The position numbers and the translations under genes were made by a program. A stretch of DNA of 60,366 bases, filler included, from Hausera hauseri (lineage: Eukaryota): assembly GCA_046269625.1 (NCBI GenBank). It is 9 parts of 9 records of this genome, joined end to end, with 100 filler letters (N's around TTAATTAATTAA, not from the genome) between each part and the next. Parts side by side here need not be neighbours in the genome. Positions count along the whole stretch, not along the records: positions 56,100 to 60,366 come from JBJURY010667441.1; 8 more parts are not named here. The stretch is one strand, 5' to 3'. The notes beneath the pieces were generated by a model that was given only the letters and a program-made list of their open reading frames with translations, was not told where the DNA came from and searched no databases. Shown one piece after another: positions 1-60,366 of this stretch (positions within the stretch are counted from its first letter, which is position 1; each line of letters opens with the position of its first letter).

Positions 1-1159
1 ATAATTAACAATTGGTGTACAAACTGGTCAGAAATTTGGAAGCTATTCGATATTTTGCTCAAACTTCAAATTACGTAGTTATGGAATTCGTACAAATTTG
101 ACTCTCTCGTACTCAAAAAATGTCGGATGAAATCTGTCGAATATTTATTTACCATCGTATGGAATGAATGTTTAACACAAAATAGTAGATGAATCAAACT
201 GGTCGATTTTTATTGACGGATAAAAATCGATTTATTTACGCAATTTCCAACAACATACTTTAAATTTGGTTTTATTCGAATTGTAAAATATCATTTTACG
301 GACTTACAAGTACAAAACATTAATACAAAGGACAATGCCTAAATTGATTAAATATCTGACAACATGACACACGAAAGAACCAGTAGGAAAACTTTCATCA
401 ATTCATGTAAGAAACTATCTATTTTTTAAATGAATAGCAACTGTCCAAATGCTTCTAATTTAATTAAACAACAGTTTTGATTAAATTGAATGTATTAATG
501 AAAATGTATTCCGTACATTCAGTACATTTTCAATTCTTTGGTCACTCACAATTTGAAAATAGCAAAATTAAATACCGAAGCACTATAATTCGAACATTAC
601 GTTTTCACGAATTATGTATTGTCTGAAAATATACTAGTACCGAATATATTTACTTCGTCGGTACACCAGATCACATAGAAGGCCGTTAATGAAGAATGTC
701 CACTGGTTAACTTGTCAGAGAGATTAACAAAGAACAGAATGCAAACAGAGTTTATTAGTAGTTATCAACTATCTTCGTGATATTAAACAACGTACATCGG
801 AAAGTGATTGATTGGAATTGTATAGTGCTGCAAATTTGTCCAATAAGCCCGACTGTCTATGGCATAATTTTAAATCAAATAGTCAACAATTTGGAATATG
901 CATTAGATAGCTAACGAGATGGTTATTAGCACATTTCAACACCAAAAGATGTCTAAAATAAACGTTTTAAACTATGTTTAAAACATGTAATAATCTAGTT
1001 AACCCATATTGGTCAACTGCAATCAAACGAATACAAAAATTTACCCATAGTTTAGTCTTGGAATTATATAAGACAAAAATATATTAACAAATAGAAGAAT
1101 CAACAACACATTTTCATCCTTTTAATTTATTCTTATTGTCATTATATTACCTAGCTAAT

Positions 1160-1647
1160 CAGTGTCGTGCCCAGGATTCTCCAAAGGTGGTGTTACGTAA
1201 CGCCTATTGCATAACATCAAGGGTTTCCGGCATAAATTGTTCCCCATATGTAACTTCTGCTTTACAGTACTTCTTGCATAAGTGGTTCTCCATATGTAAC
1301 TTCTGTTTTACTGCACTTCTTGCATAAGTGGTTCTCCATATGTAACTTTTGTTTTACTGCACTTCTTGCATGCATGGTTCTCCATATGTAACTTCTGTTT
1401 TACTGCACTTCTTGCATAAGTGGTTCTCCATATGTAACTTCTGTTTTGCTGTACTTCTTGCATAAGTGGTCCCCAGTATGAAATTTTCAAATTTATTCAA
1501 AACGTACAGAACGTTTTCAAATTTAAAACATACCCAAAAATTAGATTATTTAGGCGATAAATTATATGAAAAAAAATTGCAGTCAGATTGCATGGTGGTT
1601 TTAACTCTTCCTCCCTTCACCCCCCCCCACCCATCGGCACGACACTA
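1160..1647. mobile_element. MITE-like element with 12-bp terminal inverted repeats and an internal tandem array
   Basis: CAGTGTCGTGCC at 1160 and GGCACGACACTA ending at 1647 are inverted (11/12). No convincing TSD. Confidence 0.55.
1236..1475 (+). repeat. 46-bp minisatellite, about 5 copies
   Basis: Unit GTGGTTCTCCATATGTAACTTCTGTTTTACTGCACTTCTTGCATAA starts at ~1236, 1282, 1328, 1374 and 1420, with a partial copy at 1466. Confidence 0.95.
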
Positions 1648-1853
1648 CGATTAAAGATTGGTGACCAGAGTTGAGAAAAACCTCTTGACCAAAAAGGAAG
1701 CTACAAAAAACGGAGCGTCACTGAGTGTTATGGAATATTACGGTGAAAAATCAAATTTTTTATTTCATAAATTGCGATCATTGGTAAGAAAATTTACTAC
1801 CAAAATTATTGATAATGTTAAAAATATACTCATAACAAAATTCGTAATTTTAC

Positions 1854-2685
1854 CGATAAGGAATTCCGATAGAGAGCAGCGAATCCAGTCGACGGAAAAG
1901 ACGTAGCAATCACCCTATCTGAAAACATACGCAATCCGACAAAACAACACACCATTCAAACGTACTCGTAATGTAACAAAGATCCAAATCATATCCATCC
2001 AGTCGATATCGCCGTTTGTTCTGTGACGTAATGTACCGGCTGGCATTGAGAAAATTGTCCTTGTTGATGACGGTCCTAAGGAGATTGACAGTACGCAACA
2101 CCCGGAACAGACGTAACACGATGAATGCATTGAGATTGCTCATCGACACCAAAGTAACAATACTGGCAATAAAATTCACCAAAACAATAACAAAATCGAC
2201 GACATTGATCCAATTGCGGAAGAATGTACGCAAACTGAATATAAATGCAAATGAGTCACCAATCGGTAATTTATATCAGCATGCAAATTTGTCACCGACT
2301 AAAGTCCGACAGTCGGTAGTCATTATCATCTTTGTCATACAAAATATCGTTAACAATACATAACGTACGTCTGTGTATCGATAACAAACATACATACGGA
2401 TAATTAAATTCTTGAATAATAAATTAATTACCCAAATCCGTATATTCGGCATACAACTTCAATAACGTAAAAACATGAAAATCCAAGTGAAACATAGTCA
2501 TAAATATCGGTATTTTTCGCTAAAGAAACAAATGCAAAACAAACATCGATAATAATTACGACCAGAACAAAAATTTTTGTCACCAAATGTTCCGTTAATT
2601 GCCTTGCTAACAAACGACTTTTTGACCATATTGATATTCGCTTTCCAGAATCCGTAACATCAATGGTTTCGTGAAATATTTCCAT
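1854..2685 (-). CDS. TPTE: Voltage-sensing phosphatase (VSP/TPTE family), 5' part: voltage-sensor S1-S4 plus start of the PTEN-like domain
   Basis: Exons 2685-2432, 2234-1966 and 1918-1854 with GT-AG introns. S4 LRLFRVLRTV; linker SQNKRRYRLDGYDLDLCYIT followed by NRVIATSFPSTGFAALYRN matches the PTEN/TPTE N-terminus. Catalytic HCxxGxxR not found. Confidence 0.85.
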
Positions 2686-4732
2686 ACAGTTAAAGTTTAA
2701 ATTAAACAATCGAATTTTTCTATAAATGATAAAAAGGAACCCAGTTAGATGAACATGTAAATAGTGCAATAAAACAAACGGATGATACAAGAGTCGTCTA
2801 TTCAGTACTTGAATGATTTATTTTCATTTATATCAATACTTTAATTTTCAACATAGAAACGAAAACAATTAATTATGAATATATATTTCATCATTAATTT
2901 TTATTTATGCATAATTATAAATATCACAATAATTATACAAAATTACATGTATCCATTACCATGTGATACTATGGAATAATTATAATGAGCTAAAAAGTAC
3001 CATTAGTTAATAGATATTATGTTCTCATAATTACTTGTAAAATTATGCAGTAATAACTAAAACCGATTTACTCTATTTGCATTTGTCATGCTTTAAGCGT
3101 TATATAACCATTAAGCTAAAAATATTTGTCTCTAATGTAAATATCATGCTATTAGTCCATAGCAACGGAATTATAATTTTTATCACAAAAATTAAAAAGT
3201 CTCAAATACGGCATATAATATCAATAAATTTATTATTAATTCAGTGAAACGGCATGGGATACTGTGGGTGAGAATGCTATATAGATTAATTAGATGGAGA
3301 CAAATAATGGAGAAATTAAATTAAGACGCAGATTAATCAGAGGGTTAATCGTACCACCAATATAACCCACAAATTGTGTAGCTTTATAATACTATTTCGA
3401 TGTTGAAGTGTGGACTATGTGAAAACTGAGTCTCCACAACATCGACCTGGTAGTACTCGAGCAACACCCGAGAATTCATTAAATGCACCATAGCAAGTGT
3501 GGAAACTCTTATTTTCATTTCGATAACACAAAATCACCTCATTAAATATGGAACTTCAGTGGATGCATATATAAAATACCCCGTCTGTTTCTACTATACG
3601 AAATCCGGAGTGCAGTACTTTGGAATTGTTGGGGGTGATGATTTTTTAAAGTTATCCGTACCTAAAACGATTAAGGAAAACCACCCTAATGAGCTTATAA
3701 AATCGTAATAACTGAAATTGATAACTTTATTTCATTATTACGTGAGTAGGAGTAAATGTAAAAACCCGTGTTTGGCCCTCGCAACCCCGTCACAATTACG
3801 TATTTACCAATATTTGTTCCTGTGAGCAGATGAAGAGTCGTGGTTCTCAAACTTTTTTGTTTTCTATGCGGGTTGCTGAATTTAGTATTAAATCAGTAGT
3901 CCCGTGATGCGGTGGATTTCGGAAGCTAAACACTGGTTTTCACATACATTTATATAATATCCAAATCTATTTTGTTGTTTGAATATGACATCTGCATATT
4001 TTTTATTCCTAAAATATTAGTATAATTGTAGAGTTGTAAATATTTCTATATCGATTTATGAGTTTTGCTTACAATATAGATGATTTTAACATCCTTTGAG
4101 ATGCAGTCATGTTATGCCAGTTCTTTATAAAAAAATTAACCTTTTCTTTCAAGGTACAATAATTTTTAAGTTTATCTAATAAATTAATGCAGCGTATGAA
4201 TGAAAATGGCACCTTCAACAAGCTGCCCAAAACATTAATTGTTAATTAATAAGGTAACAAAAACACAAATAAAGTATAATGCAATAATTTTAAAGTACCC
4301 CGTTAAACTATCTATTAAACAATTATTAATTGTTATCCAACACAAATCTGGCACAAAGCACTATAATTATTTTCTAGACAATAAATCAAATAATTAGTTT
4401 TTATACTACTTCTAAAGAAATATTTGTAAAATATCGTTTATGTGAATATAATATTTTAACCATATATATTCAAAATAATTCAAAATTTTTATTAATCCAT
4501 TAAATATTTTGATAACTTGATGGACTCATTATTCATTAAACGTAATTTCATTAGTGTAGAAAATTGAATTGTAAACATACATATGACATACAAGATTGTG
4601 TAACCGGGAAGTTTAAAATACAACCTGATAATTACTAATTACTGGAAATTACTAAGTTAAAATACTAAGTTAAAATACCTTGATAACATATATTCGTTTA
4701 AATATTCACATTATTGAGTTGCATAATTTAAA

Positions 4733-5815
4733 ATGGGCAAGGTTCCAAAGCGAAAGAATGAGAGTGAAACTGAAGTCAAAAGCTCCAAACTTGTGAAATA
4801 TGTTGATTTCAGTTTAGTTACTAAAGATATTAAAAGTATGAAAATAACATTGTTTCAATACTAAAATTTTTAGTGCTAAATGTATTCTACGATTACATGG
4901 ATTTTGAGGAATACGATGTCATTGACGAATTTTTAACCGTAAATAAATTCGAAGAAATGCTTTGGTATTTTTCAAATTTTAAATTTTACAATAGCGAGGA
5001 GGTAAGTATTTTAGGTAATTTTTTATTTTTTATGGTCGTTTAAGCAAACTCTTATATTTAATGTTTGTAAAGAAATTCTCGGACGTATAGTGAATGATTT
5101 GAAGGATAAGTTTTATTTACAAGGACAAGTTTTCGGTGAAGAATTTGTGAAAAATCATATGAATCTTATTTCCAACTTTCTCCGAAGTTTTAAATCCGAC
5201 GAAGGAATGAAAGCATGTAAAATCTTGCCAATATATGTGTATTAATCAGCAATCCAAAATATATAAAAAATTTTTGTACGAATTTCTAATGTCTTTGTCC
5301 TGCTTGAAATTGTCGAAATTCATGTTTTGTAAATCAATTTTAGTTAGATCTTAGTCAATTGCGACGAAATCGTCACAGGATTCTCCAGATTACCTTTCAT
5401 ATTATACTGCTAATTTTAATTAATATTGTTTGAAAATTGTCATTTATGCATTAACTGTTTTATTTGTCACTTTTCGTTTTAGAATTTATAAAATAGACAT
5501 GCAAGCTTTAAATGAACCAACACATATCCAAACCGAAGGATCTCCGAAGTGGACATTGTTTCAGTTATTTTTATCATCATTTTGTTTTTCTCGGTTACGA
5601 CGCTATTTAAATTACCAATTGACTATTATTTTGGAACAGGTTCTTTTTGTTTTGTTACATTTTTACTAATTTGGTGACAGGATGGTCTTTGCTGACACTT
5701 ATTTTCTTTATTTTACTGTTTGTATCGCCGATGATTTACTTGCAAATGAGATATGGGTCGAATTCTCAAGTCGGACTATTAGGCGTTATGGATAAGTATC
5801 TACCATTCGGATTAA
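4733..5815 (+). CDS. URB1/Npa1-like nucleolar pre-ribosomal protein, N-terminal part, multi-exon
   Basis: Spliced through ~40-bp introns: MGKVPKRK...YDVIDEFL...EQTLIFNVCKEILGRIVNDL...G...NHMNLISNFL, resembling the URB1 N-terminus as I recall it (MGVPKRK...YDVVE...ETMLIFQV..ILLR..SDL...NHMKLI). 3' end approximate. Confidence 0.55.
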
Positions 5816-6899
5816 GTAAGTAATAGAATTTTCAGGTTTTTCTAATAAAGTTAATTTATGTTATTAATTCGTAATGTGATTTATAAACTTGTTAATTTCA
5901 AATTAGAAAAAGTTTATTTATATAAATGAAATTCTGGAAATGGTTCACAAATTTCGATATCTGTATAAATAAACTGCCCCTTTTGTTGATTCTTCATCTG
6001 TGTATTGTTACTTGTAACAAAACTTTTGATGCACATAAAAATTATAATATAAAAATATATCTCCGAATTCCTCCGCCATATAATCGTCATGTCCCGCTGA
6101 TAACCGCAAATTTCTATGAGAACCTGAGGAGACGGGATATTTCTCTTCTTAGGCATAATCTCCTGTTGGTAAATCGAAAATTTATCTGCCTCCAACGCGA
6201 ACTTCCGGTTTTTGTGTCATACTTTCTCTATTTTTGAACAATTCATTTCCATCTGAATCTTAAAACGGGTTCATGTCTGAGTATTTTATGTCTCCCCACA
6301 CCCAATTACTTTGTTTTGGTTTAACTTTCGCGTTATTACCTGGTCAAAACTTTGCCTTTTTGTTTTCCTTAAATTCCTCAACATCGAGAGTCTTGGAACA
6401 CAAACCATGATTATGGTTGTCTTTTGTTGGTTGGTGTCCCTTGCAGCAACTAACCGTTCTACAATTCGGTTAGTAGAAACATTATTGACTTCTAACAAGG
6501 TAACAAATTTTACCGAGAATACTAAAATAACACATTCGGAACCTTTAAATGATAGCATTTCGCACTTTTTTAAACATCCCCCCACTATGCTTAGAAATTT
6601 TGAACTTTGACAACGTTTTCGTTCCTTTTTCGTGCTGTTTTTTAATATTCGATTTATAATATTTTGTACTTATTGTACTTAAGAAATCTTGATGACAGTA
6701 TGTATATGGATATTTTTACAGTATACTACAAATAATAATTTAATATTTATTTATATAACAGAATAATAATCCTAGTGACTGTTCTCATTACATACATTTA
6801 TCATTAAAATAAATTCGAAATAAAACTGTGCTTAAAAATGTAGCAAAATAAACAAGTATGGTTAGTAAAAATGCTTCAAACCAAACACCAAAGATTTAT

Positions 6900-7355
6900 T
6901 TACATAAATGCGTCTTCACCCAGGCCTTTCCAAGAGTCATTAGCCAATCTTGTAATATCTGAAACTGAAATCAGCTTTCTGTCTGAATTATAAATATCTA
7001 CATTCTGCCGGATTGTTTTGCATTGACTGCAACTATTCAAGCCCAACTTTATAAAACAGTTTAGGCACTGGTGATGTTGCTTGAAGCAGGCAACCACTGA
7101 ATATTCTACAACGGGAGACCAGCAAACGACACATCCATTATCTGGTAGCTTCTTTAATCTTGTTATCGAGCAGGATTTGATGCTGAGTCCATCTGGAGTG
7201 TAAATTGTGCATCTTCTGTTTGCATTGCGACACACTGGACATGTTGGACTCTGTTGAAACCAATCGACGATACAATTAAGGCAGTGATGGTGTCTGCATT
7301 TATGCAAACGGACATTGAAGCCAGTGATAGTTTCTAAGCAGATTGAACAACTCAT
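6900..7355 (-). CDS. Intronless double RING-finger protein (putative E3 ligase)
   Basis: CSIC..CRHHHCLNC..DW..CPVC (C3HC4) followed by a second, degenerate CVVC..C..HHQCLNC..CSQC. ATG at 7355. Confidence 0.8.
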   Translation of the reverse strand: MSCSICLETITGFNVRLHKCRHHHCLNCIVDWFQQSPTCPVCRNANRRCTIYTPDGLSIKSCSITRLKKLPDNGCVVCWSPVVEYSVVACFKQHHQCLNCFIKLGLNSCSQCKTIRQNVDIYNSDRKLISVSDITRLANDSWKGLGEDAFM

Positions 7356-8944
7356 TTTTTCAAATTTGTCATATCTACTACTTCTTATATGGTAATAATT
7401 AACCAATAGAATTTTGTGTGTGTGTGTGTTTATCATCGAAGAGATGATACAGGACCTTACGAGAACAACTTTCTTTGTAAACATTAATAGGAGAATTTCC
7501 CAAAGCAACAATGACAGCACCTGAAAAAGTTTTCTTCTGGTTTCCATCATCTTCATGTATTGATCCATACTCCCATGCCTTATAGGCTTTCTTCCATGAA
7601 TAAATTTCTACAGGCTTTCGTTGTACCTTTTCGTGCGGATGTTTTCCAGGTCTACCAGTACCACTATAAGGAAAGTTTATGAACGTTCAAATGCATAGTG
7701 GAGAATTGAACAAGTTTTATATCCTTATGAAGACAAATAGTCTGTTACCCAAACGACTGAGATTCGCAGAAGTACACGAGACAAGCATCTACTGGCTCAT
7801 TTGGCCGAATATGAATGCAAGAACTGGGAGGAGTGTTACAGTTCACCAATTACTGAAATTGGTAGAATTAATGTTTTAATAAATTTTATTCCGACTTTCC
7901 AAGACTTTCAAATAAGTAACACTTCAACTTTTGTAACAAATTTATATAAAATTAATTTAATATGCTAATAAGAAGTGGGTAAACCGAGATTATTTTTTTT
8001 CAACTAGTAAAAATTTACAAGCTTCAGTGTATATATTGAAAATTAATTTTGAATGATTCAAAGTTCTCCATATGATAACTTGAAAACTGATGAATAATAA
8101 GAAATTCATAATAGTAACTTGTGTGTGTTTGTCATCATTTAACTTAATGATTACGTAATATTTGGAAAATGACATCATAACCTAAATCCATGTGTCATCA
8201 TTTATATTGAAAATACACACTAATTTGACATCGAATTTCATAATCAATGGAATGGCAGTTAATGAAATGCCATTGCATAACTTCCGACACAAATTGACAT
8301 TTTTAAAAATGTTAACAATTTTACTTGTTGTATTTTGCATTTTTACAGTTTCTCAATCATCGGCATATCCAGTTGGTGTGTTTGCGGACTCCAATACCTT
8401 AAGTGATCTACAAAGTAAAGTGGAAAATAACGTCGACCTGAATGTCAATGACTTGTCAGTATATTCAAGTCATGGAAGAATTGCCATAAATTTATTAACG
8501 TTAAGTATTTAGTATCCAATAGGGATTAAAGGTGTAAAATGATACTACATCCTGTCTGCAATTAAATCGCGAATACCGAATCACAAAGCAAATGCCATAT
8601 GGAACGACCGATGGGAAATAAGATTTTATAACAACATTACCTTCGATTTTTATTGAGATTTTAAAAATACTCAATAAATAGATGCTAAACCGCTTTAAAT
8701 GCAGAGCCCTTTCTTACGTTAGTTAAATTGTAAACGATTACCGGAATTCTTAAAGAATTGTCGTTGTTACAACTTTCATAATTAACTAGAAGACTTTCTT
8801 CAACAAAATAGGCTTTCACTTAAACAAATGAAAATCATAATATATTGACATTTCGGAACAAAATAAGTAGATTAAAAAATAAACAGATAAATCAACCTGT
8901 AAAGCTTAAAACCAAATTTATTTGAACATACAAAAGTTAATCAG

Positions 8945-9308
8945 CTATTTACTAAAATCAACAATATTCTCAGGAACAATCTCAATTTTCTTTGTTTCTT
9001 TGTTGTATAGAAAAATTCCATGAACAAATACTCTAGATCCTATTTTAATGCACTGGGCTTTTGATTCTAAAATTTTATCTTTTATGCATATTTCACTTTT
9101 GAAACGGTTATTGTTCGAATCGGAACCTTTTTGAATACTCAGTACCATAATTAAACTTTCGTTCATTTCGTATAATACGTTAATTCTCTAAAACCATATC
9201 TGACTACTTTTAATTCATGAAGTATTCCAACAAGTTGGATATTGTTGTAAACAATGTTCTTTTTGGAAGTCAAAGAACTTTTCAAATCGTCTGCTATTAG
9301 TTTTAAGT
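8945..9308 (-). CDS. Possible OB-fold/SSB-like protein C-terminal part (truncated at contig end)
   Basis: IKIGSRVFVHGIFLY...IEIVPENI resembles the SSB KGxxVxVxG motif; weak. Confidence 0.3.
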
Positions 9309-9408
9309 NNNNNNNNNNNNNNNNNNNNNNNNNNNNNNNNNNNNNNNNNNNNTTAATTAATTAANNNNNNNNNNNNNNNNNNNNNNNNNNNNNNNNNNNN
9401 NNNNNNNN
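9309..9408. other. Artificial contig linker
   Basis: 44 N + TTAATTAATTAA (stops in all six frames) + 44 N. The same linker is at 15025-15124, 19490-19589, 26904-27003, 34786-34885, 39157-39256, 51800-51899 and 56000-56099. Confidence 0.99.
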
Positions 9409-9555
9409 ATTCTTTGTTATTTGAGATCTGACTAGACGTCTAAAGTTCTTAATCCACACATAGTGTTTCTTTTCTCCATCGTCCAATAGGAGCAGATCTC
9501 TATGATTTTCCAATTCATCACCACATATTTGTAAAGGATAGAATTTTTCCTCCTC
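9409..9555 (-). mobile_element. Polinton/Maverick-like DNA polymerase B-associated fragment
   Basis: FYPLQICGDELENHRDLLLLDDGEKKHYVWIKNFRRLVRSQITK matches the YPL...LLL...HYVWIKNFxRL pattern I recall from Polinton polB N-terminal regions. Confidence 0.55.
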
Positions 9556-11709
9556 ATCATTAAATCTTTTAATTCGTGCAAAACCATCGATAGTGTGGCC
9601 TTTGATACATCCGAACCTAATGATCCTAAAATCATCCTTTCCGAATTGCTTCAAAAAGACGCATTCAGCAACATCCATTCGATTCATCATCCCGGTGCCA
9701 AGGTCACCTTTTGACTGTTGCAACGTTAAGTAGTGTGGATATCGATGCGCTCTGACGTACAGGCATGGGTTAGGCAGTGTGTGACATGCAAAAATAAAAG
9801 TTACTAAGCATTTAAATCCGCCATTATATCATTTTCCCTTCACATCTCGTTTTGAATCTGTTTACATTGATCTTATAAGTCCACTACCCATAGACAACGG
9901 CTATCAGTTTATCTTCACAATGATGGACCGTGCCTCGCGATGACCAAAGGCTGTTCCACTTCGGAGCACCAACACATAAACCATCGCGGGCGTTTTCATC
10001 CGCACTTGGATCAGTAGATTTGGATCACCTCGCCACACCATCTCAAATCAAGGCCCACAGTTTGAATTCAACCTGTTTAAAGCTCTTGTCAATCGACTGG
10101 GAATTAATCATATACACACGTCACCCTATCATCCTCAATCGAATGGCCTTCTCGAACGCTTCCACAAAACGATGAAAACGTCTCTTAAAATCCTTGCTGA
10201 GTCTAATCGCAGTTGGACCACACACCTTCAGTACGTGCTGCCTGGCTGGCGGAACACACCATCTACTTCAACAGGCTGTTCACATGCAGAAGCATTATTT
10301 GGCACTTCTATCAGACCATTATTTCAGCTGGCTGAGCTGGACAATATTCCTACAGACGAAACCATACAAGCGACCCAGAGACACTTTGTTGCGATCAGCA
10401 AAGATTCATTTTGTAGATTTTTAGACGGAGATAAACCCTACATACCCGACGATTTATATACTGTTAAGTTCGTATGGCTAAAAAATCAGACACCGTGTGG
10501 TTTTTAACCTCAGTACACTGGCCCTTACAAAGTAATTCGTTTACATTTCCATAACGTCATTATTTTCAAGGACGCCAAAGAAGTGACAGTCTACATCAAA
10601 AATGTTAAGCCGGCTTCCTTCATTGACTATGTCTTCCATCGAGACCATTTCACCATCAACAACTTTACATGACGGGAAGCAATCCAAAAATTCACCCATT
10701 TCTGTTCAATCCTTTAATCCACTTGCCTCTACTTTTTCTCTCAATTTTTCTACTTCAACTTTTTCTGACAGTTCAGCCCCCTTTTCCCCATCCGATTCTG
10801 CACCTTCAAGCCTCTTAACATTTCCTTCATCTCTTGCTGACAATATGCTTTCTCCTCATATGAGACTTTCTCCGCCAATCACCACTTCTCCTTCACCAAT
10901 CTCTCCATCTACGTTTTTCATCATTTCAACCTCTTGCATCTCACTTTCCAACACCTCTCCTTCACCTTCTTCATTTTCTTACTCTCTTCCGTCTTGTCCC
11001 TCTTCGGCGTCCTCTCTCTCTCTCTTTCTCCTTCCACACCTTCGTCATCGTTGCCGCTCTCTTTTCTCCATTTTCCTAACATGCCAACTTCTACTCCTTT
11101 CATTTCTACTTTACAACTTACTCCTCTCTCAAACTCTAGTCATTTTCATCCTTCGTCTCATTCTCCTTTGACACCTACTTCTTCATTTTTAACTTCACCC
11201 AACACAATCCCAAAACTAACATCGGTTTTACACCACAATCAGCTGCGAACAAACAAACCACGTATACGAGCAAGCAAAACCATAAAATTTAACAAATATT
11301 GCAGAGTAAAATTTTATCAAGGAACTGAGCACCTCGAAACAGTCCACTTTTAAATAAACTTTTACCTTTTTCCGCTTCTGCTTCTCCTTTTGTAGTGCTT
11401 TACAGTTTTTCAACTCAGCCACGGAGGGAGTGATGCGGTGCCTACATGGTTTGCCCCCTTGCAGGACGAGATCGGGGGTTTGTTGTACACCAGTTGACGC
11501 GCAAGTTCGGGATCGAATGCCACTCTTTTCCCCGGGTTTTGTTTGGCGGTTGTTGAATGGTGAAAAGTGCCATATGAAGAACAAGCAGGATCTCAGACTT
11601 CTGAACAGCAGTGGTTTCTCGGGCAGAACTTGTTATAATAAGGCATAAAATCAACACTATTTATGTCTATTCTTTTGCGTTTTGCTTGAGAAAGTGGCAG
11701 GGCAACACA
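9556..11709 (+). mobile_element. Gypsy (CHCC/CsRn1-like, family A) 3' half: degraded integrase, Ser/Pro-rich tail, PPT and 3' LTR
   Basis: Integrase motifs (HPG, YHPQSNGLLERFH, GPY) homologous to 27367-28881. PPT ACGGAGGGAGTGA at ~11421. Confidence 0.9.
11434..11709 (+). repeat. 3' LTR of Gypsy family A
   Basis: Starts TGCGGTGCCTAC right after the PPT and ends GGGCAACACA (imperfect inverted termini). Confidence 0.7.
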
Positions 11710-11993
11710 CGTAGCCGTCGGTGTGCATGCATTTTTGGCGTTTGTTGTACATTTGCATTTATAAATGAACTATATTTTTTGTTATTCGTTTTTTTTCTTG
11801 ATTGGAACTAATTTTGTTTCACAGTGCCAAGTGTTTTGAAAAATGTTCGGACGAAAATAAATCCCTTATTGCTAAAATTCAAAATAGAGCTTTCTTTTTG
11901 TGTAACTGTTTGTAAATTCTTTTTATCTAGCATTAAGACAATTTAAAATATTATCAAGCACAAAATTCCTTGATCTGGGGGTTTGTTTGATGG

Positions 11994-12713
11994 TGTTATA
12001 TATTGGGGTGTCCCTTATACAACTCCCACCATACAACAATAATTAAACTTGAAATTAAATCGCTACTAAGCAGGTAATGTCTAAACGTTCTCGTCTAGAC
12101 AGAGTGTGCCTTATCTTATTTGAAGAATTCAATAGTAGTGCAGACACTCTCTTGCGGTCCTGTGCAATTTATCAGATTCTACTCTTACCTATGTAATTTA
12201 CACTTGAGTTTAAAACTTAGGTAACCTTTAAACACTCTTAATGAGCGGTGTGAAACTATATGAAGATTTTAATACACCCATATATATTCAACAAAAAATA
12301 ACAGTACCAGTTAGGCTAATGACAAGCAGAAATGGATATCGTCAATATTTCAAGTAACTTCGCTTCTGTCTTGGAATTTCAGCTTCCAGTAATTGACACT
12401 TTATAACTGTGCCCGTGACTGAAATGCCTCCTCTCTCAACATTCGCTTCAGTATTTATACTATTTGCTTTTCCATATACGACTAATTAATTGCAATTTAT
12501 GTTCATTTCAATTAGATTTAGAGAATAATAATGGATTATTTCATTGCTTTTCTCACAAATTTCAATTACGGTAAGCTATTTAATGTCTACGAGTCTATTC
12601 AAAATCTAAATCAATTCCGTCTTAATTAATTTACAGCTGTTCAATTTCGCTATATTCATTTTTCAGCGATTTAATTATCAACTAATTAATTATTGTCTGT
12701 TCACTTTATAACA
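11994..12713 (-). repeat. 3' LTR of Gypsy family B
   Basis: On the minus strand begins TGTTATAAAG (12713) and ends TAAGGGACACCCCAATATATAACA (11994); TGTTATA/TATAACA inverted termini. Confidence 0.75.
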
Positions 12714-15024
12714 TTTCTCGTCAGGAGAGTTGACGCCTATGCTTGGTTGTCTGAGGAGATCCAGTCTACGCCGGAGGTGTCTTCTGCTTTTTAGATTGTC
12801 TAAAGGTTCGTTTTCTATAGCGTAGCTAGTGGTGGGTTGGATCTGAATTGTGCGATTATAAGTGCCATCCGAATAATATCTAAGTCCGGCGACTTCTGCA
12901 CGGCACACTGGTCACGTAGTTTTACCGTTTTTTAACGTTCATACTTCTAAGCATTCGAGGTAATACTTATATTCTACGTAGGTCTTTTCGTATAAATCGT
13001 TATTTATTTGTCACAAGATAGATTTCGATTGGGAAATACGCACTGTGATGCATCTCTGGAAGAACTGGTCGATGCTACGTCGCTAGGTTCCTGTCTTGGT
13101 CGTCATCGTGATACTTACCGTTCTAAAGAATAAACAATAAGGATTAATCCTGTAACAAAGTACTGTTTTGAAATAAAACCAATTCTTTGTTAGATGGTAC
13201 AATAACCCGATCCGTCGCTGTCACGTTATTTCATCATAGGTTTTATCTTGGAGCTGCAGTACCATTAATTCGCTTGCTTTGATTTTGTGGCACTTATAAT
13301 GACAATTTTTGGCAACTAATCGAAAGATCGCAATTAACATAATGAGAACAAACGTTGATATTCAGATAATCGATAAGATTGATAGGGTCGTCAATCGCCT
13401 TGATGTTTGTGCAATGACTGGGGTTGTAGTTTTGTTGTCTATGTTTTTATATATATGCTATTCGGCGTGAACTTCATCTGAAGTACGCAATGTGATTGTT
13501 TGATTTCGCTTGTCTATTTCTCATACTTCTATTACATAATTTGCCTGTGGATTTAATAAATTACACTGATAAGTGTTTTAAGTAATGTTACAATTTGCTT
13601 TTTATACGTTGCTCGACAGCTTATATGTATATCATACTTTACTACTTCTTCTACAGAGAACACAATTTTAGATCGATAGACGGAATATTTAACAGGTATA
13701 TTTTCTAATTCTCTATCGGGCATTTTTCCCCATGTAACAGTTTCCGTAACAGTACTAACTTGAGCGGCTGGCCTTCTGGTTGTCGTCTCTGCTAGAATCT
13801 TCCATATTCTATTCTTTGTGTAATAAGTTCGCAACCAAATGCTTGATTCATTTGGTCATACGTGGTATAGGTCAAATCTTATCATGAATTCCCGGTTTAC
13901 CGGCAATTTACAACACGGGTGCTGCGTTCCATAATTAACACATCTGTATTCTATCTTCGGGTTTGTCCGTTTATTGCTTCGAAAGTGTCGCTGATTTCCT
14001 GCCGAAAAGTTAGTCCTATTCTAACATTTATTTGAATGCATTGTGTATCCTTATTTACTGAGATCCTCCTGATATTTTCCTCTAATATCCGTATATTTGG
14101 ATTAATACTTCGGATTATGTCGTTTGTCTTAGCTTAACTTGTTTCATTCAGTTTAGGCATAATTATATTGAGCTCTGTGGGTGTGAGCTTGAATTCCACG
14201 TATATTATAGTAGGACATTAGCAATTTGTATGTGAATGTTAGTCCAAAATCTAACTTGCAACACTTCCTTTAGCTCCTTGAGGGAAATAACACGTTTTAT
14301 CACAACATCGTCTAGGTCTTTGAACAGTATTCGAAATTTTACATGGTCTTTAAGAGGTTTGTCTGCTTTAAATTAAAGGCAGGGCCTTTTCCAATACATA
14401 CCGTAAACCTTTAGTGATTTCAAATTTTGTATATCTTTTTGTTTTTCTTCATCCTCTTTGGACAGCTCGGAAATACTTTTCGGGATACATGAGGCAATTA
14501 CATACAGTGCTAAGATTATCTGCATGTACGATATAAGTCTAGCGATTATTGAGGAGGTTTTCGTTTCTCGTTGTCGTAGATTATAATGCTTATTAGGTCG
14601 TATATATGTCTCAGCGATTCTCTGTACTGATACGACTTCTTCCTTTCCATTCTTGTTAATGTACACTGTGGTAGGCATAATTTTAGTAATTTACGGGTCA
14701 ATTTTAATGATGTGCCTTTTATTGGCTACTGAGTAATGTACATAAACCCAATTTCCTTGTTATAAACATTTCTGTAGTCGCATCTGTAACACTTCTGCAA
14801 AATTTTTCTCTAAATCTTCGGGTTAGTCGTGTATGGAGTCATTCCTAAGTTTGTGGCAACACAGCTTCACGGTCATACATCATGAAGAACGGCGTAAACC
14901 CTTGGTCCATACTTATTAATTCCATTTTCACCCTGTCTATCGTCATTTCAATTTACTTCCCTCCAACAACCGTCAGTGTCTGCCTTTCTGTTTTCCTGTC
15001 AATATTTAATTCGTTACATATATT
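11994..15024 (-). mobile_element. Gypsy family B (RING-carrying) 3' part, decayed: integrase C-terminus, accessory region, RING, 3' LTR
   Basis: Integrase tail GFTPFFMMYDREAVLP (~14900). RING remnant CLEV*TLKNGKTT*PVCRAEVAGLRYY (~12690-13050). LTR end homologous to the one at 38481. Confidence 0.8.
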
Positions 15025-15124
15025 NNNNNNNNNNNNNNNNNNNNNNNNNNNNNNNNNNNNNNNNNNNNTTAATTAATTAANNNNNNNNNNNNNNNNNNNN
15101 NNNNNNNNNNNNNNNNNNNNNNNN

Positions 15125-15243
15125 GGCACCTTTGCTAGGCACTTTGTGGATCGATAGTGCACAGTGTGCACTATCGACCGGCACATGTGCAAAATCGATT
15201 TATCGATTACCCCCGGGGTGGGCCAGAACCGCCATTTTCCCCA
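15125..15243 (+). repeat. Palindromic MITE-like repeat end (copy 1)
   Basis: Closely similar to 16333-16457; contains the ATCGATAGTGCACAGTGTGCACTATCGA palindrome. Confidence 0.75.
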
Positions 15244-15732
15244 TACTCATAAACCCACATCTTATTACCTGTAACAATAATTGCCTGAAATTCCTCAGGA
15301 TCTTCATAGCGGTGCAAAAGCTCTTGATAAATTGTCAATCGCCTCTGGTTGTCAAACACTGAAAGAGATTTTGGAACCTATCAGGTGCAAACCGTATTCA
15401 TCTGTAGATGGTCATGCAGGATTGAGTGAACTGCATCTGCTGAGATGACAAGGGTCTCTGCAATCGCCTTGACTTTGACCCGAGAATCATCTATCACTAT
15501 ACACTGAACAGCAAGAACACTTTGCTCTGAAATACTGGTGGTTGGCCTTCCAGTGTGTTCGTCATTTTGGAGGCTGACTCTGCCATGGAGGAATCCATGA
15601 TGCCACCGCTCCACTGTGCGTCTTGAAAGTGCTTCAGCTTGGTATACGACAACCAACTCATGGAGGATTTCATTGCTGTTTAACCACTTTTGGTGAGAAA
15701 TTTAATGACTGGCGATATTCTAACTTATCCAT
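15244..15732 (-). pseudogene. Mariner transposase N-terminal half
   Basis: MDKLEYR..IKFL, LSRRTVERW...GRPTT HTH region, *VPKSL (WVPxxL motif) and IVTGNKMWVYEY (VTGDETW motif decayed). Confidence 0.85.
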
Positions 15733-15836
15733 AATTTGAAAAAAAAATAAGAGTTTAGATAAATGCATAGTATTTAAACAAAGGTAAGCTTTAATAATGT
15801 GAAAATTCATGATAACATTTTTCTAAAGTTGCTTAA

Positions 15837-15911
15837 TACGAGGGGCATTCAAAAATTTTTGTAGACTATTGCTTTCATGGACTTGGTCAAAAACTTTTAA
15901 CGCCCTTCGTA
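15837..15911. mobile_element. Head-to-head mariner TIR pair (mini element) flanked by TA
   Basis: TACGAGGGGCATTCAAAAATTTTT ... AAAAACTTTTAACGCCCTTCGTA are inverted mariner-type termini. Confidence 0.65.
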
Positions 15912-16229
15912 TGTGCACAATGCATTGCATCACAGAAAGTTTTCCTAATTAATAGTAGTTTCAAAAAAGTAAAAATTAAAAATGCAGTATTTTGGTAATA
16001 CAAATCGATACATAAATACATATCTATTATATAAAATACAAAAATACTTCATATACACGAAGTTTTAAAATAAAATTGAACATGAAAACTTAGATATGTA
16101 ACATTGTTTGTGATACGTCATACTATGACGTGTGTGGTTTAACCTTGATAATATGTATTACATTCAATATATTCAAATTCAAAATATTTTTTAATTTTTG
16201 GGGGTATGAAGTATTTTTAAATTCAATAC

Positions 16230-16457
16230 AAGGATGTGGGGCCTTGATGTGCCCCATCAATTCGATCAATAGTGCACTGTGCTGCGATTGATAAGTGAAA
16301 AGTGCAAAAGTACCCTTAGCAATGGTGCGTAGCGGCACCGTTGCTAGGCACTTTATGGATCGATAGTGCACAGTGTGTACTATCGTTCGGCACATGTGCA
16401 AAATCGATTTATCGATTACAACCCCCTCGGGGTGGGCCAGAATTGCTATTTTCCCCC
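16230..16457 (+). repeat. Palindromic MITE-like repeat (copy 2)
   Basis: Several hairpins (TAGCAATGGTGC...GCACCGTTGCTA); right part matches 15125-15243. Left boundary approximate. Confidence 0.7.
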
Positions 16458-16928
16458 TATTTTTATGATTACCAGCTTGAATCCAAACAGCAAAGCAAAG
16501 TATGGATAATGAAAGGAAATCCTCTACCAGTAAAGTTCAAGACCACCAAGTCAGCTGGAAAAACAATGGTCACAGTTTTTTGGGATTTTAAGAGTGTTGT
16601 GTTGGTGGACTTTTTGTCACGTGGGACAACAATGATAGGCCAATATTACGCTGGATTATTGGGGTGTTTGCGAGAAGCTGTGAAGAAGGAGCGTCGTGGA
16701 AAAATAAGTCGTGGTATTCTGCTCCAACATGATAATGCACCTCCTCACACCTCCCATGTTTCATCCGCCACTGTTCATGATTGCGGTTTTGAACTTTTAC
16801 CTCACACATCCTATTCCCCAGACCTTGCCCCCAGTTACTACTATCCGTTTTCAAATCTCAAGAAAGCGTTAGGTGGAAAAAGATTTTCAGATGATAATGA
16901 ACTGAAAGCATCAACCTCATTTGATGAT
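16458..16928 (+). pseudogene. Mariner transposase C-terminal (DD34D) half
   Basis: ESKQQSKVW, KTMVTVFWD, LLQHDNAPPH and YSPDLAPSYY (third catalytic D lost). Confidence 0.9.
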
Positions 16929-19489
16929 TGTAAGATAGAATTATTCATAAAATATTTACTATAAAAGCTTTTTTAACATTTATTTCTTTCACTCTGTAAA
17001 TGAGTCTTACTTTCCTTCTTTTCTGAAGTTCCTGGTTTTCTGTTGGCTGTTTTTTGACTTATCTTTTGAGTATTAATATCCATCTTGATTGCTCCTCACA
17101 TCCCCCTCCTTTAAGTATTTCCGCAGTTTTTCCACATTTCTTTCCAGAATTGTGCCGTCCGTGTGTTGCAATACATATCGTCTGTCGTGTTTTCTCTCGA
17201 TGACTTTGTATGGCCCTTCGTATTTGTCTTTATCTTTTGCTCCTGATTCCCTCTGTATTACTATGCTTTCTCCGACCTGGTATACGCTTTTTACTGGTAC
17301 CTTTTCTGGGTTATTACCCTTTGTTGGTTCTATTGTTTTATTCTGAACCTGCCATCTTTCTCTATGTATTGTTCTTCCGAATATTATTTCTTCTGAACTT
17401 TTCCCTGTTGTTTTCTGAACTGTCGCATTTAGTGTGAATTCTATCTCTGGTAGTGTCAACTCCCAATCTGTTCGTAGTCGATCATGGAGAGTCGAACCTA
17501 TATACTCTCTAATTGTCCGGAATTGCCTTTCCACAATGCCATTGGTGTTGTGATGATACGGGCTCGAATAGTACATCTTGATGCCCATTGACGTCGTCCA
17601 ATTTTTAAATATCTTAGACTCAAATGCTTTTCCGCAGAGTGTGTGTATCTCTTTCGGTACGCCGAATTTGAGAATCCGTATTTAGCACCGTGTCTTCTAT
17701 TGTAAGTTCGCCCTGTTTTGCTATCGCCGATAGTGATATATATCTGCTAAACTGGTCTATGATGGCCAATATGTATTTTTTCTTCTTCCAGGTTTCTTTT
17801 AACGGTCCGCAAATATCAATGTAGATCTTCTCGAATGGTTCGTTTGCCGAGAGTCTCAGGGTCTCTTCCTTCGTACCCGTTGTCATGGTCTTGTTTCGCT
17901 GACATGCCTCACAGCGTCCAATCACTTCCTTGACGGTGTCTTTCATGTTTATCATGTCGTAGTTATTGATTATGTATTTTGTCACTTTTTCTATTTCGTC
18001 ATGGGATAGCATTGATAGAATTGCTTTATCATTTCTTCCTTCTTATCCGTTGGTATCCATATCTTGCCTTTTCTTGTCTTCACAATGCCATTTTCTACTA
18101 CGAATTTCCAATGCTCTTTGTTTGAGATGTCTTCTTTTATTTCTTCAATTTCTTTGCTGTTTCTTTGATATGGATATAATTCTGTCGATTCTACTGCATT
18201 TATCCTCTGAGTTTTGATCTTATGGGAGTTGGCCTCTTCGTGAGCTAACACGCATTGACTGCATGTGCCACAATTGGTTCGGGATAACATGTCGGCGTTA
18301 GCATGATCTGTTCCTTTCCTGTATTTCAGTCTTATGTCTAAACTTGATAAATAGTTTATCCAGGTTTGGAATTGCACTGTTATTGGCTTTTTTGTTTCTA
18401 ACATGAAGGTGATGGCCTTGTGATCCGTCTTTAATGTAAACCTTCTCCCATACAAGTAGTGATTAAAATGCTGACAGAAGTAATACATAGCCAGCAACTT
18501 CTTCCGTGTAATGCAATAGCCTTTTTCGTGATTATTCATTCCTTGTGATCCGTATGCAATCACTCTTTCATGCCCACTGTGTCTTTTTGTGATAATACTG
18601 TTCCAATCGTATTAAAGCTAGCATCGGTATCCAGAATAAATTCTTTTTTGAAGTCTGGGAACCCTAATATTGGTGGAGATGGCAACGCCATCTTCATTGC
18701 TTCAAATGCTTTGTTGCAAGACTCGGTCCATACCAGTTTTTTGTTGCTCAGTCCGCACATTTGTTCTAATGCCTTAGCTTTTGTGACATACCCTTGAATA
18801 AATCTCCTGTAGTAATTGCAAATTCCTAAAAAGCTTCTGAGATTTTTACGCAATTTGGTTTCTCAAATAATTTTATGGCGTCCAGCTTGGATGGATCCGC
18901 TTGTATGCTTTGTTATTCACAATATTTCCCGAGAACTTTACATCTGTTTTCAAGATGTGACATTTCTCTGGGTTTATTCTCAATCCCGCCTTTTTGATTT
19001 GATCTAGTAATTTCTCTAATATTACATAATTCTCTTTCAATGATTTCGAAAAGATCAATATATCGTCCAGGTATACTATAGTTTGTTCCATGTTTTCCAA
19101 TACTTTGGTCATCAGTTTTCGGAATGTAGCCGCTGATGCTGCTATACCAAAAGGCATCCTGTTGAAACAAAATTGTCTCCATTTAGTCGAAAAGGCTGTT
19201 TTCAACTTGGATTCTTCCTTTAGTTCGACCTGGTAATATGCGTTTCCCAGATCGATTGGTGTGAAATATCTAGCACTATATAGTTTATCCATCATTTCCA
19301 TCATGTTCGACATGGGATACGCTTGTTTTTCCGTGACGAGGTTCAAGTGTCTAAAGTCTAGACAAATTCTGACATCGTTTTTCTCTTTCTTCCAGACGCA
19401 GATCATCGGAGCATTCCAAGGTGAATTACATTTCTTGATGATATTGTTTTCCCATAGGTTTTGGATGGTCTCATCGATTTTACTTTCTA
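16929..19489 (-). mobile_element. Gypsy LTR retrotransposon (family C): frameshifted RT-RNaseH-integrase, PPT and short 3' LTR
   Basis: RT YLDD, RNaseH FILDTDAS/TDHKA, integrase YIDICGPL/AIIDQFSR, GPY. PPT AAAGGAGGGGGA at 17101-17112. LTR TGTGAG...CTTACA at 16929-17100. Confidence 0.92.
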
Positions 19490-19589
19490 NNNNNNNNNNN
19501 NNNNNNNNNNNNNNNNNNNNNNNNNNNNNNNNNTTAATTAATTAANNNNNNNNNNNNNNNNNNNNNNNNNNNNNNNNNNNNNNNNNNNN

Positions 19590-22500
19590 CTGTGGTTGAG
19601 GCATCGGTTGTAAGAATAAGATCTGCCTTGGGTTTCGGATAAGCCAGTATTTCTACGGTTTTAAGATCTTCGCTTAAGTTATCAAACTTGGTTACTAAAT
19701 CAGGAGTCCAGTGGATCAACTGCTTCTTTTTTCCGGATGATAAATGCGCAAAAGGTGCTGTGAGCCAGAACAATGAGGTACGTGTTTGTGGATGAAGTGG
19801 AGTGTGCCTAAGAAGCTTCTCATTTCCGTGGTAGTCGTTGGTAGAGTTATGCACTTTAATTGTTGTAGTCGATCCGGTTGTGGAGAATGGCCGTTAAAAG
19901 TGATGGCGTGACTTAAGAAATTTACACGTTTTTGAAAGAAATGACACTTGGCAAAGTTGACTTACAAATTGCTATGATGTAATCTGTGAAAGATAATACG
20001 AAGGTGTTCTTAATGTTGTTTAACAGACGTAGAGGCAACTAGGATATCATTAATATATGGATGAGCGAAATCAAGACCTGAGAATACGGTATCAATGTGC
20101 CGTTGGAAAGTTTGAGAAGCATTACGTAAACCAAATGGCATAAAGATATATTTGTAGAGGCCAAATGGAGTAATAATAGCAATTTTTGGAATATCATCAG
20201 GTGCAACAGGAATTTGATGATATGCTTTATGCAAGTTAATTGTGGAGTATGTGTTAGTGTTGGTAAGGCTGTGCATGATGTCATTTATGAGAGGTAAAGG
20301 GTAAGCATTTAGGACTGTTAGATTATTTAACTGCCTATAATCATCTCATGGTCTGTATGTGCCATCTTTCTTCGTTACAACATGCAAAATGCGAATCCCA
20401 TGGTGATTTGGATCGTCGAATAATGCCCGCCTTTTCAAGTTCATTGAACTCAGATTCAACAGCTTTTCGTCTGCGAGGTGAAAGTGACCTTGCCTTTTGT
20501 CTAATAGGTTTTTGGTGTTCGGTGACTATGTGGTGATATGTTGTAGAATGCGGTTTGAAATTGATGTCCTTCTTAAGAGTACGGGAACAAGAAGTCTTAA
20601 TGTAGGATTTGATATCAGAACCCAACGATAAAAATGATGATGGCATATTATTATAAAGTCAGTGGCTGTAATCGATGTAGAATGATTAAATGCTTCATTA
20701 ACGATATTTGGTTCAACCGAATGTTTCAAGATTGATTTGTTTCCACTTGACGAGATTGAAAATATTGATGAAATGTTAAACGTGTTGCTGTCAACCGATG
20801 AACAGGATATCACATTGACATTTGAATGATCTGAGGAAAACAAAGTGTCCAACTGGTCGTTTGGTGAGTATCTGTTAGAATTTACAGTGAAGTTTCTGTG
20901 CAGGAGGCATTTATGCTTGCAGTCGACTAACAAATCGTATGCTGCCAAGAAATCGGAGCCTATTATGGGCGATCTGATGTTGGCTATGTGAAAATTCCAG
21001 ATAAATTTCCCTGGTAGGTTGGAGAATATGAAGGTCAGTTTTATGGTACCTACAATGTTCGAGGGTTGACCACAGGCAGTAAAGAGTGGAGGAGAGAAAA
21101 CTGTGTCAGATGTAGGAGCAAAAGACAAAGGAAGAAGTGAAAAGGCAGCTCCTGAATCGATAAGGAAGTCAATGTGTGATGTGTCTCCAAGTACAGATCA
21201 GCTTTCAACAGAAAGACTGCAGAGGCGGTGTTGAAACGGCCAGTAGTTTGAATGATATTGCCTGTACCAGAATGTGTCGTGGCATGTGGTTGCATTATTG
21301 GTTTTTTGAAACTTGTTGGTAGAAAGAGGCGGAATGGTGAGTGCGCGGAGGCGAAGAAAATGGAGAAGAACTAGTATTCCTTTTATCATGTTTACATCCT
21401 GGCACGCATGACCTAGCCTTGGACTGGTACTTTGCGTGATAGATTAAGATTGAATTGTCTACGGCATATTGTGCATCGTAGTATCGACAGCCTAAAACAC
21501 ATTTCCTTGCATCTCTGCGGAATTTGTTGTGATAGAAACACATCATTTTACCATCTCTAGATTTAGAACGAGAAGAGTGCCTGGAATAACTGCGATTGCG
21601 GGAAATACGATTGTCGCTTCCTCGGGGCACAGATAAGTCACTAAGTTGGGCTGTGATTGCAGAAATTGTTTGTTGTAGGGTGTCAAATTGTTTCTGCATC
21701 ATGTGCAGTTGTTGTGCAAATAAAGTGTTGTCTGATATTGTGTGAGCAGTTTCTGCGGCTACTGGCTGCGAGTTATTGGACTTCAGAATATCAAAACTTT
21801 TGTCTGCCAATAAGGCGAGCTTTTCGAGTGCAGTAGAGTCATTTACTACAGTAAGCAGCGCTCGGATGGAGGCTGGCAAAGATGAGAGAAAATACCGACG
21901 AAGAAGATCAGCACTGTTTATAGAAGTCACGCCTAAAGAGCTCAGTTGTGAGATGGCAGTTTTAAGGAAATCTGATGGTTTTTGATTTCTAATGGCGTGT
22001 TCATTAAAATACTTCTGGATTGTGCTGTCGATGGAAGGGTCGGTGATATGTAGAATCGATTAATACAACATATCATACGGGCTTGAAGAAGAGAGTATGT
22101 CAGCCAGATTACTGATCTGCTGCTTGATGTTAGCTGGAAGTAATAGCAGCAGACTGTTAGCTCGCAGAAAGGAATCTGTAATATGATTGGCTTTGAGCCA
22201 TTGAAAGTGAAACTGTAACCAAGTTCGGCTCGAATTTGTTTTATCTAGGAAAAAGTCTGTACAGGGAAGATTTGGAGATGTTGATGGTGTGGGGTCGACA
22301 GGACGGCGACCACACCTGGTTTTTGTTAAAATTTCGGCAGAAGGGTCAAAGTCTGATCCACCACGAATGCGAAAATGGACAGTGAGAGTCATGGAATATT
22401 TCTCGAGTGCAAAAGATGAAAGAGAATTGTAAGGTTGCAAAGTTAGACCGTTGTACATAAAATAAAAATCAGGGGAGCCGAAAAAAAAGAGGCCAATTCA

Positions 22501-22620
22501 GAATAAAGAATATGAGCTGCTTGTTTGTGCGTAACCCTTAAGGTGAGGACATGTTTATTATTAGAAAAGATGAAAAAAGAAAGGGGACATGGCGCAACGG
22601 GGGCGGACACGCTCGGTCTC
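19590..22620 (-). mobile_element. Gypsy family A 5' half: UBL-Gag with double CHCC knuckle, protease, RT, start of RNaseH
   Basis: Gag CFYHNKFRRDARKCVLGC and IYHAKYQSKARSCVPGC; protease FLIDSGAA/IIGSDFL; RT TPFGLY..MPFGLRNA, YINDIL; LTTDAS. Confidence 0.92.
22357..22590 (-). CDS. Ubiquitin-like domain at the Gag N-terminus ending in HFRIRGG
   Basis: ATG at 22590 to GG at 22357 is 234 nt. Correcting two homopolymer indels gives MSPFFFIFSNNKHVLTLRVTHKQAAHILYSELASFFGSPDFYFMYNGLTLQPYNSLSSFALEKYSMTLTVHFRIRGG. Confidence 0.7.
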
Positions 22621-22899
22621 TCAACCAGAGTCCCCTGTATGATTGATCATCGTGGTAGGACGACCAGTACTTCGATACATTGTAAGATGTAAAAACTTCA
22701 AACATTCAATGTTTTTACTGGCTGCGAATCGTGCTTTTGGTTTTAAAATGGTAGGTTGCAAACTGAATTCACCAATTGATACAGTCGTCATATTTTTGTT
22801 CAAATTTGAACGGTGAATCCACAGGCAGCTATCTTTGATGTGCCAAACATTAATTCAACCGTTGCTGCAGCCAATCTATGAAACATGATTTTTGAGAGA

Positions 22900-25065
22900 T
22901 GGACAGTTGAAAAACCGATGCAATATGACCGTTTAGATTAAGACGGCAGTCAGTTTCACCAGTTTAAAAGTCAATTTCGTGAAATTCAATATTACCAGAT
23001 GATAGTTCAATAATTAAAACTTGTTTACCAAAATCTGAAGCATAAACGTCGGACAACCAGTTTAAAAAAGTGATTGAGGAAGACAGACTAATTACGCAGA
23101 TTAGTCTATATTCGTCCTATAATTTAAATGATTGAGTGTATGAATAACTCTCACAATTACCTTATGTTATTTCGTCGGAACTGGTCGAGCAATAAGATGT
23201 TGGATTTGAGTACCCCGAACACTGAGTGATCTTCACCAACGATTATGGATTATTGTTTTGCCGATGGTTTTCTTTGATCATATAACTAACAGTTCCATTT
23301 TCCACAGATCCTGATCTTCCGCAGTAATTTTACCCAAAATCGAATGGATCGTTGCTATTCCATTACTCTCAGCAATCCGATAGAAATACTGTTGTCGAAA
23401 TGTAGGTGTACAGTCGTTAACGTCAAGCACTTTAATTTTCACCTTACACGTATCGTTCAACGACGGTTGACCGCTATCTTTCTCTATAATTATCAACGAA
23501 TATGAATCCTTCTGTTATCGATCGAATTTCTATTGCGTTTCAATTTTCTCTGAACTCGTTATAGTAAAGTAGTAATTATACATGTTGTTTACAATCAGGG
23601 TATCCGGATCGTATGATTTGACGTACCCAATTAACGCACCGATTACGTTGTTTTTCTTATTTGAAAATTGAATTTCCAACGATGAAAATTTTGGTGGGTT
23701 GTCGTTTTCATCGACAATCTACACGCTGAAAACCTTTTCACCAGTCAGTGCAGGTCGACCTTGATCCGTGCACCGAATTAATATTGAGTAATAACTGATC
23801 CTTTCCCGAACAAATGAACTGTTGGGATTTTTGTCTATTCGGTAAACCATTAGCATTCCACCATTCGGCTGCAGAAACGAATATTGTCAAAGAATGGAGA
23901 AATAATACGTATCGTTTAAATCACACGAAAATTCGCTGTTTATTCCCCGATCTTCGTCCTTTAATGTAACGGTCATGATAACTTGACCGTTCTTGTCATT
24001 CTCGAAAATTGATGCTGATCGTTTAGACAGTGAAATGATCAGTTCATGATCGTTACAATATTCAATTTCGATTGTGACCGACATTTCGTTTTCTCGGCCA
24101 CCGCCATCAATTGCCGTTACGTAAAACGTTATTTTCTCTTTTTGCTGCAACGATTGCAAACCATGTGTGGCTAAAAACAAACCGTTACCAGTAAAAAAGA
24201 ACATATTCTGGGAATGATCACTGATTTTGTATTTAATTTGACCGTTCGGTGTGCTGCTATCGTCTTTATCATATTCCTGTAACTCAGTCAGAGGTCGCTG
24301 CGGTTCACATTCTCGAACTTTTCTGTAGATTGAACTCGTTGGCCGCGTCGGAGTATTGTCGTTAACGTCAGACACACTCACCGTTATTGTACACGTACCC
24401 TGTTGTTTACTCGTATCTTTAGCGATTAGTATGAATTCAAAACTGTCAACTTCGTCACGATCAATCGGTTTAATCGTTTTCCAATACGGAATTTTTACAT
24501 TGTTCATGACTTTTTTGACAACTTTAAAATATACCGACGCTAGATGCCGGGCCGACTTACTATTGCTCGTTGCACCAGTCTCCATGGAATATTTGTCAAT
24601 ACCGAATGTTTGACTGTCCGGGTCGTCAGCAGTTGGCAAAGAAAATTCCATTTCCACATCGTTATTTTCTTGAACGGTCAATGTTTTATGACGCATGGGA
24701 AAAATCGGTGCGTTGTCATTTTCATCTTGGATTTTAATGCTAATTTCGAATACTTTGTTGTCAACGGACACGAACAATGTGATTTTACAAATATCGGAAT
24801 GTTTACAAATGGCTTCCCGATCGATGTTTGATCGTAACCGTAGAATTCTGGTTTTCGGGTATAAACTTAAATAATTGTTGAAATCCGGTTCGTTGGTAAT
24901 CAGATCAAATTGTCCGTTTGGTAATTTTAGTTTGGTAATATAGTTCAGTAAATTGAACACATCTCCGCCGTCTTTATTTTCGGTTATTATTAATTCTATA
25001 ACGTGTTTCTCACAAGCGATAAGTTCCACTACTATTAGAATCATGAATGCGAATTGAATGGACAT
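22900..25065 (-). CDS. Protocadherin-like cadherin ectodomain (largely intronless, frameshifted after ~EC4)
   Basis: Signal peptide, IDREAIC, DENDNAPIF, ADDPD, IDRDE, DVNDNTP and further DxNDxxP repeats at ~23700 and ~23420. No TM segment seen; 3' end approximate. Confidence 0.88.
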
Positions 25066-26549
25066 TCTGAAAGTGATCTGAAAACGAAATCGCTATAATT
25101 CACACCAAAACTTAATCGTTTATCTTTTTAATAATTATTTGAGACAAAATACTGGACGTAATTCTTACGATTCTCCAATTTGATTCGTTTGTTCAGAAGC
25201 AGTAGCAATTGGCTTAAAAGTCCCAAATAAAATAAACGAATTGATCTGTGTGTGCTCTTTACCGTTTTACCGTTGCATTGCAATTATTTAAACCAAGATT
25301 ATATAATGTCAATCAATATAGGCTTTGAATGATAACGTCCATTTTCATTTAATTTTCCATATTGAAAATAATCAATGGCTTTATAAAATTGTTAGTTGTT
25401 TTTGTATGCACATTTAGAGAATTGGTCTAATAATTAACAATAGGGTTTTTATTTAAATGGTTTTTACCGTTTCGTGTTAGTTAGAAACATTGAGATTAGA
25501 AACATTGGGAGATTGGATCTCTCAAGTGACACAACTAAATGTTTAGTTTTTCTAATAAAACAAAATAATGTTTCCTCTGAGGATATATACAACAGAACTG
25601 TTAATAAATTATTCTGCCGCTATTTATATAACTGCTTGTTTAACTAAACTTTCTTGGGTGGTTGCTATTTCCAATGTTTAATGAGCTGTAGCTCGTACAG
25701 CAAAAGTGGAAGGTTCATCAGAAACTTTCCGCTCCACCAAACAAATACGTACTTCACCGTGTACCAAAAAGTAGTGAATTCAAGTGTACCAGAATTAACA
25801 TTTTGGCAGCTACTAATTTTTTTTCATTAACTTATTTAAACAGCGTAATTTTTTGGATTTGATGTTGAGAACATCGAATTTCTTTACCGGAAAGCTATTT
25901 ATTACATTCTTCTACCCCCGTTTTATAATATTGGTATGCTGTAAAATTTAATTATTATTATTGTTATTACTATTTTATTAGTGAAGTGAGAATGAAAACG
26001 ACATGTATTTTTATTCCATATACAAGAATATAATCTTGGTAAACATGTACATTATTCACATTAGTGACTAGTTTATTCATAACGTTTCGAAAGTCCAAGT
26101 GGAAGAAATTTGTATTTGTATAAACCAAATAATGGCACAATTGTCGTTAACTCACTTTCGAAAGGGGAAGTTAGGGGATAAATCCCCTCCAAGATACCAT
26201 TAACTGGTTCCAGAGTTGTACAAACAGTTTGAAGTAGTAGAGGATGCATTGTACTGTAGTTTCTAGATATTTTTTGTGATTTTTATGAGGTTTCGTAGTT
26301 ATGACAATTAGTGTAGCTCACATTGATACTTCTAAGCATATTTATATACCTTGTTCGACTAAATCATCAAATGTTCGTTTTGCAAATTTTCGTAAACCAA
26401 ATGCTACTCATGAATATTTGACTCTACTACTTTTTCTGACAGCTTACGTCACCGAATCGCATAATCAAGCATGTATCACTTAAGCTTTCAAGAAAACGGA
26501 GACGTATAAAATGTAATGCTCACAAATAAGTTGAAAAGGTTTGGCCAAA

Positions 26550-26645
26550 AAAGTCAAAATAACGCAATTGGAGATTCTAAATGTGGTCCAATTTGGGCAC
26601 TTGTTCAAATTTCCCCAACCCAAACTACGTTTAGGAATTTTGAAC
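26550..26645 (+). repeat. Short interspersed repeat shared with 53372-53458
   Basis: CAAAATAACGCAATTGGAGA..TAAATGT...TTCAAATTTCC...TACGTTTAG occurs in both places. Confidence 0.65.
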
Positions 26646-27003
26646 TTTGGTTAAATTATCGATTATTCTATTGAGCTAATGTTACATGGCTCAATACAAA
26701 GAAAAATGACGCAATCGGACTTTTCGAATATAAAAGTATTTCACACTTATTTAATCCTCCATTATGCATAAGGATTTTCAGGTTCAATAAAGTCTTCGGT
26801 CATTTTTTCGACCAATGTTCGAATTATATTGGAATTTTAGTATTCATTAATGTTTCGTTGCATTATATCCCTATAATAATTACTTTAATTAACAACCGGG
26901 CAGNNNNNNNNNNNNNNNNNNNNNNNNNNNNNNNNNNNNNNNNNNNNTTAATTAATTAANNNNNNNNNNNNNNNNNNNNNNNNNNNNNNNNNNNNNNNNN
27001 NNN

Positions 27004-30000
27004 AAGCAAATGGGCCAGAGGGAGCCGGCCGCTGTGGGGACCACACCAACCCCCGTGGCAAAGTGAAAGCTATAAAGGGCAAAGAAGACAGCGAGAAAAA
27101 ACCGCAAAAAGAAAAAGTGTCTGTGTCAGTCGATCTTAGTGTGGACAAGACGTTGGGTGCCTTCTAGTGATTTTTTCCTGCTATACTTGCTGAATGTGGC
27201 TCCGCATGTTTTGTTTTTATGCTGTGTTTGTTTGCAGAGGTTGAAGTTGAGGAAAAATTGTCGGATTTTGTTGTAAGTATTGTATTGTGCGAAGAGGAAT
27301 CAGAATGAAGAGAAGAAGAAGGTGAATGAAGAAGAGAGATTGTTGAAAACGGATGGTTAAAGGTATTCAAGGAGGTGTTAGAAGATGGAGAAAGGACAAA
27401 ATGTGTAGTGGCGGATAAAGGAAGAGAAGGAGAAGTAGGAGTAGAAATTGGAATTGATTTATGCGAGAGAGTGAAAGTGGAAGATGAAATAGAGGTAGTG
27501 ATAGAGAGAGGAAGAGAGATAGGGATAGAAGTAAAGAGAGGAGGAGGTTGCGAAGCGGAAGTGAAGGGGGTAAAAGACGATATGTGAGGAGGAAGGGAGA
27601 AAGAAAACGCCGAATATGAGTAAGGTGTGGAAAGAGATGCAGAAAGAGAGAGAGAAAGAAAAAACGGTGAAGAGGTACAAGGCGGAAAAAAGCAAAAAGA
27701 TGGAGAAGGTAGGTTGTTACCAGGGGATGCAGAGGTGTTGGAAAGCTTGAAGGTGCAGAATCGGATGGGGAGAAAGAGGTTGAATTGTGAGAAGAAACTG
27801 AAGTGGAAGTTTTGGAAGAAAACGTAGGGGAAAGTGGATTAAGACATTGAGCAGAGATGGAAGGTGAATTGTTGGATTGCTGCGCGTCGTATAAAGATGC
27901 TTGTGGAGAAGTGACTTCGATGGTAGATGTATCGTCGATGAAGAAGGCCGGCTTAGCGTTGTTGATGTGAACTGTTATTTTTTTGTCGTCTTTGAGAATG
28001 ATGATGTTGTGGGAGTGTAGGCAAATTACTTTGTAAGGGCCAACATACCGAGGTTGAAAAACACACGGCATTTGATTCTTTAACCAAACGAACTTGACAG
28101 TATATAAATCGTCGGGTATGTAAGGTTTATTTGCGTGTAACAATTTGCAAAATGAGTCTTTGCTGACCTCAAGGAAGTGTCTCTGTGCCGCTTGTATGGT
28201 TTCGTCTGTAGGAGTATTGTCCAGCGCAGTCATCTCGAATAATGATCTGATGGAAGTGCCAAATAATGCTTCTGCAGGTGAACAGCCTGTAGAAGTAGAT
28301 GGTGTATTCTGCCAGCCAACCAGAACGTACTGAAGGAGTGCAGTCCAACTGCGATTGGACTCAGCGATGATTTTGAGAGACTTTTTCACTATTCCGTGAA
28401 AGCGTTCGAGAAAGCCATTCGATTGGGGATGATATGGGAACGTGTAAATGTGGTTAATTCCCAATCGATTGATAAGAGCTTTAAACAGGTTAGATTCGAA
28501 CTGTGGACCTTGGTCCGAAATGATGTGGCGAGGTGATCAAAACCTGCTAATCCCGGTGCGGATGAAAACGTCTTCGATGGGTTCTGTGTTGGTGCTTCGA
28601 AGCGGAAGGACCTCTGACAATCGCGAGGAACGGTCCATCATTGTGAGGACGAAGTGATGACCGTTGTCTAAGGGTAGTGGGCCTACAAAATCAATGTGGA
28701 CGGATTTTAAACGAGACGTGCAGCGAAAATGAAATAGTGGCGGCTTTAGATGCATAGTAACTTTGTATTTTTGGCATGCCATACACTGCCTAACCCATAC
28801 CTGCACATCAGAGCGCATCAATGGCCATAATACTTGGCGTTGTAAGAGTCGAAAAGTGGCCTTGGTACCGGGGTGATTCAACGAATGGATGGTGTTGAAT
28901 GTTTCTTTTTGAAGCTATTCAGAAAGGATGACTTTAGGATAATTAGATTTGGAGGAGTCAAAGACCACACTGTCGATGGTTTTGCACGATTTAAAAGATT
29001 TAAGGATGTCAGGAGGTGGCTGGTTTTGTTGAAGTTTGGATTGAGGGGAAATTGGTGTAAAATTAATCGAGTTGACCGATCGGGACAAAAAGTCAGCTAC
29101 TAAATTGTCGACCCTGTTTAAGTGCTTAATTTCAAAATTAAATGTTGACAAATACGATATTTGCCTCTCTTGATGTGGAGAAGGCGATTTCGTGGTGAAA
29201 ATTTGAAACAAGGACTTGTGGTCCGTTTGTATTGTAAAGGTTTGTGCAGTTAGTAAATGTTTGAAGTGTTTTACGACAAGGACCATTGCAAGCAACTCTC
29301 TGTCAAAGGTGGAATATCTTTGCTCTTGTGCTGTGAATTTTCGAGAAAAGAATTCTAATGGCTCATGGGATCCATTTTTGACTTGATGGAAGACAGCACC
29401 TGCAACTGTTACGGATGCATCCGTGGTTTAGAAGAGTTCTGCATGGGAGTCAGGATTGGCCAGGATTTCCAGTTTTAGATTATCTTTGAGGTGATCGAAA
29501 GCGTTGACTACTTTGGCGGTCCATTGAATAGGCTGTTTTTTCTTGCCAGAGCTTAGTGATGCAAATGGAGCGATTAGAGTGGTGCAGTGTGGAATATACT
29601 TATAAATAAAGTGCAAGGTTCCGAGGAAAGAACGCATCTCTGTTGATGTACGTGGTAGCTGTATGTTTTTTGAGCTGTGATGCGGTCTGGCTGAAGTGAA
29701 TGTCCGGAGGAAATGCTAATAATATATCATAGGAAATTGACCTTGTGTTGAAAAAATGAGAATTTGGCGAAATTAATTTGCAAACTGTTTTGGTGCAAGC
29801 GCTAGATGATTAAACGTATGTGCTCGGAGTGTTGTTTCGAGGAAGATGATGCAATTAGGATATCATCGATATAGGGATAAGCAAAGTTTAAGCCTGAGAG
29901 AACTGTATCAATATGCCTTTGGAAGGTCTGGGAAGCTCTACGGAGTCAAAAAGGCATGAAAAGGTATTCAAAAAGGCCGAATGGTGTAATGACAGCCGTT

Positions 30001-30181
30001 TTCAAAATGTCTGCTGGCGCCACCGGAATTTGGTGGTATGCTTTGTGCAAATCAATGCAGGAAAAATGGTCAAACCATTGAGCCTGTGAAGATTATCGTT
30101 GATTAATGGTAGAGGGTAGGCATCCATTGTTGTTATTATGTTGAGTTGGCGATAGTCACCGCATGGGCAAAAGGTACCATC
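27004..30181 (-). mobile_element. Gypsy family A 3' part: RT-RNaseH-integrase, Ser/Pro-rich tail, PPT and start of 3' LTR
   Basis: PCGDYRQLN, TTDAS, TDHKSL, HPG..C..C, HIDFVGPLP, YHPQSNGFLERFH, GPY. LTR starts TGTGGTCCCCACAGC at 27045. Confidence 0.92.
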
Positions 30182-30290
30182 TGTGGTGCCCACAGGGGCC
30201 GGTGCCCTTTGGCCCATTTTGTCGTGCATGACCGGGCGTTTATTGCAGCCGCGTCGGGCCTATAGGCGGGCCCCGATCTTCCGCCTCGAA
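30182..30290 (+). repeat. Family A LTR 5' segment heading an insertion
   Basis: TGTGGTGCCCACAGGGGCCGGTGCCCTTTGGCCCATTT aligns with the LTR start at 27045 (TGTGGTCCCCACAGCGGCCGGCTCCCTCTGGCCCATTT). Right boundary approximate. Confidence 0.75.
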
Positions 30291-30489
30291 AGAATTCTAA
30301 AATGCTGCATGAAGTCGTCTATTTTAAAACCACATTTGAAATATACGTGTCCAAATGCCGTGGTGGCTAAAAGGATGCCATATAATCATAGTTTAAATGG
30401 TACAACTTTTAAAAGTGAAGAAATCATTTGCTTCGGTCATGTCAATAGTGCGAATATTAAACCATGGAAAGCTGTCACTTCATTTGCAA

Positions 30490-30720
30490 CTGGTCTCAAA
30501 TACTGTGTTGAAATTATCAAATTTGTCCAACAGAAATCTGGGAAAAAAGTTTCCAAGCAAGACTTTTTAAATTTCCTCTGCGATGATATTTGTGCGAATC
30601 AGTTCGGATTCTGTTCATGCTACTTGTAAAATGTTTGTTAATACGTACGGTGCTATGCTGTACGAATTGGTTACATCAAAAATTCCACAGGATTTGTGTT
30701 CAATGATTTCGGCCTGTCCG
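30490..30720 (+). pseudogene. Saposin B-type domain (frameshifted)
   Basis: KYCVEIIKFV...FLNFLCDDIC, then CKMFVNTYGAMLYELVTSKIPQDLCSMISACP, fits the SapB C..FV..YG......P..C..I..C pattern. Confidence 0.65.
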
Positions 30721-31107
30721 CATAAGGCAAATAGCGTTTTGATAAATAAATTGCAATTTATCCGAGAAACTAAACAACTTGAAACAATGCCAGTTTTGGA
30801 AGAAGACGAGCAGGAATCTTCTTTCCCGGAAAATGTAATGAACTCATTAAAGAAATCCAATTTTCCCAACCACGATCCGTTTAAAAGTGAATTAGAAGTA
30901 CATCAAACAATCGAGGATGAAGATGAAATTTAGTACGAAACGTCTCGGTGTTCCGACGAAAACGTTCACAAGTTATCAGATTTGGCAGACCTGAGTCACA
31001 CATTTATTCCAGATGATGATCGAAATTATGAAACATTTAATCCTAGTGATAGGGAAAGCATTAACTTTACAAAAACAATCAGGAATCAGTGTCAATTGCC
31101 AGACAAT

Positions 31108-32033
31108 GAACTAAACATGGATAATTTAATAAGACGCCTTTTGGAAGTAAGAGGTTGTCGACAAGGAAAACAGATCGATTTATCGGAAGATGAACTGCGA
31201 GATCTATGTTTGAAAAGCAAAGACATTTTTATAAATCAAAATATTCTTTTAGAATTAGAAGCTCCAGTGAAAATTTGCGGTGTTATTCACGGTCAATATA
31301 CTGACCTTTTGAGGTTGTTTGAATATGGTGGTTTTCCACCTGATGCTAATTATCTATTTCTCGGTGATTATGTTGACAGGGGCAAGTACAATTTAGAAAC
31401 GATTAGTCCCTTGTTAGCATATAAAGTCAAATATCCCGAAAATCTCTTTCTACTATGCGGAAATCATAAAAGCGCTGCTATTAATCGAATTTATGGATTT
31501 TATGATGAATGTAAAAGACGATTCAGTATTAAACTATAGAAGACATTTGCTGATTGTTTCAATTGTCTTCCAATTGCAGCGCTGGTAAAAAAATATAATT
31601 TGCTGTCATGGAGGATTATCTCCCGATTTGCAAAAACATGGATCAATTGAAAAAGATTACACGACCGACCGATGTTCCAGATACTGGCTTATTATGTGAC
31701 GTTCTTTGGTCAGATACAGATAAAGAAACAGACACATTGGGTAAAAACGAAAGAGATTTGAGCTTTACATTTGGTGCTGAAAACGTATCAAAATTTCTCA
31801 ATCGTCATGATCTTGATGTGATCGCTCGTGCTCATCAGGTAGTTGAAGATGGTTACGAATTTTTCGCTCGTAGGCAGTTGATTACACTTTTCAGTTCTTC
31901 AAATTATTGGGGAGAATTTGATAATGCCGGTGCAATGATGATTGTTGATGGAAATTTACTCTGTTCGTTTCAGATCATCCAGCCAAGAGAAAGACGAAAT
32001 ATCAGTATCTGGTTAAACCAAATGTTGGATTAA
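31108..32033 (+). pseudogene. PP1: Intronless protein phosphatase 1 catalytic subunit pseudogene
   Basis: [18 protein letters not shown](V)[41 protein letters not shown] is changed to GVIHG, RGNHE to CGNHK, a conserved Trp is TAG at 31537, and there are frameshifts. Confidence 0.95.
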
Positions 32034-32673
32034 CTGAAAACAACCTTACTACCAAAAATCGGTCAAAAATCAAAGTTTGAACTGAAATTTGCTCAGACTT
32101 CTTTTCACTGTACTTTTTGTATTGAAATGATTATGATGATGTTGAAAATAGACTAATTGCAATTGTTCAACGTTTTTGGAAGTATGCACTTCGATGGCTT
32201 TTATTATTCCTCTATTATCTTCAATATCAACCGATCAGCATGATACTTTTATTATACTTGTTTCAATATAATTATTAATTTTGTACTTGTTAACTCCAAT
32301 CGTCTTGTCTTTTGAATTTTATTAGTGTTTCAACGCGTTAGTTTTTCAATGTTTCTTTTCAAGAGTGAATTCAGAGTATATTGAACTTTTGAAATTTTGT
32401 TTAAATGAAAATAATTGTTAATGAAAAAAAAACGTGGACACGAATTGTTTTCTTTAAATCGCTATTTTCTTGCCATATAATTCAGATTATTTTGAATATT
32501 TATATTTTACAACCGCCGTTGAAATAAAAGCCGTTGGTGAAATGACATCTCAGAATGAGTCGAATCTGTCTAAATTGGGAATTATTTCTGAATAGGCGAT
32601 AAATTTGGTGATACGTTTGTACAAAGTTTTTGCAAGAATTCAATCAAAAACGTGTTTCAAAACAACAATTTTA

Positions 32674-34785
32674 TACCATCTTTTTTGGAACCACATGTAG
32701 TGGTGAAGACAATGGGATTTTGGTCTTCTGATTATTCCTGATTTTTCCAGTTCGAAAATCTCAGCCTACACTGCCTGTCTGCGGCGAGGCGATAGCAAGC
32801 GGACCTTTGGACGGACTGGTCTTTGATGTGCTCTTACTATCTGATGGAAGGTTATTTACGTGGTACGAATGATTTGTCCTTTTGAAACAGACGTGTGCAG
32901 GAAGACGAAATATATTGCTGTAAGTCAGAGGGCAACGATGAACAGTTTTCAAATGGTGTCGATGCATCGTAACTGGATGCAGTTGAGGTATGAGTTGTAG
33001 ACGAAATGTTGTGACAAGTTGGTATTAGGTGCAGGATGTTCGTATTTAAGATGGTGTTGGCAGCTGTACAATCAGTAATAGGTGCCACGCAGTTGGTAAT
33101 ATCGTATTTGTTGCCGTAATAAAAATTTCCATATAACGAATGATTATAAAAATAATTTAAATCGGAAGTCGTTTTCTTTAGTATTGACTTGCTGGAAGCG
33201 ATCGCCCAGGTGGTCATCGAAATGCTGCTAATTTGATTAGGATTATTTCCGCTCTTTAAGGAACATCGTTTGCAGTATACAAATAAATTATAGTGGGACA
33301 GAAAGTCTAAACCCAATATAGGTGTGCGTACACTGGCTACTGTAAATTTCCAAGTGAATGTGTTTGGGAAATTCGGAAGAGTGAAGGTTAATTTAGTAAC
33401 ACCAAAAATTTGTAAAGGTTTACCGGACGCAGTGAACAGTTGTTTTTTGAAGTGAAATTGTTTTGAATGTGCTGTGTTGGTTGTAGTGAAGGGATTGCTG
33501 TGCCGGTGTCTATGAGAAAGTTAATGTTTTGCTTTGTTGGAGTGACGACTACCGCTTCCAACGTGAATACAGCAAAAGAAATGTGTCGGCTATCGTTTTG
33601 TAGGTTGTTGCTTTGCTAGAACTTGCCGTGTGTTCTAGCGGCGAAATCAGTTTTTTGTAGCTAGTGAGTTTGGCCCACTATTTTGTATGGGTTTAATAGT
33701 GTCTATTTTATTGTGCGCATTGTAGTTACAGCCAGGTATGCATTTTTGTGCTTTTGTTCCAAATTTTGAGTGATAGATGCAAACGATGTTGCTTGAATTA
33801 AAATTGGGGGAGTAAAATTTACAACCGACGCAGCATTTCTGAGCATTGTTACCAAATTTTTATGGTAGTAGCAAATAGACGACCGAGCGGGCTAGGGCGA
33901 CCGTCTTTGTCGTTGATTAAATACGTTAGGGGAAGTAGCCCTAGAAAAGCCTCGTCGAGGCAAAGTAAAACTCATTTAATTTCTCGTTTATGTTGTTAAT
34001 TGTCTTTTGCAACATTTCACTGTCTGTGCGTAATTGCGCAATTATTGCTGCAGCATTGCATTTTGTTGTTGTTAGTTTGTTGTTAATGCCTCATAGACAG
34101 TTGGTGTTGTGTGAGTGCAGCACTTCATAGGCTTTGTCTACCAGTTCGGCTAACTTTTCCAGTGCCGTGGAGTCCTCGACCACAGTTAGCAAAGCTCTTA
34201 TTTGAAGGACAATGCATTTAAAAAGTAACGACGAAGAAGTTTCCGACTATGCTCACATGTTACGCCAAGGGTATTGAGGTGAGACAAAGACGTGCGCAAA
34301 AATTCAGAGGACTTCTGTAGGCTCATGGCGTTGTCATTGAAGAACCTTTGAATAATAGAATCGATTGACGGCTCAGTGAGCTTAAGAACGGCATTATAAA
34401 GTTGAGCATATAGGTCGGTGTGCCGAAGGATGTCGATGATGTTTGTGATTTTTGTTTTTATGGAAGCAGGTAAATGAAAAAATAGGCTGTTGGCTTTGGA
34501 TAAGGGATCGACGACGTTATGTGATTGCAGCCAGAATTGATGAAGTTTTAGCCATGTTTGGGTAGAATTTTGGTTATCGAGAAATTATTCTGTGCAGGGT
34601 GAATGAGTGGGGAATTTGTGCTCTGTCGAAGTGTTTGAGGCACTTTGTTTGGGTAAGTGATAGAGATTGGTGGTTTGGTGGGTTTGTCCGTGGTATTAAT
34701 AGTGGGAGATGAATCCGTGCCACCACGGATGCGGAAATGAATGTAAAGACAGATGTTGGATGACGAAGATTGCAGAGTTCCAACG
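32674..34785 (-). mobile_element. Gypsy family A 5' part (UBL end, Gag, protease, RT start); continues at 30181
   Basis: HFRIRGG at 34719-34739; Gag homologous to 21295-22458; FLIDTG; ILGLDFL; SPLHVVPKK(DG) ends at 32674 and resumes as DGTFCPCGDY at 30181. Confidence 0.9.
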
Positions 34786-35298
34786 NNNNNNNNNNNNNNN
34801 NNNNNNNNNNNNNNNNNNNNNNNNNNNNNTTAATTAATTAANNNNNNNNNNNNNNNNNNNNNNNNNNNNNNNNNNNNNNNNNNNNTGTATAAAAGTTAGA
34901 AATTAATTTTTGGCTTCTTTCCGTTTTGCAATAACACAAGTGTCCCTACTATAATCCAAAGTAAATTGGATCTGGAATTTCTAACCCATCATGAACTAGA
35001 CTACTTTGCAAAGAACCCTAGCTTGATTTTAGGAAACTTGAAGGATTGTTTATTCCAGAGCAGCCTGTGGATTGTATTAAAGTAAACCAAATGGGAAAAG
35101 TAGTATACGTTTGATCACATGTTTGTGTTTCAGAATTGGTGTTAGAGTAGATGGTATACTTTGTGTTTTAACTGTGCCAGTATAAGTTGAATCACTCTTC
35201 TGCTTTTTCCCAATAAGTATGACCATCAAAAAGAAAAACTCTTTGCCAATGAAGTTTTAGGATGACTTTATGGTAAATGTATCTCAATGGTTGTAGAT

Positions 35299-35647
35299 TT
35301 AATTGTTGGGCTCCTGCTCCTCTAGATGGTCAGGGATGGGTAGACCGGTGAGAATTGTCAGACACTTATTCCACACATTGAAAACGGGACACACAGGCTG
35401 AACAAAGGAGACATTAAATGTGTGGAGATGCTGTGAGCCCATGGCGTCGTAGAAAGACAGATATCCAGCATCGTAATCTAGCAGGATCCCAATGCGACGA
35501 AGGTGGGGTGATGGCTCAATGGCCATCTCCTTGCTGTTATGGCGAACCACACAGGAGTTGTTGCAGCGGCAGAGCACCCAAGAGGCCGAGTTCTTTCCAA
35601 TCCACTCATGCTTTGGGGCAGACTTGTAGGCAATGCCAATAGCGTAC
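35299..35647 (-). CDS. MID1: Midline-1 (TRIM18) last exon, B30.2/SPRY C-terminus, vertebrate type
   Basis: After a polypyrimidine-CAG acceptor: (W)[30 protein letters not shown]...LLDYD...[26 protein letters not shown], nearly colinear with vertebrate MID1. Confidence 0.92.
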
Positions 35648-35701
35648 CTGTTGAGCAGAAAACAACAAAAAAACTAAGATTCAAACAAAGGGCGACAATA
35701 T

Positions 35702-37678
35702 AAGTTCAGCACTTTTAAGCTGCATGGAGAAAGCTTATCGAGAAAGGAAGTAGAATTAAGGATCGCAGCATTACCATTAAAACTAATGATGGAAATCACT
35801 TGTTAAGAAACCCCAATAGTGCTTTTGCCTCCTTTGATATACCATCAACACCTAACGGAAGATCAAATAGACCAACATTTGGGATCGTATAAACTGGTAC
35901 AAGACGGACGGAACGTCCGTATAATTGCAACAAACTACGGAAAAGGAGACGATGGAAATTTCATTCCAATTGAGGTTTCAATTAGAGATATTAACGGTGT
36001 AGAAGTTTATTCTAGACTTATCACACCTCAGAAAAGAGTAAAAGAAACATTTGCAGAAATAACGGGAATCAGGAAAGAAGACCTAACAAATGGAAGAGAT
36101 GTTCGAATAGTGGAAAAGCAGCTAAACCACTGTTTATACGGATGCATGATCGCAGGATTTAGAACCCAGAAACAAGTTGACAAACTGAAAATAAACCCTA
36201 TAAATATAGCCGGGATACGAGAATTTTGGCCTCACCCTAAGATTAAAGAGAAAATGGATAATGTAAACCGACCAATTCCTATGACCATGGCAAGACATTT
36301 TAAAGCAATGATAGAAATCATCAATCTGCAGTTGTCCGCTATTAAAAGAACCCAATATTTGCGTGGTATATACACCACGATCAAATGGGATCATCAATGG
36401 TCGGCATTGAGTCCCAAAAATAAAATTCAAAGCATTACGAACCCAAAAGAATTAAATTCTCGCCACCGAAAGTAATTTCACTCGTATTCGCCAATACGAG
36501 TTGTAGAACCCAAAAAGGATAATAATATTCAAATTACGGTATCAAACCAAGAGGATATTGCCCAACATAAATCAAGTAACGTTACATATGGATTTCAAAT
36601 ACTAATAAAAACTAAAAAAATCGAGGAAAGTTATCAAGGAACATCAACCAAAAAGCCAAAATTGAGAGATCCATCTGCAGAAAAGAAAACGAAATCAATA
36701 TTAGGATTCTTAAAGAAAAAAGAAAAAGGACCATCCCAAATTGAACAAATCAGAGAACATCCTACCGAAAGTATGCCAAAGAAACTTATGGAAGTGAATA
36801 TTCTTAAAAAGGGACAAGTAGAGAAGAAAATAACAACGATAGCAAGTTTAGAGGACACGAAAGATTATCCTAGCATCTTAATTATGGCAGAGTATGTAAG
36901 TCGTGGAAAGATCAAAGAAGTGATATTTTATATCTATACAGTGCCAGTACTAGAAATACATGAAAATGCATATGTCCAGATTGACCCCAAGTTAGGAAGA
37001 TACTTAACACCAGTATTCAGATTGTTGACAGGATCCAAGAAGGTAACCGTGCCGGTAGGTACCCAAGCTAGGATAGAAATAAAAAAACAATATAAGAAAA
37101 TGAAAATACCGGACTTAGATGCTCAACCCGTAATTGAGTGGACCTTAATAGCTGGTAATGGAGACCCACGGAAAAGTTCAATAGACCAAGATCAAAAGCA
37201 ACTGCATGGATAACTTTATAAAAACCCCAAAGGATTGTTGTTCCAAGAGATAACATTGATTACGGACTGTGATCTTGATAGCGATACCGAGAATTATTGC
37301 CCCGTATGTGAATCCAATTTGTGGCAAGGCTATGTAATTTTAGCAAATAAGAACTGTAGACATCGGCATTGTCGAGATTGTTTGGAAAAATGGACGCTGA
37401 TTAATGGAAAAATGACATGCCCAGTATGCCGAGCAGAGGCACCTCAGTTAAAATACTTTTCACGTGGCGAAAATAATCGAGTAGTCGAGATAAAAGCTCC
37501 CAATGCTTACTACTCGGAGCAGAATTCCCAAACCAGTATACGGATTAATTCCCTGAATGATTCAAAATCGGACTTACGAGAAAGACTGAATGCGCTACAA
37601 TACCCAAATTATGGCGCCACCTCTCCTGACGCAATATGCACATCCGAGGATGTCGCTCAGGGAGGAGAAATGTTGTAA
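35702..37678 (+). pseudogene. Gypsy family B accessory ORF: DEDDh-exonuclease-like domain, unknown region, C3HC4 RING
   Basis: ORFs 35819, 36662 and 37235 are in one frame separated only by single TAA codons. IEVSIRDINGVEVYSRLITP...ITGIRKEDL...V...L...GCMIAGF is ISG20/REX4-like. RING CPVC..CRHRHCRDC..W..CPVC. Confidence 0.75.
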
Positions 37679-38481
37679 ATAATGAACCATTGGTTCTTGT
37701 AGAAACGGTAATCGCTTAACTATTAATTTATGCATATTAATTATAGATTTTGCTACATTTGTCGCAAATTGTGTACTTTGCATTGAAATTATTGATTGTG
37801 AATATTGTCTGAACGTTGTTCAGTGCTAACATGTGTGATTATTAATTGTCGAGAATTATTAAACAACTGCTGGAAATCGAAAACAATTAAGTTGGTAAAC
37901 AACACCTACGCCAACGAAAATGTATATAAGGTGTAGATTTTTAAGTGAAGTTAGTTAGTGTTTCTTCGACTGTAGCGTCGAATTGTCTCAAACGAATTTG
38001 AATTGGAATAGTTAGTTTTTCTTCGACTATAGCGTCGATTTGTGTAGTTGACAATCTGCGAAGATATTCAGTCCAGCTTCGACTGTAGAGTTGATTAGTT
38101 CAGATCAATCCAGTGATTCTAGTATATCTACAACTGACATTCATTATTGACTTACGTTGTGTTACGTTGATCCGTGATTGTTTTATTATATCGTGAGTAT
38201 TATATTTTGTTTTCTAAAATCCCTCTATAGTTGCCATCGGCCCTTAAGGCTGATTTGAGTTACATTAAGTATTAAATTCACAGTAAATTATATAGGTGAC
38301 TAGAATTAATCAAACTACGCACAGGATTTGCATTCACCACATTTGCATTCACGTAAAATAGACATACTAGGCACATTCGTTTAACGATAACGTTAGACGG
38401 GATTTGCACATAGATATTTAAATTCAAGAGTAACTACGTTATATAAGGGGCGTTAGTTAAGGGCCACCCATATATATAACA
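37671..38481 (+). repeat. 3' LTR of Gypsy family B
   Basis: PPT GGGAGGAGAAA, then TGTTGTAAAT...TAAGGGCCACCCATATATATAACA; the end matches the LTR end at 11994. Confidence 0.8.
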
Positions 38482-39156
38482 AAGGGAACCGAGTTAAAAT
38501 ATAGAGATAAGATAACCAATATCAACTGGCATGAGAAGTTACAGAATTGTGAAATTTTAACTGAGGAAGAGAAGAGAATGCTAATCGAGCTATTACAAAA
38601 GAATAATGACCGATTTGCACAAAATGATTACGATTTGGGTACAATGAATGTAATACAACATATAATTAAATTAAAAGAAGGATAGGATAACCCAATCAAG
38701 AAGAGGCCATATCGAATAACATATGACAAAAAACAAGAGGCACGAAAGATAATAAAGGAGAAGAGGGAAAACAAGATTATTCGACCAAGTTGTTCTCCCT
38801 GGACGGCTCCTGTAGTAATAGTCAAGAAGAAGGATGGAACTGAGATTTTGTATAGATTATCGATCGTTAAATGAAATAACCGAAACGGACACATATCCAT
38901 TGCCAAGAATTGACGAAATATTAGACAGGCTTCATGGATCGACAATATTCTCAACGATAGATTTCCAGAAAGGTTATTGGCAAGTGGAAGTGAAGGAAGA
39001 AGATAAACCAAAAACAGCCTTTTCAATAGGAGAAGGATTGTGGGAATTTAATAGGATGCCATTCGGACTACAGAATGGACCACCAACATTCCAGAGAGGA
39101 ACGGAACTCTTATTGTTAGACGCCCCACATGCCATGATATATATTGATGATGTAAT
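38482..39156 (+). mobile_element. Gypsy pol fragment (RT) into which the family B element is nested
   Basis: SPWTAPVVIVKKKDG, RFCIDYRSLN, YPLPRIDEIL, MPFGLQNGP, YIDD; one frameshift. Confidence 0.9.
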
Positions 39157-39256
39157 NNNNNNNNNNNNNNNNNNNNNNNNNNNNNNNNNNNNNNNNNNNN
39201 TTAATTAATTAANNNNNNNNNNNNNNNNNNNNNNNNNNNNNNNNNNNNNNNNNNNN

Positions 39257-42041
39257 AATGCACCAACAGACAAACTCCTTAACCCACATAAGGTGAGTTT
39301 GTTTGTTTGTTTGTTTTTTTTTTTTTTTGTACTTTCCTTTTCATAATAGTTTACATGCTGTTGCATTTACTTGCAATTTTACGATATTTATTGTCTGCTT
39401 GTGAACGTTATGATTCTTGCTATCTGCTGTTTTTTTTTTTTTAGTGTATTTACAATTTTTATTTTCTAGTCGTTGCATTTATGACTCGTCCTGTCTACCT
39501 GTTACTTTCACTAATTTTTACAAATAAAAGTTTTGTTGCTACTTATGTGATATTTTAATATCTAATATTATTTTACCCTTTTTCAATTATGCGGTCTGTA
39601 ACTTTTTTATTTCTCTCGTCGGAAGAACACAATTTTTCATCGGCTACTAAATTAAACTGTGCCAGGTTAGGGAATAATCCCTATTAGTTTTATGTTCTTA
39701 ATTGTTTACATCTAGTTCATCTTCTTGTTAATTTTATGACATCTACTTGTTATCTTTATGATTCTTGCTATCTACTTTTGTATTTTTTATATTCACTATT
39801 TGTGCTTTTTTAAGCTTTTCAGACTATTTCTTTATGTCATCTATGTGACCCTGCTGTTTGTTTCTTTCATATATTTATAACTTTGCAGTCCTTGTGTTTA
39901 TGACTCTTACCATCTGCTTGTTAACTATCACTCTTGCTATGTGTTTTTTATATATTTAGAACTTTTACTTCGTAGTCGTTACCTTAACGACTCTTACTGT
40001 TTACTTGTTACATTCATTATTTTTAACCTTTAAAAATTAATTACTTTCAACATGATCGTTAAAATAAATCTAATTTTACGTTACTGACCTTCTTCAATTA
40101 CATGTTCTGTAACACATTTTTTTTTATTCGCACGATTTTATGGTTATCTTTATCATATTTAAAATGAAATGTGGCAGGTTATACATATTCCTCGGGGAGG
40201 GTGCAAATAACGACATTTGAATGGTTGTTTGATGACCGTAAGACCTTATTATATCAAACAATTTCGGGGCAAGAAATACAGTGATCTCAGTAACCAGTTT
40301 TCATTAAGAAACTTGACAATTTCTTGCGGTAGATATTATTCAGCATCCAGAACCATCAGCTGGCAATATCATGTGTCCAAGTTCATAAGTTTACGTTTAG
40401 CTCAGTGTTTGAGCTGAACAGCACTGGCCAAGACCCTGCGATTTTGGTAGATATTTTATACTAGAATTCAATTAGAGTAACCGCCATTAAGCGTAGTCAC
40501 TTTTCGTTTTGCAACTGCCAAAGGATTATCGTACGTGCAGGACAAAGCACACGGACGTACGATTTCACTATCCAGAGATCAGTGGAATTTATTACTAAAG
40601 GATGGAGGATTAAACTCCTTACTGTACCTAGTCAGATTAAAAGCACTTGGCCTCCATGTTTTAATGCAATGCTTGGCCTCCTAGAAGTGATCCACCTCTC
40701 ACCTTTGACCATTTCGATCCTCCCAACGTTGGCCAGAATTTCTTCTGTTTCCAGGACGCACTGCGAGGAAGTGTTAAGAGGTCTTGGCTAGTATGTTGGC
40801 CATGACTAGATTGCGATGCGATCACAGTCTCAGCGTCCCAGCTGGATAGCTTAAAGAAACTTTTGTTTGTACTTGAGATCATAAATGCAGTTTGATTTAC
40901 ATAATTCAGTATTTTGGAAAGCAGTTGTCCATACCATGCTAATGTTTCCTTGTTTTACCTACATCCTTCAGATGGATTCTTACTGTCTCGGTGTTGTGTT
41001 ATGGTCCTTGGTTCTGAAGCGAGAACCCGATGACAATATTGAGTATTACTTGGAGGCGAGTCAAAACGAGAATATACCTCCACATATCAGGTATGTCAAA
41101 TTAATTCTGTACTCATTAGAAACTTTACTCTTTTGTCATTAATTACCGTTTCATATTCTACTCTTTCACGTATTCCCCTATTGTCCACTTTTTTCATTTT
41201 CTTTATGATTATTTTTTTTCGTAAAGTTATCTACGTCCAAAATCTTATAGTGTTAGTTTTCACAGTTTTCCTTTACCAAAGTCACATAAGCTGGATCTCC
41301 GCAATGGTAAAGCTGTGATTATGACACTTCAGAACAGCCAGTATCCAAGCTGGAGAAAGAAGGAAAACCATGGTGAGGAGAACGCTGCATTATTTCCTGG
41401 ATTTCTGAAAGCCATCCAGCCCAATTTCAGTTAAACAAAATGCATTATTTGCACATGTCAGAAATATGATTTGCAATTGCTGAGACGAGCTAAAAAATGG
41501 AACTTAGATTCATTAGTACATTGAAGCTCATATCGTACGCCACGTTCAAAATAAGTCAATTTGTCAATAAATTATGATGACACGATAGGAAGTAAAAAGT
41601 TAGAAAAGTCACCTCAGATCTCCATCTCGTTTCTGGAAAAAAAACAGTAATAATAATAATATTAAACATCGGAGAGAATTTTTGAAATTAATTAATGTCC
41701 AACCGGAAAATGCTGAATCCTGAGGTGGGGCATGATGGGAAATGTCTTAAACGTGGCGATGCTGGAAACGTAAAGAAAACATAACTTGCTGAAAATTACA
41801 TCTAGCAACACCAATCCCCCACCCTACTAAATCACTCTACCTTTTACCATCCCTCATGCACATATCTCAATCCTTATCGGTGGCATGTATTCTTAATTAA
41901 GTTTCATTTTTCACCAGGTGCTGGTTACTCAATCTTCTAGAAAGGGATCCAGAAAAGAGACTGACGATTGAACATTTTTTGAGAACTGTCAGACGAGAAG
42001 GCTCGTTCCGCTGTCTTGTAGACCGCTACTTCTATTACTAG
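39257..42041 (+). CDS. Ser/Thr kinase gene copy 1: end of exon 1, exon 2 (40972-41090), exon 3 (41918-42041)
   Basis: MDSYCLGVVLWSL (subdomain IX) and LLERDPEKRLT (XI); splice phases are consistent with the exon-1 end at 39292. Confidence 0.8.
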
Positions 42042-43322
42042 ACCAGATTCGTTTACTTAGTCTTTTGCATGGTTTCCTCAAGGGTTAGTCATTTTATTGT
42101 TTAGACGTTTTTCAATATTTGCATTTTTTGTACTTTAGCATTATTTCAAACTGTTTGTAGTTTTAGTTTAGTAGAATCGAATGGTCAACATCTTCACAAA
42201 AGAATATATATCCAAAAGTGGTCAGTTCTTCTTCATACTGGGGGATTTTAACTTAGTGCAGAAGCTCTATTGCACCGTAAATGGTGCCCACATGCGGGTT
42301 AATGTTTTACTGAAAATTGTTCCCGGGCATAGGCCATTAAATGGTACTTAGTGATGAACCACCAGGGGCAGATGAACGTATTGAGGCTAAAGGAAACGAG
42401 ATGAACGAACATTAAAGACATTTGCTCAGCCATCGTGTCTTGTAACATGCTAAAGACAGCTGCATTGCATGGTCAAGAAATGAGCTCAGTAGTAATGACA
42501 TGTATTTATATCAATAGCGTGGGGGTTGCTATTAGTTTTATCATCCACGTAGTTAACCTCTATCGCATGCCGAATGTGCAAGACATGGTCGATGAATATA
42601 TGCGCAGAAGTTAAAACCGAAAAAAGCTTTTCGAACACCTGACAGACCAAACACGAGGAAGATGTCATCAACAGGATTTAAGGAAAGTTCTAAATACCTA
42701 ACTTGAAGTTAGGTTTAATCACTCCACACTAAATGCTCACATAAACAGACTAAACCCACGGACTACAGCACAAGATAGACATTTACACAGCAATATGAGA
42801 CAGTAGAGCACCATCTACTGTCTTGCCCAACCCTTCAGGAGCGAAGACAGACTGAGCTAAAAGGCAACCAAATCATTGATACTATATGGCCGCCCAAAAA
42901 CAGCTTATTAAAGCTGCATAGTACAACATAACTGCAACAAAATCAAAAAGAGCTTATGCAAGATGACTCTGGATCAAAGATATGACAATGTCAAATGTGC
43001 TTTTTAATGGAATGAATTGAAAAGACTAGTTATTAGTATTATTGTTATTGGTTTTATTATTGTTGTTGTTAAGTCTGACCGACGCCGGTACTTTTATTTA
43101 TCACTAATTTCAGAACATATTTTCAATGCAGTGTTTCAGGAATGATATATTAATCTTTTTGGAAGACTATTTAAGTTTGATTTTCTTCTAACTTTGAAAG
43201 GACGTTTTCTTAATGTTTTGTATTTTTTTCTGCAGTCTTATGCCGTATGAAATTGTAATTAAAATATTTTTCTCTAATATTTTATATTACTATGTTAAAA
43301 TATGAAATAACTATGTTCTGTG

Positions 43323-43324
<2 letters not shown>

Positions 43325-43400
<76 letters not shown>
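43325..43400 (+). repeat. (TG)38 microsatellite
   Basis: Pure dinucleotide run. Confidence 0.99.
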
Positions 43401-43408
<8 letters not shown>

Positions 43409-45778
43409 CAGCATGCCATTTCTTCGTCTGTGTGATTTTATTAACTTGATGAAACAATTTGTTTGCTATTTTTATATTGAACATGTTACTAATGCACAAA
43501 CTGTAATTGTCTTCTACCCAGAAATTGTTTTGTAAGCTGTTTTACACTGTTATTTCTAATGAATAAATAGGAACACAAAATTCCGTTGAAACAACTGTTC
43601 ACTCGTCATTGGTTTTCTTCATGTTTACGTTCCTTTGTTGTCCCATACCTGACAGTGTGGCTGTCAGTGGCAAAAGAGTGGCTCAAGTTCTGCTGTCCAC
43701 ACCACCAGGAAAGCTATATTCAAATGATAAGGGTATCATGCAAGATAAACTAACCGTTCTCAGATGGTCTGGTCAGTGCATGAAAATTTTGTGAAATTCG
43801 AGTGCAAGGGGGAGAGGGGGGCGGTAAGAAAAGAATATCCCTTATACATCATGTCAGAGCTGACACATTCAATTCTGTTTCAACCTGCAAGCAAAACTGC
43901 AACAGAACAATTTGACAATGATTTAAACTGTGCAGAGTTGAATTCGTGTCTCGTAATTTGTCACAACATATTTACAACATTACGCTCTCATAACCTTTAG
44001 CCGTTGCAGACGAGTTGAGTGAGGTCCAGAACAGCATGTGAGCTATATGCCCCATGTGTCGTTCGTGCTGCTAGTCGGGAAATTAAAATGATAATACCTT
44101 CACATATAAGACATGTAAGACTGATATTATCTTTTCTAAAATGATCCGATATTAAAAACATCCTCTAACTTTTAAATTCTCTTTTTCAAGATAAACTGGT
44201 TTTGAAAGACAGATACATGCGTCATAATCAAACTGAAAATCTTGTTAATTATTTTGCAGAAATGTTAATTTGGACCACCTCTAGGCGAAACATTTCACGA
44301 TACTGATAATTGATTTTATCTCTAAACGTCTGCACTAAAATCATTTGAAGAAGAAGATAATTATAATTGTAACTTGAGAATAACACTTCTGGTTAATTTG
44401 ATTTCACTAATTACCAGTGTCTAGTATGAGAGTAAACTGGGTGAAAAATTAATTACTTTTGTTTATCTTATGAATGTTTCTGTTGTCAGTTACATCCAGT
44501 CATTGCATGAATGGTGGGTAGAAATTAATAGCATGGAATTAACATTTTATTTTATTAATTAACATAGTCGAGCATAACACTAAACTTGTAGAACAATTAA
44601 TTCCTTATTTGTAATGTATAAATGTACGCTATGTAATCAAAAGTTGGTAAAAATAAATAGAAGGGAATTAACAACATTTAAACCGTTTAGCAGTAGTTTT
44701 ATTATTTGCTCCATTTGCTTCAGTCTTCTCCGTCTAAAGCACTTACTTGTATTTTTAAATTAATGATCTTAAAAATCATGTAAATTCAAATTAACTATTA
44801 TCTCTTCAATGTGATACTTGTTTCAATGTTCAGCTTACGAGACATGTATTTACTGTGTTCTATTCTGGCATAACTCTCAGTTTTCTGATAATTTTAAATA
44901 ATTGGTTATTCTCTACTTTATTAGACTGGGTTGTGCTGTGGTGGTTGTCATAGCTCAGAGGATCAGAAAGCCTGAGTTATCAGGTAACATTTCTACCACA
45001 GAGGTGGCATTGCCAGAGCTGGTGATGTGAGAAAAGAAATTTGAGGGATTTCAAAGCATTCAACATCCAGGACATAAACAAAACCCATTTTGTACAATGT
45101 AAACGTTTGTGAGGTTATCTTATGCGAATCGGTGACATGGACAACGAACACGAAAACGAATAGTCGACTGAGAAGATTTAAGAGACATATCTAAGAACAG
45201 ACATTAAAATCCGTTGCAGATTTAAAAAAAAAAGTCAAATGCGAAGCGAAAGCACAAGGCACATGCATCACTAATATTAATGACGGAATGAAAAAGAAAA
45301 CAAAATGAAAGTTATTAGCCCATATACTGACGGTGAAGAAAAATGGACACCCATTCACTGCCCCAAAGTAGAGACAAGTAAGCAGGAGTTAAGAAGTGAC
45401 CGTAGAAGACTAACCATGGAAAGAAAAGAGACAAATAACGGAAAGGCATGAAATTACTTCGAACTGGCGTGCCCAAGACACAGATTTTATTAGAAAATTC
45501 TTAAGTTTCTAGTGGAGCTAGGAGATGTAAAAGAAGAAACTTCCAGAACAAAAAACCCCATGAAACCATCCGACGTTCGAACTCCCATTGTCACAAGCAC
45601 ACACTAGTACACCTATGGCAAACCAAACATTGTTATCAATTACCCATGGCCGATTAGAATTCCCCGAGTCCCTTTCAACTGTTAATTGTTGAACCCATTA
45701 CTACTCCCTTCCTAAGAACCTGTCTTTTAATATAATACTCAGGAAATTAAAGTTAAATGTATGTGATGCTTGTTTTGG

Positions 45779-46295
45779 TTGATTGATTTGATTGATTGAC
45801 TTTCCTGTTGGACCAAGATGGCTCATAGGGCAGACATTTTTGTCTCCCACACTTGTTTGTCCATGCCTGCCCGTTGAATCTCGTTGATAGTTTTGAGGCC
45901 CAAGTTGGCGCCTTCCCTGGTGATGGTTCTGCGCAGGGTTTCTTTTGGTCTGCTTATTTTTCTCTTGCCCTCTGGAGACCATTCCATGACTTGGCGGGGT
46001 AGCCTATTTTCGTTCATTCTAAAAACATGACCGATATATGACCAATTTCGCCGCCTGATGCGTTGTGATACATAGCCTTGGTTCGTTTCTTCTCTTATTG
46101 AAGTATTCGATCTAAAGTCAGGCCACTGGATATTCAATAGTCTGCGGAGGCGTTTGTTTTCAAAGGCGTCAAGTTTCCAGTCTAACGATGTAGTTGATTT
46201 CCAACTCTCGCATCCGTATGTTAGTACTGGAATGACACAAGCATTGAAAATTCCGTGCTTCGTATGTTTGCTCAGTGTTCTTGACTGCCAGATTC
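45779..46295 (-). mobile_element. RTE-like LINE 3' fragment with (TCAA)n tail
   Basis: PVLTYGCESW, RRNWSYIGHVFRM..RLPRQVMEW.PEGKR..RPKET; tail GTCAATCAATCAAATCAATCAA. Confidence 0.8.
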
Positions 46296-46489
46296 TTATT
46301 TACTCACATTAATTGCTTTTTTTCTTTTTCAAAAACAGTAATGAAATCTCTGTCATTTGACACAGGATACACAGATCTTTATTTATTTATTTATTTTTTT
46401 TTTTTTGCCCATACCGATCTCTACTATGTTTTGATTAAGTTTTGAGAAACGTTTTTCATAGCTGGCTGCGAAAACTGTGAAGAGTCTTC

Positions 46490-48480
46490 TTATAAATTTT
46501 CTTGCTTCAAAATTGTGCCCTCAGTGTGAATTTCACACCCCCCTTGATTCTCAAGAATAACTATGTCAGTATACCAGGCTACACGATTTACAAATGCCGC
46601 TGTCAAATCAATTGTCGTGGGATTACGACTCTGGTAAGGAATGATGTCCAAACACAGGATGAAAGCATTCATACCAATGATAAAACCGACATCTAGCGAG
46701 TGAAGTCTTAGGTAATTGAGAGCACACTCCAAATCTTCAATGTCTGTAACCCCCTCCTCCCCCCGCCGAAACAAGTGAAATCTACTTCAATGAAACCAGT
46801 TTCAGAAAAAAAATATTCATAGCAGTAGATAGTAATTACCACTTCCCAATCTGTATAAGATAACAATAATTCAGGCCAGGCAATTGAAGATCTACGTAAT
46901 AGCTACAACCTCAACGTTCTCCAAAATAGGGAATTTCCTCCAACCCTCCTCCATAAATCAAGTGGAACATGTAGTCGACCACATTAGTGTTTACAGACTT
47001 TTCCAACCATTACAAATGGAGGGTACTGGAAGACATTGGAAACGATCACCAGCCCATACTAATTATTGTCTTCCAGACTAAGAATAAAGTTAAACCCATA
47101 AGAAAGCCGAAATGTAATTATGCCAGAGATTACTGGGAAGATTACAGAATCACGATGAAAACAGAAAAAGCCAATAACAGCACTTTTTATGAATAATTCA
47201 TTTCATCTGAATTTGAGTCCAGTCTCAACAAGATGAAAGTGCAAAATGCACCATGGCCAGACCATAATACCAATGAAATTCTTCTCAAACTTGGTGAAGA
47301 CGTCTCACAGACAGTCCTAAATTGTATCAACAAAATATAGAGACAATGTAATGTAACTACAGGATGGAAAACAGCCAACATCGTACCCATCCTCAAAAGA
47401 GACAAGCACCTGGTGAAATGAATAGCTACCGGCCTATTTCTCTTATATTCAGTATTGGGAAAACTGTTGAAAATATGATAAACACGCGACTTTACCAGTG
47501 GTTGGAGAATGATAATATCCTCCACCCCAACCAAACGTGTATTAGAAGAAGAAAGCAGACCGTTGACTAGCTGATCCGTCTGGTACAAAACGTCACTGAT
47601 GCTTTTCAAAAGAAAAGTCAGGTTGCAGCAGTCTTTGTAGATCTCAAGCAGGCATACGACAGAGTGTGGAGAGATGGCCTCTTCCACAAGATGCATAAGA
47701 TGAGAGTGGCAGGTAGACTGTACAAATGGATCAAAGATTTCTTAACGAATCGAAACATTTGTACACCTAACAATGGAATAACATCAGAAAAACTGATTAA
47801 AGAAGGTCTTCCTCAATGCTCCATCCTTTTCCTTATCTATATCAACGATTTGGCAAACTCCATTAATGTGCCCAATGCTTTGTTTGCAGACAACCTAATT
47901 GTACAGCGGAAGAAAAAGTACCACTCCAACCTTGCGATATGTAAGCTCTGTCATAGAGTACGCCAACAAATGACTTCTGCTTCTGCCAATGTATTACACC
48001 TCGAACTAAGGAGAGGAAGGCCTGTTAGTCAACAGCAGACGGATTTCTGAGAAAAGACAAAGACGTTCCTTGGAAGAAGATTGTAATTAACTACGAACCC
48101 AGGAGACGAATCAAGAACAATTCTGTGATGCAAATACATACAGAGATATCAGAAAGCACTATCTACCAGAGACAAGACTGCTAACATATCGGTTTCTAAT
48201 TGTCCACCTAACATAGAACTGGGAAAACCAAAAATTCGAACAAATCTTCTCTGCATGCAAATATGAGCCTCATGCCTATATTGCTAAAACACCCGCGCAC
48301 TGGAAACAATCTACCATTACGAAGATTGTATGCTTATTTACACAGATGGGTCAGTATTTAAAGCAAAAGTTAGTACATGATATAGAGCTGAACTCATTCT
48401 ATCAGATACAAAGGAGCCCATCAAAATATTAGACCCTTGTCGTAAACGGTGCACGAATTATGATGCAGAAGTGGTGCGTC
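46490..48480 (+). mobile_element. Decayed non-LTR retrotransposon (endonuclease-RT-RNaseH)
   Basis: IPGYTIY, GNDHQPI, SYRPISL, AVFVDLKQAYDRVW, LFLIYINDL, LFAD, IYTDGS. Confidence 0.85.
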
Positions 48481-48589
48481 TGTCAATATTCAATTTAGGA
48501 TGATATAAAACAATGATGGAGGTAATACAGATCCTTGGCTGACACCTGTGAAATTTTGGAAATATTAAACTACCTATCTTTAGTAAGGA

Positions 48590-50075
48590 CTGCACTTGTT
48601 GTTTAAGTTTTTAGTTATTCTATTGCTTGAATGATGTGTTCACCGAAGTTGTAATTTCGCATAATTGCCGTTGGATGTCTAATGCAAAGTGTTACAGAAA
48701 TCTATGAAACAAACATCCAGAGAAATCGTTCAACCAGTTGTAAAGAATGCAAAAGAAATGGTTGAATACAAGAAAGAACATACAACAGAAAAGATAAAGA
48801 ACTTTACAGACATCTAAGTGCTACAAAATAAAAGGTAATGCTGCAAAGACGACTTGCAAACCAAGAGATGTAACAATATGGAAGAATAAGGCAACAACAA
48901 ATAAAAAATATGCACCAAACAATATATAATATTAGAGGGAGAAGTTCAAATAATTCAGCAGGATGGATCAAATTAAAATAAAGTAAAATATTTATGAGAA
49001 AGAAGTAATAGCAAGATGACGGGAATACATATAAGAACTATAAAAAGATAATAGGCCCGAGATACTGACACTAACAATGTGCAGGATTTACCATTACCAG
49101 GCCCAGAACATGTAACAGTTGAAGAATTGGAGGCATTTTATGATTTTTAAAACATCGAAAAAAAAACAGTTCAATGATATCTACAACATATGGAACATAC
49201 CAGAAAAATAGTTCAATCAATATTTAAAACACTACCTAAAATTAGGTGCCATAGAATGTGAAGAGTACAGCACTGTAAGTCTCATGAGTCATGTGAACAT
49301 GATAATGATGAGGTTAATTATTAGCGGACTCATAAATAAAATATTCGGAAATATCATATATATATAAGGAAGGTAAAGATCTTCAATGTCTCGACCTACA
49401 TGTTAAAAAAAGTACAGTAACGAGGAAAGTTTCTAAGAAGAAGGCACAACCAGTGTTCAATATAAAGACAGAAACTACTGAACAAAACAAGTACAGAAAT
49501 TCAAATATCGCGGAATTCTCGTAACATACAATGGCAGAAACGAACGGGCAGATGTGACAGGGAAATTAAAAGTATAACTGAACATGCAAAAACAACATTT
49601 CAGATAATGAAAATCATATTGTGTGCTACAGAGATCTTTCATTGCAGTTTAAAAATATAGGAGTTCTGCAGTGTTATATGGAACTCATATTTCCGTATAG
49701 CTGCAAAAATACTGGAAAATTCATTAAAAGCAACAGAAATGTAGTTTCCCATAAGAATATTGAAAATCCCATGGGCAACAAAGAGAACAAATGGAAATGT
49801 TTTACATGAAGCAAATTCAGACAAATCGCTTATCAGAAAGAAAAAAGCATTAAATTTGGCCATGTTTTAAGAAAAGAAAATCTAACAAACTTTTTCACCA
49901 CCATCAAAATACCAGGAAACAGAAGTAGTAGACTACAAAGGATGAACCGTCTGGATGGTTTGCGTGAATGGCTCGGAAATAAGTCAACGGCAGAGACGAA
50001 CATGATGATTGGGGACACAAAGGATAGCAAGAGATAGAGACCCTTGACGACCTACGCGTGGCACCTCATGATGAT
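48590..50075 (+). mobile_element. Highly decayed RTE-like LINE
   Basis: LPKxGAIECEEYSTVSLMSH, VQKFKY, LNFGHVLRKE...IPGNR motifs in broken frames; boundaries approximate. Confidence 0.6.
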
Positions 50076-51057
50076 AAGCAAGATGCCATACCTTGTCGAA
50101 AGCTCTTTTATAGTCTAGAGAAACGAGAAATAAGACTTGATGGTGGTGGGTGTTCTTCTCGTTCAACATCCTTAGATTAAATATCTGTTCAGTGCTATGT
50201 ATCTTTTCGAATCCCTTGCCACTATTAAAAAACCAACTTCAAGCCTATCAACATGAACTTCAGATGTCTCGTCTCTGTTTTTTTCCTCTATGCGACTGTC
50301 TGCTAAAATCATAGTTAAACTTAATAATGTAAAACCGCATTGTAATTTGTAATAAGATTTAATTTCTAGCGAAATGTGTCATTTGTTCAGTGATAATTCA
50401 CATCAATAGTCTTGGTCAATTTGTCATGTATTCCTCTGTATATCAAAATTTTGGATACAAAAGACTGACTGTTTTGACCAGTGAATACAGAACAGAAGAT
50501 TATATTTTCAATGACCACCTAACAAACAGTTATAGTTTGCTGAACTTCTTATTTCCTTTTTTCAAATTCTCAATATGCTTCAATAAAGTAAACCTACTTT
50601 TGTTTACAAGAACTTCAAAGGGCCGTCAGTTTGGCATTTAAGTTTAAACACAATGGACATGGATTACTGACACCTTCATTGTTACAAATACCGTAGATGG
50701 CAGCCAGTAGGCCAGGTTTGTTTATTGAAGCACGGAACCCAGTCTTTATTCAAATTCATATAATTGTTTATATATCAGACAAAAAGATTTGATAAACCAA
50801 ATATTTCATGACTTGGCTGGTCTACCAATGATTCCGTAACTTCCACCCTGACTGGTATATAAGTTCAGCTGTATATTACTTATACTCATCAGTTTGCAAA
50901 TCGTGATCTAGCGTTCACTGTGACTTTTTCAATCCGTTTTGGATTAATCATCTTTCACGCTTGATATATTAATTTGGCGTAATCTACAATTTAAAGATTT
51001 CTAGAATTGTTGTGTTCTAGTGATTTTGCTCTTCCCATAATCAATCTACAAACTAGC

Positions 51058-51681
51058 ATGGCTGAATCTGTTGTGCGTAGCCCATTAGTGAATGAACTGA
51101 ACGGAGGTGATTTCTTTACAGCATTCAATCTCCATCCAGAAGCGGTGATTGATGCTGGAGTGTGTGGAGAGATTGTGTTAGCTACATCTTTGATCAAACC
51201 CGAGGTCAAACGTGTTGTGAAGAAATTCACTCTTCTACATGATGAGACAAGAGACAGGAATAAAGAAACTTTCCATACGGAAGTTCAGTTTATGCAATCA
51301 TTTGACCATCCATATTTAATGAAATGTTTCTTCGCCGGACAGGGCCCGGAGTATCTAGCATTCAGCATGTCTTTCTATCAAAGGGGCACTCTGGACAAGT
51401 ATTTTCGTAATGTCTGTCCTGAGCTTTCCGAAATGCTGGTCACTCAGGTTGCTTGTGCTCTTCGTTATATGCACAAAAATTACGTTGTTCATCTTGACGT
51501 CAAACTGGACAATATCTTTCTGGATGATAATTTCAATGCCATTCTAGGTGACTTTGGTTTGGCTGTTGAGTTGTATCCTCAGCAGCAGACAATTCGTAGG
51601 GGGTTTTGTGGCGGTACAAGCTGTTATTTTCCTCCAGAACGGATTAATGCACCAGCAGACAAGCTCCTTAACCCGTATAAG
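51058..51681 (+). CDS. Ser/Thr kinase gene copy 2, exon 1 (subdomains I-VIII)
   Basis: DAGVCGEI G-loop, VVKK, HPYL, HLDVKLDN, DFG, GTSCYFPPE, then GTGAG donor. TATA-like GTATATAAG at ~50856. Confidence 0.88.
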
Positions 51682-51899
51682 GTGAGTTTTTTTTTTTTTT
51701 TTGTAGTTTCCTTTTCATAATAGTTTACATGCTGTTGCATTTACTTGCTAATTTTACGATATTTATTGTCTGCTTGTGAACGTTATGATTCTTGCTATCN
51801 NNNNNNNNNNNNNNNNNNNNNNNNNNNNNNNNNNNNNNNNNNNTTAATTAATTAANNNNNNNNNNNNNNNNNNNNNNNNNNNNNNNNNNNNNNNNNNNN

Positions 51900-52028
51900 A
51901 TCCTGTTTGATTGACTATATACATCCTGTTTGATTGACTATATATCCTGTTTGATTGACTATATACATCCTGTTTGATTGACTATATACATCCTGTTTGA
52001 TTGACTATATATCCTGTTTGATTGACTA
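51900..52028 (+). repeat. 21/23-bp tandem repeat, about 6 copies
   Basis: ATCCTGTTTGATTGACTATAT(AC) repeated. Confidence 0.95.
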
Positions 52029-54013
52029 CTGTGGCTCGTTCAATTAAAATTAACACGTTTTAAGACTATTTTTTGTGAATTGAAACTATTTCTTCTATTA
52101 TTCAACAGCGTTATATTGTTCTACAAAACAAACATTGAAATTGTTTTTTTGTGTCTCATACAACATTATCCATGGAACCCTTCGATTTATGGATTATTAT
52201 CCAGCTCCTCTTTCATCTCTGCACAACAATTTTTCTTATTGATTCAACATACAGATCACTAATTGATGCATACTCTTATTGTCATACATGGTTTCTATAA
52301 TAATCAGTTAGATTTATAACATGACACCATTTCGCACTTGTTCAAGTTTCCCATATTAGTCTTTTAATGTTCGATTTCCGGGAAGTTTTGTCAAACTATA
52401 ATGTATTCATCTAATTAACTATCGCAAATTCTCGCGATAGAATTTTTTATTTCGGCCGAACATCAAGGATACATTATATATTGAATATGAAATGAATATT
52501 ATCACGAGAAAAGGAACGCAAATGCTGTCTAAATTAAACATAGTGAGGGGATTTGAAAAAGTGCGATTGGCAAAAATATTTTCACATTATTAATAAACAT
52601 TATATTTTTGACGATTTGTTATAAAATCTCTGTTTTACAGTACTTAAGTTTGGCTTGTAAATGTATAAAATTGAATAAGAAAATATTTTCTGTTTGCGCA
52701 TTAGTTAATAAGTTTTAGAAAAATTATTTCCACAGTAAAACAGTTTTCAGTCTGGCGTTTGATTTGATTTAAAATTTTCGATATTTTATTGTTTCCAAAG
52801 TGGTTCTTTTCGTCATATTCATCTATTTCTTTGAATTATTTTTTTATATGAGATGCTTTTTTGTGCATTATCGATTTACTTTACCAGAGTTTTTCAATTT
52901 AAGTTCGTTAACAGGTCATCGATAGTATTCTGTCAAAACTTTTCGGCACTTTCATGCAATTTTCTTATTGAACTATACATAAATGTCTTTTAGATGACAA
53001 TAATGTTGCAGAATTCGTCTGACGTTCTCTAAGATCTTTGTCAGAGAACATCGGTCGGGCAGATATTTCTACACGAACTAAACAATGTTTACTTATCTTT
53101 TTGAATCTCGTACACACAATATTAGCACGTTACAGAAAGAATGTTAAACAAATTCTGCAACATTATTGTCCTCAAAAAGACATGTCCCATGCAAGAACTT
53201 TTGTTTACATTTATTATCTGACATTTTATGACCGCTTTATTTTTTTGAATAGCTTTAACCTTCTTTTTCGTATGTTCTTAAATGTATGCTAGTGTAGTAA
53301 TTTTAACTGGCACACATGTTTTTCAATATGAAATAGTCAGAGAGGTACCATGAAAATACTTTTTATCAATAAAGCCAAAATAACGCAATTGGAGAATTTA
53401 AATGTACTAGCGTTTTGCATTTCTTCAAATTTCCGCCACTTACGTTTAGAATTTTTGATGACACCTTCTGTTTAATTTATTGGTTTCTTGAAATTCTGTG
53501 AATCTAAAATATATTTATCTAATCATCAATCGCTATTTGAGTATTTTTTATTTATAAATTGAACATGAAAAACTTGTAACTCGAGAAAATGTTGTCAAAG
53601 TTCCAAAACCCTAAACAGTGAACAGAGTATTGAACAAGTGCCGATATCACTGGCATTAATACATCCTCTTGTTTTTAAAGCACATTTTTTAACAATAATT
53701 AAAAAAATATTTTAATTTAAAGTTCCGCGTTGGAACGAATGCAGCCCAGACCGCTCGAAATATTGATGAAGTTTTGTAATTGATGTCGCTAAGTAACGCA
53801 CAAACTTTGGTTATAAAATCGAACATTTCATATTTAATGACCTAACAGATTTATCAAAATTACTATATTTTTCATTTCCTCCTTTTTTAAAACTATATAG
53901 CGGCATTGCGTTTTTCAATGTAGTACAATTATGTTTCAAATTAGGATAAATAAAACTCCGTAACCACCCCACGCCAATAAAAAACAAGCCAAATGATTTA
54001 TCTTCAACAAAAA

Positions 54014-54714
54014 CTAATCTCGTGCATCCTTGCACATGTCGGGCACGGTAACCTCGATGTTATCGATTTCCTCGGTCACTCGAATTTGACATCCCAATCT
54101 CGATCTGTGAGAAATTCACAATTTAATGAAATAACAACAGAAATGCACTGGAATGGAAAGTCATAAATTTGTTTAACATTATTTACAAGGTAAAAATGAC
54201 AGGAAAGAAAATTTCGGTGCATTTCCCTCCAAACCAAAATTCCAAAAATAAGTTTTAAACCAACGTGTCTGTTAATCCGTACGCCAAATCCAACATGTCC
54301 AACTCTTACGGAACGGGTTTATTCGGCAACTTATCGAAATCGGCCTGTCGGAAAATCAAATGGCATGTCGAACAAGACAACGTGCCGTCACAAGCGCCTG
54401 CAACGAAACACACCAACAAAAAATCCATTAGTAATAAAGATATAAAAATCTACCGAACCCATCGATATCGACCCGATTGTCCACGACGACGTCCAACAAC
54501 GACGTGCCAATTTTGGCGGGGACTGAATCAACGTTGCCATTTGGAAATCGGAAATTTACAGTGACACTGGATGAAATAATAATTTGGTTTGTAGAAAATT
54601 CGATAATTACCTTTTCCGGCTGGTGTTGCTGAATAATGATTTTCTGATTAACAAATCGGCTTTGTTTGATTGAGAAATAAGCCGAAGTGCAGTTTGTATT
54701 CGTGAGAAAAACAT
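54014..54714 (-). CDS. Mitochondrial adrenodoxin-type [2Fe-2S] ferredoxin (one in-frame TAA)
   Basis: Exons 54714-54611, 54566-54454, 54397-54265 and 54104-54014. Transit-like peptide MFFSRIQTALRL; GACDGTLSCSTCH; ELDMLDLAYGLTDTSRLGCQ. Confidence 0.9.
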
Positions 54715-56099
54715 CGGCTAATTCAAATAAGCGCATAATTAAAACAAACGTCATAAAATTTTACATTTCGTGTGTCCCTAAAAAGAGTTACATTATGCTG
54801 TATGATTACTTATAAAATATACAGTCTTTTAAGGGACATACTTTTGTGCTAAATTACACAAGTGAAGCTAATACGATTAAATTTATAAATTTCTTATGTA
54901 ACAGTTGATAAATAGGATTTATTTTCATATATTGTCATAAAAATATTTGAATTATTATTTGAAATACCATATTAATAATACTAATACTAACAGGGTTTAA
55001 TCATTACAGAAATAAATACATATGTCAATTTTGTCATTAAAGTGACCATTTACCTATATAGTGATAAATCTGATATTTAGAAATTTTGATGATACATAAT
55101 TAGCTTAATTAACCTTATTCAGAATGGAGTAATTCAGGAATAAAATATACAAAAACTCTATATTTGCGGAAAGGCATCTAAAATAATTCCAAAATATTAA
55201 TCGTGATTGTTGCATAATTGCATGTTTAATCAGTTTTCATAATCAAGACTGGATCAAATTTTTGCCAATTACATTTTAAACTGACTGACATTGATTTATT
55301 AGACAAATTACAATTTAACTAACCATTTCTAAATGAGACATCTGCGCTGAGGGTTCCTTTACTTTTATTTTACGACTCTTCAAATTCTCCACACTCAAAA
55401 AAGTTGTCACTTTAACATTACTCTTGCTGACAAAACAACTTCAAAATTTTGGTTTATTAATACAACTGTTTTACTCAATGAACCCGTAACCTGGAAAATT
55501 AATTTAGAACTAATAACTGTTTTTAGACGTCAGATCTCTATAAATATTTTATTTGGCATTTTTCGATCTAAATTACCTGGAAGTGTTTTGACTCTCAGTA
55601 TGTATCTACCTATAATACATTATCAGGACTTTGCTGTTAATAATCTTTCCACAATTACACCCTATAGTTTTTTAAAATTGTTAAGATTTTGAATAAAAGG
55701 AGTTTACAGAGTTTTATACAAAAGTGTACAAAATTATATCTATCAGCATGTGAAAACATCCTTGTTAACAGTCCAATAGTAAAGAAGACTTTGCTCGACA
55801 CTGTGGCATTTATCGAAAATTCAATTTTCGGTAGTGACTTCCATTATGCTCTACCCAACGTTTTTGCTGCACTTGTTACCAACATATCCCGAACTGTTCG
55901 GATGACCCTTTCTGCCAACCCTTTAGATTGATGTTGAAACGGACTGCTGAATATTTGTTTAATTCCGTATTCCTTGCAAAATTCTCCAAATTTGCTTCCN
56001 NNNNNNNNNNNNNNNNNNNNNNNNNNNNNNNNNNNNNNNNNNNTTAATTAATTAANNNNNNNNNNNNNNNNNNNNNNNNNNNNNNNNNNNNNNNNNNNN

Positions 56100-58685
56100 T
56101 CTCGAAGAAACAGGCATCATACGCCGCTCCACATCACCGTGGGCATCACCATTGCACATGGTTCCAAAAAAGGACGAATCATACCGGCCTCGTGGTGACT
56201 ATAGAATGTTAAATAACGTCACCATCCATGATTCATATTCAACACCGTTAGAAACAGACATATTGCATAGTCTAAATGGTGCAGCAATATTTAGTACAAT
56301 CAATCTGGAAAGGGCATATAACCAGATCCCAGTGGCTACCGAAGACATTCCAAGAACGGCCGTAATAACGCCTTTTGGTTTGTTCGAATACCTACGCATG
56401 CCTTTTGGCTTACGGAATGCAAGTCAAACATTGCAACGCCACATAGACCAAGTCCTCATCGACATGTCTTACGCAATCCCATATATGGATGATATATTGA
56501 TTGCATCACCCGATGAAGCGACTCACAAAATACATCTCAAACATGTGTTTCATACGTTGAATGAAAACTACCTACAGTTGAACATAAACAAATGTTCATT
56601 CTTTAAAACTAAAGCCGTATTTCTCGGACTTTGGTTAACACCAAATGGTCACAATCCATTTTCTGAGCGACTAGAGACCATCAAACAAATACCGAAGCCA
56701 TGCGCAGTGACTGGACTTCGCAGCTTCTTTGGCACAATCAACTCGTGCCATCGCTACATTCCGCATTGTTCGGAAATGATGTCATCTATATCTGCTCAAA
56801 GCCAAGGACCCAAGAAATCCCAGGTAAATTGGACAGATGAGGCTGAACAGACATTTTCCAGTGCAAAAATGGCGCTTTTACACCTACTTACACTACAGTA
56901 TCCTAAACGAGATGCATCGTTTATCTTAACAACAGATGCATCCACAATCGCTGCAGGCGCCATGCTTGCTCAATCAATAGATAGCAAAAATGCTCCCATT
57001 GAATTCTTTTCCCACAAATTCAATTCGGCTGAGCAACGCTATTCAACCTTTGACCGAGAATTACTAGCCATAATCCTCAGTGTCAAACACTTCCGACATT
57101 TCCTCGAAGGAAATGTGTTCACAATCCGTACGGATCACAAACCACTCATTCACATGATGAGTATGAAGAACCCATCCCCTCGTCAAGAGCGGCACATTTC
57201 ATTTCTATCAGAATTTTCATTCCAGATAGAACACATAACTGGAAAAGACAATACAGTTGCTGACTTCTTTTCCAGAACTGGGATATCGACAATATCCTTT
57301 GACCCCATTTTCACGGAAGAGGTTCTCCGATTGAACCCTCCACATGAAGACGATGTTAAGTTCTTCAAAACAGTCGACACAAAGGATGGAATACACTACA
57401 ATACCATACTCAATGGTTGTCCACGCCCAATTCTAGCAGCAAACCTACGGAAACAGGCGTTTGACACCATTCACAACATTTATCACCCTGGATCAAAAGC
57501 CACAGCTCGCATATTGAGCAGTAGAGTTTGTTGGCCTCGCATGCTGAGCGATACAAAGCAGTGGGCAAAAGAATGTTCACTTTGCCAACAATACAAAGTC
57601 AACAAGACTATACAACCCCCAATACTACACTATCCTACTGGCTGACGGTTTGAAACCATCCACATTGACATAGTAGGACCACTTCCCAAATGTAATGGAT
57701 ATCAGTATATCCTAACCATTCTGGACCGGAAAACAAAATGGCCTGAAGCCATTCCAATCCGCCCAATAACAACGCAAAGCGTTGTGGCTATATTGCTCAA
57801 CACATGGATTTTTCGGTTCGGAGTACCCAAAAACATTATAACAGACCAAGGTACCCAATTCGAGTCAGCCATGTTTAAGCAATTAACAAAATCGCTTGGT
57901 TCAAAGCATATTCACACATCGCCTTATCACCCGCAGGCGAATGGCTTGATTGAACTATTTCATCGTACACTCAAATCATCCCTACGTACATATGCCATGA
58001 AAACAAGAATTGGCTGGAAGCCTTACCCATCATGCTACTAGGATGGAGAAACACTCCGAACACTAGCACTCATGCCTCTCCGGCACAACTATTACTTGGT
58101 GCCCACCTTACGTTCCCACAAAATCTTGTAAGCAACGAGGAAGTAACTTCAATTCCTTCTCTCAACCAAGCCCGGAAGCATTTCCTGTCAATAGACACGA
58201 ACCCTGCATTCCACAACAATCACAAGAAACCAGTCATGCCCAAGAACCTACAAGACGCATCCTTTGTCTGGCTGAAAAACCAACAAAGACACGGTTTTGA
58301 ACCGTACTATACAAACCCCTACAAGCTCATAGAAATCACTGAGCACAAGGCCAAAATACTGCGCGTCAATGAGGAACATATTGTCCACTTGTCGAATGTA
58401 AAACCCGCATTTGGCTATCACGATTCCGATACCTAAGAGCCTATCGAACAAGACATACCCAGCATGTCAGAAGTAGACAAGCTTCGACAAAACTACGACA
58501 GAATTGATCCATTCAATATGGACATTACAGTAGCCTATAACCCAACCCCAATCCAAACGGAAACACATATTATCCCAACATCCGTACTTCCGAAAACGGA
58601 ACGTACAACTATACGCAATCAAACCCCTACCGCCCTGGTATCAAGACGCACCAGGAGTGCATCCAAGATACCCCGACTCCACTAA
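56100..58685 (+). mobile_element. Gypsy (related to family A) pol: RT-RNaseH-integrase and tail ORF
   Basis: 497-aa ORF with YMDD, LTTDAS, TFDRELLA, TDHKPL, HPG..C..C; then HIDIVGPLP, ITDQGTQFES, YHPQANG. One stop and one frameshift; no LTR identified. Confidence 0.93.
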
Positions 58686-58715
58686 AACCCTACAGGTTCG
58701 AAAGAAATAGTACCC

Positions 58716-58828
58716 GATTGCATGCAGCATGCACGTCGCATCAAAGTAGGTGGGGATTAAACCCACAGTGTTGAATCGACACTCCCTCATACCGCCTTTT
58801 ATACGCGACGGGCACACCACATACAACC
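58716..58828 (-). ncRNA. Putative structured RNA unit 1 (long closing stem, tRNA T-arm-like hairpin)
   Basis: Minus-strand stems GGTTGTATGTGGTGTGC/GCATGCTGCATGCAATC, CGTCGCGT/ATGCGACG, AGTGT/ACACT and GTGGG-TTTAATC-CCCAC. Confidence 0.45.
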
Positions 58829-59000
58829 AGGCGACTCATTAGAAGCTCGCTGAGAATCCGAACAATTTTCTATTCGACACGGTTAGAACCGTTGTCCCAC
58901 TACGAATTTGCATAACTCCTTTGCAATGCCATTGCGTCGCCAAGCGCTTAACACAAACCTATCCACACTGCCCACCTCGATACCACTCACTCAAATGCCT

Positions 59001-59114
59001 GGTTGCACGTGACGCAAGCGCTGCACCAAAACAGGTGGGGATCGAACCCACAGTGCCGATACTGGCACTCACTCATGCAGTTTTTCATGGGCGGCGGCTG
59101 CGCTCCATGCAACC
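59001..59114 (-). ncRNA. Putative structured RNA unit 2
   Basis: GGTTGCATG/CGTGCAACC, GAGCG/CGCTT, AGTGCC/GGCACT and GTGGG-TTCGATC-CCCAC (B-box-like). Confidence 0.45.
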
Positions 59115-60366
59115 ATGCAACATGCAAAATTAGATATTCTGTTCTAATATTTCGATCTTGTTACGATACTCGTCAAACATTTGGCAATAAAACATCCAAA
59201 TGTAATAAAGATTCGCACTTTCCATATGTTTACTCAGAATTGAGGCAAATATTAATTTCGGTTCTAATTTCAGAACCTGCTCAAGAAGGCCATGAATTCG
59301 TAAAATTTAACAGAAAGTGGAATGGGTTAAAAGTATTTATTTACCATCAAATTTTCTGGATCTTAGATGTCATTATTACAATAATAAAAAATATACTATC
59401 AAAACTATTAATCCACGTAAAACGACATCCAACCACTTAAATGTTAAAAATACATTATTTTTCGTGTTTACTTAATTGAACATACTTTCACGTAAACAAA
59501 GAATTGCAAAGAAAACAATTTCAACCAGCTCGGTCGAAACATCAAATAACATGCAATATAAAGGAAGAAGTTATTTGATATAGTATAGCCTCAATTTTAA
59601 TAATTTCAATTGTTCATGAAATGCTTTCAAAATTTGTGAAATAATTTACATAAAAATTTTAGACATTAATATATGCATGTTTTATCTTCTTATGTAGATC
59701 TTTCGACGACTGTGTTCTAAACCGCAAAACATTAGAAAGTATTAAAATTTTATTTATTATCGCTTTTCTGTGTGTAATATCCACAATGTAGTTCTATGTA
59801 AAAATATATAATTACACACAAGTGGTAATACAAGACTTTAATTTGCAGACAATTCAAAGAATTTATTTCGTTAATGTATCTTAAATACAGAAATCGTTTA
59901 CGTAATGTATACATGAAAAATAATAATTGTGAATCAAAATATTTATTAGTGCATCAAGACAATCTGTATATTTAAATTTCTTTCAAAATACTGATGTTGA
60001 AGAATGATGTTTGTTTAATGTCTTTTATCCAGATTATATCAGTTATGATCCATCGGGTAATTTTAAAAGTTATCTGTTTTCATTTGCTAATGCAAAGTTG
60101 CTGTTTCTTTTAAACTAAAACACAAATCAAAAATACGATGTGCAAACGGCAATTTATGCAATAACCCACCTTCAATGTCATAAATCTAACAATTTAACTG
60201 GGTCAAACAACGCGTTGTGTATATTTTTAGCAGCGATGAATTAAATTGCATTATATTAGATGAATTGAAAGTATCATTTCTAGTCAAAATTATTTGAAAT
60301 AAAAATTTCAATATTTTAATGACAGTTATTGTCTCATTTGTCTCTGCGGTACACAAAAAATAAGTC

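Follow-up and report, generated by a model that had tools for sequence, protein, structure and literature searches.

The contig, the reading frame and its product

The window analysed here is a stretch of 60,366 nucleotides made of nine short contigs with N spacers between them. The element under study lies inside the 4.3-kb contig at positions 34886-39156. This contig has three parts (Table 1). A MID1-like exon, on the minus strand, comes first; next is an LTR element, of which only the 3′ 2.8 kb is present, and then a Ty3-like pol.

Table 1. Features of the element under study, its flanks and the second element (positions in the window)
Feature	Position	Strand	Remark
MID1-like SPRY exon, vertebrate, with splice acceptor	about 35299-35647 (35680 at widest)	-	flank outside the element
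3′ accessory reading frame, 658 codons	35702-37678	+	three internal TAA
Break 1, TAA	35804-35806	+	
Putative DEDDh/RNase T (ISG20/REX4-like) pseudo-exonuclease domain, ~residues 65-232	35894-36397	+	C-terminal limit by eye, from the ExoIII motif
Lysine-rich basic linker, 133 residues	36398-36796	+	27 K+R vs 14 D+E
Break 2, TAA	36473-36475	+	private to the studied copy
Middle region, matching no known family	36863-37210	+	predicted beta-rich, low confidence
Break 3, TAA	37211-37213	+	between middle region and RING
C3HC4 RING finger	37298-37429	+	eight of eight ligands
Post-RING tail, through the PPT	37430-37675	+	also in the second element
Polypurine tract (PPT) AGGGAGGAGAAA	37659-37670	+	
LTR, 811 bp, TGTT...AACA	37671-38481	+	ends set by comparison with the second element
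Ty3/gypsy pol (linker + RT), interrupted	38482-39156	+	outside the LTR; RT Ty3-like
LTR of second element, 720 bp, TGTT...AACA	11994-12713	-	
RING remnant plus tail of the second element, which is more decayed	12711-13060	-	at the equivalent PPT/LTR junction

The LTRs of this element and of a second, diverged element, situated in another contig of the window, both start with TGTT directly after GAGAAA. Their 3′ 300 bases can be aligned (score 177 versus a maximum of 64 in 200 shuffles), and the likeness stops precisely at TATATAACA, which gives the LTR ends in Table 1. The 811-bp LTR contains three 40-nt repeats (37947-38099) and, at 37923, a TATA-like site. It is not followed by a TGG primer site and a pol frame runs from the next base, thus it is likely a 3′ LTR, with the element nested in another gypsy element, and the pol sequence is likely the insertion target. 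As to the superfamily, for which RT phylogeny and the order PR-RT-RH-IN are the criteria, the RT of this pol is Ty3-like but is outside the LTR. The initial annotation as an LTR retrotransposon is supported by the TG...CA-ended LTR after a PPT and by the dispersed multi-copy family described below.

The sequence abutting the element on its 5′ side (about 35299-35680, minus strand) matches the last SPRY exon of human MID1 with an E-value of 1e-61. No contig bridging the junction of this exon with the element was found among the public-run contigs. The remaining contigs of the window look invertebrate, and a protocadherin found there is only distantly like vertebrate ones. It is possible that the assembly combines sequence from two organisms and that this contig is a chimera.

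A frame of about 650 codons, with three TAA codons and continuing through the PPT into the 3′ LTR, had been noted initially. This was found to be so in each respect, with 658 codons, the TAA codons at the same positions and the terminal stop inside the LTR, 5-8 bases past its start. The other five frames of the stretch contain 28-66 stops each. In 1000 dinucleotide shuffles, the most open frame contains 26 stops on average and 13 at the least, versus 3 in the real frame. The first 34 codons may be outside the ORF. A private divergence of approximately 3% in the studied copy would be expected to bring about 2.3 added stops, and decay would thus be enough for all three breaks. The studied copy has no Met between break 3 and the RING, and no readthrough hairpin was found 3′ of break 3 (z = −0.21).

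The highest 19-residue hydropathy of the frame product is 1.37 and is situated within the first 45 residues. The frame shows no signal peptide or transmembrane anchor, and profile searches gave no env match. As there is no transmembrane segment, identity of the product with an env (fusion glycoprotein) was ruled out. The frame had also been assigned to the env position. Its placement at the PPT and LTR holds, but within the 4.3-kb contig there is no pol upstream, the MID1-like exon being found there instead, thus the assignment comes from the PPT and LTR only. Profile searches gave no confirmation of an integrase tail upstream of the frame. Since the contig does not include gag and pol of the element itself, a separate gene in the env position and a C-terminal extension of pol fit alike.

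The N-terminal part of the product appears to be a DEDDh/RNase T-like domain, on four weaker lines that are concordant. In an Atlas feature search, all 30 of 30 matches carry PF00929 (RNase_T), the best at 0.94 with 193 of 256 features and a recognition of 3375, and the third is named ISG20; against this background, shuffled proteins score 0.9 in 4-10 of 100 cases. A search of 177,635 PDB sequences gave only three matches at E < 10, all DEDD nucleases and none significant (ISG20L2, E = 0.076; SDN1, 0.16; PolC exonuclease, 0.21). A PHROG DNA polymerase exonuclease family matches with an E-value of 0.005 and PolC with 0.025. There is no Pfam match for this part. These Atlas matches and the weak PDB, PHROG and PolC matches support the earlier assignment to the ISG20/REX4 type. 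Of the structural check proposed along with that assignment, single-sequence AlphaFold models of segments reached pLDDT values of 34 and 36, and Foldseek with one such low-confidence model gave no match at E ≤ 0.001; the sequence matches are positive, and the fold has no confirmation at the level of structure.

The first acidic motif was correctly read as IIATNYG. The positions of the ExoI D and E correspond to I75 and T77 when the register of ISG20L2 is used, and to A76 and N78 with that of SDN1. The ExoII D corresponds to Q158 in both HMMER registers. The non-acidic residues at these positions agree with the suggestion, made at the outset, that the exonuclease may be inactive. Two bases or more would have to change in each of the aligned ExoI and ExoII codons to give a catalytic codon. 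The ExoIII motif, which we take to be H-x4-D and placed by eye beyond the alignments, would lie at L211/R216, three base changes away at each residue. Among the best-supported 40 of 175 family differences, none is in a catalytic-position codon. Because of this, and of the two or more base changes needed at each position, decay of the studied copy does not explain the catalytic loss, and we read the predicted pseudo-exonuclease state as belonging to the whole family, beyond the studied copy.

A basic linker and a middle region follow. The middle region gives Ig-like (NUP210) matches in the Atlas search (0.85, recognition 1578), which are a lead only. The C-terminal part carries the RING ligands C533-x2-C536...C552-x-H554-x2-C557-x2-C560...C573-x2-C576. 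Matches above the Pfam cut-offs were found for zf-RING_2 (E = 1.7e-7) and zf-C3HC4 (E = 3.5e-5), and zf-C3HC4_2 passes as well; with all eight ligands present, the annotation of a C3HC4 RING is supported. When the contig was shuffled 500 times, the ligand pattern never arose. The best PDB matches of the RING are solved E3 RINGs (Arkadia, RING2). RING-HC domains are sometimes scaffolds without E3 activity.

Protein searches gave no homologue of the whole ORF (lengths 361-1152), of the exonuclease segment (lengths 122-389) or of a two-row alignment of the RING and tail (lengths 271-2000), and 0 of 6 segments of the frame were present by identity in a protein collection. No full-length or intact homologue was found in protein collections, and the public runs contain no contig spanning the stretch. 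Five scans of viral contigs gave no usable locus, one relative being reported without a locus. Nothing relevant to the ORF was found in prokaryote genomes, plasmids and phages. A metagenome locus (L001) that encodes a longer RING protein was set aside, the match being confined to residues 533-579.

Copies of the family and a second element

Two public runs, X1 and X2, contain the stretch as contigs; X1 does not count as independent support, since it is possibly the source sample. In X1 there are 952 contigs on positions 35770-37250, 574 of which are less than 90% alike. Summed depth over the family is 48-2005, versus 3-7 for contigs identical to the studied copy. The element thus belongs to a multi-copy dispersed family. 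Over the 1481 bases of 35770-37250, the 952 X1 contigs show no indels at a share of 30% or more. At a 10% share there is one compensating indel pair in the ORF, among the best 12 of 32.

At break 2, a depth of 1000.5 of 1005.8 (46 contigs, X1) differs from the studied copy, thus break 2 is private to that copy; X2 differs there too. Breaks 1 and 3 are absent among the best-supported 40 of 175 differences, the depth at break 3 being about 800, and therefore no single other letter reaches approximately 86% at these sites. They may be real family stops or sites with split alternatives.

Fifty-four in-frame differences were classed (39 and 15 from two comparisons), the break row and out-of-frame rows being dropped. 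Synonymous differences make up 1 of 24 at shares of at least 94% (23 are non-synonymous) and 6 of 20 at 85-94%. At shares below 85% they make up 8 of 10, versus an expected fraction of 0.28 (p = 0.0009); this test covers 10 automatically selected rows out of 962 and does not amount to a dN/dS estimate. The top share class differs from the rest in synonymous content (Fisher p = 0.0006). Changes private to one copy at family-fixed sites together with silent sites between copies are a hint of a constrained family and one decaying copy. This suggests that the ORF is under constraint in the family. Of the dN/dS check proposed initially, the outcome is the synonymous excess at variable sites, which is a hint of purifying selection and not a dN/dS value.

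The second element shares the RING and tail with the first at 38% protein identity (score 164 versus a maximum of 53 in 15 shuffles). The RING-tail-PPT junctions of the two are also similar as DNA (score 82 versus a maximum of 40 in 150 shuffles). The exonuclease and middle region are not common to both, the upstream 1.5 kb being matched by 146 of 150 shuffles. An integrase-like tail upstream of the second element was seen by eye and was unconfirmed by profile searches. Since the second element has the RING, tail and PPT junction but an unlike upstream part, the RING cassette seems either to predate the combination with the exonuclease or to be swapped between families.

Upstream of the RING remnant (14600-12700, minus strand), the second element displays a signal-peptide-like sequence at ~14555 and a transmembrane-like sequence at ~13397. 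Its product may have been an env-like protein with a cytoplasmic RING, where decay is too great for a fusion to be seen.

Known systems and possible functions

The comparisons below apply to the portions of the cited papers that were available. The Juno and Vesta LTR elements of bdelloid rotifers carry a DEDDy exonuclease ORF3 with intact catalytic residues (PMC5408684). The resemblance to the ORF under study is that an animal LTR element has taken a DEDD-fold exonuclease ORF without a transmembrane domain into its 3′ slot. However, the Juno/Vesta exonuclease is RNase D-like, DEDDy and intact, whereas here the domain appears to be of the DEDDh/RNase T kind with its catalytic residues lost and a RING after it, thus the ORF is not of the Juno/Vesta type. 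The word RING is absent from the main text of that paper. The giant gypsy elements Burro/GYPSM1 of planarians carry MATH/TRAF, Ubi/SUMO-like, BIR and AIR1 domains, for which meddling with the host was proposed (PMC6431247). They too are animal gypsy elements with ubiquitination-linked domains, but these are in or upstream of a 4,900-aa Gag-Pol, and neither an exonuclease nor a 3′ C3HC4 RING is described in the available text.

PML-1 (TRIM19 isoform 1) combines a RING with the PXL pseudo-exonuclease, which binds single-stranded RNA and DNA, G-rich strands (PMC13659232), and PML-I furthers proteasomal loss of LINE-1 ORF1p (PMC10123124). It resembles the ORF under study in having a RING and a DEDD pseudo-exonuclease on one chain. 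It differs in being a host restriction factor with an N-terminal RING in an RBCC and a TREX1-like nuclease with a SAM domain, and the likeness is an analogy of domain logic only. CERV is the accessory protein of Cer1, an LTR retrotransposon of C. elegans, and has a Cys-rich, metal-binding loop that is required for genomic RNA to be exported (PMC10309623). It is similar in these features and in acting on element RNA, but its domains are different, and neither a RING finger nor an exonuclease is described in the accessible text.

Arenavirus Z and herpesvirus ICP0 are viral RING proteins directed against host defence. The arenavirus NP exonuclease is a DEDDh domain with the same role (PMC7968707, PMC3429428). 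These are examples of captured DEDDh domains and RINGs used against the host but, unlike the ORF described here, they are separate proteins, with an active nuclease, and are not retroelements.

No LTR element with an exonuclease-plus-RING ORF was found in the open full-text literature; Repbase, Dfam, supplements and subscription papers may differ. RING or exonuclease ORFs in retrotransposons are not described in the available parts of PMC13269885, PMC13524379 and PMC7264820. A captured 3′ accessory ORF of LTR retrotransposons is a known kind, and the combination of pseudo-DEDDh and RING was not found described in the literature covered.

The anatomy of the element (frame, exonuclease-like part, RING, PPT/LTR) is very probably as given in Table 1. 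The exonuclease-like part and the RING form, in our judgment, one fused protein with good probability, the family frame being taken as open across breaks 1 and 3. The RING somewhat more probably than not has E3 activity. The explanation that we tentatively prefer, at clearly below even confidence, is that of an extra 3′ gene, whose dead DEDDh domain and C3HC4 RING would provide the element with a nucleic-acid-binding ubiquitin ligase. The dead domain and the basic linker would attach to single-stranded DNA or to RNA, in all likelihood a transcript of the element itself or an intermediate of its replication, and the RING would bring in a host E2 enzyme. Host proteins of surveillance or restriction would be the substrates, ubiquitinated on contact with the ribonucleoprotein of the element. 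The nearest support for this mechanism is the analogy with PML-1, and as a full account of counter-defence it is more tentative still.

The same anatomy suits nearly as well a fused protein that helps the element in its own life cycle, in RNA export, packaging or particle assembly, with the RING as a scaffold or acting on the element's proteins. Such roles have parallels, in the portions of the papers available, in the Cys-loop accessory protein CERV, needed to export the genomic RNA of Cer1 (PMC10309623), and in the auxiliary replication roles suggested for the DEDDy ORF3s by Rodriguez et al. (PMC5408684). However, no sequence link to CERV is seen, the RING ligand spacing is canonical and the best PDB matches are E3 ligases, and we regard a helper as possible but rather unlikely. 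It is improbable that two genes are involved, with break 3 as the true end of the exonuclease-like ORF and the RING and tail as a separate small gene or spliced exon. The absence of break 3 from the near-fixed differences (best 40 of 175) despite a depth of about 800 would fit this arrangement, as would the RING-tail cassette without an exonuclease in the second element, but split alternatives at break 3 would likewise escape the best 40 of 175. Moreover, the frame is kept over break 3, no Met is available ahead of the RING in the studied copy, and decay alone would be expected to produce two or three stops.

Host gene fragments caught near the PPT and carried as neutral cargo would account for the three stops in the studied copy, and a function is inferred only; in the available text, ORF3 variation in the rotifer genome is mostly neutral (PMC5408684). 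Against such cargo are the lack of common indels over 1481 bases even though 574 of 952 contigs are less than 90% alike, the synonymous excess at variable sites, the retention of the RING and tail in a second, distant family, and the failure of protein searches to find a close host homologue, which together make it quite improbable. Lastly, the family exonuclease could be active through shifted or substituted acidic residues, and either trim element RNA/cDNA or remove sensor-triggering nucleic acid, as the arenavirus NP exonuclease does. The rotifer DEDDy ORF3s do retain catalytic residues, as far as the accessible text goes (PMC5408684), and in the present family the catalytic codons were judged on the best 40 of 175 differences, with residues placed without a reliable model. 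Yet three aligned catalytic positions need at least two base changes each, the H and D of ExoIII, as placed by eye, need three each, and neighbouring private changes are visible at 94-99% share; activity is therefore very improbable.

Counter-defence of animal retrotransposons at the protein level is little documented, and a selected pseudo-nuclease and RING gene is a concrete, assayable candidate for the ubiquitin ligase reading preferred above. Without a counter-defence role, captured genes of the env slot would be extended to a DEDDh-type domain with a RING. The RING cassette is common to two families whose upstream parts differ. A wider and unlikely reading is that of an animal LTR lineage in which a 3′ ubiquitin-ligase cassette, made up of the conserved RING and the tail next to the PPT, can be exchanged. 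One family would have it attached to a dead exonuclease, which would direct it to nucleic acid, and another to a signal-peptide/transmembrane protein. Such E3s would destroy host silencing or restriction factors, mirroring PML-1 in the host and paralleling the RING antagonists of viruses, and the element would then own targeted E3 ligases.

Other sequences in the window

An intronless ORF of 151 codons at 6903-7355 (minus strand) carries two RING-like fingers. The first finger has the C-R-H-x-H-C spacing of the element's RING and 38% identity over 45 residues. The contig is AT-rich, and the neighbouring ORFs (5926-8512) are short and begin with hydrophobic residues; this may be an insert of viral or mobile origin.

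Decayed gypsy-type gag/pol fragments are found at 9980-11350, 17073-19487, 19590-22497, 27164-29427, 32852-34584 and 56100-58436. Two of these show long Ser/Pro/Thr-rich, pyrimidine-rich extensions past the integrase. Positions 15381-16964 contain what we take to be mariner-like transposase fragments, with a direct repeat of 86 nt (copies at 15125 and 16334). On the minus strand, 1910-2817 contains pieces of a gene with a voltage-sensor domain (Ion_trans, E = 1e-6), presumably like TPTE/VSP. A broken, intronless PP1-type phosphatase sequence at 30934-32033 (plus strand) is probably a retrocopy. The two ends of one 12.5-kb contig (39257-39424 and 51646-51799) are repeats of each other and may represent a tandem or circular assembly.

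Follow-up and report, generated by a model that had tools for sequence, protein, structure and literature searches.

Behind the pol gene of a Ty3/Gypsy retrotransposon of Hausera hauseri lie two antisense RNA units bearing a tRNA-like domain, and the same unit recurs across the element family at the border between pol and a variable 3' cassette. We propose, with a probability of roughly 0.4, that the units are antisense, shrunken-tRNA folds at the fixed border of this cassette and serve as RNase P-type cut sites, which would end antisense transcripts before pol. The proposal builds on features that were observed directly, namely the position of the units, their pairing pattern, their linkage to the element, its tRNA-Leu primer, and the length, patchwork, introns and orientation bias of the cassette. 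The window, that is, the whole stretch of 60,366 nucleotides that was analysed, consists of contigs joined end to end from an assembly of 869 Mb in 909,086 contigs (GCA_046269625.1), and the source contig of the units, C667441, makes up its positions 56100–60366.

The plus strand of this contig carries a Gypsy pol at 56101–58685, with reverse transcriptase (RT), RNase H and integrase domains identified from translations and Pfam (RVT_1, RT_RNaseH and Integrase_H2C2). The 5' part of pol is lost at the contig start, and the stop codon of its last frame lies at 58683–58685. The copy is decayed: pol contains stops and a frameshift, each unit has one mismatch in its acceptor-like stem, and the T-loop of unit 1 is altered. 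In sister copies the order of the element is an LTR of approximately 1.2 kb, the PBS, the gag region, pol, one or two units, a long 3' region, the PPT and an LTR. The RT–RNase H–integrase order, together with the LTR start, PPT and PBS of the sister copies, places the element among the Ty3/Gypsy LTR retrotransposons; its integrase motifs suggest a possible affiliation with the CsRn1 clade. A target-site duplication was not seen, because no contig spans a whole element. The 1.2-kb LTR (L101, positions 5130–5900, and other LTR copies) has a GC-rich, coding-like middle, with approximately 300 nt conserved among distant copies and the rest variable. Unrelated contigs of the window encode a RING finger, a mariner-type transposase, other RT, RNase H and integrase pieces, a cadherin, a Ser/Thr phosphatase and a protein kinase (6900–7607, 16320–16964, 17991–19541, 23887–25092, 27367–29427, 30934–31539, 47571–48050 and 50995–51720).

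The initial annotation had placed two tandem structured RNAs on the minus strand at 58716–58828 and 59001–59114, and the sequence bears this out. Unit 1 (58706–58836, minus strand) has a long, G-U-rich closing stem and an inner stem bearing the tRNA-like domain (58742–58798), which is composed of an acceptor-like helix of 7 bp, a linker of 8 nt, a hairpin (58767–58783), a T-arm (58750–58766) and a discriminator base (58742). Unit 2 (58991–59122, minus strand) shares this architecture, its domain (59027–59084) comprising an acceptor-like helix of 7 bp, a linker, a hairpin (59052–59069) and a T-arm (59035–59051). The 7-bp helix that closes the hairpin and T-arm, formed by 58792–58798 with 58743–58749 and by 59078–59084 with 59028–59034, had previously been missed. 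Among the GC-rich direct repeats of the region, that formed by the two units ranks first (33 nt, 85%, spacing of 285). Their minus strands fold at −49.7 kcal/mol (z-score of −4.86) and −53.2 kcal/mol (z-score of −4.20), respectively, with 0 of 200 shuffles as good; the plus-strand z-scores are −2.17 and −3.99, so that unit 2 folds well on the plus strand too. The spacer between the units (58837–58990) shows no significant fold (z-score of −1.44 for 58829–58970), and part of it recurs downstream of unit 2 in other copies. The unit model R1, which has both copies in its training set, scores 133.6 bits for unit 1 and 125.7 bits for unit 2, and it detected no unit in the other Gypsy pieces of the window. 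A tRNA gene with a cloverleaf was considered and rejected: ARAGORN predicted 0 tRNAs, an Rfam search gave no match at the gathering level, and the best tRNA-clan match in the window, unit 2 with tRNA-Sec, reached 17 bits (E-value of 1.1, cut-off of 47 bits) in a weak alignment from which the D and anticodon arms are absent.

For comparison across the family, a structure of 46 pairs was specified: an outer stem of 19 plus 8 pairs, an unpaired leader of 4–5 nt, the 7-bp acceptor-like helix, the 8-nt linker, a hairpin of 7 bp, a T-arm with a 5-bp stem and a 7-nt loop, and one discriminator base. In an alignment of 70 units (71 candidates, one dropped for an internal deletion), 90.0% of the cells are paired, against 88.0% in shuffled alignments and 31–49% with slid partners; in the three helices of the tRNA-like domain (acceptor, hairpin and T-arm) the figure is 93–96%. 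Cells with double changes number 146, against 69 after shuffling, whereas neither the pairs that show double changes (14 against 13.7) nor the extra pair types (60 against 62.2) are more numerous than in shuffles. The compensatory change that had been noticed between the hairpins of the two units recurs family-wide, as U-A in 33, C-G in 23 and U-G in 13 of the 70 units. The earlier description of the structures as conserved and tRNA-like is supported.

A second alignment comprises 148 distinct units (one opposite-strand duplicate removed), in which 4927 cells are Watson-Crick, 1100 G-U, 243 A-C and 466 other. Of the variant pair types, 39 of 56 retain pairing where 8 or more units share them, against 18 of 118 where they occur in at most 2 units. 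On the unit tree, which is approximate because of recombination between unit types, pairing survives 65 of 87 changes along internal branches, against 302 of 603 at the tips (Fisher p = 1.7 × 10⁻⁵), with only one double change within a single internal branch. Since internal branches keep pairing above the level of the tips, selection is likely to have acted on the antisense-strand fold while the lineages were active. The initial annotation had further held that the closing stem relies on G-U pairs that form only on the minus strand. The minus-strand preference is borne out by the predominance of G-U over A-C cells and by a lower minus-strand z-score in 56 of 74 units (every second unit), although the plus-strand z-score also lies below −2 in 52 of the same 74. 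With RNAalifold, part of the fold is recovered from the minus strand (SCI of 0.31) and no consensus fold from the plus strand. The A/C-rich bias of the plus strand could inflate the minus-strand G-U counts, and the tips likewise favour G-U (197 against 130). A third unit type (L240–L247 and L255) differs in three respects: its acceptor-like stem includes a G-C pair, its GG linker is 7 nt long, and its hairpin always contains a C-C mismatch. Chimeric units, which combine the 5' half of one type with the 3' half of another, occur in L054, L129 and L134.

Internal Pol III promotion, suggested initially together with a VA-RNA-like gene, finds little in the family to sustain it. The A-box (TRGYNNA-N2-3-GG) lies upstream of the B-box in such promoters, and VA RNA has a long terminal stem. 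Unit 2 contains the A-box-like letters TGGTTGCATGG, which mismatch the consensus, and the consensus pattern occurs in 0 of 148 units (shuffled mean of 6.0) and a relaxed pattern in 12. C56 of the B-box is kept in 57 of 148 units, the remaining B-box positions being conserved; because few units (7 of 148) show the mirror CpG change, U56 is read as a lineage state. A UUNRA T-loop is found in 145 of 148 units, and by its sequence the loop appears to behave more as an RNA T-loop than as a DNA B-box. TTTT lies inside the unit, on the 3' strand of the acceptor, in 55 of 148 units, and just past the closing stem in 74 of 143. The A-box expected of the Pol III type 2 gene, SINE2 and Helenus classes is thus missing. 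That the unit is a Pol III small-RNA gene (a VA-like decoy), or an insulator that binds TFIIIC and separates pol from the cassette, is improbable: the B-box-like T-arm, the closing stem resembling that of VA RNA, the TTTT behind this stem and a border site suited to an insulator would fit, but the A-box, C56 and internal TTTT counts do not, and an insulator acting at the DNA level would need no paired stems. Published tRNA-derived promoters do exist in LTR elements such as Helenus (PMC10886601). In the cited sections of that source (Kojima 2024), the Helenus, Cassandra and Ajax TRIMs resemble our element in carrying a tRNA-like sequence that is not their own primer; they are short and non-autonomous, and what is conserved in them is the pair of A and B boxes within the LTRs and not a fold, whereas here gag-pol is encoded, the unit is internal and antisense, its fold is conserved and the A-box is absent.

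The units are tightly linked to the element. A DNA search of the genome gave at least 47 matches (40 scored of 334 candidates), copies other than the window's own being 75–93% identical, and two T-arm patterns gave 164 and 331 matches, with 0 for the reversed controls; the genome thus contains at least 331 matches to the motif. All 30 loci picked by pattern only, on 28 contigs, contain a whole unit; pol lies beside it on 19 of these contigs, the contig ends within 120 nt on 7, and the remaining two show the pol tail (by tblastn) and the element spacer, respectively. No free-standing unit was found among the 30. Contigs picked by the protease region have the unit in 8 of 9 copies that reach the element end, the exception (L112) having a deletion from pol to the PPT and neither unit nor cassette. 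The T-arm is located 92–103 nt downstream of the pol-tail motif in 110 of 113 loci, most of them selected by the unit, and the other 3 are spurious self-matches. Four pol-less derivative copies retain the last pol codons and one unit. The expectation that the units travel with this Gypsy is thus supported, while the linkage to pol, the fixed position and the pol-less derivative lead us to reject, for the loci sampled, a dispersed SINE pair. The derivative (L131, L213, L214 and L215) is non-autonomous and also possesses a PBS and a gag remnant; in L131 the distance from unit to PPT is only approximately 320 nt. A first metagenome scan found no relatives, and a second returned 58 Gypsy loci with 35–55% identity to the query, many of them on contigs that end soon after pol; R1 matched 0 of the 58, ARAGORN gave 0 in 49 of them, and a T-arm scan detected nothing after pol; given the short contigs, this absence carries little weight.

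The PBS of 11 distinct copies, 11–12 nt in length, is complementary to the 3' end of the host tRNA-Leu and does not match the 3' end of the unit, which discounts the earlier idea that the unit is the element's own primer. On three contigs (L342/L119 on C119121, together with L121 and L125) the LTR end is followed by approximately 45 nt complementary to mature tRNA-Leu including CCA and then by unrelated DNA; these read-through copies lie beside the LTR ends in the orientation of the unit. Such complements point to tRNA-Leu as the primer and suggest that the RT of the element copies far into it. The T-arm of the unit matches host tRNA-Leu at 15–16 of 18 positions in 95 of 148 units, a likeness suggesting that the unit likely originated as a read-through copy of the tRNA-Leu primer. 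On C119121 a PPT and LTR follow approximately 1.5 kb further on, the element interior there being primer read-through plus foreign sequence only. Two loci (L127 and L128) contain tandem tRNA-Leu-like genes with a spacing of approximately 175 nt and varied anticodons.

The same likeness allows a different, improbable reading in which the plus strand matters and the complement of the T-arm is the 3' half of a Ty3-type bipartite PBS, holding the tRNA-Leu T-arm and bridging the genome ends. It would account for the shortness of the 5' PBS, for a unit complement that continues along tRNA-Leu where the PBS ends, and for the 15–16 matching positions. Precedents are Ty3 (PMC5371799) and Drosophila gypsy (PMC1635307), which in the passages cited share a short 5' PBS and a 3' segment able to pair with the primer T-arm; the segment here lies within a larger fold of the opposite strand, and three loop positions deviate from tRNA-Leu. 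However, agreement with the tRNA is seen at position 59 in 0 of 148 units, at position 60 in 16 and at position 56 in 57, the positions that do match are those required by the hairpin itself, and the acceptor stem, second hairpin, closing stem and minus-strand G-U pairs would be left unexplained.

The cassette extends from the unit, its inner border, to the PPT. In the window its start, at 59130–60366, is a patchwork of short pieces common with other contigs (12 matches of 51–229 nt, 82–96%) that leaves the contig before the PPT and 3' LTR; no host gene was recognised in its list of ORFs, and the family alignments mostly end near 59130. Across the family, the sequence behind a unit could be followed for 600 nt or more in 110 regions; 22 of them reach the PPT, the other 88 having no PPT on their own contig and possibly entering ordinary flanking DNA. 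The closed cassettes measure 1.2–4.5 kb, 20 of the 22 falling within 2.2–3.6 kb, and in 21 of them the similarity near the unit to any other fetched copy stops within 1 kb. Genome searches with whole or partial cassettes return scattered pieces of approximately 40–600 nt, the best mostly at 85–100%, each from a different contig, and the partner contigs are frequently mosaics or element copies themselves. Pieces common to cassettes have the same orientation in 47 of 47 cases, as expected of template switching between element RNAs. The junctions occur throughout the cassette, at distances behind the unit that range from 0 to over 1 kb; where they were inspected for microsimilarity, both partners were usually mosaics. 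All 22 closed cassettes contain more A than T and more C than G in the element sense, a skew shared by 4 of 25 control tiles; it is also present in the element's pol and may therefore be mutational in part. Splice-acceptor-like motifs number 352 antisense and 224 sense, and donor motifs 67 and 48, a difference that is not significant.

Pfam searches covered all 60 ORFs of at least 100 amino acids from the long regions and 120 of 999 shorter ORFs ranked by composition. With three transposon hits dropped and each repeated family counted a single time, the host families divide into 16 in antisense to the element and 3 in sense (p = 0.004). The antisense families are PNP, RIO2, trypsin, SMARCC, porin, VPS13, LMBR1, aminotransferase V, GPx, ATP synthase F6, CCDC115, CoA-transferase III, Ldh_2, Nas2, a Ras-family GTPase and Tctex-1; the sense families are ornithine decarboxylase, Prp31 and an LRR-Ig protein. 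In PPT-closed cassettes alone the counts are 5 antisense and 1 sense, the others lying in open regions that could reach flanking DNA, and partner contigs oriented via a shared piece add a further 5 antisense and 1 sense. Several captured pieces are gene starts, and GT-AG introns, read by eye, are retained in the RIO2, Rab, GPx, SMARCC and ATP synthase F6 pieces.

An intact source gene was located for SMARCC only. Its cassette piece has stops and a frameshift, whereas contig C5379, which contains no element parts, has long open frames for the rest of SMARCC and overlaps the cassette at a junction of 77 identical bases; the exact overlap and the intact frames support the view that the piece is a copy whose source collapsed in the assembly. 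Genome searches found no second copy of RIO2, the cassette copy being the only one, which may reflect assembly collapse, an incomplete assembly or insertion in place; its best named relatives are from trematodes and cestodes (approximately 50–55% identity), so that the host is probably a flatworm. The search for a VPS13 source returned other mosaics only, and three further cassettes show short partial overlaps that are not assignable to intact genes. These cases are pertinent to the improbable view that the unit is merely what remains of a host tRNA or ncRNA captured in antisense long ago and retained only through its proximity to pol, the cassette being neutral template-switch junk that collapsed or chimeric assembly partly exaggerates. 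The fragmentation into 909,086 contigs, the sole RIO2 copy, the collapse at the SMARCC overlap and the 88 regions that lack a PPT would agree with it. Yet pairing is kept on lineage branches and the pattern-picked loci include no free-standing host copy, and misassembly would not yield the narrow length range, the uniform orientation of shared pieces, the same-sign skew of all closed cassettes, or a broken SMARCC frame in a cassette beside an intact gene body elsewhere.

Capture of this kind differs from LTR-mediated retroposition in animals (Tan et al. 2016, PMC5131818; reviewed in PMC13317346). Partial host genes, several parents per copy, a position between LTRs and recopying are shared, but in the cited parts of that study the copies were recognised by their lack of introns, take the place of some of the element's ORF sequence and are mostly sense-expressed, whereas here introns are kept, in five genes, and the pieces lie behind a retained pol, mostly antisense, in a size-limited slot of nearly every copy. 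Routine, mostly antisense, intron-retaining capture also misfits the usual minus-strand switch onto mRNA. It could be that the unit itself drives capture, although we think this unlikely: antisense RNA ended by the mimic would be packaged like a primer tRNA, and RT would copy it and co-packaged host pre-mRNA during plus-strand synthesis, so that host pieces are written antisense behind the unit. Besides the antisense, intron-containing pieces, the three contigs with an LTR end and a tRNA-Leu complement, one of them closed by a PPT and LTR, and the retention of the unit by the pol-less derivative favour this, but the junctions are not fixed at the unit.

In the reading that we prefer, that of antisense cut sites, antisense transcription would begin in the 3' LTR or at the starts of captured genes and run towards pol; it is likely, given that most captured genes point at pol and several are gene starts. 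The tRNA-like domain would adopt an elbow like that of mascRNA, a purine-G of the linker contacting the T-loop, and RNase P would cut at the unpaired leader of 4–5 nt, while the paired trailer would impede RNase Z. Cutting would keep antisense RNA off gag-pol, and the element could thereby tolerate a cassette that is constantly reshuffled by RT template switching. To our knowledge, RNase P-cut tRNA mimics in long RNAs are known mainly from the vertebrate MALAT1 and NEAT1, and it is by analogy with MALAT1 that an elbow of this shape, located at the border and preceded by an unpaired 5' leader, suggests an RNase P substrate. The unit has the topology of mascRNA and menRNA as given in the cited parts of PMC11693755: a tRNA-like domain of approximately 57 nt within a longer RNA, with a 7-bp acceptor containing G-U, a short D region, and a hairpin abutting a 17-nt T-arm (5 bp and 7 nt). 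The same source reports that a C-to-U change is tolerated in the mascRNA T-loop. The D-loop GG is needed in mascRNA. Unlike those RNAs, the unit shows no clear D-stem in its 8-nt linker, where GA usually replaces GG (GAG at linker positions 4–6 in 112 of 148 units, GGG in 11 and GGT in 4), so that the two D-loop guanines are generally missing; its leader and trailer form a 27-bp stem, which mascRNA lacks and which the cut-site reading explains only loosely; no U-rich triple-helix element was recognised; and it lies antisense in a retrotransposon and has no Rfam match. The copy L112, which dispenses with both unit and cassette, the partial RNAalifold consensus and the folding of the plus strand also count against cutting.

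If true, the units would represent an independent mimic in an invertebrate retrotransposon, by which mobile elements control their own antisense RNA through an RNase P route. A wider and rather doubtful extension makes the element a sampler of host sequence: the mimic would end, and perhaps package, antisense RNA, RT would write unspliced housekeeping pieces antisense into the size-limited slot, essential genes would be held hostage to piRNA or siRNA silencing, and pol would be fenced off. The cassettes let one ask whether captured housekeeping genes shield the element from silencing. Host fragments in a non-coding part of a retrotransposon are shared with the Drosophila telomeric TART, where they can feed piRNAs against the host gene (PMC7785250, PMC13534243); TART, in the sections cited, is a non-LTR element with a few fixed, mostly piRNA-pathway genes, whereas the genes here are many, unrelated, housekeeping and copy-specific. 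Each part thus has a precedent, in mascRNA, Helenus, LTR-mediated retrocopies and TART capture, and the combination appears to be new; no paper on unit and cassette together was found in the literature searched, which excluded most subscription journals, Repbase and Dfam. The cassettes further offer hundreds of natural junctions for testing how RT acquires host sequence, and they call for caution in annotation, as the only RIO2 exons found in this assembly lie inside one.

Some smaller features of the 3' region were also recorded. A single conserved antisense ORF was rejected because the region differs from copy to copy; one closed cassette (L031, positions 3857–4660) contains an antisense ORF of 268 amino acids with no Pfam match. 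GPx and Prp31 lie head to head behind the unit of L275 (positions 1150–3800), on a contig without a PPT that may enter the true locus; if within a cassette, the pair would mean a DNA template. The last 30 nt before the PPT form a conserved U-rich block, which ends in YAG in 17 of 22 closed cassettes and resembles a splice acceptor or a PPT-flanking U-tract.
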